Positions 1 through 64,000 of a stretch of 64,000 nt of DNA are shown here, piece after piece. The position numbers and the translations under genes were made by a program. The DNA lies in contig CAYIDD010000001.1 in NCBI GenBank assembly GCA_964362175.1, positions 569 through 64,568 on the forward strand. The letters run 5' to 3'. The notes beneath the pieces were generated by a model. The model had not been told where the DNA came from. It saw nothing but the letters and a program-made list of their open reading frames with translations, and did no database searches. Numbering within the stretch: the first letter of the stretch is position 1; each line of letters begins with the position of its first letter. Source of the DNA: an uncultured Candidatus Saccharibacteria bacterium. GTDB lineage: Bacteria > Patescibacteriota > Minisyncoccia > Phycocordibacterales > UBA2100.

Positions 1-353
1 CCGTCACCGTCTGGGTCAGGATTCGGCAATGCAAAGGACGCGCTTCCGTCAGTGCCGTTGGCATCCAAAACCTGGAAACCATCAACGCCAGCGCAGGCGG
101 CATCCACACCCGACTCACAGAGCCAGATATTGGTCTTGCCCACAAGCGGAACGAAAATGCGATGACCGCTATTTCCGGTCATATCCGCAGTCTTTCCCTT
201 CGGGACGCCGATAATATTGAGGTTATAGTGCGCGCCGCTTGGAGCGCCGTTGCCGGTGGCTCCCGCCGTCATCGGCACGTAGGCGACAACCATCGCCACT
301 GCCGCGACAAGCGCGACACCAGCCGTTACCGCGAATTTTTGTGTGTGGGTCAT
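1..353 (-). CDS. secreted protein, 3' end cut by window edge (partial)
   Basis: minus-strand ATG at 351-353. The N-terminus MTHTQKFAVTAGVALVAAVAMVVAYVPMTAGA is signal-peptide-like and the frame stays open to position 1. Not in the ORF track because it has no stop inside the window. Confidence 0.35.
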   Translation of the reverse strand, partial: MTHTQKFAVTAGVALVAAVAMVVAYVPMTAGATGNGAPSGAHYNLNIIGVPKGKTADMTGNSGHRIFVPLVGKTNIWLCESGVDAACAGVDGFQVLDANGTDGSASFALPNPDPDGD

Positions 354-615
354 AATGTATGGTATGTATTTTTTATGTATCCGATAAAAAGGAACACGCA
401 TGACAGTGCCGCCCCTATCGACCATGCGCCGCTGAAAGCCCTACAAAGCTACGCCCGTTATTTGAGACTGTAAAGATTGACATTCACACTCAAATATTCT
501 CCAGCTGGGGGTGTAAACATCAAAAATATCGAACGTTTGAGCCATCATAGGGCAGCATGACGCGGCCGCCCCCGTTCCGGAGCCCGCGCTTTTCGTTTGC
601 CTTCTGTCTTTTACA

Positions 616-1317
616 CTAGCGCCTGCCTCCCTTGCCGCCGCCCAAGGCGAGCGCGGTGAAGTAATTGGCGATGCCGAGAACCTGCGCGTCCACCTCTTTT
701 CCTATCTGAACTTCCTTATTGTTCACATACTGCTCGGCTTCCACATCGTTCGTAATGTAGTACGCCTCGGTAATAGTGGAGACGAGATTTTTGTAGACCG
801 TCATGCCGTAACCGCCATTCAAGAGTCCTTCGGGTTTGTTGGTAAGCGGGAGTAATGAATCGTAGAGAGCTTTGGCCAGCGGTTTATCCGAATTTTGGGT
901 GTAAATGGTAAGCGTGCCATCGTGCGTCGGAGCGGTGCTTCCGTTGTGATGGACTGAAACGAGCACATCGCATTTCTTATTGTCAGCAATGCCATCGCCT
1001 GTTACATCAACCGCAGCGCATTTAGCCGCCGCATCGCCCACTCTCTCCTTTCGGGTCGAGAAACGACCGGCGACCACGACATGCGCGCCGTACGTACTCA
1101 ATGCCGCCTCCAGTGCCTGAACAACGTCCCCATTCACGTCCGCTTCCGCCACGCCGTAAAGCAGATTTACCGCCCCCGTGTCCGTGCTACTACTACCGTG
1201 TCCTGCATCGAGCGCGATTATTTTTCCCGCAAGAGCGCTAGTATCGGCTACGGCTATAGAATTACCTACAGCAACGACCGCCACAAAGACAAGAGCAAGG
1301 AGGGATAGCTTCTTCAT
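616..1317 (-). CDS. N-acetylmuramoyl-L-alanine amidase (Amidase_3 family), secreted
   Basis: 233 aa with an N-terminal signal peptide. IALDAGHG ... DVLVSVHHN motifs are typical of Amidase_3 cell-wall amidases. Confidence 0.7.
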   Translation of the reverse strand: MKKLSLLALVFVAVVAVGNSIAVADTSALAGKIIALDAGHGSSSTDTGAVNLLYGVAEADVNGDVVQALEAALSTYGAHVVVAGRFSTRKERVGDAAAKCAAVDVTGDGIADNKKCDVLVSVHHNGSTAPTHDGTLTIYTQNSDKPLAKALYDSLLPLTNKPEGLLNGGYGMTVYKNLVSTITEAYYITNDVEAEQYVNNKEVQIGKEVDAQVLGIANYFTALALGGGKGGRR

Positions 1318-1326
1318 ACGGGAGGC

Positions 1327-2097
1327 CTAATTTGCCCAAAATACGTGCGTCAGGACCTTGTTGCCATTTCCAAGGTCGCGCTCGAATACCGAGGAGCGAC
1401 CGTCTGCCGAGCGGTGGATTTCTTTGCCCCACTCGCTTCGGTCGCTGACGTCGACGCTACTCGCGCCCCGCGCTGCAGTGGTCTGGCCAACGGTCGTCGT
1501 CGAGTCGAGATGCGCGTAGATAAGCGCGAGCTCATCATAATCATGCTGGTTCGGATGCTGGTTGCTCGTGGGATCGCTCGTGTAATCCATGCAGGTATTG
1601 AGGTTCGCGTTGTTGAAATTCTCGTCCTGATGATCGAGCCCGAATATGTGTCCCACCTCCTGACACATCACGAGGTTGCGCCATGCCGAAGTGTTGTATG
1701 TGGCGGTGTTGAAATAGGTGTCGTTCAACTTCACGACCCCTTTCGTGATGTGCAAGCCGCTTATCCATATCTGCGCTAACCCTAGCCAGCCGTTGTTGCC
1801 GTACCTGCTATTACAAACTTCGGCCCGGCCCGTGGTCGCCTTACAGTTGCGGCCTGCATTGCCAGCCACGATGGTGGTATCAAGCACATCTGACACGCTC
1901 CAATCGCTTGAAGTCGTGCCAAGATATGAATCCCATGTGGACGATACGTTATCGCCCAACTTTAATGTAAAGGGGTTGGCCGTGCGCGCCCAGTGGTAGC
2001 CGCCCCACGAGTGACTCGCTTCCGCGACGACTGCGCCCATGAAAAGGACGGCGCCCAACACGACCGCGGGAAGAGCTATGGTAATGGTCTTGTTCAT
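1327..2097 (-). CDS. secreted zinc metalloprotease (HExxHxxGxxH metzincin-like)
   Basis: QEVGHIFGLDHQDE zinc-binding motif. Likely start at MNKTITIALPAVV (TM/signal); the ORF track extends to 2166. Confidence 0.6.
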   Translation of the reverse strand: MNKTITIALPAVVLGAVLFMGAVVAEASHSWGGYHWARTANPFTLKLGDNVSSTWDSYLGTTSSDWSVSDVLDTTIVAGNAGRNCKATTGRAEVCNSRYGNNGWLGLAQIWISGLHITKGVVKLNDTYFNTATYNTSAWRNLVMCQEVGHIFGLDHQDENFNNANLNTCMDYTSDPTSNQHPNQHDYDELALIYAHLDSTTTVGQTTAARGASSVDVSDRSEWGKEIHRSADGRSSVFERDLGNGNKVLTHVFWAN

Positions 2098-2162
2098 AGT
2101 TAAAGTTGCTAGGTTTATTAACACATTGATGGTACGACGCCCCGCCTTTTTGGTCAAGGGTC

Positions 2163-3203
2163 TCACGGCGCGCCCGCGACAGCCGCCATGCTCGCGCTCG
2201 GCGTGAGCACGGGGCTCGTAAAGACGAACGCGTTTGCCGCGAGGAACATGATGAGGATAAAGGAGAGCATGATACCGGCCGCGATCGCTTTGCGTGTGTG
2301 GTGGACGCGTATCTCAAAGCCGGTCGTGACACCGAGCGCGAGAATGACGAAAAGCGCGACGATCCAATAGGTGTATTGCAACATGCTCCGTGGCGCCGTC
2401 GCGATATGCGCCCATAGCGGCGCGTAATCCGGCGTCGGCCCTGCTGCCGCCTCCTGCGCAAGAGTTTTTACCGGCGCATCCCCTACGCTTGTGCCGAGCA
2501 CTACTGTCTTGGGGGCGGGGGCCGCAGGCTCCTGCGACTCACCCAAGACCGCGATCGGCGCCGAGATCGCGAGCGCGGTTTCGGTGGGGCTTTGCGGAAT
2601 GTTGACCGCGACCACCGGACTCTGCTTGTCGGACGATGAGGGCGTGCCAAATGCCTGCACTACGAAGGTAGTGGGGCGTCCTTGGAACGTCCCCTCGGCG
2701 GTCGCGATGCCTATCTCGGTGAAATGCGGGTTGAGGATATTCTCACGGTGTGTCGGTGAATTCATCCACGCCCGTTCCACATCGCCCGAATCGGAAAAAT
2801 CTACGGCAAGATTTTCACCCGCGTAATCAAATGCATACCCTGCCTCTTTGAACCAGTGCCACGGATCCACTCCTTGGGGCGAGACGTGCGCGAAATACCC
2901 TTTTGCCGCCATGTCGTCGGCCTTGGCTTGCGCGGCAGCGACGAGGACGGGGTTCATGGTCAGTGTCCGCAGACTGTTCTGCGCCCTGTCACCGTTCGCA
3001 AGGTCAACAAGGACCGTGGCAAGTACCGTCGCGTACTGATTTGAACTTACAAGAAATTTGTCGATCGAGGAAGCAAGAAAAATGGATACGACGAGCGCGG
3101 AAACGAGCGTGACCGCAACCCCGCCCAGAAGCTCGACTTCCCGACGCCCCTTCTTGCGCGGCAGCAACGAGCGAAACCGTGATATGCGGTTCTTTTTTCT
3201 CAC
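2163..3203 (-). CDS. CAP/SCP/PR-1 (YkwD-like) domain protein, membrane anchored
   Basis: N-terminal TM helix. CAP signature FAHVSPQG..PWHW..AGENLA..WMNSPTHRENILNP..IGIA. C-terminal hydrophobic helices. Confidence 0.6.
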   Translation of the reverse strand: MRKKNRISRFRSLLPRKKGRREVELLGGVAVTLVSALVVSIFLASSIDKFLVSSNQYATVLATVLVDLANGDRAQNSLRTLTMNPVLVAAAQAKADDMAAKGYFAHVSPQGVDPWHWFKEAGYAFDYAGENLAVDFSDSGDVERAWMNSPTHRENILNPHFTEIGIATAEGTFQGRPTTFVVQAFGTPSSSDKQSPVVAVNIPQSPTETALAISAPIAVLGESQEPAAPAPKTVVLGTSVGDAPVKTLAQEAAAGPTPDYAPLWAHIATAPRSMLQYTYWIVALFVILALGVTTGFEIRVHHTRKAIAAGIMLSFILIMFLAANAFVFTSPVLTPSASMAAVAGAP

Positions 3204-3285
3204 CTCCTCATTCTCGCACGTCTATCCAAATACAAAACCCGCCCTCTGTGGAAGGCGGGTTTTGTATTTTCCTTAACCCAGCAAT

Positions 3286-6200
3286 TTACTGAGCGTTCGG
3301 ATTCTGCGACCACGGGATCAGATTCGGGATCGGGAGCGTAAGCTGCGGACACTCGAGAAGATTGACCTGACGCAGTGTGGAGAGGTACACAAGGCCGGTC
3401 GGAGAAGCAATTCCCCACGGGCTCAAAATACTGTCGCTGTACTGTGCCTGGAACCTTCGAATCACGGCCTCAGTCATCGGGCCGTAGAATCCGGTGACCG
3501 GAAGGTTCGCACTCATGTGCTTGTTGAGGAACTCCTGAAGCTTGCGCGCCTGCTCGGCATCATTCTTCCTGCTGCCGATGCGAAGATGTTTGTCCATGTA
3601 GAGGCCGCAGGACGCCCCGAGTACCTGACCCGTCGAGGTACCGAGAACGGTCCCGCCTCCGAAGATCGGGTTGTTGAAGTGGCTGCCGCCTCCCCCACCG
3701 CCCGACGGAGGCGGAGTAACGATCGGGGTGTTGACGGTGATCGAAACGCTCCCGTCGTCGTTGTCACCGTTATAGTCGTTTGTAGAGCCGTCGGAGGTCG
3801 TGGTGGCAGTGTTAGTGACCGTCTGTCCTGCACCAGCCGTAACCGTCGCAACGATTTGGAGCGATGTTGAAGAGGCCGCGGGGAGCGAACTTATAAACCA
3901 TGTGCCGCTCGAGGTGGCATACGCACCAGCACCGTTGTCAGAGACATACGAGAGGCCCACAGGGAGCACGTCTTGCGTAACAAGGTTAAACGCTTCGGCA
4001 GGACCCGCGTTTGAGAGTGTGAGCGTAAAGGTTACGTTTTGTCCGGCGTCGGGGGTGTTGTCGTCAACCGACTTCGAGGTGGTGATGTCAAACCCGGTCG
4101 CGTTGTTGTAGAAGGTACAGGTGATGTTGTCACCCGCCGCGACATCTACGCTGTAGATGGTGTCGCCATCAAGCAATCCGCTTTCGTTGTTGCAGCTTGC
4201 TTCGGAGAGCGTCCAGCCGGCCGGGCTGACCTCCTGGAGGTTGTAAGTGCCCGCGTCAATCGAGATGGTGGCCGAACCGTCGCCCTCAGTGGTCGTGACG
4301 CTCGTAGAGGTGCTGAATTCGTTACCCCCCTCAAGGTTGAAGTCGAATGTCGCATCAGGGTTCCCTTCGCCGACGTATTTCACGATGTGAAGCGTCGCCT
4401 GTCCGTCATTGTTGGTGATGGCGCAGGTTTTCGTCTCGCCGTTCGCTATCGTGCCCGAGCAGTCGGCGCCGAGCGTTGTCCCGTAGCCGGCGGCGGAATT
4501 CTCGATAACTTCGTAGTCACCGGCATCAACCGTCACTGTGTTCTCGCCTGTCAGAGCGTTGCCGTCGTCATCCGCGGTCTCGTTAAATGCGATCGCCGAA
4601 CCGTCGCCAACATGGAAGAAGAAGTTGCTTGCGGTATTGGTGCCTCCATTGTTGTTGATGACCGTCTTTTGGATGATGAGCGTACCCGGCTGGTCGTCGT
4701 TGGTGATTGAGCAGATTGCGGTGTCAGCAAGACCGAGCGTAACACTGTTGCTCAAAATAGGGCTGCCGCCGTTCACCACACAGCTCCATGTCCCATCGGG
4801 GGTATAGCCCGCAGGACCGTCAGATTCAGAAAGCGAGTAGGTGCCCGTTTGGAAATTTGCAGTGCCTTGAGCAGTGCCGTTTCCTGAGATGATAGTAGGG
4901 CTTTCCTGGTCGCCGGTGGCGGTAACTGTCCAGTCCTCCGGCAATGCTTGGCCGCCGTCATCCTTCACTACGATTTTTTCGAGAATGAGCGTAGGCCTGA
5001 TGTCGTCGTTGGTGATGGTGCACACGTAAGAGTGTCCCGCCTCAACCGCGATAGAGGAAGTTTTAACCGCTGAGCCGCCGTCCGTCGAACACATAATGCT
5101 CGTTGGTTCGTAATCGCCTGCCGGACCGCCGTCTTCACTGATGGTGTAGGTGTTGGGAGCAAGAAGTGTTGCCACGCCATCGGAAAGTTGGGTCGCGTTG
5201 GCGAAAAGCGTCCAAGCGCTTGCAAGAGCACCGCCGCCGTTGTCGTTAGTAACGTGCTTTCTGATGGTGAGGTAACCCTGAGTCGATGGAGTATCGTTGT
5301 TGGTAACGGTGCAGGTCTTTTCGCCGCCCTCGGGCATCACGGCATCGCAATCAGCTGAGTAAGAAACGCCGTAACCGGACGGGCCGTCGGTCTCAGTAAC
5401 GCTGTAGGATGCGCCGCCGTCGATAGTGACGCTAGCGCCCGGTGAAGAATCTGTACCAACGACAGACGAAGGATCAGGATTGCCGCCAGTCACCGAGAGG
5501 GTGAAGTCTGACGAGGTTGCGGTGCCGCTGAATTCTCCGGCGTTGTCGTTTTGTACAAGCTTGATGATACGAAGCGTGCCTGGCTGTTTGTCGCTGTTGG
5601 TGATGGTGCAGGTGACACTCTCGCCGAGACCGATCGCGAGATTCGCGCCGCTGATTGGCGTTGCATTACCCGTACACACCCATCCGCTGGCGTTGTAGCC
5701 CAACGGGCCACTCTCGCCGAGTGTGTAGGTATCCGCCTTGAACGTCGAGTCGCTCGTGACCGGCGTCGTGCCGCTGAGATTGGTCGGCGAACCGAGCGAG
5801 CCAACTGCAGTCAGTGTCCAATCAACCGCTTCAGAAATGCCGCGGTATACGATTTCTCCCATCTGTTTAATGAGTGTCAATGATGGCGCGTTGTCGTCAT
5901 TCGTGATGGTGCAGGTTGCACTTTGTCCAGCGACGAGCGTAACCGTATCTGCATCATTTTGTGTACCTGTGCCTGTGCAGACCCAGTCGCTTGCGCTATA
6001 ACCAGGCGGACCACTCTCCGAAAGGTTGTAGGAACCCGGATTGACGACGGCATTCGTAACGGACGCGCTATCTTCAATGCCCGAAATCGGTGTCGGGCCG
6101 GATGCGGAGAGCGTCCATGCCGTTTCGACTGCAGTACCTCCGTTATCGGTTACAACGGTTTTCTGAAGTGTCAGTGTTGCGGTAGTCGGAACGTCATCAT

Positions 6201-6942
6201 CGTTGGTGATGGTACAGGTCGCGACATCGCCGCCTGCGAGAGTAATCGAATTACCGGAGACCGGCGCATCGGCGTTTTTGACACAGCTGTATTGACTTGC
6301 CGTGTAGCCTGTAGGCCCGCCGCTCTCTGAAAGGGTGTAGGAACCGGCATTTACCGTCATATTGGTGACCGCAGCGCTGTTGTGGACTCCGGAAATCGGT
6401 GTAGGACCAGATGCAGAAAGCGTCCAGTCGGTCGTAGTTGCAGTTCCGCTGTTGTCGTTGATAACCGTCTTCTTAAGAGTCAACTGCGGAGGAAGAGTGA
6501 ATGAGCACGTTTGAGCAATCGACGATTCATGCCCACTCACCTGTCCATGGTAGAGTTTTGCGGAAATCGACGCTGGCGAGGTGGTTCCAAGGTTCATCTG
6601 ATTCGACCACGTGCCAGCCATATTTTTCGGGTGCTCGGTGCTGGTCGTGGCGATAAACGTATCCGGTGCATCTTTCGAACTTAGATCAAAAAGTACGGTT
6701 GATGGTGAGTAAACCGAAACGTCATACTGAGTCGACAGTCCCGAGTAATCATATGCGTGCCAAATTCCGGACAAGTTCCATAGCGAACCACTGATAGACA
6801 CATTGCCGCATGAAATCATGTACTCGGGTGCCGCAAAGGCAGTCGAGGGGGCCGCCAGAAACGGAACGACCATGAGCATTGTGACAACAACGGAACCCGC
6901 CTTGCCGAGCAAGGAATTCTTAAGTGAGGAGTTGATATTCAT
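3286..6942 (-). CDS. giant cell-surface protein: signal peptide, 8 tandem ~95-aa Ig-like repeats (C..C TITNDD motif), one DUF11-like repeat, Gly-rich linker, C-terminal peptidoglycan-binding (PG_binding_1-like) domain
   Basis: 1218 aa single ORF. Repeated ...C-x-V/I-TN-D/N-D...TL..K motifs. C-terminus CGLYMDKHLRIGSRKNDAEQARKLQEFLNKH...GFYGPMTEAVIRRFQ matches the PG-binding domain pattern. Confidence 0.8.
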   Translation of the reverse strand: MNINSSLKNSLLGKAGSVVVTMLMVVPFLAAPSTAFAAPEYMISCGNVSISGSLWNLSGIWHAYDYSGLSTQYDVSVYSPSTVLFDLSSKDAPDTFIATTSTEHPKNMAGTWSNQMNLGTTSPASISAKLYHGQVSGHESSIAQTCSFTLPPQLTLKKTVINDNSGTATTTDWTLSASGPTPISGVHNSAAVTNMTVNAGSYTLSESGGPTGYTASQYSCVKNADAPVSGNSITLAGGDVATCTITNDDDVPTTATLTLQKTVVTDNGGTAVETAWTLSASGPTPISGIEDSASVTNAVVNPGSYNLSESGPPGYSASDWVCTGTGTQNDADTVTLVAGQSATCTITNDDNAPSLTLIKQMGEIVYRGISEAVDWTLTAVGSLGSPTNLSGTTPVTSDSTFKADTYTLGESGPLGYNASGWVCTGNATPISGANLAIGLGESVTCTITNSDKQPGTLRIIKLVQNDNAGEFSGTATSSDFTLSVTGGNPDPSSVVGTDSSPGASVTIDGGASYSVTETDGPSGYGVSYSADCDAVMPEGGEKTCTVTNNDTPSTQGYLTIRKHVTNDNGGGALASAWTLFANATQLSDGVATLLAPNTYTISEDGGPAGDYEPTSIMCSTDGGSAVKTSSIAVEAGHSYVCTITNDDIRPTLILEKIVVKDDGGQALPEDWTVTATGDQESPTIISGNGTAQGTANFQTGTYSLSESDGPAGYTPDGTWSCVVNGGSPILSNSVTLGLADTAICSITNDDQPGTLIIQKTVINNNGGTNTASNFFFHVGDGSAIAFNETADDDGNALTGENTVTVDAGDYEVIENSAAGYGTTLGADCSGTIANGETKTCAITNNDGQATLHIVKYVGEGNPDATFDFNLEGGNEFSTSTSVTTTEGDGSATISIDAGTYNLQEVSPAGWTLSEASCNNESGLLDGDTIYSVDVAAGDNITCTFYNNATGFDITTSKSVDDNTPDAGQNVTFTLTLSNAGPAEAFNLVTQDVLPVGLSYVSDNGAGAYATSSGTWFISSLPAASSTSLQIVATVTAGAGQTVTNTATTTSDGSTNDYNGDNDDGSVSITVNTPIVTPPPSGGGGGGSHFNNPIFGGGTVLGTSTGQVLGASCGLYMDKHLRIGSRKNDAEQARKLQEFLNKHMSANLPVTGFYGPMTEAVIRRFQAQYSDSILSPWGIASPTGLVYLSTLRQVNLLECPQLTLPIPNLIPWSQNPNAQ
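3970..6500 (-). repeat. intragenic tandem domain repeats (~280 nt unit, 8 copies) inside the surface protein gene
   Basis: recurrent CTITNDD / CTVTNND / CSITNDD / CAITNND motifs at ~95-aa spacing in the translation. Boundaries approximate. Confidence 0.55.
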
Positions 6943-7256
6943 ACAGTATTTATAATGTGGCTAAAAATAACCTTTTAATAATCTCAATAAAGACTCTGTT
7001 TGCGGGCAAAATGTACACCTTATACAGGCAATCTGTCAAGCCTCCTGCACGCGCAGGACAAACCCACACTATCCCCATCACGAAGAAGACACAATGAAGA
7101 GAACCGGTGACATCGTGTGCGTAAAATGTGCACAAGCACGATTTTCTGTGGATTTCCTGTGACTAACTAACAGAAAAAAGTTGACCGGCCCTAAATCCAG
7201 TGTATAAAGATGAACGGTCGCGCAAATGCGACTGGCAAGCAAAACGGAGAGCGTCA

Positions 7257-7585
7257 TGCAGAATCCGCAAGCTCAAAGGGAGATGCTATTCATCAGTGCC
7301 GCCCGCGCATCTGTTGCGCATGCGGCCGACGATACGACCCACCCGACCCCGTTGAATACGCACGAAACGGCGTTGGTGGAAGCTTGGAACCGGGACCAGA
7401 TCGCCGTGTACGAAGCGGTGAGCGCGATGGTCACTCTGGCCACGCGGGGATCCGGACAAGCACATCCCAACGTCATGGAAGACGCCTGGGATATCGTCTC
7501 CAGCGAGTGGGGAGGATCGCGTCCGATCTGGACGTGTCTCGAGCTCCGGAGGCTCTTTCGCTTGAGGGGTCTTGAGCCGAGTTGA
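7257..7585 (+). CDS. hypothetical protein (~109 aa)
   Basis: ORF with plausible TTGACC..TATAAA promoter at 7178-7205, followed by a hairpin plus T-tract at 7613-7645. Confidence 0.35.
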
Positions 7586-7612
7586 CGGCATTCCAAACCG
7601 GAGCAACGCAAC

Positions 7613-7645
7613 GGGGCCGCCTGCGCAGGCGGCCTCTCATTTTAC
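7613..7645 (+). terminator. intrinsic terminator (GC stem + TCTCATTTTA)
   Basis: ggccgcctg cg caggcggcc perfect 9-bp stem followed by a T-rich tract. Confidence 0.5.
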
Positions 7646-7653
7646 AGGGATCC

Positions 7654-8184
7654 TTAGCGGCGGCGCACGAATAACATCAGAATGAGAAGGAACGCGAAGA
7701 CCGAGATGGCCATCATGGGATACGTGATGTAGCCGAATTCAAGAAAGAGGATCTTGGCGCAGCTTATCTCCCCTTGCGATGGGCACGGCAGTGAGCCCAT
7801 GGGATACATCTGTAAGACGTGGTGGTAGATGGCGATCCCCAGACCCACGACGGATAGCATTATCGAGTAATCCGCGATAGCGCGATCGCGTTTCCAGAGA
7901 GCGAGCGCGAAGAGAATAACTTGCGGATACAGAAAGGCGCGCTGCCACCAACACAACGGGCACGGCGGCAGGCCGAAGATGCCCGAATGGATGAGGGTCA
8001 CGCTGCTTCCGACGACTGAGACGAAAAGCCCGATCCAAAGGCCCCACCGCGAGAGAAATCCCGCCACATCCTCAAGGTCGGGGATCTTATTGCGCAAAAA
8101 GTACAGCGCAAGAAATGCCGCGCCCGCTATTTGCATTGCCACTGTTCCGAGGGCCAGCCAGTAATTGAACACCTCTATCGGCAT
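7654..8184 (-). CDS. dsbB: disulfide bond formation protein B (DsbB/BdbC family)
   Basis: four TM helices. PCPLCWWQR motif and a second Cys pair (CPSQGEISC). Start at MPIEVFNYW; the upstream extension in the ORF track is judged spurious. Confidence 0.65.
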   Translation of the reverse strand: MPIEVFNYWLALGTVAMQIAGAAFLALYFLRNKIPDLEDVAGFLSRWGLWIGLFVSVVGSSVTLIHSGIFGLPPCPLCWWQRAFLYPQVILFALALWKRDRAIADYSIMLSVVGLGIAIYHHVLQMYPMGSLPCPSQGEISCAKILFLEFGYITYPMMAISVFAFLLILMLFVRRR

Positions 8185-8185
8185 A

Positions 8186-8566
8186 CTATTGCGGCAACGG
8201 ACACCCGCTCGCCTCAGAAAGCTCCTGCAGCGTGCGCTCGCCTGTGAGAGTGGTCGTGCTGTTCGCAAATACCCACGTCGGGTAGCTTTGAACGTTCTTC
8301 TGCTTGCATTCGTCGGTCTGCCCCTGCCCATCGGGGGTTGAACATTCGATGTAAGGAAGAAGCTTCGCGGATTTGCCGAACATTGCCTTGGTCTTCTGGC
8401 AATGTGGGCACCAAAATGCGCCGTAGAAGATAGCTCCTCTATCTTTGAGGCATTGCGCAAATGAATCCAGTTGTCCGGGACCTGATCTTACGAACGTCGA
8501 CGCTCCTATCCCCGCAACGATGAGAGCGGCAAGAAGGAGCCAGAAAATGACGACGCCGTTTTTCAT
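8186..8566 (-). CDS. thioredoxin-fold thiol-disulfide oxidoreductase (DsbA/BdbA-like), membrane anchored
   Basis: N-terminal TM helix. CPHC active-site motif. Directly upstream of and co-oriented with dsbB. Confidence 0.6.
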   Translation of the reverse strand: MKNGVVIFWLLLAALIVAGIGASTFVRSGPGQLDSFAQCLKDRGAIFYGAFWCPHCQKTKAMFGKSAKLLPYIECSTPDGQGQTDECKQKNVQSYPTWVFANSTTTLTGERTLQELSEASGCPLPQ

Positions 8567-8631
8567 GGGCCCATGATACACCGCCGCATCCCGGATGCCA
8601 AATACCGTCACGCTCTGCTACAATATGCCCC

Positions 8632-9147
8632 ATGAGTAATCCAATAGAGCAAATGGAAAAAGCGCTCCACATCGAAGATGTCGACCGGAGCTTTCTCTTG
8701 AAAGTCGTGCAGCCCTCGCTCGTGGGGCTTATCGACGGCTCTATCTCGACGTTAGCGCCGCTCTTCGCCGCCGCATTCGCGAGCAACAGTCCGCACATCG
8801 CGTTCCTCGTCGGTACCGCCGCCGCTATCGGCGCCGCTATCTCGATGGCGTTTGCCGAGGGACTCTCGGACACCGGTGAACACACCGGACGCGGACATCC
8901 GGCCATTCGCGGTTCGATAGTCGGCGCAGCGACCTTCGTGGGCGGCATCTTCCACACGCTCCCCTTCCTCTTATCGGATATGACGATGGCGTTGTATCTT
9001 GCGTACCTCGTCGTTGGTATCGAGCTTCTCGCTATCGGCTACATCCGCTACCGTTATTTCAAAATGGGGTTCTGGTCCTCGATAGCACAGGTCGTTTTCG
9101 GCGGCGCACTTGTCTTCATGGCCGGCATTTTCATTGGAAGCGCCTGA
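8632..9147 (+). CDS. VIT1/CCC1 family (iron/manganese transporter-like) membrane protein
   Basis: 171 aa. GLIDGSISTLAPLFAAAFA motif and hydrophobic C-terminal half typical of the VIT family. Confidence 0.65.
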   Translation: MSNPIEQMEKALHIEDVDRSFLLKVVQPSLVGLIDGSISTLAPLFAAAFASNSPHIAFLVGTAAAIGAAISMAFAEGLSDTGEHTGRGHPAIRGSIVGAATFVGGIFHTLPFLLSDMTMALYLAYLVVGIELLAIGYIRYRYFKMGFWSSIAQVVFGGALVFMAGIFIGSA

Positions 9148-9180
9148 TTTTAAAGATTGTATCCAATGCAATCTTTAAAA
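9148..9180. terminator. AT-rich palindromic hairpin between convergent genes (likely bidirectional terminator)
   Basis: ttttaaagattg N9 caatctttaaaa, a perfect 12-bp inverted repeat flanked by T and A runs. Confidence 0.5.
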
Positions 9181-9237
9181 TCACGGGCAATTTTTCCAAA
9201 AAATTGACCGTCAAGTAACACTTTCAACAGACTTCCG

Positions 9238-9636
9238 TTAGTGATGGGTAGCCGCTTCGCACCTGCAGCCCACGGGGCGAATGAATTCGTCGAAATATTC
9301 CGTGTCGTAATCGATGGTCAGTTCCTCCCCTTTTTTGATATCGCGTTTTGCCTCTATCATGATGCGCCCGTCGCGGATCTCGGCCTCCGTATTCGGGTCG
9401 CATGAGTGGTTGATGTAGCGGGCGATATTTGATCGTGGAGAGCCGTCGATCGTCCATATCTCGTCTATTTCGAAGAGATAGCGGGATTTCAACGTGTCGG
9501 CGAACGGTGTGGGGATCTTCTTCCCCGTGTATTCAAGGATAAAATCCCCCTTCTTGATATCGCATGCGGCAAAAAGGCCCCGTCCCGTCCCCGGTTTTGA
9601 CTTGCGTATCATGAATCGCGCATCTATCGTTTCCAT
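9238..9636 (-). CDS. SET-domain protein-lysine methyltransferase
   Basis: GRGLFA..GDFI.EY.G..I ... NHSCDPN ... ELTIDY core SET motifs plus a C-terminal Cys (post-SET). Confidence 0.8.
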   Translation of the reverse strand: METIDARFMIRKSKPGTGRGLFAACDIKKGDFILEYTGKKIPTPFADTLKSRYLFEIDEIWTIDGSPRSNIARYINHSCDPNTEAEIRDGRIMIEAKRDIKKGEELTIDYDTEYFDEFIRPVGCRCEAATHH

Positions 9637-9659
9637 GCTGAGCGAGTATAATACAGGAC

Positions 9660-10922
9660 ATGTCTAAACGCGAAAAAATCCCGACCGAAAACTACAAGGG
9701 TGTCCGCGATTTCTACCCCGACGACCAGTTCGTGCAGCGATATATTTTTGAGCACATGGAGCGCGTATGCGAGCTTTTTGGGTATGAAGAATATAACGCA
9801 TCGATCTTGGAGCCCGCCGAGCTCTATCGCTCCAAAACGAGCGAAGAGATCGTCAACGAACAAACGTACACCTTTACCGATCGCGGAGGCCGCGAAGTAA
9901 CACTGCGTCCCGAAATGACACCGACATTCGCGCGTATGGTGGCGGCGCGGCAGCGGGAGATCCCTTTGCCTGCCCGCTGGTACACGATTGCCAACGTCTT
10001 TCGTTATGAACGACCGCAAAAGGGCCGTCTGCGCGAGCACTGGCAGCTCAATGCCGATATCGTGGGCGTTGAGGGCGTTGAGGCCGATGCAGAAATAATC
10101 GCCATCGCTCACGGCATCATGCGCTCGCTCGGCGCAGATGAACGCAATTTCGAGATCCGCGTATCGGATCGCCGCATCCTTGACGCAATATACAATTCGG
10201 TCGGTATCGCCAAGGAATATGCGGGTAACGTGACGCGACTCCTCGACCGCCGTGCAAAGATAGACGACTTTGAAAAAGAACTCACCACGCTCATCGCGCA
10301 CGAAGAAAAAGCGGTAAAGCTTATCGAAGAGTTGGAAAACATAACCTCGACCGCATATTTGGAAGAGCTCCGCACGACGCTCGAACACATGGGGGTACGC
10401 AATATGGTCGTCGATACCTCCATCACGCGCGGATTCGACTACTACACGGGCATGGTGTTCGAGGTTTTTGACACGGACGAGAGCAATCGCCGGTCGCTTT
10501 TTGGCGGGGGACGGTATGATAATTTACTTTCCCTCTTCGGCAGCGAGCCGATCCCCGCGGTCGGATTTGGTATGGGCGACGTGACCGCGCGCGACTTCCT
10601 TGAAACACACAATCTTCTGCCCACGTATGCTCCCGCTACCGAGCTCATGATCTGTATCATCGAAAAAGATGCGACATCGCACGCCGTGCAGCTCGCGCAA
10701 AGCCTGCGCCGTGAAGATGTGACGGTCGCCGTCAACTTCTCCGGCAAACGCATCGGCGACCAGATACGACAGGCCGACAAGATGAAAGTGCCGTTCGTCA
10801 TCGCGATCGGTGCCCAAGAGCGCGATTCGGGTCGCTATACCATCAAGAATCTCGCGACCGCCGCGGAGATCACGCTTCCCGCAGACCGTATAGCGGAGCA
10901 CTTGTTCTCCTCGCTCGGCTGA
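9660..10922 (+). CDS. hisS: histidine--tRNA ligase
   Basis: class II aaRS motifs (GVRDFYPDD, RYERPQKGRLREHWQ, GGGRYD) and a C-terminal anticodon-binding domain. Confidence 0.9.
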   Translation: MSKREKIPTENYKGVRDFYPDDQFVQRYIFEHMERVCELFGYEEYNASILEPAELYRSKTSEEIVNEQTYTFTDRGGREVTLRPEMTPTFARMVAARQREIPLPARWYTIANVFRYERPQKGRLREHWQLNADIVGVEGVEADAEIIAIAHGIMRSLGADERNFEIRVSDRRILDAIYNSVGIAKEYAGNVTRLLDRRAKIDDFEKELTTLIAHEEKAVKLIEELENITSTAYLEELRTTLEHMGVRNMVVDTSITRGFDYYTGMVFEVFDTDESNRRSLFGGGRYDNLLSLFGSEPIPAVGFGMGDVTARDFLETHNLLPTYAPATELMICIIEKDATSHAVQLAQSLRREDVTVAVNFSGKRIGDQIRQADKMKVPFVIAIGAQERDSGRYTIKNLATAAEITLPADRIAEHLFSSLG

Positions 10923-10923
10923 T

Positions 10924-12177
10924 ATGCGCGGATCGGAGCGATACGAGGCGCGCCCCGAAAAGACCCGCGAGACACCGCCAGAGGCCCTCTGGATACGATA
11001 CGCCGACATCCGCGCAAGGGGCGAAGAGGACAGCGACCTTGACCCGGAGGACTTCCGGCAACTCATCGAGTGCGAAATGATGCTGTCGTTGCAGGAAAAT
11101 CCGCCGATACAGGGAATATTTGATCCCGAGCAGGAATTGGAAAAGGTGCGCAAGCTCCCCCACGGGGAAAAAGTGGTGGCTCTGGAGCTCTTCAAAGACA
11201 CGCTCGTGCGACAGCGGCACGCCTATATGCAATGCCGATTGTTCGTCGAACGCACTATTACGTACGATCCCGATACGAGTCCGGAACAATTAATGAAGAT
11301 CGGGGATTTTTTCGCAGAACAGTATGGTTTTTCCGATCTTGCAAAAGACGTGGTGCGGGACCTCATTGAAGAGTACGGCCTGCGTCACAAAAAGACACGC
11401 GAATTCCGCGAGAAACACCCCGATGATGTAGATATCATAAAGGAATTGAGTGGCGTACAAGTAGAGCCGGGTACCGCAGTAGTAAGCGAGGGACCATTGA
11501 GCATCGACATCGTCGCAGATCGCGCCACCGCGAACAGACTCTACGCCCGGAATGATAGGGGGGGCGGATCGGGTAGAGCATTTCTTGGATTTCAGGGTAT
11601 TGATGAGAAAAACGAGATGTATTTCACCGTCGCGGCCTCCGATGCGGAGGACCCGGACAATGTCCGTACTCACGAACAAGAACACGTAAAGAATAAGGTC
11701 TTGCGCGGGTTCTTCGACCTCGACGATGGCCAGATCGACGCATGGCGCAATCTTCGCGTTCGGATACGCAACGAAACAGACCCGGAGGTGCGGGCCGCAC
11801 TGCGCACAGAAGAATTGCGGATAGTCCGCGACGAAGCGCTCGACAAGGCGAAAGACGAGCTTACCGCGATGTTCAAAGACGGAAAGTCGTCGTATTTTTA
11901 TCGGTTTGCCGCGAAAGACGGGAGTAGTTACGACTATCTCAAAGACGAGCGCGACAGGTACTATCAGGATACCGATTATGCCGAGCCTGCGCACGAAATC
12001 CTCGTCGGGGAGTACGAATACATCATCGAAAACGCGATATCCGCGTTCAAAGAATTGCGTAGAACGGGAAACCTTACGGTCGGTGCCGCGATAGCCTTCC
12101 TGACCGATGTGCCCCTGGACCAATGGCCAAGTACCGCGAGGCACCTCAGTGAGAACGTGTATAAGTATGCTCGATGA
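10924..12177 (+). CDS. hypothetical acidic protein (417 aa), contains HEQEH motif
   Basis: long ORF tightly packed between hisS and the exonuclease gene. No recognisable family by eye. Confidence 0.5.
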   Translation: MRGSERYEARPEKTRETPPEALWIRYADIRARGEEDSDLDPEDFRQLIECEMMLSLQENPPIQGIFDPEQELEKVRKLPHGEKVVALELFKDTLVRQRHAYMQCRLFVERTITYDPDTSPEQLMKIGDFFAEQYGFSDLAKDVVRDLIEEYGLRHKKTREFREKHPDDVDIIKELSGVQVEPGTAVVSEGPLSIDIVADRATANRLYARNDRGGGSGRAFLGFQGIDEKNEMYFTVAASDAEDPDNVRTHEQEHVKNKVLRGFFDLDDGQIDAWRNLRVRIRNETDPEVRAALRTEELRIVRDEALDKAKDELTAMFKDGKSSYFYRFAAKDGSSYDYLKDERDRYYQDTDYAEPAHEILVGEYEYIIENAISAFKELRRTGNLTVGAAIAFLTDVPLDQWPSTARHLSENVYKYAR

Positions 12178-12776
12178 GCGAGGTGATATACTCGATCCCG
12201 ATGCGTACCGTAGTTTTTGATATCGAGACTGCTAATTGGATGTCGGATACCGGCACATCCGATCCGGCCGATCTCACTATCGCCATTGTCGGCGCGTACG
12301 ATTCTGGAACGGACAGCTATTCGAGCTACCTCGAACACGAACTGCATCAGCTATGGAACATTCTTGAGCGCACGGATGTCCTCGTCGGCTACAATTCCGA
12401 CCACTTCGATATCCCACTTTTGAATAAATACTATCCTGGCGATCTTACCCGCATCAAGAGCATCGACCTTATGAAAGAAGTTTACACATCGCTCGGTCGG
12501 CGGCTGAAGCTCGATACGATTGCCGAAGCAACACTCGGCGAAAAGAAAAGTGCGAGCGGATCCCAATCCCTCCAGTGGTGGCGTGCGGGAGAGATCGAAA
12601 AGGTGCGCGCCTACTGCCTCAAAGATGTGGAAATTACGAAAAAGATATTCGATCACGCACTTCAGAATGGCTCCATCAAGTACAAAGACCTCGGAAAAGT
12701 CCGTGAAGTCAAACTCGACACGAAAAACTGGCTTGCAAAAAGCGGAGGAGCTATGACCTACACGCTCGGGCTCTAG
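12174..12776 (+). CDS. DEDDh-type 3'-5' exonuclease (RNase T/DnaQ-like fold)
   Basis: VFDIETA (Exo I), YNSDHFDIPLL (Exo II), YCLKDVE (Exo III). Start overlaps the upstream stop (ATGA). Confidence 0.65.
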   Translation: MSEVIYSIPMRTVVFDIETANWMSDTGTSDPADLTIAIVGAYDSGTDSYSSYLEHELHQLWNILERTDVLVGYNSDHFDIPLLNKYYPGDLTRIKSIDLMKEVYTSLGRRLKLDTIAEATLGEKKSASGSQSLQWWRAGEIEKVRAYCLKDVEITKKIFDHALQNGSIKYKDLGKVREVKLDTKNWLAKSGGAMTYTLGL

Positions 12777-12794
12777 TGCTGGGGACAGGGGCGC

Positions 12795-12814
12795 CGGGAA
12801 ACTCCCGTTTCCCG
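12795..12814. repeat. GGGAAAC..GTTTCCC palindromic hairpin (tRNA-trailer family member)
   Basis: cgggaaac tccc gtttcccg; lies ~95 nt 3' of tRNA-Phe on the minus strand. Confidence 0.6.
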
Positions 12815-12907
12815 ACTACCCCAAGGGTACTGCGGTTTGTAGCTGCGCGGGCGCAGACAAACCGGGAGCCTTTCCCATTCCGGCCCCGATCACTTCACTT
12901 CGTCCAG

Positions 12908-12980
12908 TGCTTGGGGCCGGGATCGAACCGGCGACCCTTCCCTCTTCAGGGGAATGCTCTACCAACTGAGCTACCCAAGC
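12908..12980 (-). tRNA. tRNA-Phe (GAA)
   Basis: cloverleaf folds by hand: acceptor GCTTGGG/CCCAAGC, anticodon loop CTGAAGA, T-loop TTCGATC. No encoded CCA. Confidence 0.8.
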
Positions 12981-13032
12981 AGATGCGCGACTTAATCGCT
13001 CAGCCACTTTACCACATCACGACCCTCTCTTT

Positions 13033-13422
13033 CTACTGCGTCGTCGAGGTCGACGCCTGCATGAACGCCGGTAGTTTGGACCGAAATTCTTCCCATGTTT
13101 TTTGAAAACTGCCGAGCTGCACCTGCGCTTTTGTGCCCGTCGCCTGTACCTGATCCACCGCCTTCAGCATTTGCTGCATAGTGCCGTTCAGGTACGTCAT
13201 GTAGAACCAAATGGGAGCGAGCAAAAAGAAGCCGTACACGAGCAATTTGAAAAGTCCGCCCCAAAGCGCGTGGCGTCGCATCGCGTGGAGCATTTTGTTG
13301 TTCTCCCGCACGAGCCGTGCAATTTCTTGCTGTTGTCCTTGAATAGGGTTCAGGTCCACAGCAGCATTGTACCAGCTTTTCGCTATCCCAGAGCACGCAT
13401 GTAGGGATAAACCACAGACCAT
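13033..13422 (-). CDS. hypothetical small membrane protein (start uncertain)
   Basis: ORF with two hydrophobic helices. Overlaps the neighbouring ORF by 40 nt, so the true start is probably an internal Met. Confidence 0.35.
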   Translation of the reverse strand: MVCGLSLHACSGIAKSWYNAAVDLNPIQGQQQEIARLVRENNKMLHAMRRHALWGGLFKLLVYGFFLLAPIWFYMTYLNGTMQQMLKAVDQVQATGTKAQVQLGSFQKTWEEFRSKLPAFMQASTSTTQ

Positions 13423-14075
13423 GAACTGCCAAAACCGAGCGCGTACAAATATTCCTCAAGAGGAATACCGAGGGGCACGACACCGCTGATATTTTCTAAA
13501 TTATAGTGAACCGTGACGAATGTCGGGAAGAAAAACAAAAAGATAGAATACAGACCGATGTACAAGACGAGGAATGAGGCTCCGCTCACCAGCGAACGCC
13601 GTATGAGGTCGGGTCGCTGGAGCCATATGACGAATGCTCCGACAAATCCAAAAATAATGAGTGAGTATATGAGGTTTACCCCCGTCAGCGAGACGAGCGC
13701 CGCCGCTACAATACCGAGGGGAATGGATAATTTCGCGCCCGAACGAATAGACGCACTCGGTGGAGGTACTCGCATAATGAGCTCATACATGACGGCCACG
13801 ATCCCCCCGAAAAACAACATGAAAAGCACGTCTTCGATACTAAACCCGCCGGTTATGTAGTTCAGGTCGAATAGCGTATCGGGCGTCCAATACCCCGGAT
13901 TTATCGCTTGGTATTCGGGTATATTTTTGAACAACTTCACCGCAAAAAATCCGACGGTCATTACAGCCGCATACAACCCCCCGGCCCACAGCATTTGATA
14001 TCGGAGGTCCTTTCTCAAAATCAAACAAGCGACCCAGAGCACTCCAACGACAAGTGAGCCGATAAGGTATTCCAT
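13383..14075 (-). CDS. polytopic membrane protein (6-7 TM), unknown family
   Basis: 230 aa, strongly hydrophobic throughout. Confidence 0.5.
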   Translation of the reverse strand: MEYLIGSLVVGVLWVACLILRKDLRYQMLWAGGLYAAVMTVGFFAVKLFKNIPEYQAINPGYWTPDTLFDLNYITGGFSIEDVLFMLFFGGIVAVMYELIMRVPPPSASIRSGAKLSIPLGIVAAALVSLTGVNLIYSLIIFGFVGAFVIWLQRPDLIRRSLVSGASFLVLYIGLYSIFLFFFPTFVTVHYNLENISGVVPLGIPLEEYLYALGFGSSWSVVYPYMRALG

Positions 14076-14117
14076 GGATAAATTATACCCGAAACATCTC
14101 CTTGCCCTTCGCCTACT

Positions 14118-14137
14118 GGGAAACCCGCGGTTTTCCC
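14118..14137. repeat. GGGAAAC..GTTTTCCC palindromic hairpin
   Basis: gggaaacccgcggttttccc, 3' of tRNA-Arg. Confidence 0.6.
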
Positions 14138-14150
14138 ATTCCTTCCTCCG

Positions 14151-14172
14151 CGGGAAACCAGCTGGTTTCCCG
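14151..14172. repeat. GGGAAAC..GTTTCCC palindromic hairpin
   Basis: cgggaaaccagctggtttcccg, a perfect 22-nt palindrome. Confidence 0.6.
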
Positions 14173-14217
14173 ACCCCTTCTTATGTCGAGGACATTTCGT
14201 TCATTTCGTTCACTCAA

Positions 14218-14289
14218 TGCCCTCGACAGGAATCGAACCCATATCTTTCCCTTAGGACGGGACTGCTCTATCCATTGAGCTACGAGGGC
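14218..14289 (-). tRNA. tRNA-Arg (CCU) (anticodon assignment tentative)
   Basis: acceptor GCCCTCG/CGAGGGC, D-arm GCTCAATGGATAGAGC, T-loop TTCGATT. Anticodon loop reads GTCCTAA. Confidence 0.65.
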
Positions 14290-14322
14290 TCAAAGGCACT
14301 TTATCACAAGCAAGACAACGAA

Positions 14323-14565
14323 TTAGACAGCCAAAAGCTCGCGCAACCTCGCTTCGTCGAAGCCGACGATGAGGTCTTTCCCCACTGTGATGACGGGCAC
14401 GCCCATCTGTCCGCTCTTCTGTATCATCTCTTTGCGCTTTTCGAGATCGGTCCCAACATTGTAGTCCGTGAATGCGACGCTGTTCGCCGCGAAAAAATCT
14501 TTTGCCATGTGGCAGAAGTGGCAGGTAGGGGTCGAATAAATGGTAACGGGTACTTTGTTCGCCAT
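14323..14565 (-). CDS. glutaredoxin/NrdH-like redoxin
   Basis: 80 aa, CHFC active site, thioredoxin-fold pattern (VTIYSTPTCHFC ... GVPVI). Confidence 0.75.
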   Translation of the reverse strand: MANKVPVTIYSTPTCHFCHMAKDFFAANSVAFTDYNVGTDLEKRKEMIQKSGQMGVPVITVGKDLIVGFDEARLRELLAV

Positions 14566-14606
14566 ACGGGTTCTTGAAATTGATTGGTTAAAGGATTAGT
14601 AGTATA

Positions 14607-15209
14607 TCACGCGGATATGGTAGCTCTTCCCACCTTGAGGGTTTTTCCCCACCACAGAAGCTGTTTGAGCATTCCCCCTGCGCTTTCGACGTATGGATCG
14701 AGTACTCCCGTCTTGAGCTCATTCTTTTCATCCACAAGCATCCACGGTGCTTGGATATGCACCGCCTGGCGGATGGGGGCCATCTGAAGCTCCACCGCGA
14801 CTCCCCGCAGCTGCTCCACGGAGCGCCCGCCACCGACGCTGCCGTAGCTCACGAACGCGACGGGCTTGTTGTTCCACGGCGCATAGACGTAATCGAGCGC
14901 GTTCTTGAGGACGGCCGAATACCCGTGATTATATTCCGGAGCAACGATGAGAAAGGCATCCCCCTCTTCGATCTTGCGTCCCCATGCGTTCACTGTCTCG
15001 TTCTTATATTCGCCGACTTTCAGTTGTGAGGGCGACATCGACTCTTCGTAATACGGCAGCAGGTAGTCGCGCAGATCGAGCACCTCAACGGCAAATTCGG
15101 GTCGGCTCTTCGCCAACCCCGTGATCCATGCTCCAGCTTTCTCGCTAAAGCGCTTGGGGCGTGTGCTACCGAGAATGATCTTGAGCCGAATGGCGCCGTT
15201 TTTTTCCAT
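14607..15209 (-). CDS. NADPH-dependent FMN reductase
   Basis: LKIILGSTRP..RFSEKAG ... N-terminal flavodoxin-like pattern. Start taken at MEKNGAIRLKII. Confidence 0.65.
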   Translation of the reverse strand: MEKNGAIRLKIILGSTRPKRFSEKAGAWITGLAKSRPEFAVEVLDLRDYLLPYYEESMSPSQLKVGEYKNETVNAWGRKIEEGDAFLIVAPEYNHGYSAVLKNALDYVYAPWNNKPVAFVSYGSVGGGRSVEQLRGVAVELQMAPIRQAVHIQAPWMLVDEKNELKTGVLDPYVESAGGMLKQLLWWGKTLKVGRATISA

Positions 15210-15268
15210 AGGAATGCTGTTGAAGACGGATAATGCACTCATTGTAACCGAGTGCTTTACTTTGTAAA

Positions 15269-15607
15269 GTGGATAAATGGGTGGTATCATTATCCACAAT
15301 GCTTCGGACAGCACGTCAACGGAAAGAACTCTGCAAAGAATGCCCCGTCGCGCGCGTGGCAAACCTCTTGGGTGACTCATGTTCCCTTCTCATCGTACGA
15401 GACCTGATGGAGAGTCCGCGCCGCTTTGGCGAGATACAAGCATCACTCTCAGGTATAAGTACCCGCACACTCACCAATAAGCTTCGGCAACTGGAAAAAG
15501 AAACGCTGATACGGAGGAAAGACCTCAAATACACGTTGACGAAAAAAGGCGCCGCCTTGCAGGAGATCATCGACGCAATGCGCTCGTACGGCAAGAAATA
15601 TCTTTAA
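15269..15607 (+). CDS. HxlR-family winged-helix transcriptional regulator
   Basis: CPVARVANLLGDSCSLLIVRDL..PRRFGEI...GISTRTLTNKLRQLE is the HxlR signature. Divergent from the FMN reductase gene. Confidence 0.75.
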   Translation: MDKWVVSLSTMLRTARQRKELCKECPVARVANLLGDSCSLLIVRDLMESPRRFGEIQASLSGISTRTLTNKLRQLEKETLIRRKDLKYTLTKKGAALQEIIDAMRSYGKKYL

Positions 15608-15651
15608 ACGGTGCGGGTAACGCCACGGGCTAGACCGCACATGAAAGGGGT

Positions 15652-15673
15652 CGGGAAAACAATTGTTTTCCCG
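15652..15673. repeat. GGGAAAAC..GTTTTCCC palindromic hairpin
   Basis: cgggaaaacaattgttttcccg, a perfect 22-nt palindrome 3' of tRNA-Gly. Confidence 0.6.
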
Positions 15674-15701
15674 TAGAGGAAGGCAGCTCACAACGTGAGC
15701 G

Positions 15702-15723
15702 TTGGAAAACCGTGGGTTTCCAA
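15702..15723. repeat. GGAAAAC..GGTTTCC near-palindromic hairpin
   Basis: ttggaaaaccgtgggtttccaa, immediately 3' of tRNA-Gly. Confidence 0.5.
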
Positions 15724-15727
15724 GAGG

Positions 15728-15798
15728 TGCGGGTACGGAGAATCGAACTCCGATCTAATGCTTGGGAAGCATTCGTTCTGCCACTAAACTATACCCGC
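15728..15798 (-). tRNA. tRNA-Gly (CCC)
   Basis: acceptor GCGGGTA/TACCCGC, anticodon loop TTCCCAA, T-loop TTCGATT. Confidence 0.8.
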
Positions 15799-15848
15799 TT
15801 TGCTGGTTGCACAACAAAATCTAACAGAATTTCCTACCTCAAGCGAGT

Positions 15849-15940
15849 GCGACAGTGACTTGAAGAGTCTCCCGGAGCCGAAGAGGCGAGGATTAAGGAT
15901 CTTTCAGCAGAAAAATCCGGGCTCTGCGAGTCACTGTCGC
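15849..15940 (-). ncRNA. conserved three-stem structured element, copy 1 (unknown function; terminator/insulator or small RNA)
   Basis: 12-bp outer stem gcgacagtgact/agtcactgtcgc encloses a gcc-GAAGA-ggc hairpin and a ggatcttt-CAGCAG-aaaaatcc hairpin. Sits between the ftsB-like stop and tRNA-Gly. Strand assigned from flanking gene orientation only. Confidence 0.45.
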
Positions 15941-15951
15941 CGAGCCCCCCT

Positions 15952-16323
15952 TTACCACCACAAAAACGCACCCCGTATCTTATCAAAGACGGTAGAAGTA
16001 GCCTGCGTGGGCGTCGCCACCGGCTGATCTACGATGACGATGAGTTTCTCGCCTCTCGCTGCAAGTGCGTATTGCTCACGTAGTACCGCCTCAACACCTC
16101 TATCGGTCTGCAGATCGGCGATGTCCTCGTTCAGCTGATCCCGTCGATCTGTGTAGTCTTTCAACTGCGTTTCCGCCTCGATACGAAGTGCCATTGACTC
16201 CCCCTCTTTCCGGTATGCGTTCCACATTCCGAAGGCAAGCACCGAGACCAGCGCAAAGAGCCCAAGCATGAGGAGTCTCCTCCCGAAAACCCGCACTGGG
16301 TCATTCCGTTGCCTGATCGCCAT
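15952..16323 (-). CDS. septum formation initiator (FtsB/DivIC-like)
   Basis: N-terminal TM helix followed by a coiled coil (LRIEAETQLKDYTDRRDQLNEDIADLQ). Start probably at MMAIRQ. Confidence 0.55.
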   Translation of the reverse strand: MAIRQRNDPVRVFGRRLLMLGLFALVSVLAFGMWNAYRKEGESMALRIEAETQLKDYTDRRDQLNEDIADLQTDRGVEAVLREQYALAARGEKLIVIVDQPVATPTQATSTVFDKIRGAFLWW

Positions 16324-16349
16324 CATAGGATATAATCCTACCATTCGTT

Positions 16350-16487
16350 ATGAGTTTCCTTTTTCACAAACGGACCAAGAAGGTCATCAATACCGTTTGG
16401 AGCGTCATCGCCGTGCTCATCATCCTCGGCATGGTCGTGTTCTTTGCGCCAGGACTACCCACGTGGCTCGCAGGCCTCTTCGGCTAA
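16350..16487 (+). CDS. small membrane protein (45 aa)
   Basis: MSFLFHKRTKKVINTVWSVIAVLIILGMVVFFAPGLPTWLAGLFG. TATAAT at 16331. Below the 60-aa cutoff of the ORF track. Confidence 0.35.
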   Translation: MSFLFHKRTKKVINTVWSVIAVLIILGMVVFFAPGLPTWLAGLFG

Positions 16488-16562
16488 CTTTTCCCTCACG
16501 ACCTTCAAAACACCCCGGTACCACAGCGCTTCGCGCTGGCTACGGGGCAGGCCTCGTGCACC

Positions 16563-18353
16563 CTACGTGCCTGCGTCGCGCACTACTTTCAAGAAAACGT
16601 CGTGCGGGATGTCTACTTTTCCCCGCGCGAGCATCTTTTTCTTGCCCCGTTTCTGCTTTTCGCGCAATTTCATCTTTCGCGTGATGTCGCCGCCGTACAG
16701 ATACCCCGTAACGTCCTTGCGCATGGCGGATTTGCGGCGTGACGCAATGATGCGGCCGCCCGCCTTCGCCTGAATTTTCAATTCGAAGAGCTGCCGCGAT
16801 AGGAGCTTTTCCAATTTTTCAACCATCGCCTCCGCTTCGTGCTGGACCCTGCGGCGCGAAACGATACGCGCAAATGCTGGTACGAGTTCTTCGGCGACCA
16901 AAATATCGAGCCGTATCACGTCCGCGGTGCGCATGCCTAAAAGTTCATATGAAAGCGAAGCGAAACCGCTGGAAACACTTTTTAGTTTATCGAAGAACCC
17001 GCGCATCAATTCGCGCAGCGGCATTTCAGAGGCAAGTCGGGTTTTCCCGTCGGGCAGGGTCTCGGTGTCCCCCACGATCGCCTCATGCTCATAAAGAAGT
17101 TGGGTGATATTTCCGAGATATTCGGGGGGTGTGATGACGAACACCTTCGCCCACAGTTCGCGCACTTCTTTTGCTGTTCCGTCGTCGGGAAATCGCGCGG
17201 GGGCGTACACATGTTCAACTTCCCCGTTCGTGCGTACCACCTCATACACCGTGGTGGGCACGGTAACGACGAGCGTGAGCGCGAATTCGCGTCGCAAGCG
17301 CTCCACGACGATCTCAAGATGGAGCATCCCCAAAAAACCGCAACGGAAACCCTTCCCCATGACGCCGGACGATTCCTCTTCGTAAGAAAGTGAGGAGTCG
17401 GAAAGCCGCAGGCGTTCGAGCGATTGCCGCAAAAGCGGGAGGTCGTCCTGACTTTCCGGATACACGCTCGCCCAAATAACGGGAGTGGGGGTACGGTAGC
17501 CAAACAGCGCTTGGCTCGGATTACGTGATGTCGTCACCGTGTCTCCGACCGAGGCGATGCCGGGCTTTTTGATCCCCGTAACCACGTAGCCTATCTCTCC
17601 TTCGACGAGCGCTGGGACTGGTTTTTCCTCAGGCATGAGGACACCGACTTCGAGTGCCGTAAAATCCGCTTTCCCCGCGACGAGTCGCAGAGGATCACCC
17701 TTTGCGATGGACCCCCCGAATATCCGCATGTAGACGATGACGCCCCGATGATCCGAGTAGCCAAAATCGAAAACGAGTGCCTGCACGCCGGATGTTCCGG
17801 ATCGCGGCGGCGGGATCCTCTCAACAATCGCGTTCAACACCGCACCAACGCCCTCACCGGTCTTTCCAGACGCACGCAAAACATCGGACTCGGGACATTT
17901 GAGGAGGAGCGCCAATTCACTCACAATGTCCCCGACGCGTGCATTCGGTGCATCTATTTTCGAGACGATGGGGATGATCTTGAGGTCAAGCTCACGTGCT
18001 ACAGAAAGTACGGAGAGTGTCTGCGCCTCGACACCCTGTGTCGCATCCACCAAAAGCAAGACCCCCTCGACAGCTGAGAGCGCGCGGGAAACTTCGTACG
18101 CAAAATCCACGTGCCCGGGCGTGTCGATCAGGTTGAGGGTGTGCTCGACTCCCTCGTATGCCCAACGCATGCGCACGGGTTGCATCTTGATCGTAATGCC
18201 ACGCTCGCGCTCAAGATCCATCCGATCCAACACCTGTTCCTGCATGCGGCGCGGCTCAATGGTGTGGGTGAGCTCGAGCATCCGATCGGCAAGAGTACTC
18301 TTTCCGTGATCGATATGCGCGATGATAGAAAAATTCCGTATGTGTTCTGTCAT
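16563..18353 (-). CDS. lepA: elongation factor 4 (LepA)
   Basis: NFSIIAHIDHGKSTLADR G-domain, full-length LepA architecture, C-terminal LepA_C. Confidence 0.95.
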   Translation of the reverse strand: MTEHIRNFSIIAHIDHGKSTLADRMLELTHTIEPRRMQEQVLDRMDLERERGITIKMQPVRMRWAYEGVEHTLNLIDTPGHVDFAYEVSRALSAVEGVLLLVDATQGVEAQTLSVLSVARELDLKIIPIVSKIDAPNARVGDIVSELALLLKCPESDVLRASGKTGEGVGAVLNAIVERIPPPRSGTSGVQALVFDFGYSDHRGVIVYMRIFGGSIAKGDPLRLVAGKADFTALEVGVLMPEEKPVPALVEGEIGYVVTGIKKPGIASVGDTVTTSRNPSQALFGYRTPTPVIWASVYPESQDDLPLLRQSLERLRLSDSSLSYEEESSGVMGKGFRCGFLGMLHLEIVVERLRREFALTLVVTVPTTVYEVVRTNGEVEHVYAPARFPDDGTAKEVRELWAKVFVITPPEYLGNITQLLYEHEAIVGDTETLPDGKTRLASEMPLRELMRGFFDKLKSVSSGFASLSYELLGMRTADVIRLDILVAEELVPAFARIVSRRRVQHEAEAMVEKLEKLLSRQLFELKIQAKAGGRIIASRRKSAMRKDVTGYLYGGDITRKMKLREKQKRGKKKMLARGKVDIPHDVFLKVVRDAGT

Positions 18354-18433
18354 ATTATTGCGTCGAGCGAGCGGTATCGCGAAAGCTTGCTTTCATGATC
18401 CGCGAGCGACGACGAAAAAAGTTCCTCATAAAC

Positions 18434-20134
18434 TTATTGCGGACCCGCGGGACTTCCCTCTTCCGCCGAAGCAACGACCGCAACACCGGGGCGAGCCGCT
18501 ATCGGTCTGCGCCAGAGGCGATCATGTATCGCGGAAGCGTTCTCTTTGAATTCCCCATTTCCGAGCATCCAATATACAAAAGCGCAGGCCGCTACGCCAC
18601 ACATGCCCCCCACGAAACCTCTCGTAAAGACCGACAACGTCGTGGATGCAAATGTTATCGGACCAACAGCAATGAGGACGATATAGGTGACCGCACCCCC
18701 GACAAAAGCCGAGAGAGCGCTCTCACCCCACGATCTCCAGACGCTCCGCAAAAAGCCGCCGAAGCGGTGCTCAAAGTGCAGAACGAGGATGAGCGTACTT
18801 ATGACCGCAATGAAAGAGTACGCGAACGCGAGCGTGAGCACACTACTTCCCGGCACACCGGCGACACGCAAGACCTCCTGACTCAATTCCACGAGCCATT
18901 CGTTCTTGAAGAAACCCACCAAGAGGCCGCCGAGCGCTATGGTGCCAAGGGCAGAGAGGCCGGCAACAATGAACGGCACGAAGCTGCGGCCTGCAGCATA
19001 GTATCCGCGAACGAGGAGCAATGTCAGACCCTGACAGACGAGAGAAACGGCGAGAAGCGCGAACGCAGCGGCGGTGAGACGCGTATCCGTCCAGTCAAAC
19101 GCGCCGGAGCCAAGAATAACGCGTACGATGTGTGCGCGTAACACAATGATGAGCGCCGTGATGGGAAGAGACCAGAAAAAAATGTGGCGTGCGGCGGTCG
19201 CGATATGGGACACAAATGCGCTCCGTTCACCGCGCGCTATCGCCGCGGCGAGCGTCGGGAACGCCGCCACGGAGTAAGAAGCACCGACGATGGCAAGTGG
19301 CACCGCTTGCAGGTTGTATGCGAACATAAAGACCGCGATAGAGCCGCTGGTGAGGAACGCTGCGAGCGCCGTAAGTCCGAGGAACGACACTTGATTCATT
19401 GAGAGCGCGAGTGCCCGCGGCACCGAGGTAAAAACCGTTTCAAACAGTACTTTGGTGCCCGTGAAGCGCGGTAATCGGTGGAAAAACCCGTCACCGTAAC
19501 TCGTCGGGATCTGGATGGCGAAATGCATGAACGCACCGAGCACGACGCCGGCGGCAAGGCCTGCGGTTCCCCAGAGCGGATAGAGGAAGAGAACGCCCGC
19601 AATGATGCCGAGGTTGTAGAGGAGCGGCGAGAGCGCATACAGCGCATAGCGTGCACGCACCTGTGTTATCGCGGCAAGGATGTTGGAAAGGCCGAGGAAA
19701 AAGGGTTGCAGGAGCATGATACGCGTAAGAAGGACGAGCTCGCCGTCAGCGGTATTCAATTGCGGAAAAAGGAGGGCAAGAAAAAAAGGCGCGGTAATCG
19801 CCGCGACGACCGAGACTGCCGCGGCAAGAGCCGAGAAACCCACAAGAATGGTATCTATATACGCCCGCTGATCCTCGGGCAACCGTTTCGTTAACTCCGG
19901 GATCAGCACGTACACCGACACGAGCGCGCCCATTGCAACGAAAATAAGATCCGGAATACGGAACGCCGCGTAGTAGAGATCGAGCGTTGCCGAGGCGCCG
20001 AATGCATGCGCCATCAAACGATCCCGAACGAGCGCAAGCAACGATGAGAGAAGCGCGGAAAACGCTAAGATATATACTGCCACATGGAGCCCGCGAACTT
20101 CGTATGAAAGAAATTGGAACGCCCGATTCATCAT
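18434..20134 (-). CDS. murJ: lipid II flippase MurJ (MviN)
   Basis: 566 aa, 14 predicted TM helices, N-terminal motifs typical of MurJ (FGAS..LDLYYAAFRIPDL). Confidence 0.85.
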   Translation of the reverse strand: MMNRAFQFLSYEVRGLHVAVYILAFSALLSSLLALVRDRLMAHAFGASATLDLYYAAFRIPDLIFVAMGALVSVYVLIPELTKRLPEDQRAYIDTILVGFSALAAAVSVVAAITAPFFLALLFPQLNTADGELVLLTRIMLLQPFFLGLSNILAAITQVRARYALYALSPLLYNLGIIAGVLFLYPLWGTAGLAAGVVLGAFMHFAIQIPTSYGDGFFHRLPRFTGTKVLFETVFTSVPRALALSMNQVSFLGLTALAAFLTSGSIAVFMFAYNLQAVPLAIVGASYSVAAFPTLAAAIARGERSAFVSHIATAARHIFFWSLPITALIIVLRAHIVRVILGSGAFDWTDTRLTAAAFALLAVSLVCQGLTLLLVRGYYAAGRSFVPFIVAGLSALGTIALGGLLVGFFKNEWLVELSQEVLRVAGVPGSSVLTLAFAYSFIAVISTLILVLHFEHRFGGFLRSVWRSWGESALSAFVGGAVTYIVLIAVGPITFASTTLSVFTRGFVGGMCGVAACAFVYWMLGNGEFKENASAIHDRLWRRPIAARPGVAVVASAEEGSPAGPQ

Positions 20135-20174
20135 CGTCCGATGCTATCACACTATGCACACACCCGCCGTGAGG

Positions 20175-20525
20175 CGGGCTGTGTGCACTGCTACCTAAGC
20201 CGGATTCTGTCGAGGGCAACCATGTATCTGGGATGAATGTTGCCATTCACCTCAAGCGGCTCTCCTTGGGTGAGATATCCAATTGGTGTATCCCACACAG
20301 GCACGGCTTTGCACAGAGGTAAGAATTTTGCCGTTGCACCCACACCTCTCGATGTGATTATTCCCACCGGGAATCCTTCCCCTTTCGGAGTCGGCGTCAC
20401 TGTTCGCATCTCTCGCCTTGCGGCGGACGGGCGTTACCCGCTACCCTTCTCCGTCTTGCGACGGCTGTGTCCGGACTTTCCTCTATATGCCTTGCGGCAC
20501 ACAGCAGCTGCCTAACGCAGGCTGA
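20175..20525 (-). ncRNA. rnpB: RNase P RNA (bacterial type A-like, reduced P2/P3 region)
   Basis: reverse complement carries GGAAAGUCCGGAC (P4 5' strand), GGUAACGCC (P10/11 region) and ACAGAAUCCGGCUUAG (P4 3' strand). P1 GCUGUGUGC/GCACACAGC. Terminal hairpin cccgcc-gtga-ggcggg at 20163-20178. Ends approximate. Confidence 0.7.
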
Positions 20526-20583
20526 CAAGGTAGCATATTTTCGCTCTTTTCTCAACCAACACCCCAAGAAACTCGTCGAAGGT

Positions 20584-20668
20584 AGGCGCTGGCGGAGACT
20601 CCGCAGGCCGAAGAGGCCGAGGGTTGAGGAATTTTTCAGCAGAAAAATTCCGGTCTCCGCCAGCGCCT
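20584..20668 (-). ncRNA. conserved three-stem structured element, copy 2
   Basis: 16-bp perfect outer stem aggcgctggcggagac/gtctccgccagcgcct, ggcc-GAAGA-ggcc hairpin, ggaattttt-CAGCAG-aaaaattcc hairpin. Sits between the RNR stop and the rnpB promoter. Confidence 0.45.
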
Positions 20669-20687
20669 GCCGAGTAAGAGTTTCACC

Positions 20688-23048
20688 TCAAATAATCTCG
20701 CATGTCCCTCCCGCACACGCCAATTCCTTTGCCTGATCCGTCTCGTCGGTCCGCTCGTAGATGATCAACTTGGAGTAATCGACTGCGGGGAATTTTGCCG
20801 CGAGCTGCTCGTAGGTTTTCTTATCGATGGCCTCGTACGGCGCGAGTCGGTACACGTGATTCTCACGCGGAAGGAACGAGAGGCCGCCGATGATATCCCA
20901 GTTGTCCGAGATCCATGCAACGACTGCCACCCACTCCTCATCGCCGACGGAGATCGTTGCCGACGGATTATGTTCGGTGTAATTCAATTTAACTTTCTTC
21001 CAGTACTCAAGCTGTTCGATCGCGGAAAGATCGTTCTTGAATACAGAACCATTCGGTGCTTTGACCGGAAATTCGAGTACGAAGGTGCTCGCATCGTGCG
21101 CCTGCTGTCCCACCTCGGGATGTGCCTGCACGCCCTGATCGCGCATCATCTTGAAGAGCGAGTCGGTTGCGCTGATACGCACACGACGGATGTAGTACTG
21201 AGAATGACGCGGGTGAATACCTGAAGAGCAATTGAATGTCTGCGAGACCGTGCCCGACGGTTTTACGCACGTGATCGAGCTCGATGCGTTGATGCCGAAG
21301 CGCTTGGCGTACGTCTGGTTTGCTTTTTTGGTCGCTTCGCGCATCTTGCGCATCACTTTTTCATCGCGCACCGCGGGACAATCCCATTGACCCGTGATCG
21401 AGACACCGAGCAGGCGCTCTGCCTGACAATTTTCCTGCCACTCTTTCGAAATGTAGTTGAAGTTGGTCAGTGTTGATTGATACGTGCCCAAAAGCGTTGC
21501 GAGCTTCGCCTTGCGGAGTAACGACACCGGCGTGTCGTCGGCGCGCGCGATGACTTCCGAAAGATTGCAGAACTGTTTTGACTGGAGGATGATCTCGCCG
21601 CATGGATTGGTGCCCACCTGACCGATGAAATTACCTTTCTTGCCGCGTTTCTTTTGAAGGAGTGCGATGCGGCGCTCGGGCATCGTCTTTTCGAGCGACC
21701 CGCGGTTGAATATGCCGCGTTCACCGGTGCCGCTCTTCATGAGTGCCACCCATTCATCCATCAATTCAGCGTTCGATGGTTTCACTTCGTACACGGCGGA
21801 GTTGTTGGCTACCGATCGGTACGGATCCGTGAGGAAGAATTGACCCTTCTTGGCATCACGGATCTCGACATCGTCGAGGTCCGAGAGGCTGATCATCGCG
21901 GTGCGGCGCACGCCGCCGGCTACGACGCACTCGCCTATTTTGCAGATGATGTCGTGAGCGTCGATGTTGCGGAGGCGTCTTCCCTGTCGTCTCAGAATGC
22001 GGTCGCGTGCAAATGCGAGGAGCGAACGCAGCGGTTCCGGACCGGATGCTTTGCCGCCCATCGTCTTGAGTCGGGCACCTGCCGGACGGATCATCGAAAA
22101 ATCAAAATCGACATCTTTACCGGAGTACCACGCTTTGAGACCGAGCGTCAGAGAATCGCACCATCCTTCTTTTGTATCAGCAACAACGTGCGTGCCCAAT
22201 TTTTCTCCCGTCTGTTTTTCTATCTGCGGAAGCTGCTGAACGTTCTGGCTTTCTACCGCGTAGCCCACCCCGCACCCCTGCATGGAGAGATACATTATCT
22301 CTGCAAAATCTTCAAGCTTTACGGGAGCAGTGAACGAACAGTTGTAAAAACACGTATTGCATTTTCTCGCAGGCGCTCCGGCAAACTGCATCGCGCGCAT
22401 ACTTGGCATCACTTCTTGCTTAAGGATCGCTTCGCGAATTTCTGCGTACTCTCTTTTGGTGAGCTTATCGCCGAGATTCTCTTTCATGAATCCAACGTAG
22501 CGCTCGACGGTCTCTATCCATGTCTCGCGGCGCTGCTCACTCTCGATCCAGCGCGCATACGTGCGTAAATAGATAAATTCGCCGAGTGCATTGTTCTTGA
22601 AATACTGCCTGCTCTCCTCGGTGAGCTTTCGCACGTGCTCAGGCACCTCGCCCTGCTCCTTGCGCAGCTTCGAACGCTCGGCACGGTACAGAATATATGC
22701 TTTGGCGGTGCCCACGTAGTCGGAAAGGATGAGTTGGCGCTCGACTTCATCCTGACAACCCTCAACGGTAGGGAGAAAATTCTTGTAGGTCTTTGCGATA
22801 CGCATCATTTCACCTGCAACCTTGTGCGCAACGACGGCCGCCTCGTCGCGCGAGCCCTCATTGGAAGCCGCCATGGCCTTGTGAATGACATTTACGATTT
22901 TTGGGAAATCAAATGGGACGATCCTCCCGTCTCTTTTTTGGATCTGCGACAAATATTTTTTATAGACGCGGATCGCAGAACCATCGTCCGAGGGTACTGT
23001 GGCGACCTTTCCTCTTGCCAAGCGTGCAGTGGCTCTTGTCATGCGCAT
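20688..23048 (-). CDS. nrdJ: adenosylcobalamin-dependent (class II) ribonucleotide reductase with N-terminal ATP-cone
   Basis: 786 aa. ATP-cone (KRDGRIVPFDFPKI). RNR 10-stranded barrel motifs (NPCGEI, CNLSEV). No Fe/tyrosyl R2 gene nearby. Confidence 0.85.
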   Translation of the reverse strand: MRMTRATARLARGKVATVPSDDGSAIRVYKKYLSQIQKRDGRIVPFDFPKIVNVIHKAMAASNEGSRDEAAVVAHKVAGEMMRIAKTYKNFLPTVEGCQDEVERQLILSDYVGTAKAYILYRAERSKLRKEQGEVPEHVRKLTEESRQYFKNNALGEFIYLRTYARWIESEQRRETWIETVERYVGFMKENLGDKLTKREYAEIREAILKQEVMPSMRAMQFAGAPARKCNTCFYNCSFTAPVKLEDFAEIMYLSMQGCGVGYAVESQNVQQLPQIEKQTGEKLGTHVVADTKEGWCDSLTLGLKAWYSGKDVDFDFSMIRPAGARLKTMGGKASGPEPLRSLLAFARDRILRRQGRRLRNIDAHDIICKIGECVVAGGVRRTAMISLSDLDDVEIRDAKKGQFFLTDPYRSVANNSAVYEVKPSNAELMDEWVALMKSGTGERGIFNRGSLEKTMPERRIALLQKKRGKKGNFIGQVGTNPCGEIILQSKQFCNLSEVIARADDTPVSLLRKAKLATLLGTYQSTLTNFNYISKEWQENCQAERLLGVSITGQWDCPAVRDEKVMRKMREATKKANQTYAKRFGINASSSITCVKPSGTVSQTFNCSSGIHPRHSQYYIRRVRISATDSLFKMMRDQGVQAHPEVGQQAHDASTFVLEFPVKAPNGSVFKNDLSAIEQLEYWKKVKLNYTEHNPSATISVGDEEWVAVVAWISDNWDIIGGLSFLPRENHVYRLAPYEAIDKKTYEQLAAKFPAVDYSKLIIYERTDETDQAKELACAGGTCEII

Positions 23049-23148
23049 TTTCGACTAAACTTTTAACGGACGTTCATTGTACTCCTGCGCGATAAACTTT
23101 GCCGCATCGGGCACCTGTTGATAACTCACCTCCCCTCCAATTTCGCCT

Positions 23149-23649
23149 CTAGAGTCGCACAATATCCCCCAAAGAAACGTTATTCCGGCCCACAAAACCT
23201 GCCGGAAGCTCCAAAACATAGCGGGCAGGACCTGAAGAGACGAAACTCTGGGGATACGTGTCTGGCGACACATTTTCAAGCATGTAAACAACTCTTCCGT
23301 CTTCCGACCCGTCTCGACTCGGTCGATCCGAGGCGGAAAGCCAGAGGATGTCGATCGAAAAACGCATGTCTTTCATCCAGAATGCGTACTGACCGTCTTC
23401 AGGAAAAATAAAAAGCATTCCTTCGTCTGGCGCGAGGCGCTCGCGCCCGCTCAGACCGATCTGGCGCTCCTCGGGCGTGTCCATCACCGATACACGCACT
23501 GTCGTGTTCCCCACCCGCACCGTTGGTCCAGGAGATGTTTCGGGAATGGTCGATTCAGCGACACGTTTCTCATCACTACGTAGCACGAAGATCGCGCCAA
23601 CGATCAAAAAAATCGCCAGAACTGCGATCGGAGCGCGTATATATTTCAT
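23149..23649 (-). CDS. DUF192-family secreted protein
   Basis: GMLFIFPE....FWMKDMRFSIDILW motif. N-terminal TM/signal. Start at MKYIRAP. Confidence 0.55.
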   Translation of the reverse strand: MKYIRAPIAVLAIFLIVGAIFVLRSDEKRVAESTIPETSPGPTVRVGNTTVRVSVMDTPEERQIGLSGRERLAPDEGMLFIFPEDGQYAFWMKDMRFSIDILWLSASDRPSRDGSEDGRVVYMLENVSPDTYPQSFVSSGPARYVLELPAGFVGRNNVSLGDIVRL

Positions 23650-23675
23650 AGGAGACCCAGACGAACGTAACGACA

Positions 23676-24143
23676 TCACTCGGCGATATAAATCTCCGGA
23701 CTCACTTGATCGTATAAGCCTCCGGAACCCGCCTGCGTGCCGAGAGTAAGAACTACCGCCATAACGATGAGTGTCACGAGCCAGTACAGCGAGTTAATGA
23801 GATAGAGCCGGAATGGCTTGTGCTCCCACAACACCGTACCCAGCATAACGGGCGCCACGAATCCCACCCAGCACCAGAATCCGAGTTCGATCGCACCGAT
23901 CCAATCATACACACCCCACGCGATGCCGAAATAATTCATTACGTATGCAGCCATCATTCCTGCAAAAAGTGAAATGAGCGCATGAAGATGTCTGTTCTTC
24001 TTTCCACGCTCCGCCATTTCCGGTGTGATGTTGTTCAATCGCACCCACGCATTGCCGAAAACTTTTGGGTGATACCAAACCCATCCGATGAGCACGGAAG
24101 CAACGCCCGCCGCGAACACCGGCCAGAATGTAACATCGATCAT
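23676..24143 (-). CDS. DUF1761-family membrane protein
   Basis: MIDVTFWPVFAAGVASVLIGWVWYHPKVFGNAW N-terminus typical of DUF1761. The ORF track extends upstream to 24227, probably spuriously. Confidence 0.5.
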   Translation of the reverse strand: MIDVTFWPVFAAGVASVLIGWVWYHPKVFGNAWVRLNNITPEMAERGKKNRHLHALISLFAGMMAAYVMNYFGIAWGVYDWIGAIELGFWCWVGFVAPVMLGTVLWEHKPFRLYLINSLYWLVTLIVMAVVLTLGTQAGSGGLYDQVSPEIYIAE

Positions 24144-24212
24144 AGGCGCATGATAGCTCACGGACGCGCTCCGTCCAGACGAAGATGTGCATAGATGCGA
24201 AGGACAAGAGGA

Positions 24213-24236
24213 CACGCTTTCTCCCACACAAAGCGG
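24213..24236. repeat. 24-bp direct repeat, left copy (att-like), cacgctttctcccacacaaagcgg
   Basis: identical to 25952-25975, which abuts the 3' end of tRNA-Ser. Confidence 0.8.
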
Positions 24237-24339
24237 GCCGTCCGCAGTTCGAACTTTTAGAGATTAGCTACTTGCAACAAGTTATCCACTAACACAAAAC
24301 CGCCTACGGTGAATAGGCGGCTTGTGTCCTAAGTGACGA

Positions 24340-24504
24340 TTAACGACCACCCAAAATCCCACTGGGCTGTCTCGGTTCTTCGGGCTTTCCTCCCTTGTCC
24401 AACTCTCTTAATCGCTTCTCAACCTCCTCCAAACGCTGTGATATACGGGTGATTACCGCATTCACATGCGCATACAAACTCTCAACCGTGTCTGGTACTT
24501 TCAT
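24340..24504 (-). CDS. mini-ORF (54 aa, coiled-coil-like) inside AT-rich islet segment
   Basis: MKVPDTVESLYAHVNAVITRISQRLEEVEKRLRELDKGGKPEEPRQPSGILGGR. Divergent from a 48-aa ORF 26 nt away. Not in the ORF track (<60 aa). Confidence 0.25.
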   Translation of the reverse strand: MKVPDTVESLYAHVNAVITRISQRLEEVEKRLRELDKGGKPEEPRQPSGILGGR

Positions 24505-24530
24505 AATTACTCTTTCTAATTAACTCGACA

Positions 24531-24677
24531 ATGAATAAATCTACAAAGAAGTCTAAAATATCCTCTATTAGAGCCGATGTTAAGGCCTTACGAAAGGATT
24601 TTAAACTTCTCGCATCCCTCCTTGAACGTCTGTGTCAACTAACGGGGGCTAGTAGGGCCGAACTCGCGAAGATGTGA
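24531..24677 (+). CDS. mini-ORF (48 aa) ending in HTH-like LTGASRAELAKM (possible truncated Xre/excisionase-like regulator)
   Basis: MNKSTKKSKISSIRADVKALRKDFKLLASLLERLCQLTGASRAELAKM. Divergent partner of the 54-aa ORF. Confidence 0.25.
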   Translation: MNKSTKKSKISSIRADVKALRKDFKLLASLLERLCQLTGASRAELAKM

Positions 24678-24822
24678 ACTTACTTAAAAGGGGGTTACTA
24701 ATAATTAGTGTCCACAGTATACTACAATAACTTGTTGCAGGTATATAGGCTCTGAACTTTTGACATCAAGCACCGTAAGGGTTCTTTAGTAAGTTCCAGG
24801 GCGACTTGCCGAGGTGTCCGCA

Positions 24823-25767
24823 TCACGAGGCCTTATTTGCACCTTCAAGCTCTTCTTGTTTACTTCGGGCGTAACGATTTAACTCTTGACCTTGATCACT
24901 CAAGTAACCGGCCGTTGAAAAAGCACGCCATATTTTGCCTCGAGCTTCATTCATTTCTTTTAACGTTTGAGCGGTATCGAAAGTGTGTCTGAAGATACCG
25001 TACTCCTTATCCGTAGCGGTTTTTTGCAACTCTCTTCCTTGATAGGACAGACTGCCACCAGGGGTTACGCACAACTGCCATATCTTTGCCTTGATTTTTT
25101 CTAAACCATCAACGGTATTCTCTTCCTCTATCTGTTTTGAGAATATGCCAGCCATATGTTCGTTAGCTGCATGGTACACAATGTCCACAACCGATGAAAC
25201 AATCCGATAGTCGCTATGAATTACTTGATGTATCAGTTCCTTATATTGGTTTCTTAGACTGTCGATCTCTTCGACTGCTTTGATATTGCTAAAACCTTTC
25301 GCAAAAACCGATTTTATTTTCGATTCGAGCACGTCTGCAAGTTGTTTCTCGTTAAATTCGCCTTTGTCGTGCTTACCATACTTTTCATCATTCAAATCTT
25401 TCCGAAGCTTTAAAAGTTCTTCTATATTTTGCGCTGACTGTATTCGTTCGTTCCATGGTCGACTGTCTTTCTCTTCTCGTGGCGGCCATCTACGCTCGGG
25501 CTCACGTAACTGACCAGGAATATATTGTGCTCGCTTTTCGGGATCCTTGAGAGTGGCGTAGGCTTCCGAAACCAATTTCATTTTCTCGGCGTCTCCCCCA
25601 CTTTCCGAGTCGGGATGAAGGTTTTTTGAGATCGTTCTGAAAGCGACAGCAATTTCGGTCTGCGACGCATCGGACGCAACACCGAGTCTCGCATAAAAAT
25701 CAGCAGTAGCTTCGATATGCGGGGTCAAACGATTTTGCTTCGAACTTGGCTCGACCCGCTCTTTCAT
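24823..25767 (-). CDS. J-domain (DnaJ N-terminal domain) protein, no Zn-finger/CTD; low-GC, likely horizontally acquired
   Basis: DFYARLGV..EIAVAFRTISKNLHPDSE..KLVSEAYATLKDPEKRAQY with HPD tripeptide. The rest is a Lys/Glu-rich helical region with no recognisable domain. Confidence 0.6.
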   Translation of the reverse strand: MKERVEPSSKQNRLTPHIEATADFYARLGVASDASQTEIAVAFRTISKNLHPDSESGGDAEKMKLVSEAYATLKDPEKRAQYIPGQLREPERRWPPREEKDSRPWNERIQSAQNIEELLKLRKDLNDEKYGKHDKGEFNEKQLADVLESKIKSVFAKGFSNIKAVEEIDSLRNQYKELIHQVIHSDYRIVSSVVDIVYHAANEHMAGIFSKQIEEENTVDGLEKIKAKIWQLCVTPGGSLSYQGRELQKTATDKEYGIFRHTFDTAQTLKEMNEARGKIWRAFSTAGYLSDQGQELNRYARSKQEELEGANKAS

Positions 25768-25864
25768 GGCTAAACTATAACACTATCCGCAAAAGCTTCT
25801 TGAAGCCATCGACAACGCATCGAAACCATAGGCGTCCGCATACCTCCGATACTTCTTTCTTCGG

Positions 25865-25896
25865 GCGGAGGCGGAGAGATTCGAACTCTCGGTGCC
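25865..25896 (-). pseudogene. tRNA-Ser 3'-end fragment (32 nt, T-arm + acceptor 3' strand), duplicated att remnant
   Basis: gcggaggcggagagattcgaactctcggtgcc is identical to 25972-26003 of the intact tRNA-Ser. No 5' half is present. Confidence 0.7.
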
Positions 25897-25951
25897 CTCC
25901 CGATTTCTTCAAGCTCGCTTGATTAGAAATCGCAGTTCTTTAGGGTTGCGG

Positions 25952-25975
25952 CACGCTTTCTCCCACACAAAGCGG
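25952..25975. repeat. 24-bp direct repeat, right copy, overlapping tRNA-Ser 3' end
   Basis: cacgctttctcccacacaaagcgg; the last 3 nt are the tRNA discriminator region. Confidence 0.8.
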
Positions 25976-26057
25976 AGGCGGAGAGATTCGAACTCTCGGT
26001 GCCTTGCGGCACACACGCTTTCCAAGCGTGCGCACTAGACCACTATGCGACGCCTCC
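25973..26057 (-). tRNA. tRNA-Ser (GGA)
   Basis: acceptor GGAGGCG/CGCCTCC, 3-bp D-stem, anticodon stem CACGC/GCGTG with loop TTGGAAA, long variable arm TGCCGCAAGGCA, T-loop TTCGAAT. Confidence 0.8.
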
Positions 26058-26092
26058 GTGCGCATGAGTATACGACAACTCGGTAGAGGTTC

Positions 26093-26125
26093 AAAAAATA
26101 TGGCGGTCGCATTTGCGCGACCGCC
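26093..26125 (-). terminator. intrinsic terminator (hairpin + U-tract on minus strand)
   Basis: ggcggtcgc atttgc gcgaccgcc, a 9-bp stem 2 nt after the stop of ORF 26128..26391, followed on the minus strand by AUAUUUUUUG. Confidence 0.6.
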
Positions 26126-26127
26126 CT

Positions 26128-26391
26128 TCACATCCCCCTCGTCAACTTCGAGCTCCGCCGACGTCTGCGCCGTTTTTTGCTCAAGTACCACTTTTGTTGT
26201 TCGACGTCGGCAGCCGTGATCGGTCCGAGAAGTCGTTCCTTCGGCGGAGGGGTCCACATCACCGGAAGGACAATGATGATTGCAGACCCATCCATCCGGC
26301 GACACAACTTGGAACGCCAGTTCGGTTGAAACCAAATAACTGTGCCCATCATTGCCTCCATGATTAAGGGGCCGAACTCACAACACGTCAT
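26128..26391 (-). CDS. hypothetical protein (87 aa)
   Basis: ORF in the htpX-distal gene string. Supported mainly by the terminator immediately after its stop. Confidence 0.3.
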   Translation of the reverse strand: MTCCEFGPLIMEAMMGTVIWFQPNWRSKLCRRMDGSAIIIVLPVMWTPPPKERLLGPITAADVEQQKWYLSKKRRRRRRSSKLTRGM

Positions 26392-26649
26392 CTAGTTCTT
26401 CCTGTTCCACGGGTTTTTCCGCCCCGTGGGATTGCTTGAGTCGAACTTAAGCTCGACGGCTCGCAACGGCACCACCGTCGCTTGAGACGCAGCGAACTCC
26501 CGACCCCGCTTCAGCTGGCGCGCAGCCTCTTCCGCCAGCAGATCCTCGACACTTTTCATCCTTTCCTCAGGCAGAGTTTCCCGGAAAATCCGGTTGACCG
26601 CCTCCTGAGCCCGCAACCATCGGTAGTGAGCGAGCCTGATTATCGTCAT
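26392..26649 (-). CDS. hypothetical protein (~85 aa)
   Basis: ORF contiguous with the downstream one. Start taken at MTIIRLAHYRWL. Confidence 0.3.
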   Translation of the reverse strand: MTIIRLAHYRWLRAQEAVNRIFRETLPEERMKSVEDLLAEEAARQLKRGREFAASQATVVPLRAVELKFDSSNPTGRKNPWNRKN

Positions 26650-26702
26650 CGTTGGCGGCCTCCTCGCCCGCTTCGGACACAATAGTATAGGGACTGTGCT
26701 TG

Positions 26703-27599
26703 TCAAACGTTGAGCCCGCGAAGTGCCGCGACACGCTCTTCAACGGGCGGATGTGTGCTGAACATCTTTGCGATGAATTTGCCCGCCTCGTGCGCACCAA
26801 AAGGATTCGAGATAAATAGGTGCGCCGTCGCGTGATTCGCGCGCTGCATAGGTGCTTCGTACGAAGAAATTTTTTGCAGTGCGGAAGCAAGAGCATCGGG
26901 ATAGCGCGTGAGGAGTGCGCCGGAAGCGTCGGCGAGGAATTCCCGCTTTCTGGAAACAGCCATTTGTATCAATTGCGCTGCGATTGGCGCGAGTACGATG
27001 GCAACAATACCCGCAACGAGAAGCAGCGGATTTTTATTATCCCGGTCCCCATGCCCGAAAAAGCTCATGCGCAGGAAAATATCCGAGATGATGGCAATGA
27101 ATCCCGCCAAGACAACAGCGACCGTCATTACCAGAATGTCGCGATTCCCGATGTGCGAGAGTTCGTGTGCGAGCACTCCCTCAAGCTCACTCCTGTCGAG
27201 CCGCGCGAGGAGCCCCGTCGTCACGGCAACGACTGCATGCTTGGCATCGCGCCCCGCGGCAAACGCATTGGGTGCCTGATCATCTATTACATACAACCGC
27301 GGCTTGGGAAGCCCCGCGGTGATGGCGAGATTTTCCAATATCCGGTGCAATTCGAGGTACTGAACTGAGTCGGCCTCATGCGCGCCACTTGATGCAAGCG
27401 CGATCTTATCGGAAAACCAGTACGCGGTGACATTCATGAAAAGCGAGAACGCAACGGCCGCGTACAGTATCGCGGCATTGCCGTATATCTGCGAAACGAT
27501 CCATCCGACCGCGATCACGACGACCAAAAATCCGGTCATCAAAAACCACGTCCTGCGAATATTTTTTCCCTGTTGTGTGTACAGTGACGCCATACCCAA
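26703..27599 (-). CDS. htpX: membrane zinc protease HtpX (M48 family)
   Basis: HELSHIGNRD zinc motif, four TM helices. Confidence 0.85.
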   Translation of the reverse strand: MGMASLYTQQGKNIRRTWFLMTGFLVVVIAVGWIVSQIYGNAAILYAAVAFSLFMNVTAYWFSDKIALASSGAHEADSVQYLELHRILENLAITAGLPKPRLYVIDDQAPNAFAAGRDAKHAVVAVTTGLLARLDRSELEGVLAHELSHIGNRDILVMTVAVVLAGFIAIISDIFLRMSFFGHGDRDNKNPLLLVAGIVAIVLAPIAAQLIQMAVSRKREFLADASGALLTRYPDALASALQKISSYEAPMQRANHATAHLFISNPFGAHEAGKFIAKMFSTHPPVEERVAALRGLNV

Positions 27600-27641
27600 A
27601 AAGAATACCTAAAATATGTCTCGACTTCCACTATATTTGAA

Positions 27642-28202
27642 TTAGAAGCTCACCTTGACGGGATTGCGCGCGGCCTCCTCCCCTTCCGCAAGCTGGAAGA
27701 ACTCGCGCGTCTTGAAGCCGAACGTGGAGCCGATGATGTTCGAGGGGAATTGCTCTATTGCGTTTTGGAGCTCTTGCACCACAGAGTTGTAGAAGCGACG
27801 TGCTGCCTGTATCTTGTTCTCGGTATCAGAAAGCTCACGCTGAAGCTCGACGAAATTGGTATTTGCCTTCAGGTCCGGATACGCCTCGGAAACCGCGAAG
27901 AGCGATTTCAAGGCGCCCGTCAGCATGTTCTCGGCGGCCGCATGTTCCCCCACCGTCTGAGCACTCATCGCCTTCGTGCGCGCCTCCGTCACTTTCTGGA
28001 GCGTCCCCGCTTCGTGTGAAGCATAACCTTTCACGGTCTCAACGAGATTCGGAATAAGGTCGTACCGACGTTTCATCTGTACATCGATATCGGACCACGC
28101 TTCCTCTGTGCGATTCGTGAGCTGGACGAAACGATTGTAAGCCCACACCGCCCACACAACGACAGCCGCCGCAACGCCAAGAATGATGTAAGAAATATCC
28201 AT
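27642..28202 (-). CDS. lemA: LemA family protein
   Basis: N-terminal TM helix plus a conserved LemA core (RYDLIPNLV ... AYPDLKAN); conserved pairing with htpX. Confidence 0.85.
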   Translation of the reverse strand: MDISYIILGVAAAVVVWAVWAYNRFVQLTNRTEEAWSDIDVQMKRRYDLIPNLVETVKGYASHEAGTLQKVTEARTKAMSAQTVGEHAAAENMLTGALKSLFAVSEAYPDLKANTNFVELQRELSDTENKIQAARRFYNSVVQELQNAIEQFPSNIIGSTFGFKTREFFQLAEGEEAARNPVKVSF

Positions 28203-28217
28203 ACGGCCATTATACCA

Positions 28218-31200
28218 CTACTGTATCTCCTTACGCAAAAGCTGGAGCAGCTGCAGATTTTGCGCTGCCGACCCCCTGTAGTTTGTGATGCCATAACTCG
28301 CTGCCAGTTGGGCACGACTGGCATAATCACTTGGCTGCCCTGCGGCCTTGAGGAAGTTGATGATCGAGTCGCCTTTGTAATTCTGCGCCGTGGCGTACAG
28401 ATTTTCTGCGGTAGGTTGAGAGTACGGAAGCGGTACGGGAAGACCTTTGGTCTGCAACGCATCCAGCATCTGAATGTTACATGTCGCAGTCCCGACACTG
28501 CACGTGAGCCCCATTTCCTGAGCGAGTTTCCTGCGCGAACTGAGGTCGGAAGACAGGCCATTTTCCTCAAGACAATTGACGATGGAGGAATTTGAGCACG
28601 ACACCTGAAATGGCGACTTCGTCGAAGGCTCAACGACTTGCCCTCCAACTCCCGATTCCCCCGCGTCAGAACTCGGGATTGTATTGGGTTCAACCGATAC
28701 TGGCTCACCGCTCGCAAGCCTGAAGCCGGAGTCTGGAAGATCAGATTTAGATTCAGCGACGACTTCCCTGAAAATTTCTTCCCAATCGGTCTCGGCCGCC
28801 GGACCCGGCATGGGCAGACGCGCGTCAAGTTCGGCATCAGTGGGTGCCGACGCAACAATGGGGGCGTTTCCTGCTGACGCGCCAAAGCCGAAAAATTCCT
28901 TGGTTCCCTCCCAGATCTCCAGAGCATATTCCCGCCAACCCTTGTTTGTCTCCGGGGCGATGGCCGTAGTCGGTGAATCACGAACTACAGAATCTGCCAC
29001 CTCCTGCGCAGCCTCACTTGAGACAGGCTCCGTGGACTCAGGTCCACCGATGGCCGCAAAACCTGGCACGACTTCGCCCCACACGGTGTGCGGAATTGGG
29101 GCTCCCGTCTCCAGATGGGCGACAAGCTCAGGGACCGGCAGAGGATACGAAGCCGAGACATACGACGTAAAACCTTCGAGACCTCCCAAACTTTGGGAAG
29201 AAAGATTCGGGGGAACAGGCGCGGAAGCGGTGAGGGTCGCCTCGGTCCCACGTAATGTGTTGATCGACTGCGCGAGAACAGAGATCTCCGTTCCCAGCCG
29301 CGCGTAGTTACTCTGCAGACCAGGAAGCGAATTCACGCTTGGGTCTGTCGTACCGAGAACCTTGGCGGATGCTAAAAGCGTGTTGCCCGCCTGTATCGCA
29401 TCGTTCGCTGCCGATAAACTTCGAACGGAGGCAAGATGATCGAGCTTTGCAACATAGCCGTTAATGCTATTCGCGAGATCGGTTTCTCCCATTTGCCGAG
29501 CGAGTCCTGCCAGGCTTTTGGCCGCATTCCTACCCTCAACCATCGTCGCCACGCCTTTCTCGTCTGGTATTTGTAGTTTGCGCAATTCCGCAAGACCTGC
29601 CTGCGCTTTTGCGAGGAGAGTTCTGGCCTGTGCTGAGTTATTTTTCAATTTCTGAAGTTCTGCTATTTGTTTCTTCAGAGCATCTCTTTTAATCTCGATT
29701 TCCTGCTTCGCTTTTTCCGCATCAGCCAACTGGCCTCTCGTCTCTTCGAGTTCCTGCTGTCGATTCGCGTCTTCAACTTCCCCGGACTCTGCGGTTTTGG
29801 TGTCAGCTGCCGTACCCTCGTCGGATCCCCCAAGTTTCGCAAGCTGTTCTTGCCTAAGCCGCTCTTCCTGCGCCACCACCTCGGCTTTTGCCGCTGCCTG
29901 ATCGAACGGCTCGGCTGGAGGCGGCATCGGAATTCGCGCTTCAAGTTCGGTATCGGAGGGTGTCGGTTGCTCGGTCTGCACCTGCTGGGTCTCGGGGTTG
30001 GCGTCGGTCAAAGAACTGGTATTTAGATTCGACGCGTATTGGCGGAGAGCCTCATTGTCATCGCTCTTGTTCGTCCATACTGATGGTGCTTCTTCCAGAG
30101 GCGCGCTTGGTTGTTCCCCGCCTGTTCCGAGAGATTTACCGATATCTTGGAGCCACTTGCGCACGGTGCCCAATACCTGCCCCGTCTTGTCCGCAAAGGA
30201 TTCAGCGAATGTCTTTTCGGAAGTAGCCGGTGGTTGTTCGGGGATCGGCGTAACGTCGGGACCAGTTTCAGCGGGGCTCTCTGTGGTCGGGAGTTGCGAG
30301 GGACCCTGCGCGACCGGAGATGATATTGTTCCCGGTTGGTCTGGCGCGACCACCGATGATCCATTTGCCAACCGGAAACTTTCCGTTTGCGCTTTTTGTA
30401 TGGCATCCCCGAGGGAATCTTGCGCAGATTCGGGTGGAACATACACCGCACGACCATTGGAATCGTAGAGTGTCAAACCACCGTCCCGATCGATCTGAAA
30501 TCGCTCGGAGTCTCCGATCTTCCCCGATGTACTCTTCAAGTCCGATACGGATTGGTCGAGTGGTAGTGGCTGGTCGGACGGAAGCTGCCGGAAACCGATG
30601 ATGTCACTTGTGGGAACGCTCGGTTGAGCGGCAAGTTCGATCGGCGGAGTGTCGGGTGGGGATGTCTCGCCGTATCCAAAGAGAGATTTGATGGAATTAA
30701 TTCCCGACTCCACTCCCGATGTGACAGCCGACTTTGCGATGTCCCACGCCACCGCATACGGAGACGAAGACGGCGGAGGGGGGGCCGGAGGATTTGCCGC
30801 GCGTTCGGCGGCGGAAGCTTCATTCTGCATATCGAGCCGTACCTGCGTTTCTGCGATAGAACGCGCGATTTCCTGCCTGAACGCTGGTTCGGAGGCATAT
30901 TCCGGATTTTTCTCAAGGATTTTTTCATACACGCGCCGGTCGAATTCCGTCAACTTCTCGGTAAACGGCGGCGCTTCTCCAGACACATACACTTGAGAAA
31001 CGGGAGCTGGCTCCGCAGAGGTCACGGAAACGGGTTCGGCAGGCGGAGAGGCAGGTGCAGATGTGAGAACAAATCCCCCCGATCCGGCGGAGGAATCAGT
31101 AGGTTCTGCTGATCGGCTACCATTCGACGCGAGAGTGAACGAAGAATCCGCTCTTAACGACTGTGCTTGCGCCAAACCTTCACTCCACGCATTCCCGCGG

Positions 31201-32438
31201 GACACAAGTTCCACCTGCATTTGGCTCCGGTTCACCTCCTGGTAAGTGCCTAAGTTTTCGGCAATGGCTGGGGTAATATCGATCCCCTTTCCGCAGGATG
31301 GACAGTGGTCTCCAACTACTCCGTAGGTAGACAAACCGGTGTTGGGATTGGTAATCATTACGACATCGCCAAACCTCAATCCTGATGAGTTACCAGCCGC
31401 TATCACAGGTAGGTCTCGATCTATATAGTTACTGCGACTTCCAACGCGCGGCCCCTCTATTCCAGGTGAACAGCCAGGGTCCACAGCTACGCTGCAACCT
31501 CCAGGATAATATAGGGTCGCCCTCAGATTAGGTATGTTCCCCGCCTCGGCGTCGCCACCAAACTCTTTTGCCACTCTGCCCCACGTATTCGCGACAACTT
31601 GTTTTGTGGCCTCCCATGCCTTTGCGACTGAACAAAACCAGCCATCGCACGATTTCGTCTCCGCAGCATTTTGGTCGAATCCGGTGGAATCGGATGACAC
31701 ATTCTCTGTTTGCGGTTTTCCGAACGTATCGAGATTGCCGTAATAGTTCGGGTTTAGATTTCCCTCAGCATCGAACGGCTGGGCGGATGCGTTCCCCGGT
31801 GAAAACAATTGCCCCGTATCGTTACCCACCGTTTGTGTTGACGGCAAAGTATCGGTAAGAGATCCTCTCCCGTCATCGCCTGGCAAAATTCCCCACCGCT
31901 GCAACGTCGCCTCCCAAATACTCTTTCCCGGTCCGATCTCCGACGCGCTGTCAGCGCCCGTAAGAGCATCGAAAGCCCCCTTCAAGCGCTCGCTCCAGGT
32001 CAGCAATCGCTCAGGTTCCGGTGTTTCCGGAGACACACCAGCTTCGCTTACCAGCGGCTGTGACCCGTCTGAGAGTGTGGGTTTCGTCGCTTCGCTCACC
32101 TGTCTTCCCTCGCAGTCCGTAGTGGCCCTGCACTCACCGATCGCTTTACACTCCCCCTCTATCTCCTTTCTGGGACATGATGTCGTGTCCTTGCATACAC
32201 AGTCCTTACCGCCTATCGCAATAACATTTCCGTCTTTGTCTTTCTTTATCTCGTCGCATTGGAGACTGTAATCAACAGGTTTCCCATTTTTTTCGGACGT
32301 GCAGCTTAAGTTTGCAGTGACGTTGGCATCCTGCGCATGTAAAGCGAGGGGTAAAAATAGAAGGACGAGAGAAGTCGTCGCAATTGCGAACATAGACGAA
32401 ACAACCGTGCGAGTGCGGCACGTCATGTGTCCTTTCAT
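28218..32438 (-). CDS. giant secreted Cys-rich multidomain protein: signal peptide, Cys-rich N-module, RlpA-like DPBB domain, Pro-rich linkers, long coiled coil, C-terminal paired ~45-aa repeats
   Basis: 1406 aa. GLRFGDVVMITNPNTGLSTYGVVGDHCPSCGKGIDITPAIAENLG resembles an RlpA-type double-psi beta-barrel. ~250-aa heptad-rich region. The C-terminal repeats (SIVNCLEENGLSSDLSSRRKLAQEMGL / SIINFLKAAGQPSDYASRAQLAASYGI) are a motif I do not recognise. Confidence 0.8.
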   Translation of the reverse strand: MKGHMTCRTRTVVSSMFAIATTSLVLLFLPLALHAQDANVTANLSCTSEKNGKPVDYSLQCDEIKKDKDGNVIAIGGKDCVCKDTTSCPRKEIEGECKAIGECRATTDCEGRQVSEATKPTLSDGSQPLVSEAGVSPETPEPERLLTWSERLKGAFDALTGADSASEIGPGKSIWEATLQRWGILPGDDGRGSLTDTLPSTQTVGNDTGQLFSPGNASAQPFDAEGNLNPNYYGNLDTFGKPQTENVSSDSTGFDQNAAETKSCDGWFCSVAKAWEATKQVVANTWGRVAKEFGGDAEAGNIPNLRATLYYPGGCSVAVDPGCSPGIEGPRVGSRSNYIDRDLPVIAAGNSSGLRFGDVVMITNPNTGLSTYGVVGDHCPSCGKGIDITPAIAENLGTYQEVNRSQMQVELVSRGNAWSEGLAQAQSLRADSSFTLASNGSRSAEPTDSSAGSGGFVLTSAPASPPAEPVSVTSAEPAPVSQVYVSGEAPPFTEKLTEFDRRVYEKILEKNPEYASEPAFRQEIARSIAETQVRLDMQNEASAAERAANPPAPPPPSSSPYAVAWDIAKSAVTSGVESGINSIKSLFGYGETSPPDTPPIELAAQPSVPTSDIIGFRQLPSDQPLPLDQSVSDLKSTSGKIGDSERFQIDRDGGLTLYDSNGRAVYVPPESAQDSLGDAIQKAQTESFRLANGSSVVAPDQPGTISSPVAQGPSQLPTTESPAETGPDVTPIPEQPPATSEKTFAESFADKTGQVLGTVRKWLQDIGKSLGTGGEQPSAPLEEAPSVWTNKSDDNEALRQYASNLNTSSLTDANPETQQVQTEQPTPSDTELEARIPMPPPAEPFDQAAAKAEVVAQEERLRQEQLAKLGGSDEGTAADTKTAESGEVEDANRQQELEETRGQLADAEKAKQEIEIKRDALKKQIAELQKLKNNSAQARTLLAKAQAGLAELRKLQIPDEKGVATMVEGRNAAKSLAGLARQMGETDLANSINGYVAKLDHLASVRSLSAANDAIQAGNTLLASAKVLGTTDPSVNSLPGLQSNYARLGTEISVLAQSINTLRGTEATLTASAPVPPNLSSQSLGGLEGFTSYVSASYPLPVPELVAHLETGAPIPHTVWGEVVPGFAAIGGPESTEPVSSEAAQEVADSVVRDSPTTAIAPETNKGWREYALEIWEGTKEFFGFGASAGNAPIVASAPTDAELDARLPMPGPAAETDWEEIFREVVAESKSDLPDSGFRLASGEPVSVEPNTIPSSDAGESGVGGQVVEPSTKSPFQVSCSNSSIVNCLEENGLSSDLSSRRKLAQEMGLTCSVGTATCNIQMLDALQTKGLPVPLPYSQPTAENLYATAQNYKGDSIINFLKAAGQPSDYASRAQLAASYGITNYRGSAAQNLQLLQLLRKEIQ

Positions 32439-32501
32439 TTTAGCAAGAAAATACCGAGCATCGGGTGCCAGACCGACAAACTCTGGGGAGAAAAGTGATG
32501 C

Positions 32502-33404
32502 TTACGGATTGAGTCTCATCAGACTCTTCAACCAATCCCACATGCCCGGGGAACCAGCGTCTTTGTTCGCGGATTCTTTTGGTGCACCGAACGTATTGAG
32601 GTCGGGACTTGTGTAGTACAGCGGCGCACCGTCATTTGCTCGTGTACTTGTAGCACTCTGGCTGCCTTGCCTCGATGCACCTTGAGATGAATTGCCGCCG
32701 AGTGTCGTAATGGCCGTCCGAACAGCTCCCGATACAACGCTGCCCACCGTATTTGCGACCGCACTCGTTGCCTCTTGAACAACACGTGTTATCGCGCTCC
32801 AGCTAAATCGACTTGCCGTTGTGGCTGCACTCGTGGCGGCTGAAACACCCGTCGTCGTGCCGGGGAGTTCTCCGGAAAGAAATGGATTTGCCGAATTCGG
32901 ACACGGCTGGCCATTGGCATCGTATGTGGTGGAACTCGCACTCCCCGAGGGGCGGGTCATGCCAAAAACATTGCCCAGACCCGTGCCAAGCGCGGTGCAG
33001 GGATTTTGAGGTGGCCGATCTTTCTCTGGTTCGCCTTTTGGCGGCTCGGGCATCTTCGGCAATTCAGGCATCTTGCCATCCCCGCCAGGAGGCTGACCTT
33101 TGCAAATGTTTACGGCTTGACACTTTCCCGGCGTCACGTGTCCTTGTGTTTCGTCATTGCACGGGCAATCCTTTCCTCCGGGAAGCTTCTTTGCCGGACA
33201 TTTCTCTTTTGGTGTCCCACACGGACAGGTGTAGTCCTTATCAGGCGTGCATTTGAGATCAGCCTCGTTCCCGAGCGCAAGCTGGTTCATGCGGGAAGTC
33301 ACGGTGGTCGCGGCAGCGACGGAGATCGAGAAGACAACGAGCGCAAGGAGGAGATGCGTTGTTTTGAAAGCGAATACGCGCCTTCTGCGCTTGACAGCAC
33401 TCAT
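32502..33404 (-). CDS. secreted Cys-rich protein sharing the N-terminal Cys module of the neighbouring giant protein
   Basis: 300 aa, TM/signal, KDCPCNDETQGH / KCQAVNICKG motifs parallel KDCVCKDTTSCP / GECKAIGEC in the 1406-aa protein. Ser/Thr-rich low-complexity C-terminus. Confidence 0.6.
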   Translation of the reverse strand: MSAVKRRRRVFAFKTTHLLLALVVFSISVAAATTVTSRMNQLALGNEADLKCTPDKDYTCPCGTPKEKCPAKKLPGGKDCPCNDETQGHVTPGKCQAVNICKGQPPGGDGKMPELPKMPEPPKGEPEKDRPPQNPCTALGTGLGNVFGMTRPSGSASSTTYDANGQPCPNSANPFLSGELPGTTTGVSAATSAATTASRFSWSAITRVVQEATSAVANTVGSVVSGAVRTAITTLGGNSSQGASRQGSQSATSTRANDGAPLYYTSPDLNTFGAPKESANKDAGSPGMWDWLKSLMRLNP

Positions 33405-33458
33405 GGAAAAAGTCTAGCACGCATACGGCACGTGGAGAGCAGTACGGTGAATAACGCA

Positions 33459-33489
33459 AAGAGCCGCCGCGTCAGACGCGGCGGCTCTT
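33459..33489 (-). terminator. strong hairpin downstream of groEL
   Basis: aagagccgccgcg tcaga cgcggcggctctt, a 13-bp perfect stem. Confidence 0.5.
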
Positions 33490-33510
33490 ACGAACCAAAC
33501 ACTACCTAAC

Positions 33511-35169
33511 TTAGTAGTCCTCTCCGCCCATTCCTCCGCCCATGCCGCCACCTGCCGGAGCTGCTTTTTTGTCCTCGGGAATATCCGCGACGGCCGCTTC
33601 CGTCGTGAGCAGGACCGCGGCCGCTGAAGCAGAATTTTCCACGCAACTACGGGTCACTTTGACCGGATCAAGGATGCCCGCTTCGTACATGTCGACGATG
33701 GAGGCCTCCTCCGATTCCGCCGAGGCGTCGAATCCGAAACTACCGCCCCGCTTCACCACTTCCTGTAATATCACCGCACCATCCTCGCGTCCCGCATTTT
33801 TTACGATCTGCAAAAGCGGAGCCGAAAGTGCCGAAACAAGAATGCGGTAGCCTACCGTGTGCTCGTCGTGAGCGTTGGTATTGATTTTCTTTGCGAGCTT
33901 GGCGGCGACCTTCGCGAGCGCCGCACCACCGCCCGGAACGATACCCTCGGCAATTGCGGCCTTGGTGGCGTTGACCGCATCCTCGATCTTATCTTTGAGG
34001 TATTTCATCTCTGTTTCCGTCGCGGCCCCAACCCGAATGACCGCAACGCCGCCGGAGAGCTTTGCGATGCGCTCTTCGAGTTTCTCCCGATCGAATTTCG
34101 AATCACTCTTTTCTGCCTGTGAACGCAATTGACCGATACGCTCCTGAATGTCCGATTTCTTACCCTTGCCGCCCACGATGACGGTGGAGTCTTTTGTCGC
34201 AACCACGCGATTCGCGCGGCCGAGCATGCTCAATTCCGCCGTCTCAAGCTTGATGCCGAGATCCTCGGAAATGACGGTGCCGCCGACGGTGATGGCGATA
34301 TCCGCGAGCATTTCTTTCTTGCGATCGCCATAGCCCGGAGCTTTCACCGCGAGCACGTTGAAAGCGCCGCGTAATTTGTTGACGATGAGTGTCGCAAGCG
34401 CCTCGCCATCGACATCGTCCGCAATGATGACGAGCTCCTTCTTTCCGGATTGCGCGACCTTCTCGAGGAGCGGGAGGACATCCTTTATGGTCGAGATCTT
34501 CCTATCCGTTACGAGGACCGGCACATCTTTTGCCTCGGCCTCCATGCGCTCAGCGTTCGTGATGAGGTATGCGGAGACGTAACCCTTGTCGAACTCCATT
34601 CCCTCGACAAATTCGGACTCAATGCCGATCGACTGTGACTCTTCGACGGTGACGACCCCATCCTTGCCCACCTTCTCCACAATGTCGGCGATGGTCTTCC
34701 CCAGTTCTGCCGATTCAGCTGAGATGGTCGCGACCTGTCGGATGTCAGTTTTGCCTTTCACCTCCCGGGCCAGTTTTTTCAACTCCTCGACTGCGTCCTT
34801 CGCCGCAGCTTCGATTCCGCGGCGCACCATCATGGCATTCGCTCCGAGCGTCGTGCGCTTCAACCCCTCATGGATGATCGCTTGCGTCAGAACGACCGCA
34901 GTCGTAGTGCCATCTCCCGCCTTGTCATTCGTCTTTGTCGCCACTTCTTTCACGATCGAAGCGCCCATATCTTCGAATTTGTCGGCGAGCGATATCTCTT
35001 TCGCGATCGAGACTCCGTCGTTGGTGATCGTCGGACCTCCCCACGATTTTGAGAGGGCCACATTGCGGCCCTTTGGCCCGAGCGTCACCTTCACGGCGCC
35101 TGCCACGACATCGACGCCGCGTTTGAGCGCGGATCGTACCTGTTCATCAAAAATTACTTGTTTTGCCAT
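33511..35169 (-). CDS. groEL: chaperonin GroEL
   Basis: start at MAKQVIFDE (the ORF-track N-extension is judged spurious). GGM-rich C-terminus (GGGMGGGMGGEDY). Confidence 0.95.
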   Translation of the reverse strand: MAKQVIFDEQVRSALKRGVDVVAGAVKVTLGPKGRNVALSKSWGGPTITNDGVSIAKEISLADKFEDMGASIVKEVATKTNDKAGDGTTTAVVLTQAIIHEGLKRTTLGANAMMVRRGIEAAAKDAVEELKKLAREVKGKTDIRQVATISAESAELGKTIADIVEKVGKDGVVTVEESQSIGIESEFVEGMEFDKGYVSAYLITNAERMEAEAKDVPVLVTDRKISTIKDVLPLLEKVAQSGKKELVIIADDVDGEALATLIVNKLRGAFNVLAVKAPGYGDRKKEMLADIAITVGGTVISEDLGIKLETAELSMLGRANRVVATKDSTVIVGGKGKKSDIQERIGQLRSQAEKSDSKFDREKLEERIAKLSGGVAVIRVGAATETEMKYLKDKIEDAVNATKAAIAEGIVPGGGAALAKVAAKLAKKINTNAHDEHTVGYRILVSALSAPLLQIVKNAGREDGAVILQEVVKRGGSFGFDASAESEEASIVDMYEAGILDPVKVTRSCVENSASAAAVLLTTEAAVADIPEDKKAAPAGGGMGGGMGGEDY

Positions 35170-35249
35170 AGTTTTTCTTAACGAGTGATAATGAATTTTA
35201 GAAAAACGTGATCCTGTGAAATTACATGTTATTTCACCAGGACTGCTTT

Positions 35250-35573
35250 TCACTTAATGACTGCTAAAATATCCGATTCTTTCACGAGGAAGTACTCTCC
35301 TTCATCGCCCACGCTCACCTCGTTGTCCCAACCCGCGTTGAAGATTACCTTCGAACCTACCTTGACCGTCATCGGAATGAGGTCTCCCTCGTCGCCAAAG
35401 CGACCGGGTCCCACTGCGATCACGATGCCCATTTTCGACTTCTCTTTCTGTGCGGTGTCGGGGATGATAATGCCGGAAGGGGACTTTTCTCTGGCGACAT
35501 CCTGCCGTTCTACGAGCACTCGGTCGGCAAGCGGGCGGATGTTGTTCTTAAGATCTTTTCCCTCTTTTTTCAT
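35250..35573 (-). CDS. groES: co-chaperonin GroES
   Basis: IRPLADRVLVER ... mobile-loop/roof pattern, ~100 aa, directly upstream of groEL. Confidence 0.9.
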   Translation of the reverse strand: MKKEGKDLKNNIRPLADRVLVERQDVAREKSPSGIIIPDTAQKEKSKMGIVIAVGPGRFGDEGDLIPMTVKVGSKVIFNAGWDNEVSVGDEGEYFLVKESDILAVIK

Positions 35574-35696
35574 ATCTAAAAACTGTAAGGTTGATAATCA
35601 TTGGAAGTGCAGCATACGCTGCGACGGCGTCAATGTAAATGAGGGTGGCTATTTTCGTCAACTTGAATGCATGGCTTTAATATGGCGTAATCACGC

Positions 35697-35966
35697 TTGA
35701 TTGATTCTCCGACCTGTGCTAACATCCCTGCAATGGTTTTGCTCCAGAACATGCTGCCGTACGTGCAGATAGGTTTGTCGGCCCTTCTCATTGTTACGAT
35801 ACTTTTGCAGCGCACGGGAGCGTCGCTCGGGGGTGCATTCGGAGCAGACAACTTCAGCTCCGGATTCCACACTCGCCGCGGTCTGGAAAAGACGCTCTTC
35901 CAGGCAACGATCGTCCTTGGTATACTGTTTGCGCTTTCTGCATTGGTGAATCTTGTTATCAGTTAA
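35697..35966 (+). CDS. secG: preprotein translocase subunit SecG
   Basis: two TM helices with LLQ..G.SLGGAFG Gly-rich loop typical of SecG. Start may be the internal MVLLQN. Confidence 0.6.
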   Translation: MIDSPTCANIPAMVLLQNMLPYVQIGLSALLIVTILLQRTGASLGGAFGADNFSSGFHTRRGLEKTLFQATIVLGILFALSALVNLVIS

Positions 35967-36029
35967 GACGCATTGGCAGCCCATCCGCCGGCTGGCGGAT
36001 CGCGGTTGACTCTGTGCGCTCCGCGCGCT

Positions 36030-37823
36030 ATGGATCTTGATTCCTATTCCGACACATTAACAAAGCCGCGTACCATCTCGCACCTCTCACAGCTTGAGGA
36101 TTTGCTTCGCGCACTTTCCCCCGGAGAGCGTCTTGTGCTCTACACATGCACGATCCTTCTTGGGGTCTCGGCGGTAGCGCTAATCATCGGACTGAACGCG
36201 ACGGCTTCGGTCAGCGTCCCTGCGCCGGGTGGTAGTTTTACCGAAGGTGAGATAGGCTCCGCGCGATTCATTAACCCGACACTTACACTTTCCCAACCCG
36301 ATGAAGATATTTCTGCGCTCGTGTATTCGGGTCTCATTCGCGTTCGACCGGACGGCGCGATACTCCCCGACCTCGCAAGTGACTACCGCATATCTCCCGA
36401 CGGCACGACGTACACGTTCACGATCCGCCCCGACGCGGTGTTCCACGATGGGAAGCCGGTAACCGCGGCAGACGTGCTCTTTACGATCGAAACGGTCCAA
36501 AATCCCGCCATCAAGAGCCCGCGACGATCCGACTGGGAGGGGGTCCACGCCTCCTCACCCGATCCACGCACAGTGGTATTTACACTCCCCCACACCTACG
36601 CCCCCTTCATTGAAAACGCGACGCTTGGTATTTTGCCGAAACACATCTGGCAGAATATATCGGCCGAAGAGTTCCCCTTCAGTCCCGCAAATACGCACCC
36701 CGTCGGAAGTGGCCCCTTCCGCGTCTCCCGCACGACGCTCGACGATACCGGAACGGCAGTGCGTTATGATCTCGCGCCTTTTACAAAATACGCGCTCGGC
36801 ACACCGTACCTGAAGCGCATTACGTTTATCTTTTATCCAAATCGGGAAGAGATGATCGCGGCATTCGAGGATCGCGAGATCGATGCGATGTCGGGGATCG
36901 CACCGGACGAACTTGCGCACCTGAAACGGAACGACTTCAGCGTTGCCCATGTCGCGCTGCCGCGCGTCTTTGGCGTCTTTTTCAATCAGAGCCACGCCCC
37001 TGTCCTCGCCGATGCGGCAGCGCGCCAGGCACTCGCTGCGGCAGTGGACCCAAAACAGATCATGGAAACGGTTCTGCAAGGATATGGCGCTGCGCTCAGG
37101 AGCGCAATACCGCCGGGCGTGACTGGCACGATAGTGCCCGCCGTTCCTGGAGAATTTCTCCCCCGCGCTTCCGGAAATGCCTCGACAACACCGGACGTTT
37201 CGCGTTTTGGTGCCGCTCGTGATATCCTCTCGCGCGGTGGATGGACATTCGATGAGGCGGCGGGCGTGTGGAAGAAAAAGAAGCTCGAACTCTCCTTCAC
37301 ACTCGCAACAGCGGATGAGCCGGAATTGGTCACGACCGCGAACGAAGTTGCAAAGTATTGGCGCGCGGCCGGCGTCAAAGTGACGATACAGGTGTATCCT
37401 CTTTCCGAATTAAATACAAACGTCATCCGGCCGCGCGCCTACGACGCCGTATTGTTCGGCGAGGTGGTGGGACGCACGGCGGACCTATTTGCGTTCTGGC
37501 ATTCATCGCAACGCAATGATCCGGGCCTGAACCTCGCCATGTACGCGAACTCCCGCGTTGATGTCCTGCTTGCCGAGGCGCGAGCGACGATCGACCGAAA
37601 ACGGAGGGAGAAGCTGTATGACCAGTTCAACGAAGAGATACGGAAAGATGCCCCCGCAGTATTTTTGTACGCTCCCGAATTCATCTATGTTGTCCCCAAA
37701 TTCCTGTTGGGCGTTGAGCTTGGGCCGCTCACGGCCCCGTCCGAGCGATACCTCAATGCGCACGAGTGGTACACGGATACAGAGCGCGTATGGAGTATAT
37801 TCACTAATAAAAGCAGTGATTAA
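36030..37823 (+). CDS. ABC transporter substrate-binding protein, family 5 (peptide/nickel type), membrane-tethered
   Basis: ~600 aa with N-terminal TM anchor. SBP_bac_5-like length and motifs (DGKPVTAADVLFTIE). Confidence 0.7.
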   Translation: MDLDSYSDTLTKPRTISHLSQLEDLLRALSPGERLVLYTCTILLGVSAVALIIGLNATASVSVPAPGGSFTEGEIGSARFINPTLTLSQPDEDISALVYSGLIRVRPDGAILPDLASDYRISPDGTTYTFTIRPDAVFHDGKPVTAADVLFTIETVQNPAIKSPRRSDWEGVHASSPDPRTVVFTLPHTYAPFIENATLGILPKHIWQNISAEEFPFSPANTHPVGSGPFRVSRTTLDDTGTAVRYDLAPFTKYALGTPYLKRITFIFYPNREEMIAAFEDREIDAMSGIAPDELAHLKRNDFSVAHVALPRVFGVFFNQSHAPVLADAAARQALAAAVDPKQIMETVLQGYGAALRSAIPPGVTGTIVPAVPGEFLPRASGNASTTPDVSRFGAARDILSRGGWTFDEAAGVWKKKKLELSFTLATADEPELVTTANEVAKYWRAAGVKVTIQVYPLSELNTNVIRPRAYDAVLFGEVVGRTADLFAFWHSSQRNDPGLNLAMYANSRVDVLLAEARATIDRKRREKLYDQFNEEIRKDAPAVFLYAPEFIYVVPKFLLGVELGPLTAPSERYLNAHEWYTDTERVWSIFTNKSSD

Positions 37824-37843
37824 TTAGTAATTTAGTATCTGAT

Positions 37844-39748
37844 ATGGAACCACATCCGGACACCAACACCGGCTCCAACCCTCACCCACGACCCAACATC
37901 GGCTCATCCCGACCCGCCGGTCCTCACCGAGGTCCGCGGCCCGGCGGGCCGCGGACCGGAGGCCGTTCTTCGGCGTGGAGAGGCCGCTCAAGTCATCCGC
38001 CGCGTCGCGGCAAATCGCGTGTTGAGCACCAGCAACCGTCGCAGCGCAAGCAAAGTGCGGGCGTCATTCCCCCACCGCCTCCGGACACCGTCCGTATCAT
38101 TCCGCTGGGCGGCGTCGAGGAGATCGGACGCAACATGACCGCCGTTGAGTGTGACGGGGACATCTTCGTTCTCGATTGCGGTTTCGCGTTCAGCGAAGAA
38201 GACACACCGGGCGTCGACTACATTCTGCCCAATACGGGTTATCTCGAAGAACGTCGCGACAAAATTCGCGGACTCCTTATCTCACACGGACATCTCGACC
38301 ACATCGGCGGCATTCCGTACATCCTTGATCGCATCGGGAACCCCACGATCTACACGCGCAAACTCACCGGCATGATGATCAAAAAGCGGCAGGAGGAATT
38401 CGCGCAAACAGCGCCCGTCCAGATCCGCGAAGTGGAAAAAGATGAGGTCATCAAGCTCGGCAAAGCAACGATACGATTCTTCGGAGTCACCCACACGGTA
38501 CCGGATTCCATGGGTATCATCATCGAAACCCCCCACGGCGATGTGGTCTTCACGGGCGATATCAAGCTCAACCACGAGAACGGCGAGCCCTCCGACGAGG
38601 AGAAGCGCGAATTCGGTGTTTTCAAGCATCGGAAAGTTCTCGCGCTCTTAATGGACTCAACCAACGTCTGGCAACCAGGCTTCTCCATCCCCGAATCCAA
38701 CGTCTACAAGACGCTCGAGGCCATCATCAAAGGTTCAAAGGGCCGCCTCATTATCGCGATGTTCGCATCGCACCTTGAACGCCTCATCCGCGTCGTTCAC
38801 TTCGCTGAAGAACACGGCAAGAAGATCGTTATCGACGGACGCTCGATGCGTACGAATATCGAGATCGCGCGCGAGATCGCACTCATCAAATACAAAGATG
38901 ATACGGTCGTTGCGGTCGAGAATATGAACCAATACCCACCCGAGAAAATTATTATTCTCGCAACGGGCGCACAAGGCGATGAATTCGCCTCACTCGCACG
39001 CATCGGCAACAAAACACACAAGTACATTCGTTTGCAGCCTACCGACACGGTCGTTCTCTCTTCTTCCGTCATTCCGGGCAATGAGCGCGCCGTGCAAAAA
39101 CTTAAAGACAACCTCTCGCGCCAGGGCGCGCACATCATCACCTACCACGCTTCCGACGTGCACGCCTCCGGCCACGGCAACCGTGAGGAGGCCGCGTGGA
39201 TACACACACAGATCAGGCCCAAATTCTTCATCCCCGTCCACGGCTATCACTACATGCTGCGCGTGCATGCCGATCTCGCCGTCGAGATGGGAGTAAAAGC
39301 TGAAAATATTTGCATCCCCGACAATAGTTCTATCATCGATATCAAGAACGGCGAAAAAATATCGAAGCACGCACTAAAAGCTCCTGCTGAATTGCGCGTC
39401 GTCGAGGGCACCACCGTCTCCGAACTTTCCGATGTCCTGATGCGCGACAGAAAAGCGCTCGGACAGGAGGGTTTTTGCGTTGTCGTTGCCACCGTCGATC
39501 GCCGCAGCGGCAAACTTCACAAATCCCCCGACATCATCTCGCGTGGATTCGTGTATCTGCGTGATAACAAGGAACTGATGGATCAGACGCGTCTCATCAT
39601 TAGGAAGTCTGTGGAAACGTCGCTGCGCAACCCGCGCGCCGCCGATCTCGACGCCGCCCGCGAGGACCTCGCCGAATCTGTCGCGCGTTTCTTACTGCAA
39701 CGGACCATGAAGCGTCCGATCGTTATTCCCGTGATAGTGAGTATCTAA
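37844..39748 (+). CDS. rnj: ribonuclease J with ~80-aa Pro/Arg/Gly-rich N-terminal extension
   Basis: metallo-beta-lactamase HGHLDHIGG, beta-CASP and C-terminal domain. No internal Met between the ORF start and the catalytic domain, so the basic extension is probably real unless a GTG/TTG start is used. Confidence 0.85.
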   Translation: MEPHPDTNTGSNPHPRPNIGSSRPAGPHRGPRPGGPRTGGRSSAWRGRSSHPPRRGKSRVEHQQPSQRKQSAGVIPPPPPDTVRIIPLGGVEEIGRNMTAVECDGDIFVLDCGFAFSEEDTPGVDYILPNTGYLEERRDKIRGLLISHGHLDHIGGIPYILDRIGNPTIYTRKLTGMMIKKRQEEFAQTAPVQIREVEKDEVIKLGKATIRFFGVTHTVPDSMGIIIETPHGDVVFTGDIKLNHENGEPSDEEKREFGVFKHRKVLALLMDSTNVWQPGFSIPESNVYKTLEAIIKGSKGRLIIAMFASHLERLIRVVHFAEEHGKKIVIDGRSMRTNIEIAREIALIKYKDDTVVAVENMNQYPPEKIIILATGAQGDEFASLARIGNKTHKYIRLQPTDTVVLSSSVIPGNERAVQKLKDNLSRQGAHIITYHASDVHASGHGNREEAAWIHTQIRPKFFIPVHGYHYMLRVHADLAVEMGVKAENICIPDNSSIIDIKNGEKISKHALKAPAELRVVEGTTVSELSDVLMRDRKALGQEGFCVVVATVDRRSGKLHKSPDIISRGFVYLRDNKELMDQTRLIIRKSVETSLRNPRAADLDAAREDLAESVARFLLQRTMKRPIVIPVIVSI

Positions 39749-39781
39749 TAAGCGCACGGAAAATCGTGCGACAATGCTGCC

Positions 39782-40042
39782 ATGTACGTTATCGCGATCA
39801 TGGGGGACCTCCTGAGCCTGATTCCTTTTGTAAACATTGTCAGCAGCCCGCTCACCGCGATCGCGCTTGGCATCGCGGGATCACACACGGGCGTGAGCCT
39901 GTATTCAAGCAATCGGATTGGTATGACGCTTCTCACGATCCTTGGAGAGGCAGTTCCTATTGTCAGTATGATCCCTCTGTGGACCGTACGTGTGTATCTC
40001 GCCAAAAAACAGGAAGAGAGAGAGGACGCGAGCGAGGTGTGA
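39782..40042 (+). CDS. small membrane protein (86 aa)
   Basis: two hydrophobic helices, acidic C-terminal tail. Confidence 0.35.
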   Translation: MYVIAIMGDLLSLIPFVNIVSSPLTAIALGIAGSHTGVSLYSSNRIGMTLLTILGEAVPIVSMIPLWTVRVYLAKKQEEREDASEV

Positions 40043-40055
40043 TCAGCGCAAGCTC

Positions 40056-40865
40056 TTATACAATCCGCCACTTCCCTTTTTCTTTCACAATAATCCCATC
40101 GCGCGCGAGTCCCGCTAAGGCGTTTTTCAACTTTCCTCGCGATGCAATGAGGTCAGACCTCATTGCATTTTCGGTGCGGGAACCTTTTTGTAGCTCGCGC
40201 AAAATCGTGCCGCGGATTTGGCGCAGGCTATTTTCGAATTTCGATTGCTTCACGTAGTGCGCGCTGCGATGGTTGTTGCGAACACCCAAGCGCTTAAGAT
40301 ACGCCCCATAATCCATCAGCGCCCAATGCCACTCCTTCGAATCCTGCCCCTCCGCCGCTTTCTTGATCAAAGGCAGTAACTCCTTGTCTGCAACAGTTTT
40401 CTTGCTCGGAAAGAAATGATTGATAAAAGCAGTACGGATATTGGTTTCGATAAGAACGTCGGGTTTGTTGAACGCAAAGACCCGCACCGCCGCGCGGGTG
40501 TATGGCCCAACGCCAGACAAGGAACCTTCCAGCGTTTTTTTGATAGTACCGACCTTAACGATTTTCTTTGCTGCATCGTGGAGATACTTTGCGCGCCTGT
40601 TGTACCCGAGCCCACTCCACACGCGTAACACGTCCGCAAGCGGCGCTTTTGCCAGCGTACGAACAATCGGAAATGCCTTCAAAAATTCCTTATATTTCTC
40701 CATCACGCGAGAAACTTGCGTCTGCTGCAACATTACCTCTGACACGAGAACACGATATGGGTCTTTTGTCTTTCTCCACGGAAGTTCGTGCCTCCCGTTT
40801 TTTTCATAATTGTTCCAAACGCTCTTTCTGAAAGCCGCAACTGCATCAGAGCTCATACACAACAT
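40056..40865 (-). CDS. HhH-GPD superfamily DNA glycosylase (MutY/EndoIII-like, no obvious Fe-S cluster motif)
   Basis: LPWR..DPY.V.VSEVMLQQTQV ... GLGYNRRAKYL helix-hairpin-helix pattern. Confidence 0.6.
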   Translation of the reverse strand: MLCMSSDAVAAFRKSVWNNYEKNGRHELPWRKTKDPYRVLVSEVMLQQTQVSRVMEKYKEFLKAFPIVRTLAKAPLADVLRVWSGLGYNRRAKYLHDAAKKIVKVGTIKKTLEGSLSGVGPYTRAAVRVFAFNKPDVLIETNIRTAFINHFFPSKKTVADKELLPLIKKAAEGQDSKEWHWALMDYGAYLKRLGVRNNHRSAHYVKQSKFENSLRQIRGTILRELQKGSRTENAMRSDLIASRGKLKNALAGLARDGIIVKEKGKWRIV

Positions 40866-41538
40866 CTTTTCGTTCAACAACAACATCCCACTTCATCCGT
40901 CTTGCGTATCGATAGAGTTTTGCATTCGGGTTGAAGCAGACAGGTTTTGCGACCAATTCAAGGAACGATATATCCGATTCGGTATCCCCCACCCCGATAG
41001 AATGCGCGAGTGTGAGATTTTCTTTCTCGACAGCGCGGCGCACGATGGCCGCTTTATTCAGGATAAGATGCTGCTCTATGATATTGCCGGTGAAACATTC
41101 CTGCGGACCGATCTCATACAAGATGCCATACGTTTTGTCGAATCCGAGCCGCGGACAGAATTTGTCCAAGACCGTTTTCGGCGAATGCGACACGGCAAGC
41201 AAAAAATATCCCCGCCTCTTGAGATCCTTCAGCAGATCGCGCGTGTAACGATACACGCGTTTCCATTGCTCATCCACGACCTCCTCGGCAGTATCGGCAA
41301 GCTCACTGTAATGCACGCCTTTCAGGTGCTTCACAAAGGCCTTCACCACCGCGTCAATATATTCATCATAATCCCCCTCGCGATTCAACCACCGTTCGTA
41401 TTCCCTCCCGTACACACGGCGCGCGGACGCGGGAAATACCTTCTTTTCGATCAGCCGATTCACCACCTGAATGAGAAGGCTTGAGCGGAAAATGGTCCCG
41501 TCCACATCAAAAATAGCGACGCGTCGTTTTTCCTTCAT
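40846..41538 (-). CDS. HAD-superfamily hydrolase (subfamily IB-like)
   Basis: FDVDGTI motif I near the N-terminus; GDTESD motif IV. Confidence 0.7.
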   Translation of the reverse strand: MKEKRRVAIFDVDGTIFRSSLLIQVVNRLIEKKVFPASARRVYGREYERWLNREGDYDEYIDAVVKAFVKHLKGVHYSELADTAEEVVDEQWKRVYRYTRDLLKDLKRRGYFLLAVSHSPKTVLDKFCPRLGFDKTYGILYEIGPQECFTGNIIEQHLILNKAAIVRRAVEKENLTLAHSIGVGDTESDISFLELVAKPVCFNPNAKLYRYARRMKWDVVVERKDVVYEL

Positions 41539-41618
41539 GTCGTCATACTACCGCCCCCAAAAAAGATTGCGAGCGCAAAAACCAATGTGGTATCCAAAAA
41601 CTGCCAAATCTAGTATTC

Positions 41619-42893
41619 TTGGGCTTAATGCTGCGACAGATCAAAAACATCCCCTATTTCACGGTGGCGCGATATTTCAGGTTTTTCGCCCGCATACGGC
41701 TCGCGGCGTGGAAGCCGCGTATCGTCGTCATCACGGGATCCAACGGCAAAACCTCGGCTCTGAATCTCATCGAAGTCCAGCTGGGAGACGCGGCACGATA
41801 TTCTCACAATGCCAACAGCAGCTTCGGCATCCCGTTCGACATTCTGGGTCTCACACGCACCTCTTACTCGCTCCTAGAGTGGGTACTGCTCATCATTCGC
41901 GCACCCATCAATGCGTGGAAAAAACCGTATGCGGAAAAGATATACGTGGTCGAAGCAGATTGCGATAGGCCCGGCGAAGGACGATTCCTGAGCTCGCTCC
42001 TCATGCCGGAGGTGGTGGTGTGGTTGAGTAGCGCACGAACGCACAGCCAAAATTTCGAGAAAGTGGTACGCCGGAGAGGATTCCCAACGATCGAGAAAGC
42101 GATCGCTCACGAATTCGGGTACTTCGCCGCACACGCATCAAAACACGTTCTCATAAACGCCGACAACGACCTCATCACCGCAGAGATGAAACGTGTACGC
42201 GCCGAGGTCCACCTCATCACAGAACGAGAACTGGAGCTGTATACCATCACGCCCGACGGGAGCGAATTCAGGATACGGGAAAAACTCTATCACACACCTT
42301 GTCTGCTCCCGAAAGAGACTTTTTATGCCATCGCCGCGTCGGTACGGCTCGCCGAGTACTTTAGAGTGACGCCGACTACCGATCTCTCCGGACTTGTGAT
42401 GCCGCCAAGCCGAAGTTCGATATTTCGCGGCATCAAAGACACCGTCATCATCGATAGCACCTACAACGCAAACGCAGACTCCGTCGCCGCGGTGCTTCAC
42501 ATGATAGAGCGATTGCCTTCGGAAAAAAAGTGGCTCATTCTCGGCGACCTGATCGAACAGGGTGCGCAGGAAAAAGAAGAACATGAGAAAGTAGCTCGAT
42601 TGGTTCTGGAAGCCGATGTTCAAAAAGTGATCCTCGTCGGGCCCCGCCTTGCCGCGTACACCCTGCCGATCCTTAAACCCGCGCTCAATACCGGGATTGC
42701 TTCCTACGCCGGTCCCAAAGAGGCGCTTGATGACATCCAGTCCTCATTACAAGGCGGCGAGATGCTCATCTTCAAAGGCGCGCGGTTTTTGGAGGGAGTC
42801 GTCGAACATCTGCTGCAAAATAAAGATGATGCGGACAAACTATGCCGCCGCGGAAGGGTGTGGCAAAAACGCCGGGCACAGTGGGGACTATGA
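41619..42893 (+). CDS. Mur ligase family protein (MurF-like UDP-MurNAc-peptide ligase)
   Basis: VITGSNGKTS P-loop of Mur ligases. Central and C-terminal Mur ligase domains by length. Confidence 0.7.
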   Translation: MGLMLRQIKNIPYFTVARYFRFFARIRLAAWKPRIVVITGSNGKTSALNLIEVQLGDAARYSHNANSSFGIPFDILGLTRTSYSLLEWVLLIIRAPINAWKKPYAEKIYVVEADCDRPGEGRFLSSLLMPEVVVWLSSARTHSQNFEKVVRRRGFPTIEKAIAHEFGYFAAHASKHVLINADNDLITAEMKRVRAEVHLITERELELYTITPDGSEFRIREKLYHTPCLLPKETFYAIAASVRLAEYFRVTPTTDLSGLVMPPSRSSIFRGIKDTVIIDSTYNANADSVAAVLHMIERLPSEKKWLILGDLIEQGAQEKEEHEKVARLVLEADVQKVILVGPRLAAYTLPILKPALNTGIASYAGPKEALDDIQSSLQGGEMLIFKGARFLEGVVEHLLQNKDDADKLCRRGRVWQKRRAQWGL

Positions 42894-43579
42894 GTAAGAT
42901 ATTTATTCTTCACGGATGGACATATCAGACCGAGACGTGGCGATCTCTGCGTGAGATGCTTAAAGAGCGCGGATTGGAGGCCGAATTCCTCCTTATTCCC
43001 GGACTCACCGACGGCACAAATCCGATCTGGACCCTCGACGACTATGTCGAGTGGCTGAGGAGCAGAACTGCGGAATACGGGAAAGTTATTCTCATCGGAC
43101 ATTCCAATGGCGGTCGCATCTCGCTCGCGTTCGCCGAAAAGTATCCGGAAAAAGTCGAACGGCTCATCCTTGAAGACAGCGCCGGCATCCCCGCGATGGG
43201 ATTACGCGCCCTCAAGCGTGATGTATTCAAGGTAATCGCGAAAATCGGAGGTGCGGTCACCAAGTCTGAAGTACTGAGAAAAGTCCTGCACAAAGTCGCC
43301 CGAGAGAGCGACTACCAAAGGGCAACCCCCGAGATGCGCCGCACGATGGCGAATTTGGGATCCGTCGATCTCGGTCCGATCTTTCAGCGGATCAAGGCCC
43401 CCACGCTCATCATATGGGGGGAAAAGGACACCACGACACCGCTTGCAAGTGGAAAAATAATGCACGAAAAGATACGCGGCTCACGGATGGTCGTGATCGA
43501 AGGCGCGCGCCACTCGCCGCACATAACACACACAAAAGAGGTTGCCGACCTCATCACGGAAGAACTTACGCGTCCATGA
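42890..43579 (+). CDS. alpha/beta hydrolase
   Basis: GHSNGG nucleophile elbow, C-terminal His. Start overlaps the upstream stop (ATGA). Confidence 0.7.
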   Translation: MSKIFILHGWTYQTETWRSLREMLKERGLEAEFLLIPGLTDGTNPIWTLDDYVEWLRSRTAEYGKVILIGHSNGGRISLAFAEKYPEKVERLILEDSAGIPAMGLRALKRDVFKVIAKIGGAVTKSEVLRKVLHKVARESDYQRATPEMRRTMANLGSVDLGPIFQRIKAPTLIIWGEKDTTTPLASGKIMHEKIRGSRMVVIEGARHSPHITHTKEVADLITEELTRP

Positions 43580-45798
43580 ATATTTTCAACTCCCTCGGCT
43601 CAAATTACACGCTCTCTTCCGCAATACGGATACTGTTCTCAACGGGTGATACTAGCGCGCAGCAAAAATTGATCGAGTATCTCGAAGCGCGTTACGGCCT
43701 GCCCGGCCAAGGGGGACGAGCGATTCTTACATATAAAGGCCGCGAAGCACTTTTTCTCGCGATTGCGGCACTTCCTCAGGGCGCTATCGCCATCAACGGC
43801 TTTACCTGCCTCGCCGTATACGAGGCGATAACCGAAAATGGACGCGCGGTGCACTACATTGACGTCCCGGAAAACAATCTGAATTTCACGCCCGCATCTT
43901 TCCAGGCCGCGCTCGTGTCGAACCCCGCGATCAAAGCCGTTATCGTTCAGAACACACTCGGTATTCCCTGTGACATACAAACGATCAGATCACTCTGTGA
44001 ACGGCACGGAGTCGCCCTCATCGAAGATCTCGCACACTCTATCGGTACCCGATACTCCACCGGCGAAGAGGCGGGTACTGTTGGAGACTTCGTTGTCCTT
44101 TCGTTCAGTCAGGATAAAGTCGTTGATGCGGTTTCGGGAGGGGCACTCATTATCCGTAACAAAAAGTACGTGGACGCTGTCATTTCTGCGGAGCATGTAC
44201 CAAGCTTGGGTCAGCAACTAAAAGACCGTTTCTATCCGGTACTGACGTGGAAGATCAGGGTCGCGTATGCGCTCGGTATCGGAAAGGCGCTGCATGCGCT
44301 CTTCCGCTCCCTCCATCTCCTTTCCACACCGTTCGGGAAGATGGCAGCGAACGATGCGCATGCATTACCGGGGTGGTATTGCGACATCATTCTGCAGCAA
44401 TACACAGTTCTCGAAAAAACAGCGGCACACCGACGGGAGATCGCGCACATATACGCACAGTACGTGGACAAACGACTGCAGATCCCTGCTGATCTCCAAC
44501 GCTCGACCAATGTGCGATTCCCCCTCCTCGCAAACAATCGCGCAAGCCTGATCAGATTTCTGAAAAAAGACGGTGTTCACGTGAGCGACATTTGGTACGA
44601 CGCCCCCATAGCGCCTAAAAAATATCTGCGCCGTACGGATTACAAGGGGCAGTGTCCCCACGCGGAGCACATTTCAGAAATGATGGTGAACCTGCCGACT
44701 CACATTAATGTCTCTCCGATACACGCACGGACCATTGCCGAATCGGTCAACAAGTGGCTCGTTGAAGGAACGAGCGAATATAGCGTTACGGCCGTCGCTG
44801 ATGAAAATGTGTGGGAAAAATACCTCCGCGCGCAAAAGCCGCACAGTTTTCTGCATGCGTGGAAATGGGGACAACACTACGAGCTTTCCGGATCCAAAAT
44901 ATTCCGCCTTGGCGTTTACCGAGGCGAGACCCTGGTGGCTATTGCTCTCCTCATAAAGATAGAGGCACGCCGCGGCTCCTTCCTTCTGTGCCCGCATGGT
45001 CCGATCGTCGCCGACATCGCACACGAAGAGCCCGTACTACGGGTACTCACCGAGCACTGCGGGCAAATTGCGAAAGATGAGATGTGTGCCTTCATTCGCT
45101 TCTGCCCGCTCGCAAAACCGACCCCAGAAAACGTTATGATATATCATAATTTAGGGTTTCGAAGTGCGCCCATCCATATGCATCCTGAGTTGGCGTGGAT
45201 GTTGGATATCACAAAGCCCGAAGACGAGTTGCTAAAAGCGATGCGAAAAACGACGCGCTACCTCGTGAAAAGAATGGAGAAAGAAGGGGTGGAGGTCGTG
45301 CAGAGCGTTAACCCCGCAGACATTGAAAAGTTTTGGCCAGTCTACGAGGCAACGGTGGAGCGCCAACAATTCATGCCGTTCAGCAAATCCTACCTACAAA
45401 AAGAATTCGAGCTATTCGCCAAAGATAACCAAGCTGCATTCTTTTTCGGAACATATCGAGGCGAGATAATTGCCGCTGCCATTATCATTTTCTACAACGG
45501 GCAGGCGTTTTACCACCACAGTGGTTCTATACAGAAATTCGATGACATTAACGCTTCGTACCTTTTGCAGTGGCGCGTCATACAAGAAGCGAAACGTCGT
45601 GGCTGTACGCTCTACAACTTCTGGGGCATCTCCCCCACCGACCGTCCGCGCCACCCATGGGCCGGCCTTTCACTATTCAAAAAAGGCTTCGGCGGCTTCG
45701 CGGAAAAATACCTCCATGCGCAAGATAAACCCCTTACTGCAAAATATGCGCTCAACTACGTTGTCGAGACCGCCCGACGCTTCCGTCGCGGCTTATAA
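43576..45798 (+). CDS. fusion protein: DegT/DnrJ/EryC1-type PLP-dependent sugar aminotransferase (N) + FemAB-family aminoacyl/acyl transferase (C)
   Basis: the N-terminal half carries HYIDV..N..P..KAVIVQNTLG..D...I..L..RHGVALIEDLAHS ... SFSQDK (PLP lysine). The C-terminal half carries FemAB-like FYHHSGS..QW..I..A...G...YNFWG and KGFGG motifs. Start overlaps the upstream stop. Confidence 0.65.
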   Translation: MNIFNSLGSNYTLSSAIRILFSTGDTSAQQKLIEYLEARYGLPGQGGRAILTYKGREALFLAIAALPQGAIAINGFTCLAVYEAITENGRAVHYIDVPENNLNFTPASFQAALVSNPAIKAVIVQNTLGIPCDIQTIRSLCERHGVALIEDLAHSIGTRYSTGEEAGTVGDFVVLSFSQDKVVDAVSGGALIIRNKKYVDAVISAEHVPSLGQQLKDRFYPVLTWKIRVAYALGIGKALHALFRSLHLLSTPFGKMAANDAHALPGWYCDIILQQYTVLEKTAAHRREIAHIYAQYVDKRLQIPADLQRSTNVRFPLLANNRASLIRFLKKDGVHVSDIWYDAPIAPKKYLRRTDYKGQCPHAEHISEMMVNLPTHINVSPIHARTIAESVNKWLVEGTSEYSVTAVADENVWEKYLRAQKPHSFLHAWKWGQHYELSGSKIFRLGVYRGETLVAIALLIKIEARRGSFLLCPHGPIVADIAHEEPVLRVLTEHCGQIAKDEMCAFIRFCPLAKPTPENVMIYHNLGFRSAPIHMHPELAWMLDITKPEDELLKAMRKTTRYLVKRMEKEGVEVVQSVNPADIEKFWPVYEATVERQQFMPFSKSYLQKEFELFAKDNQAAFFFGTYRGEIIAAAIIIFYNGQAFYHHSGSIQKFDDINASYLLQWRVIQEAKRRGCTLYNFWGISPTDRPRHPWAGLSLFKKGFGGFAEKYLHAQDKPLTAKYALNYVVETARRFRRGL

Positions 45799-45849
45799 AA
45801 ACGAATCCCGGCCTGTCGCCGGGATTCACATGAATGACCGCGTTGCAGT

Positions 45850-46206
45850 TCAACGCAATAACGTGGGTAACCGGTGAGCAAGCTCGCGAACGTCGTCCAT
45901 CGCATCAACGCTCGATGGAATCCAACGCTCCGTGTCGTCGTCGGAGCCGATTGAGAAGTCGATTATGACATTTCCCAAAGCTTCCCGCCAGATTTTCAAT
46001 ACCGCGATTGTCGGCGGCTTGGTTCCGTCTTTGTCGTCGGACAGGCCGACCACAATCGTTTCCTGCTCAACTTCCGCTCCGAGACTGCGGTGTTGAAAAG
46101 GCCCTCTGTAGACGGTCAGGGCTGGATTGCAGGAAGCCAGGTCACGCACAATTTTCTCGGCCGTATCGAGAAAGTCAGCGCCATTCGGTTTTTGCCTCAC
46201 GGGCAT
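45850..46206 (-). CDS. hypothetical protein (~118 aa)
   Basis: ORF downstream of nth on the same strand. No recognisable motif. Confidence 0.35.
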   Translation of the reverse strand: MPVRQKPNGADFLDTAEKIVRDLASCNPALTVYRGPFQHRSLGAEVEQETIVVGLSDDKDGTKPPTIAVLKIWREALGNVIIDFSIGSDDDTERWIPSSVDAMDDVRELAHRLPTLLR

Positions 46207-46269
46207 TCTCCCTTGTAGAGAACACCGCGGTATAGCCGCCGCGGGATCGGTCGGCGACACTATACTCCG

Positions 46270-46938
46270 CTATCGCGCCTTAGGCCAGCGCTTCGCGGCT
46301 TCGGGCCAGAGTCTCGTAAGCGGGTGGTCGAGGCACTCGTGCGGGCGCGCGGGGCAGATATAACGGCCATAGAGGATGAGGCCGTTGTTCACGTATTTCC
46401 AGTCTTTTTTCGGAATGAGTCGCTCAAGATCTTTTGAGATCTTCGTCAACTCGGTATTGTCGGTAAGATCAAAGCGTTTTGCAAATCGCTTCACATGCGT
46501 ATCAGTGGCTATCCCCTCCCACGTGTCATACAGCTCGCCCAAGATTACATGCGCCGTTTTATATCCTACGCCCGGGAGTGTTTGGAGTTCTTTTGCCGTG
46601 TGCGGCACGCGTCCCCTGAAATCACGAGACACAATCTCTGCGGCGGCCATGATGTGCCTCGCTTTGTTCCTGAAGAACGGAACTGACGATATTTCGCGTT
46701 CAAATACCCACGACTTTGCGTCCGCAAAACAGGAAGGCTTCTTGTATGTCTTAAAAAGTTTCGCCGTCACGCGATTCACCACTCTATCGGTGCATTGTGC
46801 TGACAACACCACCGCGACCAGAAATTGGAACGGTGTTTTGTATTGCAACTCGCTTTTGGGCTTTGGGTATGCTTTTTTGAGGTAGGCGACGATTTTCCGG
46901 GCTCGTTCCTTGCGCTTTTTGTGCTTTCCCGCATCCAT
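46270..46938 (-). CDS. nth: endonuclease III
   Basis: HhH-GPD (LPGVGYKTAHVIL), catalytic Lys/Asp context, C-terminal Cys-containing segment. Confidence 0.8.
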   Translation of the reverse strand: MDAGKHKKRKERARKIVAYLKKAYPKPKSELQYKTPFQFLVAVVLSAQCTDRVVNRVTAKLFKTYKKPSCFADAKSWVFEREISSVPFFRNKARHIMAAAEIVSRDFRGRVPHTAKELQTLPGVGYKTAHVILGELYDTWEGIATDTHVKRFAKRFDLTDNTELTKISKDLERLIPKKDWKYVNNGLILYGRYICPARPHECLDHPLTRLWPEAAKRWPKAR

Positions 46939-47027
46939 GGCGGTATCCTAGCATCGGCCCTTGCCTCGTGCGAGGTAGCCGATATACTGAAAGTCGAGAT
47001 ACGTGCGAGAAAACATGGAGATCCGTT

Positions 47028-47198
47028 ATGGTCAAGAAGACCAGAAGAATCGGCAAGCGGAGCTCCAAGAAAGAGCGCCACTTCCGTGTCATTGTTCCCG
47101 GAATGAAGAGCTCGGTGCTCGTTCAGCCGGTTTTCGATCCCGATAATCCTCCTCCTGATCGATCAGGGCTGCCTTGGCGCGACGCCAAGGCGAAGTAA
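47028..47198 (+). CDS. small basic protein (56 aa)
   Basis: GGAG 7 nt upstream of ATG; stop followed directly by a hairpin plus T-tract. Confidence 0.3.
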   Translation: MVKKTRRIGKRSSKKERHFRVIVPGMKSSVLVQPVFDPDNPPPDRSGLPWRDAKAK

Positions 47199-47199
47199 G

Positions 47200-47245
47200 A
47201 TCGCGATTTGCCCCGCTTGGGCGAATCGCGATTGTCTTTTATTTA
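47200..47245 (+). terminator. intrinsic terminator
   Basis: atcgcgatt N15 aatcgcgat stem followed by TGTCTTTTATTTA. Confidence 0.5.
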
Positions 47246-47767
47246 CCGAATCACGATGGACACCTCAAGCGCATCATCATTTTCCGGAAGTCCGGACGGA
47301 TTGTCGCGTAGCAACACGAGTGTCGCAGGACCGGAATAATTGCTCACCGTGATGTTCGTGGTGAACGTGACGAGGTCGGTCGTCATCCAATCACCCTGTG
47401 CCTGCGCTATGCCCTGCCCGATCTTACTATTTTCAGCATCGCGTACCTGGACGGGAAACGATCCTTCGAAAAACCAATTGCCCGGTGCGCTCCCCGCAAC
47501 GACGAACGTTTTTCCAACAGACGCACCTGATTTCGGGAACGTCACCGTGACGCGCGTGTGGAGGGGTTGGTCGGCAGCCGGTTTCGGAGATGTTGGCGCT
47601 GCCTTACCGGTTTCCGAAGACGATGTCGTCGGGGCCTCAACGGGCGCAGGAGTGGCAAAAAGGACCCACGTAAGCACGAAAATGAGCAGCGTTGCGCCCG
47701 CCAAAACGCTCCATCCTGCACGTGTGTTCATGCGACCAGTATAAGACCGTTCTTTTCTCTCCGCCAC
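47243..47767 (-). CDS. membrane-anchored Gmad2/GerMN-like Ig-fold domain protein
   Basis: N-terminal TM, Pro/Ser/Thr linker, C-terminal ~100-aa beta-rich domain (FVVAGSAPGNWFFEGSFPV). Confidence 0.5.
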   Translation of the reverse strand: MAERKERSYTGRMNTRAGWSVLAGATLLIFVLTWVLFATPAPVEAPTTSSSETGKAAPTSPKPAADQPLHTRVTVTFPKSGASVGKTFVVAGSAPGNWFFEGSFPVQVRDAENSKIGQGIAQAQGDWMTTDLVTFTTNITVSNYSGPATLVLLRDNPSGLPENDDALEVSIVIR

Positions 47768-47770
47768 CCC

Positions 47771-48727
47771 TCAAAGTTCCGAAATAATGCGGGCGATCTT
47801 TTCCGAATCGTGGCGCGCAATATCAGCCTCCGAGAAAAAGTCTCCGGTGATTATCTTCTCCGTGTACTGCGAGAGAGCCTCGTCGCATTCCATGGGATAC
47901 TTCTTCTCTTTCTCGTATGCGGCCGCGAGTTGCGGGTTCATCTTTTGCGTGTTGCATATCACGTAATCAAATTTTTTGAGGCCGCTGTATCGCAAAAGCT
48001 CTTGTACCATATCGGAGGCCTTAAACCCGTGCGTCTCCCCCCACTTGGTCATCAAATTGCATATCACGATCTTCTTTGCAGTGCTCGCGGCAAGCGCCTC
48101 TTTCATACCAGTCGTCGCAAGTGTCGGCACAAGAGATGAATAGAGGTCGCCGGGGCCGATAACAATGAGGTCGGCCTCGCGGATCGCTGTATCGGTCTCT
48201 TCGTAGATATGCGCAGGCGGATCGAGGAATATCTTTTTGATCCGCAGGTTGCCATCGTGTTTTGGGATGTCGATGTTAGTCTCCCCCACGATCTCAGAAC
48301 CATCCTCAAGAGTGGCGTGCACATGCGATCTATCGAGTGAGACCGGAAGAACTTTGCCCTTTATATTAAGAAGTTCGGAGGCTTTGCGGATGCCCTCTAT
48401 CTCGCCGCCATAAATGGCGGAAAGCGCCGCGAGAAAAAGGTTGCCGAAACTGTGTCCGCTGAGCGAACTATTCCCGTTCTGAAAACGATAGTTGAGAAGT
48501 TCGCGAAGAATTTCCGCTTGCCCCTCATCTGCGAGAGCCAAAAGCCCGCGCCGCACATCACCCGGAGGCAGAATGCCGAATTCGTCGCGCAGCACTCCAG
48601 CCGACCCGCCCGAATCGAACGAGGTGAATACTGCGGTGATATCGAGTGGAAATTCTTTTAGGCCGCGCAGTAAGGTATAGCCACCGCTGCCTCCCCCGAT
48701 CCTAACGACCTTCTTCCCTTTGGTCAT
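47771..48727 (-). CDS. YvcK/CofD-like (UPF0052, gluconeogenesis factor family)
   Basis: VVRIGGGSGGYTLLRGL N-terminal Gly-rich motif and family-typical length. Confidence 0.8.
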   Translation of the reverse strand: MTKGKKVVRIGGGSGGYTLLRGLKEFPLDITAVFTSFDSGGSAGVLRDEFGILPPGDVRRGLLALADEGQAEILRELLNYRFQNGNSSLSGHSFGNLFLAALSAIYGGEIEGIRKASELLNIKGKVLPVSLDRSHVHATLEDGSEIVGETNIDIPKHDGNLRIKKIFLDPPAHIYEETDTAIREADLIVIGPGDLYSSLVPTLATTGMKEALAASTAKKIVICNLMTKWGETHGFKASDMVQELLRYSGLKKFDYVICNTQKMNPQLAAAYEKEKKYPMECDEALSQYTEKIITGDFFSEADIARHDSEKIARIISEL

Positions 48728-48770
48728 GATTGGGAAACTCTATACCCTAGCCGCGACCTTGGCAACGACT

Positions 48771-49364
48771 TTATCGAGCGGATACGCCAAATTTCTTAAG
48801 CTCGGCGACGACATCCAAAAGCGGCAGACCGGCAATATTATTGATATCTCCGTCCGTCTTTTGTATCAATTTCGCTCCGCCTCCCTGAACGACATACGCC
48901 CCCGCCGCATTGAGCGGCTCACCCGTAGCCACGTAATCCAGAATCTCTTGTTCAGGCAATTTCCGCATCGTCACGCGGGTCGCAACGACTTTTGCAACCG
49001 ATTTCCCCGTCTTTGAATCCGCGATGGCAAATCCGGTCAGGAGTGTATGTGTTTTTCCGCTCAACATTTTCAACATCTGAACAGCTCGCTTCGGAGTAAG
49101 TGGTTTGCCCAAAAGTTCCCCGCGAAATACGGCAAACGTATCCGCCGCGAGCACGACCGCATCCTTATGCCGTGTGGCTGCCTTTTTCACTTTACCGAGT
49201 GCGAGCGTCCGCGCGAGCACGCGCGGCGAGAGCTTGAGCCCCATGTTTTCTTTGTAGCCACTTTCCTCAACCGTAAATCGGAAACCCGCCTTGGTGAGTA
49301 TGTTTTTGCGCCACGGAGAAGCAGAGGCGAGGATCAATTTTTTCATTTGATTTTGCGAAATCAT
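48771..49364 (-). CDS. maf: Maf-like nucleoside triphosphate pyrophosphatase
   Basis: ILASASPWRKNIL ... conserved Maf motifs. Confidence 0.8.
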   Translation of the reverse strand: MISQNQMKKLILASASPWRKNILTKAGFRFTVEESGYKENMGLKLSPRVLARTLALGKVKKAATRHKDAVVLAADTFAVFRGELLGKPLTPKRAVQMLKMLSGKTHTLLTGFAIADSKTGKSVAKVVATRVTMRKLPEQEILDYVATGEPLNAAGAYVVQGGGAKLIQKTDGDINNIAGLPLLDVVAELKKFGVSAR

Positions 49365-49400
49365 ATCGCGTACCGTCCATTAAAACGCGACCCCCCACTA

Positions 49401-49429
49401 TTGCACACCCGAAGCATTGCTGCTACCAT
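49401..49429 (+). promoter_or_regulatory. sigma70-like promoter (TTGCAC-17-TACCAT) driving the metK leader
   Basis: hexamer spacing only; no experimental support. Confidence 0.3.
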
Positions 49430-49441
49430 TGGCTGACTCCC

Positions 49442-49580
49442 CCCATACGTATCAAGCGTGCGGCGAAGGAACTGACCTTACGCCCCGCCGGCAACCTACT
49501 CGAAGAGCAAGGTGCCCTCAGACCCTAAAAGGGACGATACTTCTCACGAATATCTCCCCTACAGGGGAGATTAATCGTTT
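49442..49580 (+). promoter_or_regulatory. SAM-I riboswitch (aptamer ~49446-49542) plus terminator-like expression platform
   Basis: GUAUCAAG..GGCGAAGGAACUGACC..CGCCGGCAACC..GGUGCC..GAUAC matches the SAM-I consensus (P1 GUAUC/GAUAC). Followed by atctcccct-aca-aggggagat hairpin and TAATCGTTT, 20 nt before the metK ATG. Confidence 0.7.
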
Positions 49581-49592
49581 ACATAATCAGCC

Positions 49593-50645
49593 ATGTTCCA
49601 CTCATTAGAGCGATACACGACAGAGTCCGTAACCTCCGGTCATCCGGATAAAGTGTGCGATCAAATATCAGACGCGATCTTGGATGCCTGCCTCGCACAA
49701 GACCCGAATAGTCGCGTCGCGGTCGAATCATTCGGCAGCCACGGCACACTCATGCTCGGTGGCGAGGTGAAAACGAGCGCGAAAGTAAATTTCGAAAAGA
49801 TCGCACGCAGCGTGTATCGCGATATCGGGTACACTGACACGCTCAAGGTGCTCAATACTATCGCTAGGCAATCCCCCGACATCGCAATGGGCGTCGATAC
49901 CGGCGGCGCGGGAGATCAGGGCATCATGTACGGCTATGCAACGAATGAGACGAAAGAGATGCTCCCGCTCGGAGTCGTCCTCTCACATGCGCTCGCGCGC
50001 CGTCTTGAGAAATTGCGGCGCGACAAAACGCTGAAGTGGCTCAAGCCGGACGGCAAGACGCAGGTCACCATCGCGAATGGAAAAGTTATCACCGCGCTGT
50101 GCTCCACGCAACATGATAAGAAAGTCTCTCAGGAGGAGATCCGCAGGGGGCTCATCAAACATCTCTTCAGGCCGGTCTTGGGCAATTTGAAGGACATCGA
50201 GATCCTCGTAAACCCGACGGGACAATTTATCATCGGCGGCTTCACCGCAGACGCAGGTCTTACGGGCCGCAAGATCATGGTGGATACGTATGGCGGTGTC
50301 ATGCCTCACGGCGGTGGTGCGTTCTCCGGCAAAGACTCGACCAAGGTAGATCGCTCTGCGGCCTACATGTGCCGCTTCGTCGCCAAGAATTTGGTGGCGA
50401 ATGGTTACGCCAAGAAAGCGCTCGTCTCCGTGGCTTATGCCATCGGTCGCATTGAGCCTGTCATGATCGAAGCGTTCGACGAACACGGCAAGAATCTCAC
50501 AAAAATAGTCAGGGAGAACTTCGACTTCCGTCCCCGCGCGATCATCGATCGACTCAATCTCCGCAAACCAATCTTCCGCGAAACAGCCGCCTACGGCCAC
50601 TTCGGTGTGAGTGGTAGACCTTGGGAGAAAATCGTGAAGATTTGA
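49593..50645 (+). CDS. metK: S-adenosylmethionine synthetase
   Basis: GHPDK, GGGAFSGKD and other MetK signatures, full length. Confidence 0.95.
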   Translation: MFHSLERYTTESVTSGHPDKVCDQISDAILDACLAQDPNSRVAVESFGSHGTLMLGGEVKTSAKVNFEKIARSVYRDIGYTDTLKVLNTIARQSPDIAMGVDTGGAGDQGIMYGYATNETKEMLPLGVVLSHALARRLEKLRRDKTLKWLKPDGKTQVTIANGKVITALCSTQHDKKVSQEEIRRGLIKHLFRPVLGNLKDIEILVNPTGQFIIGGFTADAGLTGRKIMVDTYGGVMPHGGGAFSGKDSTKVDRSAAYMCRFVAKNLVANGYAKKALVSVAYAIGRIEPVMIEAFDEHGKNLTKIVRENFDFRPRAIIDRLNLRKPIFRETAAYGHFGVSGRPWEKIVKI

Positions 50646-50722
50646 TCTTCTTGAGCATTGACATCTCTTATTTTTGAGGTACTATTTCCCGAGTTGAAAC
50701 GCTTTAACCGAGAGGTGCTCAC

Positions 50723-51262
50723 GTGAATAGGAAGTTTCCAGCGAAAATCTATCGCGAGGATCCACATCACCGCATTCCGACGGGCTGGCTCGACGATCCG
50801 ACGTATGCCGCCGCGATGACGGGTTTCGTCATCGTCTGCACTGATGCCATGGTCATAGACCGTGTGCGGCGGACGGTGTGGCTCGCAGACAGGACGATCC
50901 TTCCAATGAAAGGGCTCTGGATACTGGGAGGCCGCCGCCTCCCGGGAGAGGCCATAGAGGCGTCGATCCAGCGATGCCTGGAGCGCGAGGCAAGGCTCAC
51001 GTTCGCGCGCGAACGATTCGAGTACCTCACACAGAACGAATACGTGTGGAGCACTCGGCAACAAGAGCCGCGGAACGTCGGCTCGCACAATCTGGCCGAC
51101 ACGTTCGCTATCGAGCTCACGAAAGATGAGCGCGATACCGTATCTCGCTCGCTTACGCCGAAGGAATACAAGCCCGGAGGCCTCCGGGAATTCGATCGGC
51201 AAGGTCTTCGCGATGCCAAGGTGCACCCTGCCCTGCTCGATCTTTACGACTTGGTTTTCTGA
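50723..51262 (+). CDS. NUDIX-like hydrolase with degenerate Nudix box
   Basis: GRRLPGEAIEASIQRCLEREARL partially matches Gx5Ex7REUxEExGU. Sits in the metK-glmS variable spacer. Confidence 0.4.
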   Translation: MNRKFPAKIYREDPHHRIPTGWLDDPTYAAAMTGFVIVCTDAMVIDRVRRTVWLADRTILPMKGLWILGGRRLPGEAIEASIQRCLEREARLTFARERFEYLTQNEYVWSTRQQEPRNVGSHNLADTFAIELTKDERDTVSRSLTPKEYKPGGLREFDRQGLRDAKVHPALLDLYDLVF

Positions 51263-51318
51263 CCCGAACAGGGTTGTAAGAGCCATCCGCCGCGCCCGAA
51301 AGGATGCGGCGGCTTTGT

Positions 51319-51593
51319 TTACTCAACAGTGACCGACTTCGCGAGGTTGCGGGGGCGGTCGGGGTTGTAGCCTTTTTCGCGCGAGAAGTAGTAGGAGAAG
51401 AGATGCAGCGGGACGATATTCACTATCGGAGAAAGCATCTCCGTTGTCTTTGGCACATAGATAACGTCGTCGGCAAGCTTTGCGATCTCCGTGTCACCTT
51501 CTGTCGCGACAGCAATGACGTGGCCTTTGCGCGCTTTTATCTGCTGAATGTTGGAGAGCATCTTTTCGTATACGCTGTCATCCGTAGCGATCG
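51319..51593 (-). pseudogene. glmS 3'-terminal fragment (last ~91 codons, no 5' part)
   Basis: 51332-51593 is nucleotide-identical to 53728-53989 of the intact glmS. The last 4 codons and the stop differ synonymously (TAA vs TAG). Confidence 0.85.
51332..51593. repeat. 262-bp perfect direct repeat, copy A
   Basis: identical to 53728-53989. Confidence 0.9.
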
Positions 51594-51760
51594 ACGAACA
51601 CGGCAAGAATCTGACAAAAGTTGTCCGGGAGAACTTCGACTTCCGTCCGCGCGCCATTCAAGACCGCCTCGGCCTCCGCAAACCCATCTTCCGCGAAACC
51701 GCCGCCTACGGTCACTTCGGTGTGAGCGGTAGACCTTGGGAAAAAATAATCAAGATCTAA
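51594..51760 (+). pseudogene. metK 3'-terminal fragment (last 55 codons), diverged copy (~87% nt identity to resident metK 50479-50645)
   Basis: encodes DEHGKNLTKVVRENFDFRPRAIQDRLGLRKPIFRETAAYGHFGVSGRPWEKIIKI. Joined to the glmS fragment at a tcgNcgaac microhomology. Confidence 0.85.
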
Positions 51761-53439
51761 GATTCGCTATTTCCCTCACGGTGGGACCCGACCACTAACG
51801 CAAATACGTTGCCATCCCCTTGAAACTCGGAGTACTTCTCGTCATCAATATTAGGTATATCAATCTCCGTCTGTACAACAGAGTAATCAGCCCCATCCAA
51901 AAATTTATCCGTTGCTTCCCCTATGTAATCGTAATTTGATATCAAAGCCTGTTCAGCATTCACCGAAATCAACGATATCCCCTTTTCTCTCGCCTCAGTT
52001 TCTAACTTAGAAAAGATATTTCGTATCGCGACATCCCAATCAAGCGCGACGGGAATTTGTATGGCATCTAAATGCCAGACTTTCTGTGTCTTGTCATCTT
52101 TTGTTGTTGTCGACAACAGATAGATATTCCCGACATGTTTATTATCAGGATCATATACTTTCACGTTGTAGAGCGGGAGGACAAGGTCGTCAAACGGAAG
52201 AGGGCGCCCGTCCGTGCAGTCACCACTTACGGCCCCAGGATTCCGATCGAGCGTCTCGTCTGGCCTTGCGTCAAGAGTAAATATAGATTTTTTGCCTTCC
52301 ATTCCTCCGTGAACAAGCTGTCGTTGCAGAGATTTGATTTTTCTGTTCAGATACTGCGCAACAGCTTCTGGCCCTAGGAAGAAGGTTGCAACGCCCGCGA
52401 GCAGGCGTTGGTTGAATTCTCGTTTACTCTTGAGTGTTTTGAGTTCGCCGCTCAAAGCTCGTTTTTCTTCGTTCGTGGCGGTCTTCATTCTTTCTCGCAA
52501 TTCGCGCTCCGTGTCCGACGCCAAGGTATGCTCACGAGTCGCATTAAGTGCTTGCGAGATCTGATTGGCATTCAAGAGCTTGTCTGCTGCGCCATGTAAA
52601 TCGTGACGCTCCAGGATCCTTGCGAATAAGCGCTTGCTGATGTCGAAGATATTATTTCCAAACTTTGCCTGTGTCTCATCAGACATTTCGACCGGATAAA
52701 ATAAATCGCCTCCCTGCGGCTGGTTTTCCGTTAGTTTTTGCCAAGACTCTTCTCGATAGAAATCTGGATCCGCCAACTTACCTCGCAGTCGCTCGAGCGA
52801 TTCGTATAGCTCTATTGATGCCTCTCCTGGCCATTTCTCAAAATCATCATCTTCGAAATTGTGCGTGTGCTTTTCTTGGATATCGTGAGGTTTGACCTTT
52901 TCAAACTCTGCGCAACCCTTTCTCACCAAACTCTTCACGCGATCGTAGAATATATCGCCGAGAAATTCATCCAGTTCCTTTGGAGTTACTTGCCCAAGAT
53001 GTTCGAGCATTGCTGGATCTTTGAGCTCTTGCAGGAGAGTGGATAGAGGGCTTCCATCGCCATCTATTTCCTTGATACAAGTTTCAGCTTCAGGGGAGAC
53101 TGCATTTTCCAGTGCTTCTAAGTTACCGAAAAGCAAGTCAACTTCCGAAAAGTCGATACGTCTTCCCATCTTGTTCCCTGATACCTCAAACGAGAGTGTC
53201 TCGAACGGGACATTTTCTTTCTTACGTTCGATTGCTTCCTGTTTTTGTTGTTTTTCTCTTTCGATCTCTCCTATTCTAGATTTTGGAATGATGCGATCGC
53301 CATCTTCGATTCGAGTGTATCCAATTGCCTCCAGGGCTTCGTCGGGGATGTCTCGAATATTCTTGTGTTGGCCCAATAAGTCCTGGATCGTTGGTTGCTT
53401 TTGTCCAGGCGGTCGTACCCTCTCCGGCATGATTTGCAT
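51757..53439 (-). CDS. orphan acidic protein (~560 aa from MQIMPERV; ORF-track frame is 606 aa)
   Basis: long uninterrupted ORF. Its stop overlaps the stop of the metK fragment. TATAAT immediately upstream of the ATG. No recognisable domain. Confidence 0.6.
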   Translation of the reverse strand: MQIMPERVRPPGQKQPTIQDLLGQHKNIRDIPDEALEAIGYTRIEDGDRIIPKSRIGEIEREKQQKQEAIERKKENVPFETLSFEVSGNKMGRRIDFSEVDLLFGNLEALENAVSPEAETCIKEIDGDGSPLSTLLQELKDPAMLEHLGQVTPKELDEFLGDIFYDRVKSLVRKGCAEFEKVKPHDIQEKHTHNFEDDDFEKWPGEASIELYESLERLRGKLADPDFYREESWQKLTENQPQGGDLFYPVEMSDETQAKFGNNIFDISKRLFARILERHDLHGAADKLLNANQISQALNATREHTLASDTERELRERMKTATNEEKRALSGELKTLKSKREFNQRLLAGVATFFLGPEAVAQYLNRKIKSLQRQLVHGGMEGKKSIFTLDARPDETLDRNPGAVSGDCTDGRPLPFDDLVLPLYNVKVYDPDNKHVGNIYLLSTTTKDDKTQKVWHLDAIQIPVALDWDVAIRNIFSKLETEAREKGISLISVNAEQALISNYDYIGEATDKFLDGADYSVVQTEIDIPNIDDEKYSEFQGDGNVFALVVGSHREGNSES

Positions 53440-53465
53440 TATACTCCGGGCTATACTGGAGCACA

Positions 53466-53728
53466 TGGACCTCCTTGAACAACGTGTGCAGAAAATCGAG
53501 CAACGGAACAACTCCGTGGAGATGGATAAGGCTTGGGAAACAAGCTGGACGAGGACAGGGCTCGTCGCCGCATTCACCTACATAACGATGGGTGTTTTTC
53601 TATCATTCATCGACGTCACACGACCGTGGCTCTCGGCGACTGTGCCAACGTTGGGCTTTGTTCTCTCAACGCTCTCGATGCCGTATTTCAAGCGCGCGTG
53701 GGGCCGGAAACGAACTATTCTACGGTAA
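53466..53728 (+). CDS. possible small two-TM membrane protein (87 aa)
   Basis: MDLLEQRVQKIEQRNNSVEMDKAWETSWTRTGLVAAFTYITMGVFLSFIDVTRPWLSATVPTLGFVLSTLSMPYFKRAWGRKRTILR. Overlaps the glmS stop. Confidence 0.25.
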
Positions 53729-55568
53729 CCGACTTCGCGAGGTTGCGGGGGCGGTCGGGGTTGTAGCCTTTTTCGCGCGAGAAGTAGTAGGAGAAGAGAT
53801 GCAGCGGGACGATATTCACTATCGGAGAAAGCATCTCCGTTGTCTTTGGCACATAGATAACGTCGTCGGCAAGCTTTGCGATCTCCGTGTCACCTTCTGT
53901 CGCGACAGCAATGACGTGGCCTTTGCGCGCTTTTATCTGCTGAATGTTGGAGAGCATCTTTTCGTATACGCTGTCATCCGTAGCGATCGCGAACGTCGGG
54001 AAGTTCTCATCTATCATCGCGATCGGTCCGTGCTTCATCTCACCGGCACCGCACCCTTCCGCGTGGATGTACGAAAGCTCCTTCAGCTTGAGCGCACCTT
54101 CGTACGCGATAGGCATGTTGTACTTCCTTCCGATGTACAAAAAATCGCGCACGTGCGCATATTTCCTTGCCAATGCCTCGACCTTCTCCCGCTGATCAAG
54201 AATAGATTGTATCTTCTGAGGCAGAGCCTTCAGTTCACGGGCGACCTCTTTCCCCTCGGCCTCGGACATGCCGCGTTGGCGACCGAGAAAGACCGTAAGC
54301 AGTGCCAGAGCGACAAGTTGCGAGATGAATGCTTTGGTGGAGGCAACGCCGATCTCGGGACCCGCATGATTGTAGACACCCGCATCCGTTTCCCGCGCGA
54401 TCGTGCTCCCCACTGTGTTTACGATGCCGAGCGTGAGGGCCCCATGCCGCCTTCCTTCGCGAAGAGCCTCAAGTGTATCTGCGGTCTCGCCGGATTGCGA
54501 TATGCCGAGCACGATGGTGCGCTCGTTGACGACGGGCTTGCGGTAGCGGAATTCGCTTCCAAGTTCCACTTCAACGGGAATGCCTGCGTGCTCTTCGAGC
54601 ATGTACTCCCCTACCAAGCCCGCGTAATACGCCGTGCCACACGCCACGATGATGATGCGGTCAATTTTTTCTAGCTGCTTCGCGACGCTCTCAAGCCCGC
54701 CGAGTTTCGCAAGACCGGTGTGCGGGATAAGCCGACCACGCAGTGTATTTTCCACCACCTCTGGCCCCTCCATTATTTCTTTCAACATGAAATGTTCGTA
54801 GCCTCCCTTCTGCGCCTCTTCCGCAGTCCAGTCAATATCCGTGGTGTCTCGCTTTACCTTTGAAGAATCCAACTTGAAGATCCTGTGCCCGTCGGGCGAA
54901 ATGACAGCGACATCGCCATCCTCGAGAAAAACGACCTTGCGCGTATGCGGCAGGATGGGCGAGGGGTCGGATGCGATAAAGTGCTCACCGTCGCCGAGTC
55001 CCAACACTATGGGAGAACCCATCCGCGCGGCAATGATGCGGTCAGGCTCTTTTTTATACTGCAGCGCAATGCCGTAGGTACCTCGTACCTCGTTGAGAGC
55101 TGCCAATGCTGCCTCTTCAAATGTTTTCTTTTTTCCTCCGGAGGAGGATCCGCCTTCGGCGGACAAGTGCTCCTCCACGAGATGCGCGAGCACCTCCGTG
55201 TCCGTCGACGATTTGAATTCATGACCGGCCTTCTCGAGCTTACGTTTCAATTCCTTAAAATTCTCGATGATGCCGTTGTGCACTACCCAGATCTCGCCCG
55301 TGGAATCGGAGTGCGGATGTGCATTTGCTTCGGTCGGCTCTCCGTGCGTCGCCCATCGAAGGTGCGCGATACCGCTTTTCCCTTCGAAACCTTTCGGCAT
55401 TTTCTTACGCAATTCGGCGACCGCACCGGGGGTGCGCACACTTCCGCTTTCAGGAGTGTAGATACCCGCAGAGTCGTAACCCCGATATTCGAGCGAAAGA
55501 AGCCCATCCAAAAGGATCCCGCCGGCGTCTTTTCCCCTCTTCCCCGTATACGCAAAAATACCGCACAT
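53715..55568 (-). CDS. glmS: glutamine--fructose-6-phosphate aminotransferase
   Basis: N-terminal MCGIFAY Ntn-hydrolase Cys. Two SIS domains. C-terminal ...KSVTVE. Confidence 0.95.
   Translation of the reverse strand: MCGIFAYTGKRGKDAGGILLDGLLSLEYRGYDSAGIYTPESGSVRTPGAVAELRKKMPKGFEGKSGIAHLRWATHGEPTEANAHPHSDSTGEIWVVHNGIIENFKELKRKLEKAGHEFKSSTDTEVLAHLVEEHLSAEGGSSSGGKKKTFEEAALAALNEVRGTYGIALQYKKEPDRIIAARMGSPIVLGLGDGEHFIASDPSPILPHTRKVVFLEDGDVAVISPDGHRIFKLDSSKVKRDTTDIDWTAEEAQKGGYEHFMLKEIMEGPEVVENTLRGRLIPHTGLAKLGGLESVAKQLEKIDRIIIVACGTAYYAGLVGEYMLEEHAGIPVEVELGSEFRYRKPVVNERTIVLGISQSGETADTLEALREGRRHGALTLGIVNTVGSTIARETDAGVYNHAGPEIGVASTKAFISQLVALALLTVFLGRQRGMSEAEGKEVARELKALPQKIQSILDQREKVEALARKYAHVRDFLYIGRKYNMPIAYEGALKLKELSYIHAEGCGAGEMKHGPIAMIDENFPTFAIATDDSVYEKMLSNIQQIKARKGHVIAVATEGDTEIAKLADDVIYVPKTTEMLSPIVNIVPLHLFSYYFSREKGYNPDRPRNLAKSVTVE
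53728..53989. repeat. 262-bp perfect direct repeat, copy B (within intact glmS 3' end)
   Basis: identical to 51332-51593. Confidence 0.9.
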
Positions 55569-55599
55569 CGAGCCACTTTAGCACGTTTGTCCGAAAAAA

Positions 55600-56637
55600 T
55601 TAACGCAGAATAATGTCGGCGATATCCGCGCGAAAGACGTTGATGGCGGAGCGGATGGAGGTTGCGTCAGGAGGACGCTTTGGGTACGTGCGGTTGGAGA
55701 GAATGACGAACGCAATGCCACGCTCAACATCGCATACGACCGATGTGCCGGTAAAACCTGTTTTGCCGAAAGTGTGTGGGCCGCAGCCTGTACCCATGAA
55801 CCACGGTTGATCGAGCTGCCAACCCAAACCTTTTTGCGCCCCCTCAACAACGTTCGGGTATGTACCCTGCAATAGGCTCTCCAAAAAATTCAAAATATCG
55901 GGGGCCGTTGAGAATAATCCTGCGTGGCCCACGGCTCGATGCGCGCGCGCGAAGACGCGCGCGCTTTCGTCGTGCACGATGCCGCGGATCTCTTCCCCCG
56001 CTTCATCGATCTCTGTTGGTGCCACCCGTACTTTATCGCGGGGGAAAAACGTCGTGTCCTTCATACGAAGCGGCCCGAAGAGATCCTCATTCGCAAGAGC
56101 GGGAAGTATCGATCCCCCGACACGCTCGAGAATTATGCCGAGCAAAAATGCCGGAAGATTCGTATACTCGAACTTCCCCGGTGGAGCGTCGAATCCATAT
56201 GAAAAAATATATTCCGATAGTTCCTCTGGTCTTTTATCTTTAAGAGTCGACATCTGTATCCCGTGTACGGCGTAGGTCAACAGGTGCTCGATGGTCGCCC
56301 CATGATCATTCTGTAGCTCGGGGACATATTTCTTCACCGGATCGGAAAGATCGAACTTTCCCTGCTTCAGGAAATTCAGCGCGAGCGAGGCGGTCGGTAT
56401 CGATTTTGTCACCGATGCAAGATCATACATGGTGTCTTCATGTACCGGTATATCCGCTTCGTATATAAAATGTCCGAAGGGCAACACCTCTCGCTCCCCC
56501 GATTTTTTCACGACACCAATAACGCACCCCGGAAATACTTTCTCCGCAATCGCTTTTTCTGCCCGAACCTTGATATCGCTACGCATCCGGATATGCTTCT
56601 TTAATTTCTTTCGCGAGATACGGGTTCCACATAGCAC
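55600..56637 (-). CDS. serine hydrolase (class C beta-lactamase/PBP4-like fold)
   Basis: SVTKS (SxxK) motif. Length and pattern of beta-lactamase-related esterases. Confidence 0.7.
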   Translation of the reverse strand: MLCGTRISRKKLKKHIRMRSDIKVRAEKAIAEKVFPGCVIGVVKKSGEREVLPFGHFIYEADIPVHEDTMYDLASVTKSIPTASLALNFLKQGKFDLSDPVKKYVPELQNDHGATIEHLLTYAVHGIQMSTLKDKRPEELSEYIFSYGFDAPPGKFEYTNLPAFLLGIILERVGGSILPALANEDLFGPLRMKDTTFFPRDKVRVAPTEIDEAGEEIRGIVHDESARVFARAHRAVGHAGLFSTAPDILNFLESLLQGTYPNVVEGAQKGLGWQLDQPWFMGTGCGPHTFGKTGFTGTSVVCDVERGIAFVILSNRTYPKRPPDATSIRSAINVFRADIADIILR

Positions 56638-57649
56638 CGGTGGCGGTCATCACCACATCAGCCCCCGCATCGCGGTACTCTTTAAAATCCGTAGGGATCG
56701 TCACGCCGCCACTACCGAGAATTGCATACTTCATGCCAAATTCTTCCCGCAAACTCTTGAGGCGCCGCACCATGTCGAGCCCCGCCCACTTGACCGCATG
56801 GCCGCAAATGCCGCTCTTTACCCTGTGTGCGCCGGGGAGTGCCTGCGTGCCATCGGGATTCACGACGGGTGCGGGAATGGTATTTATCGCTGCGAACCCG
56901 TCCACCACGCTGCCAACCTCTCTCACCAATTCCCTGAGGGAGGGCTCATCAAAATACGCTATCTTTATGACGAGTTTTGTATCCCCTATTTTGTTTTTTA
57001 TCGCCTCGGATATTACGCGTACCTTGGGCACATCGAAACAGAGGAGTTGCGCAGCGCCTTCATTGGGACATGAAAAATTTGTCTCGACCACCTTTACCCC
57101 CGTATCCTTGATCATCTGCGCCCCCTGCACCCAATCGTCGATATAATCTTCGGGCGAAAATCCTTCCCACTTGGTGCCCTCAAAACTACACATCACCAAT
57201 TGGCCGGGTTTGGCGTACGCGACGCAATCATGTAAGTCCTTTTGCCAAACGTCGGACTCGTACGAGGGATTGCCGAAGGAGTTGGTGATGGAAAGCGGTT
57301 CCCTGTATTCATTGCGAACGACAACGGGCGTATTCGCCATCTCGAGCGTGAGGTCGCCCTTGATATCCGCGCCCAGCACATTGGGCCACTGATTGGACTC
57401 GCGCGCGCGGCTGCGCACGGTCTTGTGTACCGGTACGTCGAATCCCTTATCGAGCGCCGCCTTCACGAATTTTCCGTTCAAAAGCGGTCCTGCAGGAATA
57501 CCGAGGGGATATGAGAGTTTGTGCCCCAGAAGATCAAACCGTGGTTCCCCTGCGGGCAATACCACCCCATCCACAAAATCGTTGAACGGCCCTTGCTCCC
57601 AATTCTCGGCGTAGGTCTTTGCGGGGTCGAAGAATGGTGCTCGCAACAT
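56579..57649 (-). CDS. dihydroorotate dehydrogenase-family TIM-barrel flavoprotein (PyrD/DPD-like)
   Basis: GIPAGPL.., FSCPN, GSGGV motifs. 3' end overlaps the next gene by 59 nt. Confidence 0.6.
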   Translation of the reverse strand: MLRAPFFDPAKTYAENWEQGPFNDFVDGVVLPAGEPRFDLLGHKLSYPLGIPAGPLLNGKFVKAALDKGFDVPVHKTVRSRARESNQWPNVLGADIKGDLTLEMANTPVVVRNEYREPLSITNSFGNPSYESDVWQKDLHDCVAYAKPGQLVMCSFEGTKWEGFSPEDYIDDWVQGAQMIKDTGVKVVETNFSCPNEGAAQLLCFDVPKVRVISEAIKNKIGDTKLVIKIAYFDEPSLRELVREVGSVVDGFAAINTIPAPVVNPDGTQALPGAHRVKSGICGHAVKWAGLDMVRRLKSLREEFGMKYAILGSGGVTIPTDFKEYRDAGADVVMTATGAMWNPYLAKEIKEAYPDA

Positions 57650-57689
57650 GTCTGGAGTATAACGCTCTCAGCCGTGCAACAAAAGCGCA

Positions 57690-58337
57690 CTACGCCGCCT
57701 CCTGAAACTCAACGCGATTCCTGCCCCCCTCCTTCGCTTTGTACAAAGCCGTGTCCGCACGGTCGATCCCCGGTTGGATATCCTCGACACTCGTAACTTG
57801 AGCTACCCCAAAACTCATCGTCACGGGTATGGCCTGTCCATCCCATGGCACCGAAAGTTTTTCTATGCCACTCCGCAATTCCTCGGCCCTCTCTCTCGCC
57901 TGGATCTTATCGCCATCCATGAAGAGGATGATGAACTCTTCTCCTCCCCAGCGCGCAACGATGTCAGTGCCGCGCACACGATCTTTTAGGTATGCCCCCA
58001 TGCTTCGCAAAACCTGGTCTCCCGCAGAATGACCCTTGGTGTCGTTGATGTTTTTGAATTTATCTATGTCCATGAGAACGACCCATGCGGTCCTCACAGG
58101 AGCGTCCCCCTCTCTCTGACTTTTTTCAATGTTGACGAGCTCTTTCTGCATACGATCTTCGAAGGCGCGGCGGTTGGGCAACTCGGTGAGTACGTCGGTC
58201 TCAGCCTTTTCCGCGAGCCCCGCTACTTTTTCCTGAAGTTGCGCGCTTCTCCGCTTGAATATCTGTGCCTCGCGCATCGCCTTGACGGCCTTGGCATCAT
58301 ATTTCCCCCTTCCTCCTTCCATGCTGTCCTCGCTCAT
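57690..58337 (-). CDS. GGDEF-domain diguanylate cyclase (no sensory domain)
   Basis: RWGGEEFIILF active-site motif. N-terminal coiled coil. Start at MSEDSME. Confidence 0.8.
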   Translation of the reverse strand: MSEDSMEGGRGKYDAKAVKAMREAQIFKRRSAQLQEKVAGLAEKAETDVLTELPNRRAFEDRMQKELVNIEKSQREGDAPVRTAWVVLMDIDKFKNINDTKGHSAGDQVLRSMGAYLKDRVRGTDIVARWGGEEFIILFMDGDKIQARERAEELRSGIEKLSVPWDGQAIPVTMSFGVAQVTSVEDIQPGIDRADTALYKAKEGGRNRVEFQEAA

Positions 58338-58359
58338 ACAAAAAAGTGTACCGCAAAAC

Positions 58360-59007
58360 TTACCTCCCCGCACTCGGTACCTTCTCCCACTTATTCGCCT
58401 TCATGTGCCATGCCGCTGGACTGGCCTTTTGTATCTTGTTCCACATCTTTTTTGCCGTTTTCGTGTAAAGTTTGGTATCGCGCACGAATTTCCGCATCTT
58501 TTTCCACTTGGCGGGAAGTTTGTGTCCCTGCTCCTCGTATTCTTTCAACTCGATATCGATATCAAGGTTATCCGCGTCTTTCACGATCTTGGCCTCAATG
58601 GAATCGCGCTCTGCATACTTCATGAGCACATTTTCCAGATCGCCAAGCGTTGTGTCCTCGAAAAGGTCGTGTGCAGCACGCGCCTCGTCGCTCTTTGAAT
58701 ACACTTTGTGGACATATGCCATGTCGGCAGTGCGCGTCTCCGCAATATCGTGCACGAGTGCCATCCGGATAATAGTATTCTCGTCGCCTCTTTTTTCCTC
58801 GCGGGCGATCATGAGCGCGAGGTATATAACACGAACGGTGTGTTCCCAATTGCTGGCGACCGGCACCCCAAGGTGTTGTATCCACGCCCGCGGTATAAAA
58901 CGGGCCGAGCCGATCTCAAACAGAAATTCGAGATCACGGCTTTTTCCGCCGAAGACGGATCCGCCTTCGGCGGACACGTGAGATGATCCTTTCCCGACGG
59001 GATCCAT
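58360..59007 (-). CDS. HD-domain phosphohydrolase (YfbR-like 5'-deoxynucleotidase type)
   Basis: H..LVHDIAE..TAD HD motif. Not an HD-GYP. Confidence 0.65.
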   Translation of the reverse strand: MDPVGKGSSHVSAEGGSVFGGKSRDLEFLFEIGSARFIPRAWIQHLGVPVASNWEHTVRVIYLALMIAREEKRGDENTIIRMALVHDIAETRTADMAYVHKVYSKSDEARAAHDLFEDTTLGDLENVLMKYAERDSIEAKIVKDADNLDIDIELKEYEEQGHKLPAKWKKMRKFVRDTKLYTKTAKKMWNKIQKASPAAWHMKANKWEKVPSAGR

Positions 59008-59027
59008 GCTCGGCAGTATATCCCAAA

Positions 59028-59198
59028 CTACTTCATCCGCACTCCCTTGAATGCGCGGCCTTTCTTGGCGATCTGGTCCATAAATTTGCCCGTCTTCGCG
59101 TCCACCTTGGTCCAGCGCTTGTTGCGCCCGCTCAAGACCTGCGTACGCTTCTTCACTTCCCCTCTGCGTCCATGTCCTTTTGATCCGTTCCTCGCCAT
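59028..59198 (-). CDS. small basic protein (56 aa)
   Basis: MARNGSKGHGRRGEVKKRTQVLSGRNKRWTKVDAKTGKFMDQIAKKGRAFKGVRMK, 20 nt upstream of the HD gene on the same strand. Below the ORF-track cutoff. Confidence 0.3.
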   Translation of the reverse strand: MARNGSKGHGRRGEVKKRTQVLSGRNKRWTKVDAKTGKFMDQIAKKGRAFKGVRMK

Positions 59199-59238
59199 GT
59201 TTGAATTTTATATACCGGTTACATTACGTAAAGCCCAC

Positions 59239-59799
59239 TTATCCACCTGCTTGCCACACGGAAATAGCGGGAAATTGGTGGACGAGGTTGAGGACGTTGA
59301 GCGCGAGGTTATCGCGTATGGAGTAGAGAACGAACAGTTCGAGTCCCACACCGACGGCCACAACGCTCCATACGGGCATGCGCCATGCCATGATGAATCC
59401 GAGCACCATCGCGAGTGTATCCAAAACGGAATTGAGGATGCTATCGCCCGTGTATCCCTGTGCGAGTGCCTGCTCGCGGTAATGTTGTATGACCACTGGC
59501 GTATTTTCGATGATCTCCCACGCGACCTCTATACCGAGGGCCCAAAGGAGCCGCCGCCCAAAGGACATGCGTGGGAAAAAGTACCAGAGCCCGAGATAGA
59601 ACAAAAAACCGTGGATGATATGCGAAGAGGTATACCAATCAGTGAGATGCTGGGAATTTCCCGAACTTAGGACGACGCCCTCCCACACCTTCACGTACCC
59701 GCACTCGCAGATCGCAGGCTGGCCCAGTATGTAGAGGACAACGGCCTGCAGAGCAATGAGGAGAAAGGCAAAGCCGATGTAGGGGCGCATTTCTGCCAT
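59239..59799 (-). CDS. polytopic membrane protein (DUF2585-like)
   Basis: hydrophobic throughout; start taken at MAEMRPY. Confidence 0.45.
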   Translation of the reverse strand: MAEMRPYIGFAFLLIALQAVVLYILGQPAICECGYVKVWEGVVLSSGNSQHLTDWYTSSHIIHGFLFYLGLWYFFPRMSFGRRLLWALGIEVAWEIIENTPVVIQHYREQALAQGYTGDSILNSVLDTLAMVLGFIMAWRMPVWSVVAVGVGLELFVLYSIRDNLALNVLNLVHQFPAISVWQAGG

Positions 59800-59896
59800 G
59801 TACCCCAGTGTACCGCACTGTACCCACACCACCCTTCCCCCGGTATACCAAAGCGCTATACTGATGACAGAATCTTTTATCACTAAAATATTACGT

Positions 59897-60265
59897 ATGG
59901 ACGAACAAATGCAGGGTCAATCGCAAGGACAGCCGCAAGGGGCGCCTCAAATGCATCAGGCGAAACCTGAGCATAAGACGCTCATGGGGGTCTTGGCCTA
60001 TGTCGGCATCCTCATTATCATTCCCTTCCTTATGGCCAAGGACGATCCGTTCGTGAAATTCCACATCAAGCAGGGCCTGTTGCTCGTCATTGTGGAGATC
60101 GCGGTGTGGGTCATCGGTAGCACCATGTGGCAGCTGTGGACCATTCTCAGTCTGGTCAACCTTGCGAGCCTTGTCTTCTCGATCATCGGCATCGTGAATG
60201 TCGTCCAGGGCCAGCAAAAGGAGCTTCCTCTCATAGGCGCGCTCGCCCACAAATTCACGTTCTAG
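59897..60265 (+). CDS. DUF4870-family membrane protein with Gln-rich N-terminus
   Basis: TLMGVLAYVGILIIIPFL...FVKFHIKQGLLL matches the DUF4870 pattern. Confidence 0.5.
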   Translation: MDEQMQGQSQGQPQGAPQMHQAKPEHKTLMGVLAYVGILIIIPFLMAKDDPFVKFHIKQGLLLVIVEIAVWVIGSTMWQLWTILSLVNLASLVFSIIGIVNVVQGQQKELPLIGALAHKFTF

Positions 60266-60271
60266 ACCGGT

Positions 60272-60799
60272 CTAGCCGTACACAACAACGACCCGACGCA
60301 GCTCTGCGCGGGTCGTTGCGTGTTGGGGGATCGCGTGCGCCACGAGAGCCCAAAATTTCTTTCCGTGGTTCATTTCGGCGCAATGGCATAATTCGTGGAC
60401 AATGATGTAGTCCGCGATATGCGGAGATAAAACCGCGATCTTGAAATTGAAACTGAGGCTGCCGCTGCGAGAACAGCTTCCCCAGCGCGTCTTTTGCGCA
60501 CGTATGGAGATTTTCTTGTATGTAAGCCCGTAGATGGAGGCAAAATGTATGCAGCGCGCGCTCGCAAGCGCGAGCGCGCGCTTTTTGAGCATTGGTATGT
60601 CACTTCTCCGTATCCGTATGACCGTGCGCCTCCTCGCCCGCTCAACATGCCGAGATATCCAATCCGAATGCTTCGTGACGAAGCGCTCTATGGCACCGGA
60701 TCCGAAGAAATACGGTGCCGTGACGACGACACGCGCATCAGGATACACGGCGAGGCGCATCGTGCGAGCGCGACTGCTTCGTTTCAACGTATACTCCAT
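60272..60799 (-). CDS. YgjP-like (DUF45/WLM, M48-related) metal-dependent hydrolase
   Basis: HELCHCAEMNHGKKFW (HExxH...NH..FW) motif. Confidence 0.7.
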   Translation of the reverse strand: MEYTLKRSSRARTMRLAVYPDARVVVTAPYFFGSGAIERFVTKHSDWISRHVERARRRTVIRIRRSDIPMLKKRALALASARCIHFASIYGLTYKKISIRAQKTRWGSCSRSGSLSFNFKIAVLSPHIADYIIVHELCHCAEMNHGKKFWALVAHAIPQHATTRAELRRVVVVYG

Positions 60800-61752
60800 G
60801 ACCCTTGGAACGATCCGGAGGAACACTGCGCATTCAGCGCCGTGATGTCGTCTTGCGCGAGCCTCATGTTCTTACCCTGGTTTATCTTGTACATGATCGC
60901 CTCCGGGTCGGCGACATGCTCAACGCCGAGCACGTGCCCCATCTCGTGCGCCAAGACCCGCACCAAAGCACTGCGACTTGAGTACTCGTAGATATCTATC
61001 TTTTGTTTTCCGGCAGAGCTCTCGTAGACGCCCTCCTCAAATTCACCTTGCGCGGCACCTGCCTGATTGTATTGCTCCACGTTCAGATTGAGCTGCACGA
61101 TGAGCTGATTCAATGTCGTCGCGAGTGCGTTCAGGGTCTGGATATTGCTATTGAGCTGCCCCTGCACCATATTCAACTCTTCCACTTCCCTCTGTAGTAC
61201 CGCCTTCTTCTGTTCCAACTGTTCGTACACGCGCGGCGGTGCTCCGCCGCGCGTATTCCACGATGCGACCTCCGCATTGTAGGCAGATTCATGAATTTTA
61301 TATGCGGCGGCATCCCGCTGATACTGCGCTTGCTGCGCCTCCACCAGTGCCGAGAGCGAATCGTATTTCTGCTTAAGCGTATCGTATGTGGACTTGCTTC
61401 TGTCTATCTGTATGCCGACGTCTTGCAGCCGATCGGTCGAGGCTTGCCGCTCGTCATACACGAGATTGACGGTCACGTCGCCTCCCGAGACCGCATACTC
61501 AAAGAGATCTTTGTCTGAGCTCTTCTCCCAGATGCTCTCTGCTTCGACAAGATCTGCAACGAGGCTTTTTTCTGAGATGCCAAAGCGCTTGTCGATGCTG
61601 CCGAGAGAATAGGTTATGGGGGAGCGGCACGGAAAGACTTTGGCTTTGAGCTGGTGCGCGATCACGCGCACTTCCTCCTGATGGAAATAGCCCCAATACC
61701 CCGCCACGCCGAGTGCTGCTACGAGAACAACGATATCTATGGACCGCCGCAT
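60784..61752 (-). CDS. membrane-anchored matrixin-like zinc metalloprotease with long coiled coil
   Basis: N-terminal TM, ~150-aa coiled coil, C-terminal AHEMGHVLGVEH..PEAIMY (HExxHxxGxxH + Met-turn). Confidence 0.6.
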   Translation of the reverse strand: MRRSIDIVVLVAALGVAGYWGYFHQEEVRVIAHQLKAKVFPCRSPITYSLGSIDKRFGISEKSLVADLVEAESIWEKSSDKDLFEYAVSGGDVTVNLVYDERQASTDRLQDVGIQIDRSKSTYDTLKQKYDSLSALVEAQQAQYQRDAAAYKIHESAYNAEVASWNTRGGAPPRVYEQLEQKKAVLQREVEELNMVQGQLNSNIQTLNALATTLNQLIVQLNLNVEQYNQAGAAQGEFEEGVYESSAGKQKIDIYEYSSRSALVRVLAHEMGHVLGVEHVADPEAIMYKINQGKNMRLAQDDITALNAQCSSGSFQGSWSIR

Positions 61753-61764
61753 CGCGTCAGGATA

Positions 61765-62028
61765 TCACCCGCGGTGCACTCTGTTCCATACTGTCGCCAG
61801 AGCGTAGCCTACACAATAGCCGACGATGGTCGTCATAATGACGAGCGTGATGAACGCGGTGACATCGAAGGGACCGATGATAACGGCAACGTGGATCATA
61901 TGCGCCCAGAGAACAAAATCATAGAGCGCCTGCCCCATACCGGTGGCGACCAAGATCGACCAGATTAAATGAAACCCGCCAAAAAGCACTCCGCCTACGA
62001 GCCCTACCTTGCCTGGATTCATGTGCAT
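61765..62028 (-). CDS. small membrane protein (87 aa)
   Basis: three hydrophobic segments. Confidence 0.4.
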   Translation of the reverse strand: MHMNPGKVGLVGGVLFGGFHLIWSILVATGMGQALYDFVLWAHMIHVAVIIGPFDVTAFITLVIMTTIVGYCVGYALATVWNRVHRG

Positions 62029-62065
62029 ACAAAATAGTGTGAACGTATAATGCCTTCAGTATACC

Positions 62066-62103
62066 CCAAAAAAACATGCCACGGCGCGCGAACGCGCCGT
62101 GGC
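62066..62103 (-). terminator. intrinsic terminator (minus strand)
   Basis: gccacggcgcg cgaa cgcgccgtggc, an 11-bp stem followed on the minus strand by AUGUUUUUUUGGGG. Confidence 0.55.
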
Positions 62104-62438
62104 CTTGGTGAGATGGGGGTCTTCCTTCCTAAACTTGGGCCTCAGTCCGTGTCGTGATAAAGATCACGGTCACGCCGCTGCCTCTGTTCTTCCTCCGCGC
62201 TTTCGCGCTGAGCCGCTTCGTGTCCAGCCATCTGCTGGGCGATCTGGATGATCTCATTCTCACCACTTTCCGACTGCACTGGCAAAATTCTCCCCTTTTT
62301 GAACGCATCCTCTCAATTCCAGAACGCCGAGAAAGTCCCCTAGGGGACACTGCTCACACGATCAGGAGCGAGGATGTGTGTGCATTCTAGCAATTTTCTC
62401 CAAATTGTCAAAAAATGCCCCTGTTGATATCCGAAACA

Positions 62439-62618
62439 TTATTTTCTTTTGGGGATCTTGGCACCCGCACGGCGCACCTCGGAGAGGCCGATGGCTATCG
62501 CCTGCTTGCGGCTCACCACCCGTCTTCTGCTTTTCCCCGAGCGCAAAACACCGCGCTTCCACTCGCGCATCACGATACCCACCTTTTTTTGCGCCTTTGC
62601 CCCGTATTTCCGCGCCAT
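62439..62618 (-). CDS. small basic protein (59 aa)
   Basis: MARKYGAKAQKKVGIVMREWKRGVLRSGKSRRRVVSRKQAIAIGLSEVRRAGAKIPKRK. Confidence 0.35.
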   Translation of the reverse strand: MARKYGAKAQKKVGIVMREWKRGVLRSGKSRRRVVSRKQAIAIGLSEVRRAGAKIPKRK

Positions 62619-62861
62619 ACACACGTAATTAACCCGCTAAACCGACGAGACCTTTGAAGAAATCGAGGAAGAGGGTGAGGGCGGAAATGATGAAATTGAC
62701 AAAAAGGGTGAGGAATTGCAGCAAGAACGCCAGCACCGCACCCAATACGACCGTAAGCGCTTCCATCCCAAAATTCTAGCATATTCCCCTTGGGGCCATC
62801 CGACCAATCCCCCATTCAAATGGTTTCCGACCCCTTTCCCTTTGGGAATCTGCAAACTCGT

Positions 62862-63734
62862 TTACTTGGGATCAGCGCTGCGATACCCCGTCACAAACCA
62901 CGTGCTCGACGGCATCCATACACCATGATCTTTTTTATACGGTTCTAGCTTCTTAGCAACGTCCGCTTTGATTTCATCCATTTTAGTTTCAGCGGCTTTA
63001 CCCGAGAGCCGGATGACTTCCCCGGCAGGTCCAATTGCGAGCGCAAACTCCATTGCCTCCTCTGGATCTTTACCTATCTTCATATCGATGTCATGTCGCT
63101 CGAGAGAGATGCGCTCAAACCCAGCGTTTTTCATCCACCTACTGGTATCATCTGCGTCTGCCATCGAGAAAGGGCCGGGACCGCAGGTTGGTGCGTTTGA
63201 CTCCGGCTCTCCAAGGTACGAGCGGACGATTTTCTCTGCTTCATGCAGCCAGCCGTTATCCTTCTTTTGCCGCCACACCACCATGGTCATTCTTCCTCCT
63301 GGTTTAAGCGAATTACAGATATTTCTGAGTGCGACCGTTGCATCTGAAAAAAACATAGTGCCAAAGCGGGCAAACGCGAGGTCGTACGGCCCCCCGAGGT
63401 CATCGACCTGCACGTCTTTAACATCAAATGTCACGTTCCCTTCTTTGTCGGCATAGTGCTCTTTGGCATACGCAATGAAATTAGGCGAACAATCCACGCC
63501 GTAGGCGCTTCCGGTGATCTTAGCTATCTCGGCAGTTCCATCTCCAAAGCCACACCCGATATCGATTACTTTCTGACCCCTTGTAGGCTTAATGCGATCG
63601 AGTGCTACAGTCCCGTGGACTGCAAGGCCGTCGAGGAAGATATATCGGAAGCGACTAAACTTTTCAAAAAGCACACCGTCCCACGCCTCAATAATGATGT
63701 CATTCTCACTTTGTTTCTTTTTAGTCATTGGCAA
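62862..63734 (-). CDS. class I SAM-dependent methyltransferase
   Basis: VIDIGCGFGDGT motif I, acidic motif II, Rossmann-fold pattern. Confidence 0.8.
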   Translation of the reverse strand: MPMTKKKQSENDIIIEAWDGVLFEKFSRFRYIFLDGLAVHGTVALDRIKPTRGQKVIDIGCGFGDGTAEIAKITGSAYGVDCSPNFIAYAKEHYADKEGNVTFDVKDVQVDDLGGPYDLAFARFGTMFFSDATVALRNICNSLKPGGRMTMVVWRQKKDNGWLHEAEKIVRSYLGEPESNAPTCGPGPFSMADADDTSRWMKNAGFERISLERHDIDMKIGKDPEEAMEFALAIGPAGEVIRLSGKAAETKMDEIKADVAKKLEPYKKDHGVWMPSSTWFVTGYRSADPK

Positions 63735-64000
63735 AGTGTAGCAAAGATTGCGATATTAAACACCTATGTTCGCTCTCGGGAATCGAGCACAAGCAAGTCC
63801 CCTCCACCACCCCCCTTCAATGCACAAAAAATTATTTACTTCAGCTCTATCGAGCCGGTACAGCGCCAGTTTATCTCAGCCGTTTTTGTCACTTCACTCA
63901 CGACACACGCCGGAGCACAGCCGGGCTTGATGGCATTTAAATTGGCGTCAAACCACCACGTTTGGGTATTTCTGTTGTGTGTGCCCGCTGCGAGCGCCTC

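Follow-up and report, generated by a model that had tools for sequence, protein, structure and literature searches.

Does a single gene of an ultrasmall groundwater bacterium (Patescibacteria) encode both a DegT-fold PLP enzyme and a FemX-type transferase, and what could such a protein do directly downstream of a MurF-type ligase? The locus lies in the window, i.e., the whole stretch of 64,000 nucleotides that was analysed, and a preliminary description presented it as a fusion of a sugar aminotransferase with a FemAB-family transferase, preceded by a MurF-like ligase and an alpha/beta hydrolase. Both upstream genes were identified as such, and the locus comprises the following elements:

41628..42893, plus strand: MurF-type Mur ligase, 421 aa (Mur_ligase_C 1.8e-11; TIGR01143 murF 7e-35)
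42890..42893, plus strand: ATGA start/stop overlap of the ligase and hydrolase genes, read from the sequence
42890..43579, plus strand: small alpha/beta-fold serine hydrolase, 229 aa (Abhydrolase_1 1e-18; Abhydrolase_6 4e-15)
43576..43579, plus strand: ATGA start/stop overlap of the hydrolase and fusion genes, read from the sequence
43576..45798, plus strand: fusion gene, 740 codons and a stop codon, encoding a DegT-fold PLP domain and a FemX-type domain
45801..45829, no strand assigned: 12-bp G+C-rich hairpin, from a consensus scan only

An open frame without interruption spans positions 43414-45798 of the plus strand, and the ATG at 43576, located in the overlap with the hydrolase stop codon (CCATGA), is the realistic start, giving a protein of 740 aa. 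Pfam searches match this protein to DegT_DnrJ_EryC1 (5e-36, 125.1 bits, cutoff 19.8) and to FemAB (1.8e-35, 123 bits, cutoff 24), with a further match to Acetyltransf_6 (2.5e-13); the single gene truly encodes both halves, as had been observed, and the feared outcome of a C-terminal GNAT devoid of a FemAB signature did not materialise. The AlphaFold2 model has a mean pLDDT of 93.3, contains no disordered segments and remains confident through the linker (about 82). Two independent groundwater assemblies from Hainich (L001 and L002) contain the identical 740-aa protein, the same full-length architecture was found in more than 57 protein clusters at 56-74% identity and in several distant ones (31-40%), and among the 150 best 50%-identity representatives, eight have lengths of 705-743 aa. 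The fusion is lineage-specific, belonging to a Kaiserbacteria-like clade, and the partner genes are usually separate and adjacent. No published description of a PLP-FemX fusion or operon was found, and the existing annotation of the protein is FemA/FemB glycyltransferase, nothing more.

The main point is the four-gene cell-wall operon, conserved phylum-wide, rather than the fusion. The order MurF-type ligase, hydrolase, DegT-like, FemX-like on one strand is shared by 75 of the 83 related Patescibacteria loci and spans Microgenomates, Parcubacteria and Saccharibacteria, usually as four separate genes; the DegT-like and FemX-like genes are separate neighbours in 65 loci, which answers the question, raised earlier, of whether they adjoin in other lineages. 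DegT-FemX fusions are spread over four or more distinct clades of the DegT-domain tree and arose independently, at least four times, and a hydrolase-DegT fusion was seen in one instance (P0120/L006). In some loci the module lies between murD/murI and mraY, in the place of murF within the division and cell-wall (dcw) cluster. The order in L060 is MurE/GlmU, MurC-MurB, MurD, MurI, MurF-type ligase, hydrolase, DegT-like, FemX, MraY, FtsW, MurG, FtsA, and the context of L006 is similar, so that the suspected link to peptidoglycan turned out to be strong. The catalytic residues, i.e., Lys181 and Asp151 of the PLP half, F701-K702 of the FemX half and the hydrolase triad, are retained family-wide. 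The overlapping start and stop codons noticed before are four-nucleotide ATGA sequences at both junctions, and the ligase, hydrolase and fusion genes form a translationally coupled operon. The hairpin lies 3 nt past the operon stop codon, between convergent genes; the scan assigned it, as a terminator-like site, to the minus-strand gene at 45850-46260, and it may act in both directions.

Judging from its motifs and predicted structure, the upstream ligase is MurF. TGSxGKT, DRPxEG, DSxYNAN, GDxxExG..EH and FKGAR are kept in 69 ligase orthologues, and the ten best Foldseek matches of the AlphaFold2 model (pLDDT 91.9) in the PDB are all MurF (TM about 0.72 on the query). These motifs and this structure, as well as the place in the dcw cluster, are common to canonical MurF, but the module ligase lacks the N-terminal UDP-binding domain 1: one long helix (residues 2-28) is followed by the P-loop TGSNGKT, located at 36-42 versus 106-112 in E. 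coli MurF. The C-terminus is a conserved basic tail, and an alternative TTG start is present at 41619. The score against TIGR01143 (120.8 bits) is below the curated cutoff of 288.6, and MurC, MurD and MurE of the same cluster in L060 exceed their own cutoffs. No second MurF was found, the E. coli MurF matches in the loci being the module's own ligases only. The murF of Firmicutes is paired with ddl, whereas the module ligase has the hydrolase, the PLP enzyme and FemX as its constant partners. The two-domain MurF of Southlakia epibionticum, the counterpart of the module ligase (two ECOD domains), is essential in Tn-seq (PMC10633639 supplement). Southlakia has kept this ligase and lost the other three module genes, which indicates that, in a host-attached lineage, the MurF reaction can proceed without these three.

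The hydrolase has an intact catalytic apparatus, with the HGW oxyanion motif, the nucleophile elbow GHSNGGR, and both the Asp and the His of a triad that is kept in 78 orthologues. Among solved structures, those closest to it belong to proline iminopeptidase, small esterases and valacyclovir (amino-acid ester) hydrolase (E 1e-8 to 1e-13).

The C-terminal half of the fusion protein contains all the FemAB-like motifs listed earlier (FYHHSGS at 645, YNFWG at 680, KGFGG at 703), but it is about 340 aa long, not about 380. Its features are as follows, FemX(Wv) being the FemX of Weissella viridescens (UDP-MurNAc-pentapeptide:L-alanine transferase; PDB 1NE9, 4II9):

44773..45795, plus strand: FemX-type double-GNAT domain, residues 400-740 (Pfam FemAB, Foldseek, HMMER)
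45379-45381, plus strand: codon of the invariant Phe602, at the position of FemX(Wv) Arg211
45676-45681, plus strand: codons of F701-K702, equivalent to F304-K305 of FemX(Wv)

This half is a compact double-GNAT, like FemX(Wv), and lacks the coiled-coil arm found in FemA and S. aureus FemX. A Foldseek search indicated similarity to W. viridescens FemX (TM 0.79-0.81; 1xe4/1ne9 at 0.80-0.81, with 0.81 on the target) and to S. aureus FemX (0.70), and in HMMER alignments to 6snr and 1ne9 the F701-K702 pair, the FK catalytic motif shared with FemX(Wv), also lines up with S. aureus FemX, at its FKK; FKxGFGG is kept at 90% or more in 76 orthologues. FemX(Wv) works on the cytoplasmic MurF product, with Lys305 as catalytic residue (PMC2655667; PMC12945691), and this matches the place of the fusion gene downstream of murF. 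The differences are that the FemX half is about 20% identical to FemX(Wv), has a PLP enzyme and a hydrolase as fused or neighbouring partners, and carries Phe602 (also kept at 90% or more in the 76 orthologues) at a position that is Arg in FemX(Wv) and S. aureus FemX alike. Arg211 of FemX(Wv) anchors the phosphates and D-Ala residues of UDP-MurNAc-pentapeptide (PMC2655667), so its replacement by an invariant Phe means that the canonical acceptor binding mode is not conserved; this comparison rests on the Arg211 column, Lys36 of FemX(Wv) having no reliable alignment to the FemX half. The NCBIfam FemX equivalog gives 49.6 against a cutoff of 500, and a second weak hit in NCBIfam is to the exopolysaccharide-associated PEP-CTERM FemAB family.

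The N-terminal half had been assigned a fold-type I PLP sugar-aminotransferase pattern, and Pfam and Foldseek uphold this at the level of family and fold:

43576..44763, plus strand: DegT-fold PLP domain, residues 1-396 (PF01041, HMM alignments, Foldseek)
43807-43809, plus strand: codon of the invariant Cys78, at the position of the PLP-stacking aromatic residue
44026-44028, plus strand: codon of Asp151
44116-44118, plus strand: codon of Lys181 (Schiff base), in SFSQDK at 176-181

The half has the two-domain fold-type I architecture of the DegT/DnrJ/EryC1/StrS aminotransferases (ArnB, WbpE, WecE, QdtB, PglE), with a profile alignment that spans both domains (7b0d, E 6e-31), and Foldseek matches include ArnB, WbpE, WecE, QdtB and WlaRG (TM 0.70-0.80). 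In HMM alignments to ArnB, 7b0d, 7n63 and QdtB, K181 (the SFxxxK Schiff-base Lys) and D151 (the Asp pairing with the pyridine nitrogen) align with ArnB K188 and the EDAAH Asp and are invariant or nearly so in the family. Unlike these aminotransferases, the half has an invariant Cys78 instead of a stacking aromatic (W in ArnB, F in 7b0d, Y in 7n63, F in QdtB) and K54-G55-R56 in place of the SGT phosphate loop; it adds a helical insertion of 55 aa (about residues 205-260) with the invariant Y220, T224, R228 and H240, and an invariant N-terminal motif, FNSLGSN. The invariant columns were read from 27 standalone and fused members. None of the sugar-aminotransferase equivalogs (PseC, LegC, WecE, ArnB, DesI) was reached, the best being PseC with 87.6 against 423.5 bits. 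No keto-sugar-forming dehydratase or oxidoreductase is among the ten commonest annotated neighbour families of the 83 loci, where GyrA, GyrB, Mur ligases, DnaB, Maf, pyrophosphatase, MraY and FolD recur. The PLP half is, by its sequence, an atypical DegT member, and its role is drawn from substitutions in alignments at about 20% identity.

We favour, with a probability of roughly 0.55, the interpretation that the gene is a lineage-specific fusion from a dcw-linked four-gene operon in which tRNA-dependent aminoacyl transfer would be linked to PLP chemistry at a primary amine, in connection with the MurF stage of peptidoglycan precursor synthesis. The C-terminal half would take an aminoacyl group from aminoacyl-tRNA and form a peptide bond with a primary amine, and the N-terminal half would carry out PLP chemistry at the same free-amine centre, either making the acceptor amine by transamination or processing the alpha-carbon of the newly attached aminoacyl residue, e.g., by L-to-D epimerisation, where Cys78, on the cofactor face opposite Lys181, could serve as the second base. 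The serine hydrolase would act on an aminoacyl ester or amide, in proofreading or release, and the product would join peptidoglycan via the MurF step, ahead of MraY. Isopenicillin N epimerase and the aminoacyl-tRNA enzymes SepCysS, SelA and SepSecS, all of them fold-type I PLP enzymes, have as their substrate a free-amine aminoacyl residue on a carrier, either N-terminal or bound to tRNA; such chemistry would explain the fusion to a tRNA-dependent transferase, as an analogy only, these enzymes belonging to other fold-type I subfamilies than the PLP half. A precedent for the pairing of the two halves is DhpH of dehydrophos biosynthesis (Streptomyces luridus), also one polypeptide with a PLP domain followed by a FemX-like domain, of which the N-terminal domain is reportedly PLP-dependent and produces the amine. 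The likeness of the PLP domains is by description, and DhpH serves a secondary-metabolite phosphonate pathway, whereas the present genes form a housekeeping cell-wall operon. The FemX-like domain of this bifunctional enzyme, DhpH-C, aminoacylates a small amine from Leu-tRNA (PMC12945691).

As to the acceptor, the side-chain amine of residue 3 of the UDP-MurNAc-peptide, as in W. viridescens, is a tentative candidate, and a free amino acid, giving a terminal dipeptide added by MurF, is a possible if slightly more doubtful one. D-Ala is also transferred by FemX(Wv), with an efficiency reduced 110-fold (PMC2655667), which makes D-aminoacyl chemistry feasible in the FemX fold. A rather speculative reading is a tRNA-dependent route to a D-amino-acid end or branch of the Patescibacteria stem peptide without D-Ala-D-Ala ligase: FemX would form the bond from L-aminoacyl-tRNA, a DegT-fold two-base epimerase (Lys181, Cys78) would invert the residue on the tRNA or after transfer, the esterase would edit or release, and the domain-1-less MurF would install the product.

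A competing explanation, which we consider doubtful, is that the three genes following murF replace or supplement D-Ala-D-Ala ligase: FemX would join the aminoacyl group of tRNA to a free amino acid (e.g., D-Ala), the PLP half would epimerise the free-amine N-terminal residue or make the amino acid, the hydrolase would edit or release, and the MurF-type ligase would add the dipeptide to UDP-MurNAc-tripeptide. The strict linkage of the three genes to murF agrees with this, as do the lost Arg211 phosphate/D-Ala anchor, which fits a small acceptor, the peptides formed on small amines by DhpH-C and related enzymes, and the amino-acid ester hydrolase among the hydrolase relatives. In the 1.35 Mb of Patescibacteria DNA scanned, which includes loci reaching from murG to ftsA, no Ddl homologue was detected (phmmer E<10), whereas the same DNA gave 27 MurC, 27 MurD and 20 MurE matches, MurI in about seven loci, and one Alr, encoded two genes downstream of the module in L066. 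Southlakia, besides the absence of the three module genes, has no annotated ddl, alr, murI or FemAB, a pattern expected of an epibiont scavenging D-amino-acid building blocks. On the other hand, the Ddl-free state refers to those 1.35 Mb, and Ddl-like van-type ligases in vancomycin-resistance-like gene sets were reported in 48 of the CPR genomes surveyed (PMC8651080). Moreover, Fem transferases normally move L-amino acids or Gly while position 4 must be D, three enzymes in place of one ATP-grasp enzyme would be unparsimonious, and structurally the FemX half comes closest to a FemX specific for UDP-MurNAc-pentapeptide.

The two-step logic proposed earlier, a PLP enzyme working on an amine that FemX aminoacylates, is consistent with the repeated fusions and with DhpH, but the identification of that amine as an amino sugar is not borne out. 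It appears unlikely that the DegT half is a nucleotide-sugar aminotransferase whose product is N-aminoacylated or N-acylated by the FemX half to a modified glycan or peptidoglycan sugar, and an amino sugar is an improbable acceptor: the missing keto-sugar-forming neighbours, the equivalog scores far below their cutoffs, the Cys and KGR substitutions and the 55-aa insertion all argue against it, and the ring positions of MurNAc and GlcNAc in peptidoglycan could hardly accommodate a further amine. In its favour are the nearest solved relatives of the N-terminal half, all of them sugar or inosose aminotransferases, the weak PEP-CTERM FemAB match, and the locus L022, with a glycan/phosphonate cluster that lacks both MurF and the hydrolase; there, a PLP enzyme of the subfamily (50% identity) and a distantly related FemAB-like GNAT are found alongside five GT4s, a GT2/PMT_2 protein, a polysaccharide deacetylase and a UDP-sugar dehydrogenase. 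This locus indicates that the PLP-FemX pair is not intrinsically a peptidoglycan device, and the substrate may be a sugar or a small amine; with genes for PEP mutase and a phosphonopyruvate-decarboxylase-like enzyme in the same cluster, 2-aminoethylphosphonate, instead of a sugar, could be the amine at L022. Finally, a sequencing frameshift or lost stop codon that merged two neighbouring genes in this contig only is hardly credible: in most relatives both genes are separate, abutting or overlapping by a few bases, so that a single error could fuse them, but the full-length fusion clusters, near and distant, exclude it, and the identical protein from two assemblies, the representatives of similar length and the confident model across the junction also speak against it.

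Patescibacteria (CPR) are among the largest bacterial radiations, and no published chemical analysis of their peptidoglycan was found; a phylum-wide operon at the MurF step offers a concrete, testable handle on this chemistry. The locus also exposes two annotation problems, the MurF of Patescibacteria escaping curated models and KEGG-type assignment (the domain-1-less ligase is labelled cyanophycin synthetase or hypothetical by NCBI) and the fusion being named only for its transferase half. The combination of a PLP enzyme, a hydrolase and a FemX-type transferase has no known earlier report in cell-wall synthesis. If the PLP half indeed epimerises or creates the amine acylated by FemX, this would be a new entry of amino acids, possibly D-amino acids, into peptidoglycan and a new reaction type for the DegT fold.

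The gene under study encodes a 740-aa protein, in which a PLP-dependent half of the DegT fold (residues 1–396) is joined to a FemX-type half (residues 400–740). As the preliminary description had it, the gene stands directly behind genes of a MurF-like ligase and an alpha/beta hydrolase, with overlapping start and stop codons:

41628–42893, + strand, Mur ligase gene (Pfam/NCBIfam)
42890–43579, + strand, alpha/beta hydrolase gene (Pfam)
43576–45798, + strand, fusion gene

The longest ORF across the fusion spans 43414–45798 (+), its initial 54 codons falling inside the upstream gene; the start ATG at 43576 lies within CCATGA, where the TGA is the stop codon of the hydrolase gene, and an ATGA overlap is also present at the ligase/hydrolase junction. 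The start at 43576 was chosen by the gene callers in two independent Hainich groundwater assemblies (loci L001 and L002), and the 740-aa products are identical. Genes on the opposite strand border the operon at both ends, and a 12-bp hairpin is located downstream of its stop codon. A Pfam search revealed DegT_DnrJ_EryC1 (5e-36), FemAB (1.8e-35) and Acetyltransf_6 (2.5e-13) domains, and AlphaFold2 modelling with 59 homologues predicted a structure with a mean pLDDT of 93.3 and zero disordered segments. Foldseek searches against the PDB matched the N-terminal half to ArnB, WbpE, WecE, QdtB and WlaRG (TM 0.70–0.80) and the C-terminal half to FemX of Weissella viridescens, FemX(Wv) (TM 0.81 on target). 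The motifs proposed from the sequence were all located: SFSQDK at residues 176–181, and FYHHSGS, YNFWG and KGFGG at 645, 680 and 703, respectively. The single-polypeptide fusion is thus borne out by the uninterrupted ORF, domain searches, predicted structure and homologues; the identity of the FemAB-like half was also correct, but its length is about 340 aa rather than 380. A frameshift or assembly artefact is ruled out by the identical protein in two assemblies, and is contradicted as well by the many full-length fusion homologues and the AlphaFold2 model. The NCBI record of the identical protein, from a Patescibacteria MAG, bears the name "FemA/FemB family protein".

An alignment of 27 members, standalone and fused, indicated that the PLP half represents a sharply defined subfamily. 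The invariant residues include F4, S6, G8, S9 and N10, which compose an FNSLGSN motif at the far N-terminus, as well as K54, T77, C78, D96, Q125–G129, E150, H154, S176, F177, D180, K181, D184, Y220, T224, R228, H240, R286, R314, D338, W340, Y341, D342, N372, T375 and H376. In HMMER alignments to four structures (ArnB, 7b0d, 7n63 and QdtB), K181 corresponds to the Schiff-base lysine and D151 to the aspartate pairing with the pyridine nitrogen. Unlike the DegT sugar aminotransferases, however, the PLP half contains C78 at the position of their PLP-ring-stacking Trp/Phe/Tyr, K54-G55-R56 at the position of their SGT phosphate loop, and an insert of ~55 residues (205–260), predicted by AlphaFold2 as two helices and bearing Y220, T224, R228 and H240. 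It also scores far below the cutoff of every sugar-aminotransferase equivalog. This half is a DegT-fold PLP enzyme, for which the name "sugar aminotransferase" exceeds the evidence; the thiol of C78 would lie on the cofactor face opposite K181, an arrangement that a two-base racemase or epimerase would require.

The FemX half aligns to Staphylococcus aureus FemX as two blocks, with residues 231–299 (the coiled-coil arm) skipped, which places it with the compact FemX(Wv). F701-K702 corresponds to the FK motif of FemX(Wv), whose Lys305 is catalytic (PMC12945691), and the sequence FKxGFGG is kept across 76 orthologues. UDP-MurNAc-pentapeptide is held in FemX(Wv) by Arg211 and Lys36, through its two phosphates and its two D-Ala residues (PMC2655667). 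The Arg211 column is occupied here by Phe602, conserved at 90% or more, in contrast to S. aureus FemX, which has Arg at this place; the canonical grip on the acceptor is therefore not conserved. FemX(Wv) can also transfer D-Ala, with a 110-fold lower efficiency (PMC2655667).

About 57 clusters of full-length fusions, mostly from Candidatus Kaiserbacteria, share 56–74% identity with the window protein, and remoter full-length fusions share 31–40%; many standalone proteins of ~410 aa, found in Levybacteria and further Patescibacteria, are similar to the N-terminal half alone (40–54% identity). A search of 1.84 billion representative proteins with a profile of the DegT-like half yielded 1,237 clusters at E ≤ 1e-30; among the best 150, eight are 705–743 aa long and the remaining ones ~400 aa. 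A different joining, of the hydrolase to the DegT-like enzyme, was found in protein P0120 of locus L006; no further fusions were seen among the best 120 homologues from each of the hydrolase and ligase searches. When DegT-like domains were placed in a neighbour-joining tree, the fusions were spread over at least four separate clades amid standalone genes, which indicates that fusion arose repeatedly; this repeated fusion is the strongest evidence for joint action of the DegT-like and FemX-like enzymes.

A scan with the DegT-like profile, using one genome per GTDB species, confirmed 191 loci, of which 80 were fetched; ORFs were called in the loci, with the ligase, hydrolase, DegT-like and FemX-like proteins of the window as search queries. 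The order ligase, hydrolase, DegT-like enzyme, FemX-like transferase on one strand was found in 75 of the 83 non-redundant loci, as four separate genes in 65, with DegT and FemX fused in nine and with hydrolase and DegT fused in one; most of the eight partial loci are truncated by contig ends. Named loci carrying this module belong to Microgenomates (Levy-, Davies-, Gottesman-, Roizman- and Woesebacteria), Parcubacteria (Kaiser-, Nomura-, Colwell-, Kerfeld- and Doudnabacteria) and Saccharibacteria. Of the 80 loci (L007–L086), 21 (e.g., L034, L047, L054 and L065) are labelled in third-party assemblies as uncultured Gamma- or Alphaproteobacteria or Pseudomonadales; they bear the Patescibacteria module. 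Occurrence outside Patescibacteria is not supported by these labels, which look unreliable because the MurC or MurD proteins of those labelled loci that have one (L034, L038, L056 and L085) are as distant from those of E. coli (about 120–235 bits) as the proteins of named CPR loci. Full-text literature searches found no published description of the fusion, the PLP subfamily or the four-gene operon.

In some loci the module is embedded among genes of peptidoglycan precursor synthesis. The gene order in L060 is MurE/GlmU, MurC-MurB, MurD, MurI, MurF-type ligase, hydrolase, DegT-like, FemX-like, MraY, FtsW, MurG, an unknown gene and FtsA; in L006 it is MurC, MurB, MurA, ligase, hydrolase-DegT, FemX, DAGK, MraY and MurI. 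NCBIfam models placed MurC, MurD and MurE of L060 above their curated cutoffs, and the ligase scored 129 vs. the murF cutoff of 288.6. The ligase retains the MurF motifs TGSxGKT, DRPxEG, DSxYNAN, GDxxExG..EH and FKGAR, its AlphaFold2 model (pLDDT 91.9) has MurF structures as all ten best PDB matches, and no second MurF homologue was found in these clusters. It lacks domain 1, the P-loop being at residues 36–42 vs. 106–112 in E. coli and preceded by a single long helix. This Patescibacteria form (window 41628–42893; orthologues in 75 loci) has a long N-terminal helix, together with a conserved Arg/Trp-rich C-terminal tail; it is overlooked by the curated murF model, and its NCBI names are "cyanophycin synthetase", "Mur ligase family protein" or "hypothetical". 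Fused genes of other enzymes occur in these clusters too: MurC-MurB fusions of about 730–775 aa in L060 (1691–3952), L065, L056, L038, L043 and L085, and a MurE C-terminal part with a GlmU-like N-terminal uridyltransferase domain in one ORF (L060:162–1691).

Transposon-sequencing tables of the saccharibacterium Southlakia epibionticum list the two-domain "MurF" orthologue SEML1_0599 as essential, followed by a non-essential LolA-like gene and then by LeuRS, NusB and RNase III; FemAB domains and KEGG numbers for ddl, alr and murI are absent from these tables (PMC10633639 supplement). KofamKOALA gave this orthologue no assignment. The alternative that the ligase is a paralogue other than MurF, as the NCBI name cyanophycin synthetase would imply, is excluded by the motifs, structure and position in the division and cell-wall (dcw) cluster, and is countered by the essential orthologue as well. 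Taken together, the Southlakia, motif and structural data identify the ligase as the MurF of Patescibacteria, and the hydrolase, PLP and FemX genes as an accessory unit lost by at least one host-attached lineage; in Southlakia the LolA-like gene stands in their place, and TM7x is likewise without the trio. The downstream LeuRS-NusB-RNase III synteny is shared by Southlakia and locus L003 (8175–9197 and 9245–11719), where a second, standalone FemAB paralogue stands between the fusion and these genes. The position of LeuRS, behind the module in L003 and behind murF in Southlakia, was considered as a hint at the donor tRNA and dropped; it is read as lineage synteny, since LeuRS is not among the recurrent module neighbours.

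The catalytic triad and oxyanion motif of the hydrolase are conserved in 78 orthologues. Its closest solved relatives, all weak matches (E 1e-8 to 1e-13), are proline iminopeptidase, small esterases, BioH and valacyclovir hydrolase, the last being an alpha-amino-acid ester hydrolase; the PLP and FemX partners would be well matched by an enzyme specific for aminoacyl esters or amides with a free amine.

Elsewhere in the window, a 1,218-aa giant predicted surface protein (3286–6942, −) contains eight SpaA_2 prealbumin-like repeats, DUF11 and a peptidoglycan-binding domain, and another of 1,931 aa, with SpaA_2 and SpaA_4 repeats, is encoded on the contig beyond the window start (L091:12457–18252); the two adjoin an Amidase_3 gene (616–1317) and a CAP-domain protein. 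Genes of MurJ flippase (18434–20134), class A RNase P RNA (20180–20519) and a class II ribonucleotide reductase with an ATP-cone (20688–23048, −) are consecutive at 18434–23048 (−). The G+C content of positions 24001–26000 is 0.466 vs. about 0.54 elsewhere, and this stretch adjoins tRNA-Ser(GGA) (25972–26057) and a DnaJ-domain gene (24823–25767). Faint similarity to DUF3597 is the sole Pfam signal of an ORF of ~1,400 aa at 28218–32438 (−).

A phmmer search with E. coli DdlB found no Ddl at E < 10 in 1.35 Mb of Patescibacteria DNA and a further 9 kb of this contig; E. coli queries of the same type matched 27 ORFs for MurC, 27 for MurD and 20 for MurE in the 1.35 Mb. A MurI-like family neighbours the module in about seven loci, and the sole match to E. 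coli Alr in the 1.35 Mb, a canonical one, is located two genes downstream of the module FemX (L066:11115–12272). With each locus covering ~2% of a genome, the absence of Ddl and the Alr of L066 are suggestive but weak; one survey reported van-type (Ddl-like) ligase genes and accessory van genes in 48 CPR genomes (PMC8651080). The canonical Alr beside the module in L066 weakens the idea that the DegT-like enzyme is a plain replacement of alanine racemase. Patescibacterial MurE proteins (L060, L065, L070, L071, L075 and L086) contain EDPR, EDSR or EDDR vs. DNPR of the mDAP-adding enzymes, with Arg retained and the first two residues changed, so the identity of stem-peptide residue 3 is uncertain.

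It is secure that the fusion unites two enzymes acting together, and that in nearly all genomes the pair is co-transcribed with the MurF of the phylum, at the cytoplasmic end of the pathway to peptidoglycan precursors. Most probably, the FemX half performs tRNA-dependent aminoacyl transfer, with the PLP half either supplying the amine that accepts the residue or, once the residue is transferred, acting on its free-amine alpha-carbon; this general scheme, tRNA-dependent transfer combined with PLP chemistry on an amine, is given a probability of about 0.55. Two acceptors can be proposed, with no firm choice between them. The pair may synthesise, in a tRNA-dependent manner, the dipeptide added by MurF, which is suggested by how strictly the module is linked to murF, the missing Arg211 anchor, the ddl gene not found in the sampled DNA, the adjacent Alr of L066, and Southlakia, which is without the trio and whose tables are also without ddl, alr and murI. 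Alternatively, it may build a side-chain branch on the UDP-MurNAc-peptide, consistent with the FemX(Wv)-like fold and the placement of the genes between murF and mraY.

The preliminary description had proposed synthesis of an N-acylated or N-aminoacylated amino sugar, which is possible but, where the pair stands with murF, the least supported reading, the sugar-aminotransferase equivalogs being missed; a sugar substrate would agree with the glycan cluster of L022, a locus from a Saccharibacteria MAG:

L022:8001–10051 (flanks 1778–17185), PLP and FemAB-like pair

The PLP protein of this locus is a full member of the subfamily: it shares 50% of its residues with the protein of the window and has all the signature motifs, NGFTC and LSFSQDK among them. 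It is followed by a short, distant FemAB/Acetyltransf_6 protein of 289 aa retaining FKKGFGG; both ligase and hydrolase are absent from the locus. The neighbours encode five GT4 glycosyltransferases, a GT2/PMT_2 protein, methyltransferases, a polysaccharide deacetylase, a UDP-sugar dehydrogenase, a PEP mutase fused to a cytidylyltransferase and a phosphonopyruvate-decarboxylase-like TPP enzyme. This context indicates that the PLP/FemAB pair can work beyond peptidoglycan, and the gene content suggests that its substrate there can be a glycan or a small amine such as 2-aminoethylphosphonate; the phosphonate setting echoes that of DhpH in dehydrophos biosynthesis.

The two domain families are already known, as is the ligase family, and the fusion is present in databases under the FemA/FemB name. 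It can be viewed as cell-wall tailoring of the FemX type in which a PLP partner is obligatory, and there is a realistic chance that its chemistry is new.

What the first reader, a model, noticed from the sequence alone, without database searches (positions are those of the whole stretch)
49593..55568. Duplicative insertion at the glmS 3' end between convergent metK and glmS: 262-bp perfect direct repeat plus a diverged metK fragment bracketing an orphan 600-aa gene
Layout on the + strand:
- metK (intact, ends 50645)
- NUDIX-like gene
- glmS 3' fragment, minus strand (51319-51593)
- metK 3' fragment (51594-51760)
- 606-aa ORF, minus strand
- intact glmS, minus strand (53715-55568)

The glmS fragment is 100% identical over 262 bp to the resident glmS 3' end (51332-51593 = 53728-53989). 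Its last four codons and stop differ only synonymously. The metK fragment is only ~87% identical to the resident metK 3' end but encodes the same C-terminus. The two fragments are fused tail-to-tail at a 9-nt microhomology (gcgaTCGcGAACg in glmS, gcgtTCGaCGAACa in metK, junction gcgaTCGACGAACa). That is exactly the junction expected if a metK-3'...glmS-3' segment from a related strain was circularised and then re-integrated by homologous recombination in the glmS 3' region.

This implies a donor whose metK-glmS spacer carried the 606-aa gene where this genome carries the NUDIX-like gene. The metK-glmS spacer, which is the Tn7 attachment hotspot, would then be a cargo-swapping locus. The result here is a 2396-bp repeat unit.
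Basis: partly seen in the sequence, partly recalled or inferred. Interest (0 to 1): 0.8.

Follow-up and report, generated by a model that had tools for sequence, protein, structure and literature searches.

The report
Two cargo alleles joined in tandem
In an uncultivated groundwater bacterium, two alternative gene cargoes for the same metK–glmS slot sit side by side. They are stitched together by one illegitimate DNA join and a duplicated 262-bp piece of glmS, which is a scar of recombination-driven gene gain by known mechanisms and not a new kind of mobile element.

Summary
A 262-bp glmS 3' segment occurs twice (51332-51593 = 53728-53989, 0 mismatches). The last 13 nt of glmS differ at 5 synonymous sites between the copies. 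A 167-nt metK 3' fragment, 85% identical to the resident metK, is fused to the glmS fragment at 51593|51594.

The source is a metaSPAdes contig of a Kaiserbacteria-like Patescibacterium from Hainich groundwater. The junction also appears in a Logan contig. A replicate-2 contig stops 2 nt from it, and replicate contigs break exactly one k-mer into the repeat. Loop and chromosome coverage are similar (4 vs 5).

- Two contigs carry "metK – 560-aa gene – 87-aa gene – glmS" with no duplication.
- The closest relatives have an empty site (0-26 bp).
- Another carries a 309-aa secreted protein.

The slot is therefore a cargo hotspot.

No recombinase is present. The "orphan" protein has a GNAT-fold C-terminal domain.

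The circle-plus-single-crossover model fits only if donor and recipient glmS were nearly identical. I favour one homologous exchange plus one microhomology join (HFIR or template switching). The mechanism class is known, so interest is moderate.

The parts
49593..50645 (+). Intact metK (allele A), 350 aa. It is preceded by a SAM-I riboswitch-like element at 49446-49543.
   Evidence: Pfam finds the S-AdoMet_synt N, M and C domains. Rfam RF00162 scores 32.6 bits, below the gathering score.
50723..51262 (+). Cargo A: a 179-aa NUDIX-like gene. It has its own promoter-like site (50658-50685) and a terminator hairpin (51287-51312).
   Evidence: Pfam NUDIX E=0.0035, below the cut-off. Only 4 family members are known, and they sit in unrelated contexts. 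Promoter and terminator. GC is 59% against 54% for the window.
51319..51331 (-). tail_A: the last four codons plus TAA stop of the displaced glmS 3' fragment.
   Evidence: Differs from tail_B at 5 of 13 nt, all synonymous.
51332..51593 (-). R_left: the 262-bp glmS 3' fragment (SIS domain C-terminus), a copy of 53728-53989.
   Evidence: 100% identity. Replicate contigs L003 and L004 end at 51386, the first shared 55-mer. Logan contig L005 ends at 51361.
51587..51599 (.). Illegitimate junction glmS'|metK', with the join between 51593 and 51594 (GCGATCG|ACGAAC).
   Evidence: Sequence. Microhomology statistics. The junction is also present in Logan contig L097 with 30 nt of R. R2 contig L098 starts at 51592.
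51594..51760 (+). metK_B': a 167-nt 3' fragment of a foreign metK allele (the last 55 codons plus stop).
   Evidence: 85% nt identity to the resident copy; of the differing codons, 14 sense codons plus the stop are synonymous and 4 are non-synonymous. Pfam S-AdoMet_synt_C positions 90-138. It is closer to the resident metK than to any database relative.
51757..53439 (-). Cargo B1: a 560-aa protein with a helical N-terminal region and a C-terminal GNAT-fold domain. Its stop overlaps the metK' stop.
53465..53728 (+). Cargo B2: an 87-aa putative two-TM protein, divergent from the 560-aa gene. Its last 14 nt overlap the end of glmS.
   Evidence: 80% aa conserved at the same position in L007 and L008. 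Called by PGAP in GCA_038056835.1.
53715..55568 (-). Intact glmS (617 aa), made of tail_B (53715-53727), R_right (53728-53989) and the rest of the gene.
   Evidence: Pfam GATase plus 2x SIS. Repeat.

Best explanation
This is an integrase-free 'heteroallelic tandem' at a recombination hotspot. In this Kaiserbacteria-like clade, metK and glmS converge stop-to-stop. Different lineages carry different cargo in that slot. Here DNA of a B-type allele (metK 3' end – 560-aa GNAT-domain gene – 87-aa gene – glmS end), from a closely related lineage, was combined with an A-type chromosome (metK – NUDIX-like gene – glmS).

The combination used host recombination only. One exchange was homologous, in or next to the ultra-conserved glmS 3' coding block. 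The other was an illegitimate, microhomology-guided join between glmS nt 53989 and the metK position equivalent to 50478. The outcome keeps both cargoes, one intact metK and one intact glmS. It leaves a dead glmS 3' fragment fused to a dead metK 3' fragment, and a 262-bp direct repeat.

The most economical routes are one-step:
- Homology-facilitated illegitimate recombination after DNA uptake, possibly bridging sister chromatids.
- Replicative template switching.

In these routes the two glmS repeat copies are identical either because both are copied from one genome, or because donor and recipient were conspecific strains that differ only in the island and its edges.

What is shown: the anatomy, the foreign origin of metK', the existence of B-type and empty alleles in relatives, and the absence of a recombinase. 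What is inferred: the route, and the polarity (which allele was resident).
For: - Repeat, tails, metK' divergence and codon pattern.
- The junction is a tandem-type join with 3 nt exact and 6/7 nt imperfect microhomology.
- The junction or truncation point is reproduced in Logan contig L097 and R2 contig L098. Contig breaks fall exactly k or k-1 nt into the repeat in R2, R3 and Logan.
- Loop coverage is 4 against chromosome contig coverage of 5 in R2 (record names).
- The B-type allele occurs without duplication in L007 and L008, collinear at about 80% nt identity right up to the junction point.
- The site is empty in the closest relatives L099-L103 and in L013. L014 holds a third cargo.
- R and the metK 3' end diverge at similar rates between species (70-78%), so about 39 differences would be expected in R for an orthologous pair. 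Zero are seen.
- A 20-nt block next to the tail is identical even in relatives at 80% identity, which offers a crossover point.
- The unit has no recombinase. The 560-aa protein has a GNAT fold.
- Precedents: HFIR is described in PMC3240628, and interchromatid integration of donor DNA that creates tandem duplications in PMC3784515.
- Type IV pilus genes are common in these groundwater Patescibacteria (PMC8672522).
Against: - No reads were available, so linkage across the 262-bp repeat rests on the assembler. metaSPAdes can traverse a simple loop once without read-pair proof.
- Repeat identity is partly by construction in such an assembly.
- The donor genome, with a full-length metK_B, was not found, so it is unknown whether its glmS matches.
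- Polarity could not be determined. Sliding-window comparisons were inconclusive.
- The R2 loop contig starts 2 nt from the junction, not 55 nt into the repeat. This hints at a second left context or a coverage gap.
- HFIR events described in the laboratory usually delete target DNA rather than duplicate it (my own knowledge).
Confidence: 0.55

Rival explanations
1. A metK-3'…glmS-3' segment of a B-type strain was circularised by illegitimate end joining at the microhomology. It then integrated by a single homologous crossover (Campbell type) in the 262-bp glmS region of an A-type chromosome.
For: The topology and 2396-bp unit fit exactly. A B-type donor arrangement exists. The graph is a simple loop, so a circular form is compatible.
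Against: A single crossover makes the two repeats reciprocal donor/recipient chimeras. With a donor 15% diverged, as in metK', about 39 differences are expected and none is seen. The model therefore needs a donor that is identical in glmS but diverged in the last 13 nt and in metK. It also needs two separate rare steps, circularisation and then integration.
Confidence: 0.22
2. Two steps in situ. First, an ordinary microhomology-mediated tandem duplication of the metK-3'…glmS-3' segment occurred in a B-type genome. Later, homologous replacement swapped the left copy (metK plus cargo plus glmS tail) for an A-type allele.
For: It explains identical R copies without special pleading. glmS of the window is closer to B-type L007 (88% aa) than to the empty-site relatives (76-82%), while metK_A is closer to the empty-site relatives (93-95% vs 90%). 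This hints that glmS and the B cargo are co-resident.
Against: It needs two rare events. An unselected 2.4-kb tandem duplication is unstable. The right-hand crossover of the replacement must again fall within about 20 nt of the glmS tail. The phylogenetic discordance is modest and no breakpoint is seen.
Confidence: 0.08
3. Assembly-level artefact of linkage. The chromosome is plain A-type (metK–NUDIX–glmS). The B unit exists only as a separate 2396-bp circle, or in a minor subpopulation, and the assembler threaded the loop into the contig.
For: The repeat (262 bp) exceeds k=55. R2 and R3 assemblies did not resolve it. Coverage is low at 4-7x. From my own knowledge of the SPAdes path extender, it can traverse a simple loop once.
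Against: The junction itself must be in reads, because no k-mer is shared between glmS and metK there, and it appears with two assemblers. The unit has no replication gene. Loop coverage roughly equals chromosome coverage. A circle would in any case be the excision product of the integrated form.
Confidence: 0.1
4. A site-specific mobile element, either Tn7-like or an integrase-type island, that targets the glmS 3' end and carries a replacement glmS end.
For: The glmS 3' end is the classical attTn7 region (established knowledge). The direct repeats bracket the unit and glmS is restored intact.
Against: There is no transposase, integrase or TnsABCD-like protein, and the only large ORF has a GNAT fold. 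The same cargo sits in L007 and L008 without repeats. A metK fragment lies inside the unit. Homologues of the 560-aa gene elsewhere are not next to glmS.
Confidence: 0.02

Closest known systems
Homology-facilitated illegitimate recombination (HFIR) during natural transformation or conjugation (described for three naturally competent species and for E. coli conjugation in PMC3240628)
   Same: One homologous anchor plus one illegitimate join, which adds foreign genes without any dedicated recombinase.
   Different: Here the event duplicates 262 bp and retains both alleles, rather than deleting target DNA. It is inferred from a metagenome-assembled CPR genome, not from an experiment. Competence of the host was not tested.
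Transformation-triggered merodiploidy / tandem duplication by interchromatid integration (S. pneumoniae, PMC3784515)
   Same: A donor fragment pairing at two non-allelic places yields a head-to-tail duplication with a novel junction. The duplication can later collapse by recombination between the repeats.
   Different: The pneumococcal cases use IS-like repeats of good homology and span 100-900 kb. Here one join is microhomology only, the unit is 2.4 kb, and the two 'copies' carry unrelated cargo.
Campbell-type integration of a circular DNA by single crossover
   Same: A direct repeat of the homology segment flanks the inserted unit. The unit length equals the repeat spacing (2396 bp).
   Different: The expected reciprocal chimerism of the repeats is absent. 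There is no replicon or selectable circle, and the circle itself would have to arise by illegitimate joining.
Tn7 / attTn7 insertion downstream of glmS
   Same: The same conserved landmark, the glmS C-terminal coding DNA, borders variable cargo.
   Different: There are no Tns proteins, no Tn7 ends and no 5-bp target duplication. The breakpoints are inside glmS, and the cargo is exchanged by flanking homology.
Flexible genomic islands / hotspots replaced by homologous recombination in flanking core genes
   Same: Conserved flanks (metK, glmS), at least four alternative cargo states among relatives, and mosaic divergence at the island edges.
   Different: The window captures two alleles in tandem with an illegitimate junction. 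That is not the usual clean replacement.

Membership tests
Tn7-like transposon at attTn7 | Transposition genes (TnsA/B/C plus TnsD-like target selector) within the element | tested here: not met
   The unit encodes only a GNAT-fold 560-aa protein and an 87-aa membrane protein. Pfam, NCBIfam, PADLOC and PHROGs are blank.
Tn7-like transposon at attTn7 | Insertion a few tens of bp downstream of an undisturbed glmS stop, with a short target duplication | tested here: not met
   The boundaries lie 13 nt and 275 nt inside the glmS coding sequence, and the duplication is 262 bp.
Integrase-mediated genomic island at a gene 3' end | Tyrosine or serine recombinase gene in the island | tested here: not met
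   None is present in 51594-53989.
Integrase-mediated genomic island at a gene 3' end | Direct repeats (attL/attR) made of the target gene's 3' end, with the gene restored | tested here: met
   262-bp direct repeat; glmS is intact at 53715-55568.
Simple tandem duplication by illegitimate recombination | A novel junction that joins the distal end of the segment to its proximal start, at microhomology | tested here: met
   53989-equivalent joined to 50479-equivalent; TCG exact, 6/7 nt imperfect.
Simple tandem duplication by illegitimate recombination | The two units are copies of one another | tested here: not met
   Only R is identical. The metK parts are 85% identical and the spacers are unrelated, NUDIX-like versus 560-aa + 87-aa.
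Campbell-type single-crossover integration | Inserted unit flanked by direct repeats of the homology segment | tested here: met
   Repeat spacing equals unit length, 2396 bp.
Campbell-type single-crossover integration | Repeats are reciprocal donor/recipient hybrids, differing wherever donor and recipient differ | tested here: inconclusive
   0/262 differences, although the adjacent donor-derived DNA differs by 15-38%. This is compatible only with a donor identical in R. The donor was not found.
HFIR-type event | One homologous anchor and one microhomology join (3-10 nt) | tested here: met
   The homologous boundary lies at the tail/R transition, next to a 20-nt universally conserved block. 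The microhomology join is at 51593|51594.
HFIR-type event | DNA uptake (competence) by the host | not tested
   The only support is the general statement that type IV pilus genes are frequent in these groundwater Patescibacteria (PMC8672522).
Recombination hotspot / flexible island | The same flanking core genes with different cargo in related genomes | tested here: met
   Empty in L013 and L099-L103. A 309-aa secreted protein in L014. 87-aa + 560-aa in L007 and L008. NUDIX-like plus B cargo here.

The most novel reading that the evidence does not exclude
The stop-to-stop metK><glmS junction of this Patescibacteria clade may be a dedicated, recombinase-free cassette-exchange site. It would be anchored on the invariant GlmS C-terminal coding block, the same DNA that Tn7 exploits. 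Heteroallelic tandems like this one would be regular, reversible intermediates. The cell holds both cargo alleles. Recombination between the 262-bp repeats then pops out a 2.4-kb circle carrying the cargo plus ready-made homology arms, and neighbours could take it up.
Probability: 0.15. Interest if true: 0.6.

Novelty: new member of a known kind. Interest (0 to 1): 0.38.

Why it matters
CPR/Patescibacteria have tiny genomes and few recognisable mobile elements, so how they gain accessory genes is poorly documented. This locus gives a base-pair-resolved natural example. It has a conserved convergent gene pair as a hotspot, at least four cargo states in relatives, and a junction showing that host recombination alone (homologous plus illegitimate) can add a foreign cassette while keeping both essential genes intact.

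It is also a practical warning. The 262-bp repeat broke two of three replicate assemblies, and annotation reports spurious 'MetK domain' and 'SIS' mini-proteins.

The mechanism class is known from laboratory work, so the value lies in illustration rather than in a new concept.

Tried and rejected
- **Junction and 560-aa gene in JGI metagenomes:** no hits.
- **Exact-protein look-ups across the junction:** the junction-spanning 70-aa ORF and the 87-aa gene returned only the same NCBI contig.
- **Donor search:** the 90% metK cluster has 22 members, of which 15 were listed and 13 sequences were read. None has the metK_B' C-terminus, and the resident metK remains its nearest relative.
- **Polarity (which allele was resident):** sliding-window identity along metK and glmS against L007, L013, L014 and L099 showed no breakpoint. 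There is only a mild discordance: glmS is nearer to L007, and metK nearer to L099 and L013.
- **Gene conversion as the cause of repeat identity:** considered unlikely, because the tract would have to reach both ends of the homology to within a few nt.
- **k-mer chimera between two strains:** rejected. glmS and metK share no k-mer at the join, and no contig continues metK_B' upstream.
- **Mobile element, defence or phage origin of the cargo:** Pfam, PADLOC, NCBIfam, PHROGs, plasmid and phage searches were all blank.
- **glmS ribozyme:** none was found in 48500-57000. The only Rfam hit is the SAM riboswitch.
- **132,299-bp contig:** a second record carries metK_A, the 560-aa gene and glmS.


Full report
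**1. Observation**

- metK, 49593-50645 (+).
- A 179-aa weak NUDIX match, 50723-51262 (+).
- A glmS 3' fragment, 51319-51593 (-).
- A metK 3' fragment, 51594-51760 (+).
- A long minus-strand ORF, 51757-53577.
- Intact glmS, 53715-55568 (-).

Base-by-base comparison gives the following:
- 51332-51593 = 53728-53989 with 0 mismatches over 262 bp, at a spacing of 2396.
- The last 13 nt of glmS differ at 5 positions, all synonymous (tail_A GTCACTGTTGAGTAA; tail_B GTTACCGTAGAATAG).
- The metK fragment is 142/167 = 85% identical to the resident 3' end. Of the differing codons, 14 sense codons plus the stop are synonymous and 4 change the amino acid, so 51/55 residues are the same.
- This pattern is purifying selection. 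The fragment diverged while part of a working metK and is not a decayed local duplicate.
- The join is GCGATCG|ACGAAC. Exact microhomology is only TCG (chance P about 0.055). However, 6 of the 7 nt to the left match (P about 0.002), and CGAAC recurs with a 1-nt offset.

- The gene is 557-560 aa, with its start at 53430 or 53439. This is supported by homologues beginning MQ(I/T)MPE and by PGAP.
- An 87-aa two-TM gene (53465-53728, +) lies between it and glmS and overlaps the glmS stop by 14 nt.

**2. Source, and is it an artefact?**

Exact-protein look-ups place the window on ENA ERZ1292629 contig Hain_H43_01um_R1_53 (113,413 bp, coverage 7), which is NCBI JBBUER010000001.1. This is Hainich groundwater, 0.1-um fraction. 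Each replicate was assembled separately with metaSPAdes 3.13 (PMC8672522). metK relatives identify a Kaiserbacteria-like Patescibacterium.

Evidence from the other assemblies:
- The replicate-3 and replicate-2 contigs that carry metK_A and the NUDIX-like gene both end at window 51386. That is exactly the first 55-mer shared by the two repeat copies.
- A Logan contig ends at 51361, which is k-1 = 30. A second path (tail_B) therefore enters the repeat in every library.
- A Logan contig of run ERR3858116 (L097, 2194 bp) equals window 51564-53757 at 100% identity. It contains 30 nt of R, the junction and the whole B unit.
- A replicate-2 metaSPAdes contig (L098, 2191 bp, coverage 4) equals 51592-53782.
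- No contig continues metK_B' upstream, so the truncation is real.
- glmS and metK share no k-mer at the join, so an assembler could not have invented it.
- Loop coverage (4) is close to the chromosome contig coverage in the same replicate (5).

Three things remain untested without reads:
- Linkage across the 262-bp repeat. An integrated tandem and a chromosome plus a 2396-bp circle give the same graph, and SPAdes may thread a simple loop once.
- True identity of the two copies. The same edge is traversed twice, so sparse SNPs would be hidden. Divergence of 10-15% would not collapse.
- Why L098 starts 2 nt from the junction, not 55 nt into R.

**3. Relatives**

The 560-aa protein belongs to a tiny family of 9 proteins among 5.8 billion. 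Its nearest member (81% aa) lies on two short metagenome contigs, L007 and L008. Their gene order is glmS – 87-aa gene – 559-aa gene – metK. They are collinear with window 55001-51593 at about 80% nt identity and then run on into a full metK. They have no NUDIX-like gene and no fragments. The end overlaps are also conserved: the 560-aa stop overlaps the metK stop, and the 87-aa gene overlaps the glmS end. B is therefore an old, compacted allele.

Other states of the slot:
- The closest metK relatives (95% aa; L099-L101, L102/L103) and L013 (93%) have fully syntenic flanks and an empty site. metK and glmS stops are 0, 26 and about 10 bp apart.
- L014 (87%) holds a 309-aa secreted protein there.
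- The NUDIX-like gene has only three relatives, and the two whose contigs were examined sit in unrelated contexts.

The slot thus has at least four states, and empty is the common one. The fragment arrangement is unique to this genome.

**4. What the cargo is**

The unit contains no recombinase, transposase or replication gene. Pfam, NCBIfam, PADLOC and PHROGs are blank for the 560-aa protein, and it has no plasmid or phage match.

The gene is GC-poor (46%) both here and in L007, against flanks of 53-55%. The unit is therefore passive cargo and not a self-mobile element.

**5. Mechanism**

The junction has tandem-duplication topology, but the two 'units' carry different cargo. Between species, R and the metK 3' end diverge at similar rates (70-78% identity). 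An orthologous donor/recipient pair as diverged as metK_A and metK_B' (15%) should therefore differ at about 39 of the 262 R positions. The probability of zero differences is about 3e-19 at 15% divergence. It is still only 0.005 at 2%.

A Campbell single crossover makes the two repeats reciprocal chimeras. That is possible if they were conspecific strains whose island edges are mosaic from earlier allele swaps.

Gene conversion would have to reach both ends of the homology to within a few nt, which is unlikely.

The sharp tail/R boundary sits next to a 20-nt block (CGCAACCTCGCGAAGTCGGT, coding for the invariant ...RNLAKSV... end of GlmS). This block is identical even in relatives at 80% identity, so it is a natural crossover point.

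I therefore favour a one-step event with one homologous and one microhomology join. Two routes fit:
- Classical HFIR between conspecific A-type and B-type DNA. For example, an A-type fragment is anchored upstream and joined illegitimately into the resident metK_B.
- A template-switch or interchromatid event in which both R copies are copied from the recipient.

Laboratory precedents are HFIR (PMC3240628) and transformation-triggered tandem duplications by interchromatid integration (PMC3784515).

Which allele was resident could not be decided. glmS is nearer to the B-type relative L007 (88% aa vs 76-82%), and metK_A is nearer to the empty-site relatives (93-95% vs 90%). No breakpoint is visible.

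**6. Comparison with known systems and verdict**

- The locus is not a Tn7-like or integrase island. The defining genes are absent, the breakpoints are inside glmS, and the same cargo occurs without repeats elsewhere.
- It is not a simple tandem duplication, because the units are not copies of one another.
- It behaves like an HFIR, merodiploid or Campbell product at a flexible-island hotspot.

The specific circle model is under-determined and conflicts with the repeat identity unless the donor shared the glmS allele. The Tn7 link is an analogy only.

Novelty: a new natural member of a known kind of event. Interest is moderate (0.38). It is a clean, well-documented scar of recombinase-free gene gain in a CPR bacterium and a useful assembly and annotation caveat, but it is not a new mechanism.

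Noticed in passing
window 49446-49543 (differences at 49457 and 49483): A SAM-I riboswitch-like leader lies upstream of metK. The window has C at two positions where every public copy has A (ENA R1, R2 and R3, Logan, NCBI). Both positions are inside the aptamer. The Rfam score drops from 41.0 to 32.6 bits, and both are below the gathering score of 44.4. These are the only differences in about 24 kb compared.
   Followed up: partly
It overlaps the glmS stop by 14 nt and is 80% conserved at the same place in L007 and L008. Among the loci fetched, it is found only together with the 560-aa gene in the metK-glmS allele.
   Followed up: partly
[not shown]
   Followed up: partly
L098 (ERZ1292632 R2 contig) = window 51592-53782: The replicate-2 contig for the B unit begins 2 nt before the junction, not 55 nt into the repeat. 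This suggests either a second left-hand context that differs at 51591 or a coverage gap exactly there.
   Followed up: no
window 50591-51286 (-) and 51319-51561 (-), 51548-51760 (+): Public annotations contain spurious calls here. The ENA gene calls replace the NUDIX-like gene by a 231-aa antisense ORF. An 80-aa 'SIS' protein is called in both the ENA and the NCBI records, and a 70-aa 'methionine adenosyltransferase domain-containing protein' is called by PGAP. Both are the dead gene fragments.
   Followed up: yes
window 51287-51312: A strong GC-rich hairpin (about -28 kcal/mol for the 68-nt region folded) followed by CTTTGTTT. It lies between the NUDIX-like stop and the glmS fragment stop and is a likely terminator carried with cargo A.
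   Followed up: partly
(record not fetched): A second public contig of 132,299 bp carries the identical metK, 560-aa protein and glmS. It may be an independent assembly of the same arrangement and possibly the true source of the window.
   Followed up: no

Follow-up and report, generated by a model that had tools for sequence, protein, structure and literature searches.

Proteins of unknown function dominate the genomes of Patescibacteria, and few of them have been tied to any fold. One fold of acyl-transfer enzymes is that of the GNAT superfamily, which runs in the order beta1-alpha1-alpha2-beta2-beta3-beta4-alpha3-beta5-alpha4-beta6-beta7. GNAT motif A, Q/RxxGxG/A in the beta4-alpha3 loop, binds the CoA pyrophosphate, and in motif B, where alpha4 begins, the pantetheine is contacted by an Asn and a Tyr acts as general acid. 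The N-acyl amino acid synthase FeeM belongs to a LuxI-like, acyl-carrier-dependent branch of the fold and takes its acyl group from acyl-ACP, not acyl-CoA, while the GNAT toxins of type II toxin-antitoxin systems (TacT, AtaT, KacT) are proteins of about 160-180 aa encoded beside a small gene for a DNA-binding antitoxin. Genes may be acquired by several routes. Tn7-like elements at attTn7 carry tnsABC(D/E) genes and terminal inverted repeats, insert just past the glmS stop and duplicate 5 bp; integrase islands carry a tyrosine or serine integrase gene and short att direct repeats; and homology-facilitated illegitimate recombination, or Campbell-type integration, has been described for naturally transformable bacteria.

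Here we analyse a gene, ORF560, that lies between metK and glmS in a 64,000-nucleotide stretch of DNA (the window) from an uncultured Candidatus Saccharibacteria bacterium. Our joint reading is that it encodes a two-domain putative acyltransferase with a predicted GNAT fold, that it is a lone accessory gene and that it sits in a spacer recombination scar; we give this reading about an even chance of being right in all its parts.

A conserved gene for a soluble acidic protein

The features that define the gene and its start are as follows.

51757..53439, minus strand: ORF560 coding sequence, 560 aa, stop included (ORF list and sequence)
53438..53443, minus strand: TATAAT hexamer, overlapping the first ATG; the second ATG (53430) follows 7 nt downstream
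53465..53728, plus strand: gene for an 87-aa protein with two TM segments, divergent from ORF560, its 3' end overlapping the glmS stop

The open minus-strand frame that ends at 51757 gives 606 aa from a GTG at 53577 and 560 aa from the ATG at 53439, and the second ATG would yield 557 aa, the length in the NCBI annotation. We judge the 606-aa version not to be real because it overlaps the conserved opposite-strand gene for the 87-aa membrane protein. An earlier reading of this DNA (hereafter the sequence-only reading) had listed that small gene as possible, and it is genuine: two related loci, L006 and L007, have it at the same position with 80% aa identity and a dN/dS of 0.20. The long clean ORF of the same reading is likewise real, at 560 aa (557 aa in NCBI) in place of the proposed ~600 aa. 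Its N-terminus, MQ(I/T)MPE(R/K)V, is kept in the homologue P0002 of L006. The TATAAT, described earlier as immediately upstream of the ATG, is present and identical in L006 and L007, only that its end runs into the first ATG. A search for a complete sigma-70-type promoter at the ORF560 start came up empty, the hexamer having no -35 partner there; the hexamer may be the -10 box of a leaderless ORF560 mRNA.

The product is a soluble acidic protein of 63.6 kDa, and its composition (pI 4.9; E 10.4%, D 8.4%, K 7.1%) agrees with the Glu/Asp/Lys-rich character reported before. Motif and hydropathy scans bear out the reported lack of a P-loop, an HExxH motif and TM segments: we found no P-loop, HExxH, CxxC or GxGxxG motif in ORF560, no TM segment (maximum Kyte-Doolittle 19-residue mean of 1.3) and no signal peptide.

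The protein had also been called an orphan. This holds for curated libraries, as the full protein has no credible match in Pfam, NCBIfam, PADLOC or PHROGs, but an exhaustive phmmer search with ORF560 returned 162 homologue clusters (at 50% identity), 118 of them at E<1e-30, mostly from Patescibacteria (CPR) MAGs. In comparison with P0002, to which ORF560 is 81% identical, dN/dS is 0.13 in both halves. Because of the 162 clusters, this low dN/dS and an AlphaFold2 model with a pLDDT of 92 and a pTM of 0.86, we conclude on comparative grounds that ORF560 is a real gene under purifying selection. In a literature search we came across no account of the family; it is undescribed, sparsely distributed and occurs mainly in Patescibacteria (CPR) MAGs. 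Some homologues come from MAGs titled Methanosarcinales or Nanoarchaeota; the neighbours checked are bacterial-looking or uninformative (the ffh beside an archaeal-titled homologue scores above SRP54_euk, and another neighbour is a CshA-like helicase), and we make no DPANN claim for the family.

Predicted fold of the two domains

The AlphaFold2 model divides the protein into two tightly packed domains.

52315..53439, minus strand: N-terminal domain (aa 1-375), built largely of alpha-helices, plus two small beta hairpins (AlphaFold2)
51760..52314, minus strand: C-terminal domain, aa 376-560, with a predicted diverged GNAT fold at aa ~384-549

A full-length Foldseek search of the PDB gave no credible match for the N-terminal domain, which is family-specific. 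It is also obligatory: the 375-residue helical part was seen in no other detected architecture, and a C-domain profile search for other architectures returned family fragments alone. At the sequence level, a full-length profile searched against PDB sequences retrieved helical or coiled-coil proteins alone (AfTRAX, ApoE, 14-3-3), which we rejected as relatives on account of compositional helical bias, and the C-domain profile retrieved nothing from the PDB.

The structure of the C-domain was more informative. Modelled alone it reached a pLDDT of 90.6, and the top 50 Foldseek matches of this model in the PDB all have the GNAT fold (probability 0.94-1.00, most ~1.0; E 3e-4 to 1e-2; TM 0.4-0.55; identity ~10%). 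They include SACOL1063 (5jq4, 3e-4) and FeeM (2g0b, 3.5e-4), further NatD, the ICL2 C-domain, SpeG, RimI and Naa50, and in the viral structure library BFVD the top matches of ORF560 are generic acetyltransferases. The modelled elements follow one another as beta1 (E384-390), short helices and a loop, beta2-beta3-beta4 (E423-429, E435-446, E453-461), alpha3 (H468-485), beta5 (E490-494), alpha4 (H504-516), beta6 (E521-526) and beta7 (E544-549), which is the GNAT order with little left of alpha1/alpha2 but two short helices and a long loop. Residues ~380-550 are predicted to be a very diverged GNAT-fold domain. The Foldseek search on a predicted model, proposed earlier as a check, was productive, and the statement that no motif can be assigned is superseded by the predicted GNAT fold of the C-terminal third of the protein. 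Sequence profiles of the GNAT clan (Pfam Acetyltransf_*, NCBIfam) had no significant match to ORF560 or to 39 C-domains of the family, and Pfam at E<=10 gave those 39 members scattered single matches, none of them GNAT.

Conserved residues at the expected cleft and the predicted activity

Family alignments single out three segments of the C-domain.

52192..52227, minus strand: near-invariant loop SGDCTDGRPLPF, aa 405-416 (family alignments)
52051..52077, minus strand: beta4 and loop, WHLDAIQIP, aa 455-463, with conserved W455, H456, A459, Q461 and P463 (alignments)
51922..51942, minus strand: ISNYDYI, aa 500-506, at the start of alpha4, with S501 invariant and N502 nearly so (alignments)

The first loop, SGDCTxGxPLPF across the family, takes the place of GNAT alpha1/alpha2, that is, of the acceptor-binding side; it includes the conserved Asp407, Cys408 and Thr409 and is modelled as coil with pLDDT >90. 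The GDCTDGRPLPFDDL segment remarked on in the sequence-only reading is indeed present, at aa 406-419. ISNYDYI occupies the position topologically equivalent to motif B, with Y503 and Y505 following S501-N502, and an hhalign comparison of the family with E. coli RimI (the RimI sequence verified as identical to 5isv_A), non-significant at a probability of 1.2%, sets the S-N opposite the motif-B S-N. As for motif A, the regular expression [QR]xxGx[GA] has no match in ORF560, and past beta4 the family reads QIPxxxDW, a consensus without any conserved Gly. Since this canonical acetyl-CoA loop motif is absent, CoA-dependent catalysis cannot be taken for granted.

The near-invariant residues, namely Asp-Cys-Thr, His456, Asn494, Ser501-Asn502 and Gln540, lie around the expected cleft. 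Alignments and model together place them on the strands beta4 and beta5, at the N-terminal end of alpha4 and in the loop on the acceptor side, a pattern kept among sequences that are just 25-40% identical overall. As these residues cluster there, ORF560 is likely to be active, and Cys408, His456 and Asp/Glu458 are its candidate catalytic residues. Given the predicted GNAT fold, we infer an acyl-transfer mechanism and consider that ORF560 is most likely an acyl-transfer enzyme on the strength of the model. The GNAT domain would take the acyl group of a thioester donor bound in the cleft between beta4 and beta5 (WHLDAIQIP, ITVN, ISNYDYI) and pass it to an acceptor that would be placed by the invariant SGDCTxGxPLPF loop and the helical domain; because the canonical pyrophosphate-binding motif is missing, the donor may be bound otherwise than acetyl-CoA is in classical GNATs.

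The same missing motif could also mean that the domain is not catalytic and senses a ligand or serves as a scaffold, as in M. tuberculosis ICL2, so that the protein would be a regulator or adaptor. ICL2 chains (6edz/6ee1; Rv1916 8g8k) are the best full-length Foldseek match (E 5e-3) and recur in the domain search, and the searches detected no resemblance in sequence to catalytic GNAT families. We consider a non-catalytic domain rather unlikely, since the near-invariant pattern at the expected cleft fits catalysis better than a scaffold and there is neither an enzymatic partner domain nor a conserved partner gene to regulate. At the other extreme, the predicted acyltransferase might represent a new enzyme class on the GNAT scaffold, in which the CoA loop was lost and the Asp-Cys-Thr loop gained, with Cys408, His456 and Asp/Glu458 as a covalent set. 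Such an enzyme would either draw on a non-classical donor or act through an acyl-enzyme on a substrate from the host, such as a lipid, a cell-wall precursor or a protein, and would be a horizontally spread host-interaction or scavenging factor of ultra-small episymbiotic bacteria; this extended proposal we regard as unlikely.

A probably exchanged accessory gene

All-against-all clustering of ORFs from 20 homologue loci revealed no shared neighbour cluster, and across ~25 loci the flanks are heterogeneous and mostly housekeeping (PolX, S9/L13, PolA, HIT, MazG, malic enzyme, DHFR/ThyA, holA). The 87-aa gene, whose product has a weak PnuC-like PHROG match (E 0.006), adjoins ORF560 in this lineage only and is absent beside homologues elsewhere. 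GC3 of the family gene is below that of its neighbours in 16 of 19 loci (0.47 for ORF560 vs 0.65-0.68 in its neighbours), and the gene is disrupted in 4 of 18 genome loci (L012, L013, L014, L025). As it has no conserved neighbour, AT-richer third codon positions and disrupted copies, the ORF560 gene behaves as a stand-alone accessory gene that is horizontally exchanged.

Because the protein is carried in a chromosomal insertion hotspot, the sequence-only reading had leaned towards a defence, toxin or fitness function. That ORF560 is an anti-phage defence protein or a toxin/effector would suit an accessory, patchy gene of low GC3 in a cassette younger than its surroundings at a variable locus (see below), and single homologues adjoin an HTH+SocA_Panacea module with an IS1595 transposase, a Cas2-like ORF and a T4SS coupling protein. 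On the other hand, PADLOC had no match for ORF560, for the 87-aa protein or for ORF179 (a neighbouring ORF described below), the survey of ~25 loci showed no recurrence in defence islands, most homologue neighbours are housekeeping genes, and no conserved partner or immunity gene exists among them. ORF560 has no signal peptide or TM segment by the scans above; tblastn against phages and plasmids found no relatives, and pattern matches to the family in IMG/VR viral contigs were not confirmed. With neither a PADLOC match nor a defence-island context, the defence part of that suggestion is not supported, and we consider a defence or toxin role distinctly unlikely.

The recombination scar between metK and glmS

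The spacer in which ORF560 lies contains duplicated pieces of both neighbouring genes.

53716..53989, minus strand: repeat D1b, formed by the 3' end of the complete glmS gene (53715-55568; repeat search)
51320..51593, minus strand: repeat D1a, a second copy (274 nt) of the 3' end of glmS, displaced from the gene
51583..51765, plus strand: metK 3' fragment, with 84% identity to the 3' end of the resident metK (50468-50650)
51583..51593, no strand: illegitimate junction of glmS fragment and metK fragment, with imperfect microhomology (three-way comparison)
50723..51262, plus strand: ORF179, Nudix-like, the content of an alternative metK-glmS spacer version

ORF560 is named as cargo of an insertion in the sequence-only reading with some justification: it lies inside a 2,396-bp unit between 274-nt direct repeats of the glmS 3' end. 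In L006 and L007, however, the same gene occupies this position, with glmS on one side and a full-length metK on the other, and the repeats are missing. The ORF560 stop (CTA on the plus strand, 51757-51759) overlaps the TAA of the metK fragment (51758-51760), as had been noticed, and the arrangement suspected for the donor, with ORF560 convergent with metK, is that of L006, where glmS is followed by ORF559 and ORF559 faces a full metK with overlapping stops.

The two repeats share 262 identical nt and then differ by four synonymous changes in the last four sense codons. The last 12 nt of D1b and the sequence downstream of it match the L006-type allele; the sequence downstream of D1a does not, being a GC-rich hairpin. 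The metK fragment differs from the resident metK in 15 synonymous and 4 non-synonymous codons among 55 homologous codons, and since the differences are mostly synonymous we rejected in-situ decay and take the fragment to have diverged inside a working gene. At the junction the glmS side reads GCGATCG(CGAAC) and the metK side GCGTTCG(ACGAAC), and the alignment of L006 to the window ends exactly at 51593. ORF179 has a weak Pfam NUDIX match (E 0.0035, below the curated cut-off) and homologues at 67, 60 and 43% identity, one of them with PF00293; its more distant homologues are not syntenic. In comparison with the relative, dS is 0.57-0.79 for the ORF560/87-aa cassette and 1.9-2.5 for the flanking glmS and metK; judged by these distances, the flanks are older than the two-gene cassette. 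Scanning 48000-57000 with Rfam revealed no RNA family.

The locus had been described as a chromosomal insertion hotspot, and a variable, recombining metK-glmS spacer with two alternative contents in tandem agrees with this. Mobile-element machinery is lacking: ORFs and repeat search revealed no transposase, integrase or Tn7-like ends, and a Tn7 or integrase element at glmS was rejected for lack of such genes and of inverted repeats. We propose that the ORF560 version of the spacer (87-aa gene and ORF560) and the ORF179 version were joined in tandem, one join being illegitimate, through microhomology between glmS position -274 and metK position -183, and the other a homologous exchange in the glmS 3' end; this would have left the 274-nt glmS repeat and the metK stub without any mobile-element enzyme. 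From the comparison of the alleles, ORF560 lies in a recombination scar between metK and glmS and not in a mobile element or defence island.

The tandem is known from metagenome assemblies of one site, a single groundwater well, and might in principle be an assembly chimera of co-existing ORF560 and ORF179 strains. A metK-ORF179-glmS arrangement without ORF560 was sought, and all other contigs end inside the D1 repeat, as strain bubbles also would. Yet the microhomology at the glmS/metK fragment junction is ~3-7 nt, much shorter than the k-mers of any assembler, which means that k-mers across the junction must be present in the reads. Moreover, a 113,413-bp contig and a second contig have the same arrangement (the longest contig of the cluster has 132,299 bp), and independent contigs break off 42-67 nt into D1, about k nt inside its identical stretch, as expected of a genuine 262-nt repeat. 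We therefore consider a chimera very unlikely and retain the tandem as a product of recombination.

Discussion

We believe that the main value of these observations lies in the definition of a new family and in a recombination scar resolved in detail; they do not overturn current views. For the family there are now a two-domain model of high confidence, a predicted catalytic scaffold of GNAT type and a handful of candidate catalytic residues, which open it to biochemistry, for instance to screens of donors and to mutants of Cys and His. The locus illustrates cleanly how uncultured bacteria in nature swap accessory genes at a site without recognisable mobile-element genes, and the gene stubs between metK and glmS record the stacking of two spacer versions by a microhomology junction and a homologous crossover.

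With GNAT enzymes such as SACOL1063 (5jq4), NatD/Naa40 (4ua3), RimI (5isv) and SpeG (6e1x), ORF560 shares the strand and helix order over its C-terminal ~170 residues, with a Foldseek probability of ~1, and the family's conserved residues on beta4, beta5 and alpha4 coincide with the GNAT thioester-donor site. It differs from them in its ~10% identity, the lack of a GNAT-clan HMM match and of Q/RxxGxG/A, the replacement of alpha1/alpha2 by short helices and an invariant Cys-containing loop, and the extra 375-residue helical domain fused N-terminally. FeeM is the second-best structural match to the C-domain (TM 0.47), and its use of acyl-ACP fits a GNAT fold without the classical CoA pyrophosphate loop, although FeeM is a single-domain protein of ~190 aa with no sequence similarity to ORF560; an acyl-ACP donor is uncertain here because Patescibacteria generally lack fatty-acid synthesis. 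ICL2, like ORF560, carries its GNAT-like domain at the end of a larger protein that is in part helical, but its N-terminal isocitrate-lyase barrel is absent from ORF560, the global superposition is poor (TM 0.15, rmsd >30 A), and its domain is an acetyl-CoA-binding sensor whereas conservation in the ORF560 family looks catalytic. ORF560 does not resemble the TacT/AtaT/KacT toxins, as it has 560 aa and an obligatory N-domain, and no small gene beside it is conserved.

As for the locus, the repeats enclose solely ORF560, the 87-aa gene and the metK stub, and the duplication, unlike that of Tn7-like elements, comprises 274 nt of glmS coding sequence. Nor does it resemble an integrase island: there is no integrase-like ORF or Pfam match in 51320-53989, the 274-nt repeat (262 identical) is far longer than typical att cores, and the other edge is a microhomology junction. 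Homology-facilitated illegitimate recombination is closer. Here the event duplicated 262-274 nt of the anchor and did not cause a deletion, and the proposed mechanism is read from the scar, but the locus is alike in pairing one microhomology junction with one junction of perfect homology, in the glmS 3' end, and in the direct repeat and donor-gene stub left behind.

Gene and protein

The open reading frame that ends at 51757 on the minus strand is unbroken and reaches a maximum of 606 aa from a GTG at 53577; from the ATG at 53439 it encodes the 560-aa protein studied here, ORF560. Judged on sequence, the 560-aa start rather than the 606-aa reading is the true one, because the closest homologue (P0002, 81% identity) starts with the same MQ(T/I)MPE, because NCBI annotates 557 aa on the same contig from the second ATG (53430), and because the upstream extension overlaps a conserved gene on the plus strand.

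51757-53439, minus strand: ORF560
53465-53728, plus strand, divergent from ORF560: gene for an 87-aa protein with two TM segments (MDLLEQRV...DKAWETSWTR...)

The sequence-only reading had described ORF560 essentially correctly, save for its length (~600 aa) and the word 'orphan'. The further 5' Met it pointed out does lead to an overlap with the 87-aa gene, but given the conservation of that gene we do not take the extension as the start. A TATAAT is present, as claimed, at 53443-53438; it lies 7 nt before the second ATG but overlaps the first rather than preceding it, is identical in relatives, and is not part of a full promoter consensus. The stop codon of ORF560 overlaps that of a metK 3' fragment, as had been noted. 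The description of an acidic protein that lacks a P-loop, an HExxH motif and any TM segment also holds: the pI is 4.9, E, D, K and L are abundant, and we found neither hydrophobic segments nor a match to the P-loop, HExxH, CxxC and Rossmann motifs.

The start codons of the 87-aa gene and ORF560 are separated by ~25 nt, and the 3' end of the former overlaps the glmS stop by 14 nt. The 87-aa gene recurs at the equivalent position in L006 and L007, two related contigs, with 80% aa identity and a dN/dS of 0.20, and its product has a weak PnuC-like PHROG match (E 0.006).

Predicted structure

Using an alignment of 118 sequences (A1), AlphaFold2 gave a model of ORF560 with pLDDT 92 and pTM 0.86, in which residues 1-375 form helices plus two small hairpins and residues ~384-549 follow the GNAT-fold order of strands and helices. 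As the full-length model gave only weak Foldseek matches, residues 372-560 were modelled alone from a C-terminal alignment (A2; pLDDT 90.6). With this model the top 50 PDB matches were all GNAT-fold proteins (probability 0.94-1.00, most ~1.0; best E 3e-4, TM 0.4-0.55, identity ~10%), including SACOL1063, FeeM, NatD, SpeG, RimI, Naa50 and the C-terminal domain of ICL2, and acetyltransferases were also the top matches in a viral structure library. The relationship was invisible to every sequence method used, and the protein lacks the Q/RxxGxG/A loop that canonically binds the cofactor.

On the model, conservation in the C-terminal domain is concentrated at the working parts of a GNAT. Both alignments show conserved W455, H456, A459, Q461 and P463 on beta4; N494 is conserved at the end of beta5, an invariant S501 followed by N502 marks the start of alpha4, and N425, K427, G437, N438 and Y440 (beta2/beta3) and Q540 are conserved as well. 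On the acceptor side, a near-invariant loop, SGDCTxGxPLPF (aa 405-416), stands in for helices alpha1 and alpha2. The GNAT fold is thus well supported by the modelling, and ORF560 is predicted to join a helical domain to a divergent GNAT domain whose Cys loop is invariant. Its product is most probably an acyl-transfer enzyme, although catalysis, donor and acceptor are what we infer from the model. ORF560 is a variant of a fold class that is already known and very large. Its candidate catalytic residues, among them Cys408 and a putatively neighbouring His456, can be tested.

Family size and distribution

Searches of Pfam, NCBIfam, PADLOC and PHROGs gave no credible match, and a word-indexed search returned 9 relatives only. 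ORF560 is nevertheless no orphan: an exhaustive phmmer search of 1.84 billion representatives recovered 162 clusters of homologues (118 at E<1e-30), nearly all 520-620 aa long and aligned end to end. A profile search found the C-terminal domain in no other architecture, and collections of phages, plasmids and viral contigs held no relatives. We found no published description in a literature search; ORF560 is a real, selected gene, and this is the first look at its undescribed family.

When a single conserved peptide pattern was searched for in the GTDB species genomes, 18 loci were recovered, with record titles naming Saccharibacteria/Saccharimonadales, Staskawicz-, Giovannoni-, Gribaldo-, Peri- and Doudnabacteria and unclassified Patescibacteria, and in a few cases Gammaproteobacteria, Methanosarcinales or Nanoarchaeota. 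Where checked, neighbours in the 'archaeal' MAGs were bacterial-looking (ffh scoring above SRP54_euk; a CshA-like helicase) or uninformative, and we therefore claim only a distribution centred on Patescibacteria, a phylum so large that the family counts as rare in it. The titles 'Methanosarcinales archaeon' or 'Gammaproteobacteria' on six loci (L021, L024, L025, L014, L016 and L018; GC ~32-43%) are probably wrong, the content being bacterial or CPR-like where checked: ffh outscores SRP54_euk in L024, L021 has the CshA-like helicase, and in L016 the small ORFs after an S9 gene resemble a bacterial ribosomal-protein cluster in their sizes.

Selection and accessory behaviour

Between ORF560 and its L006 orthologue dN/dS is 0.13 in both domains, and the whole protein is therefore under purifying selection. 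At the same time ORF560 behaves like an accessory gene that is exchanged between lineages horizontally, as seen from its GC3, from disrupted copies and from the younger age of its cassette. GC3 is 0.47 in ORF560 against 0.65-0.68 in its neighbours, likewise in L006, and family members fall below neighbouring genes at 16 of 19 loci, in many cases by 2-3 SD; low GC3 is thus a family-wide signature (L008-L025), extending beyond the window. The 87-aa gene, unlike ORF560, is host-like (0.64). Disrupted copies occur at 4 of the 18 genome loci and suggest frequent loss:

L012:7402 and L013:4339: single in-frame nonsense codons (TAG or TAA)
L014:6978-8681: fragmented gene
L025:7920-8309: 90-aa C-terminal remnant

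A further homologue (L023:663-2207) is broken only by several in-frame TGA codons through which the alignment runs on, and so points to a lineage that recodes UGA and not to a pseudogene. Compared with L006, the window has a dS of 0.79 in ORF560 and 0.57 in the 87-aa gene, about three times below that of the flanking glmS (53715-55568; 2.5) and metK (49593-50645; 1.9), implying that the cassette would have been exchanged after the two lineages split.

The suggestion that ORF560 is a defence or toxin protein is not supported and looks unlikely, with no credible PADLOC match. A survey of ~25 homologue neighbourhoods showed varied flanks, mostly of housekeeping genes (PolX, ribosomal proteins, PolA, HIT, MazG, malic enzyme, PAP2, DHFR/ThyA, holA, a sugar transporter); a Cas2-like ORF, a T4SS coupling protein or a TA module accompanied by an IS1595 transposase was seen only occasionally, and all-against-all clustering of ORFs from 20 loci linked the ORF560 family alone, leaving no conserved partner gene.

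The metK-glmS spacer

A repeat search revealed two direct repeats beside a second gene, ORF179:

50723-51262, plus strand: ORF179, Nudix-like, degenerate Nudix box GGRRLPGEAIEASIQRCLEREARL
51320-51593 and 53716-53989: D1, 274 nt from the 3' end of glmS
50468-50650 and 51583-51765: D2, 183 nt from the 3' end of metK, 84% identical

The D1 copies share 262 identical nt and differ by four synonymous changes in the last four sense codons of glmS; their downstream sequences are unrelated. The copy on intact glmS leads into L006-type sequence (the 87-aa gene, then ORF560), while the displaced one is followed by a GC-rich hairpin and then by the 3' end of ORF179. This hairpin (CCGCCGC...GCGGCGG, 51281-51313), missed by a simple terminator scan, is probably a bidirectional terminator of the ORF179-type allele. 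ORF179 is a real gene, to which homologues are 67, 60 and 43% identical, and one of these homologues matches Pfam NUDIX; NCBI calls it, and the 231-aa opposite-strand ORF called by ENA/MGnify (50591-51286) is probably spurious.

Over 55 homologous codons, 15 synonymous and 4 non-synonymous codon differences separate the metK stub from resident metK; the stub has therefore diverged within a working gene of another lineage. Its junction with the glmS stub, at 51583-51593, falls where the two share imperfect microhomology. L006 and L007 (~80% nt identity) carry glmS, the 87-aa gene, the ORF560 counterpart (ORF559) and full-length convergent metK with overlapping stops, and their alignment to the window stops exactly at 51593. 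No transposase, integrase, inverted repeat or RNA family was detected at the locus.

An assembly chimera could produce such a tandem but is unlikely, since the junction overlap is too small for any assembler k-mer, the arrangement recurs in a second contig, and other assemblies break off ~k nt inside the identical stretch of D1, which is what a true repeat predicts. An ENA contig from groundwater well H43 at Hainich (L001) matches the window at 99.99% identity; the same 113,413-bp contig is also deposited at NCBI as JBBUER010000001.1 (GCA_038056835.1), where the source of the ORF179 protein is given as 'Patescibacteria group bacterium'.

From its sequence, then, ORF560 appears to sit in a well-resolved recombination scar. 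The spacer would exist in at least two versions, both carried in tandem here. An illegitimate junction on one side and a homologous exchange within the 3' end of glmS would have joined them, either through Campbell-type integration of a circularised fragment or through homology-facilitated illegitimate recombination. The 262 identical nt beside an 84%-identical metK stub suggest that the parents were conspecific strains, one with a cassette imported earlier, or that the recipient's own glmS supplied the duplicated segment.

Other genes of the window

Precomputed Pfam matches place a DegT/DnrJ/EryC1 aminotransferase domain fused to two FemAB-type domains in a ~740-aa protein (43414-45798, plus strand), an apparently unusual architecture for cell-wall or sugar modification. 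A GGDEF-domain protein adjoins an HD-domain protein (57690-58373 and 58360-59007, both minus strand) in this small Patescibacteria genome, which hints at cyclic-di-GMP-type signalling.

Comparison with known systems

Several identities were rejected for ORF560: a Tn7 cargo gene (no transposase or inverted repeat), an integrase-island gene (no integrase), a recognised defence protein (no credible PADLOC match) and a TA-type GNAT toxin (no conserved partner gene). By sequence it belongs to none of the described GNAT families and lacks motif A, but by structure it is most alike to GNAT-fold acyltransferases, the closest neighbours of its C-terminal domain being small bacterial GNATs, FeeM, which uses acyl-ACP, and the regulatory GNAT-like domain of ICL2.
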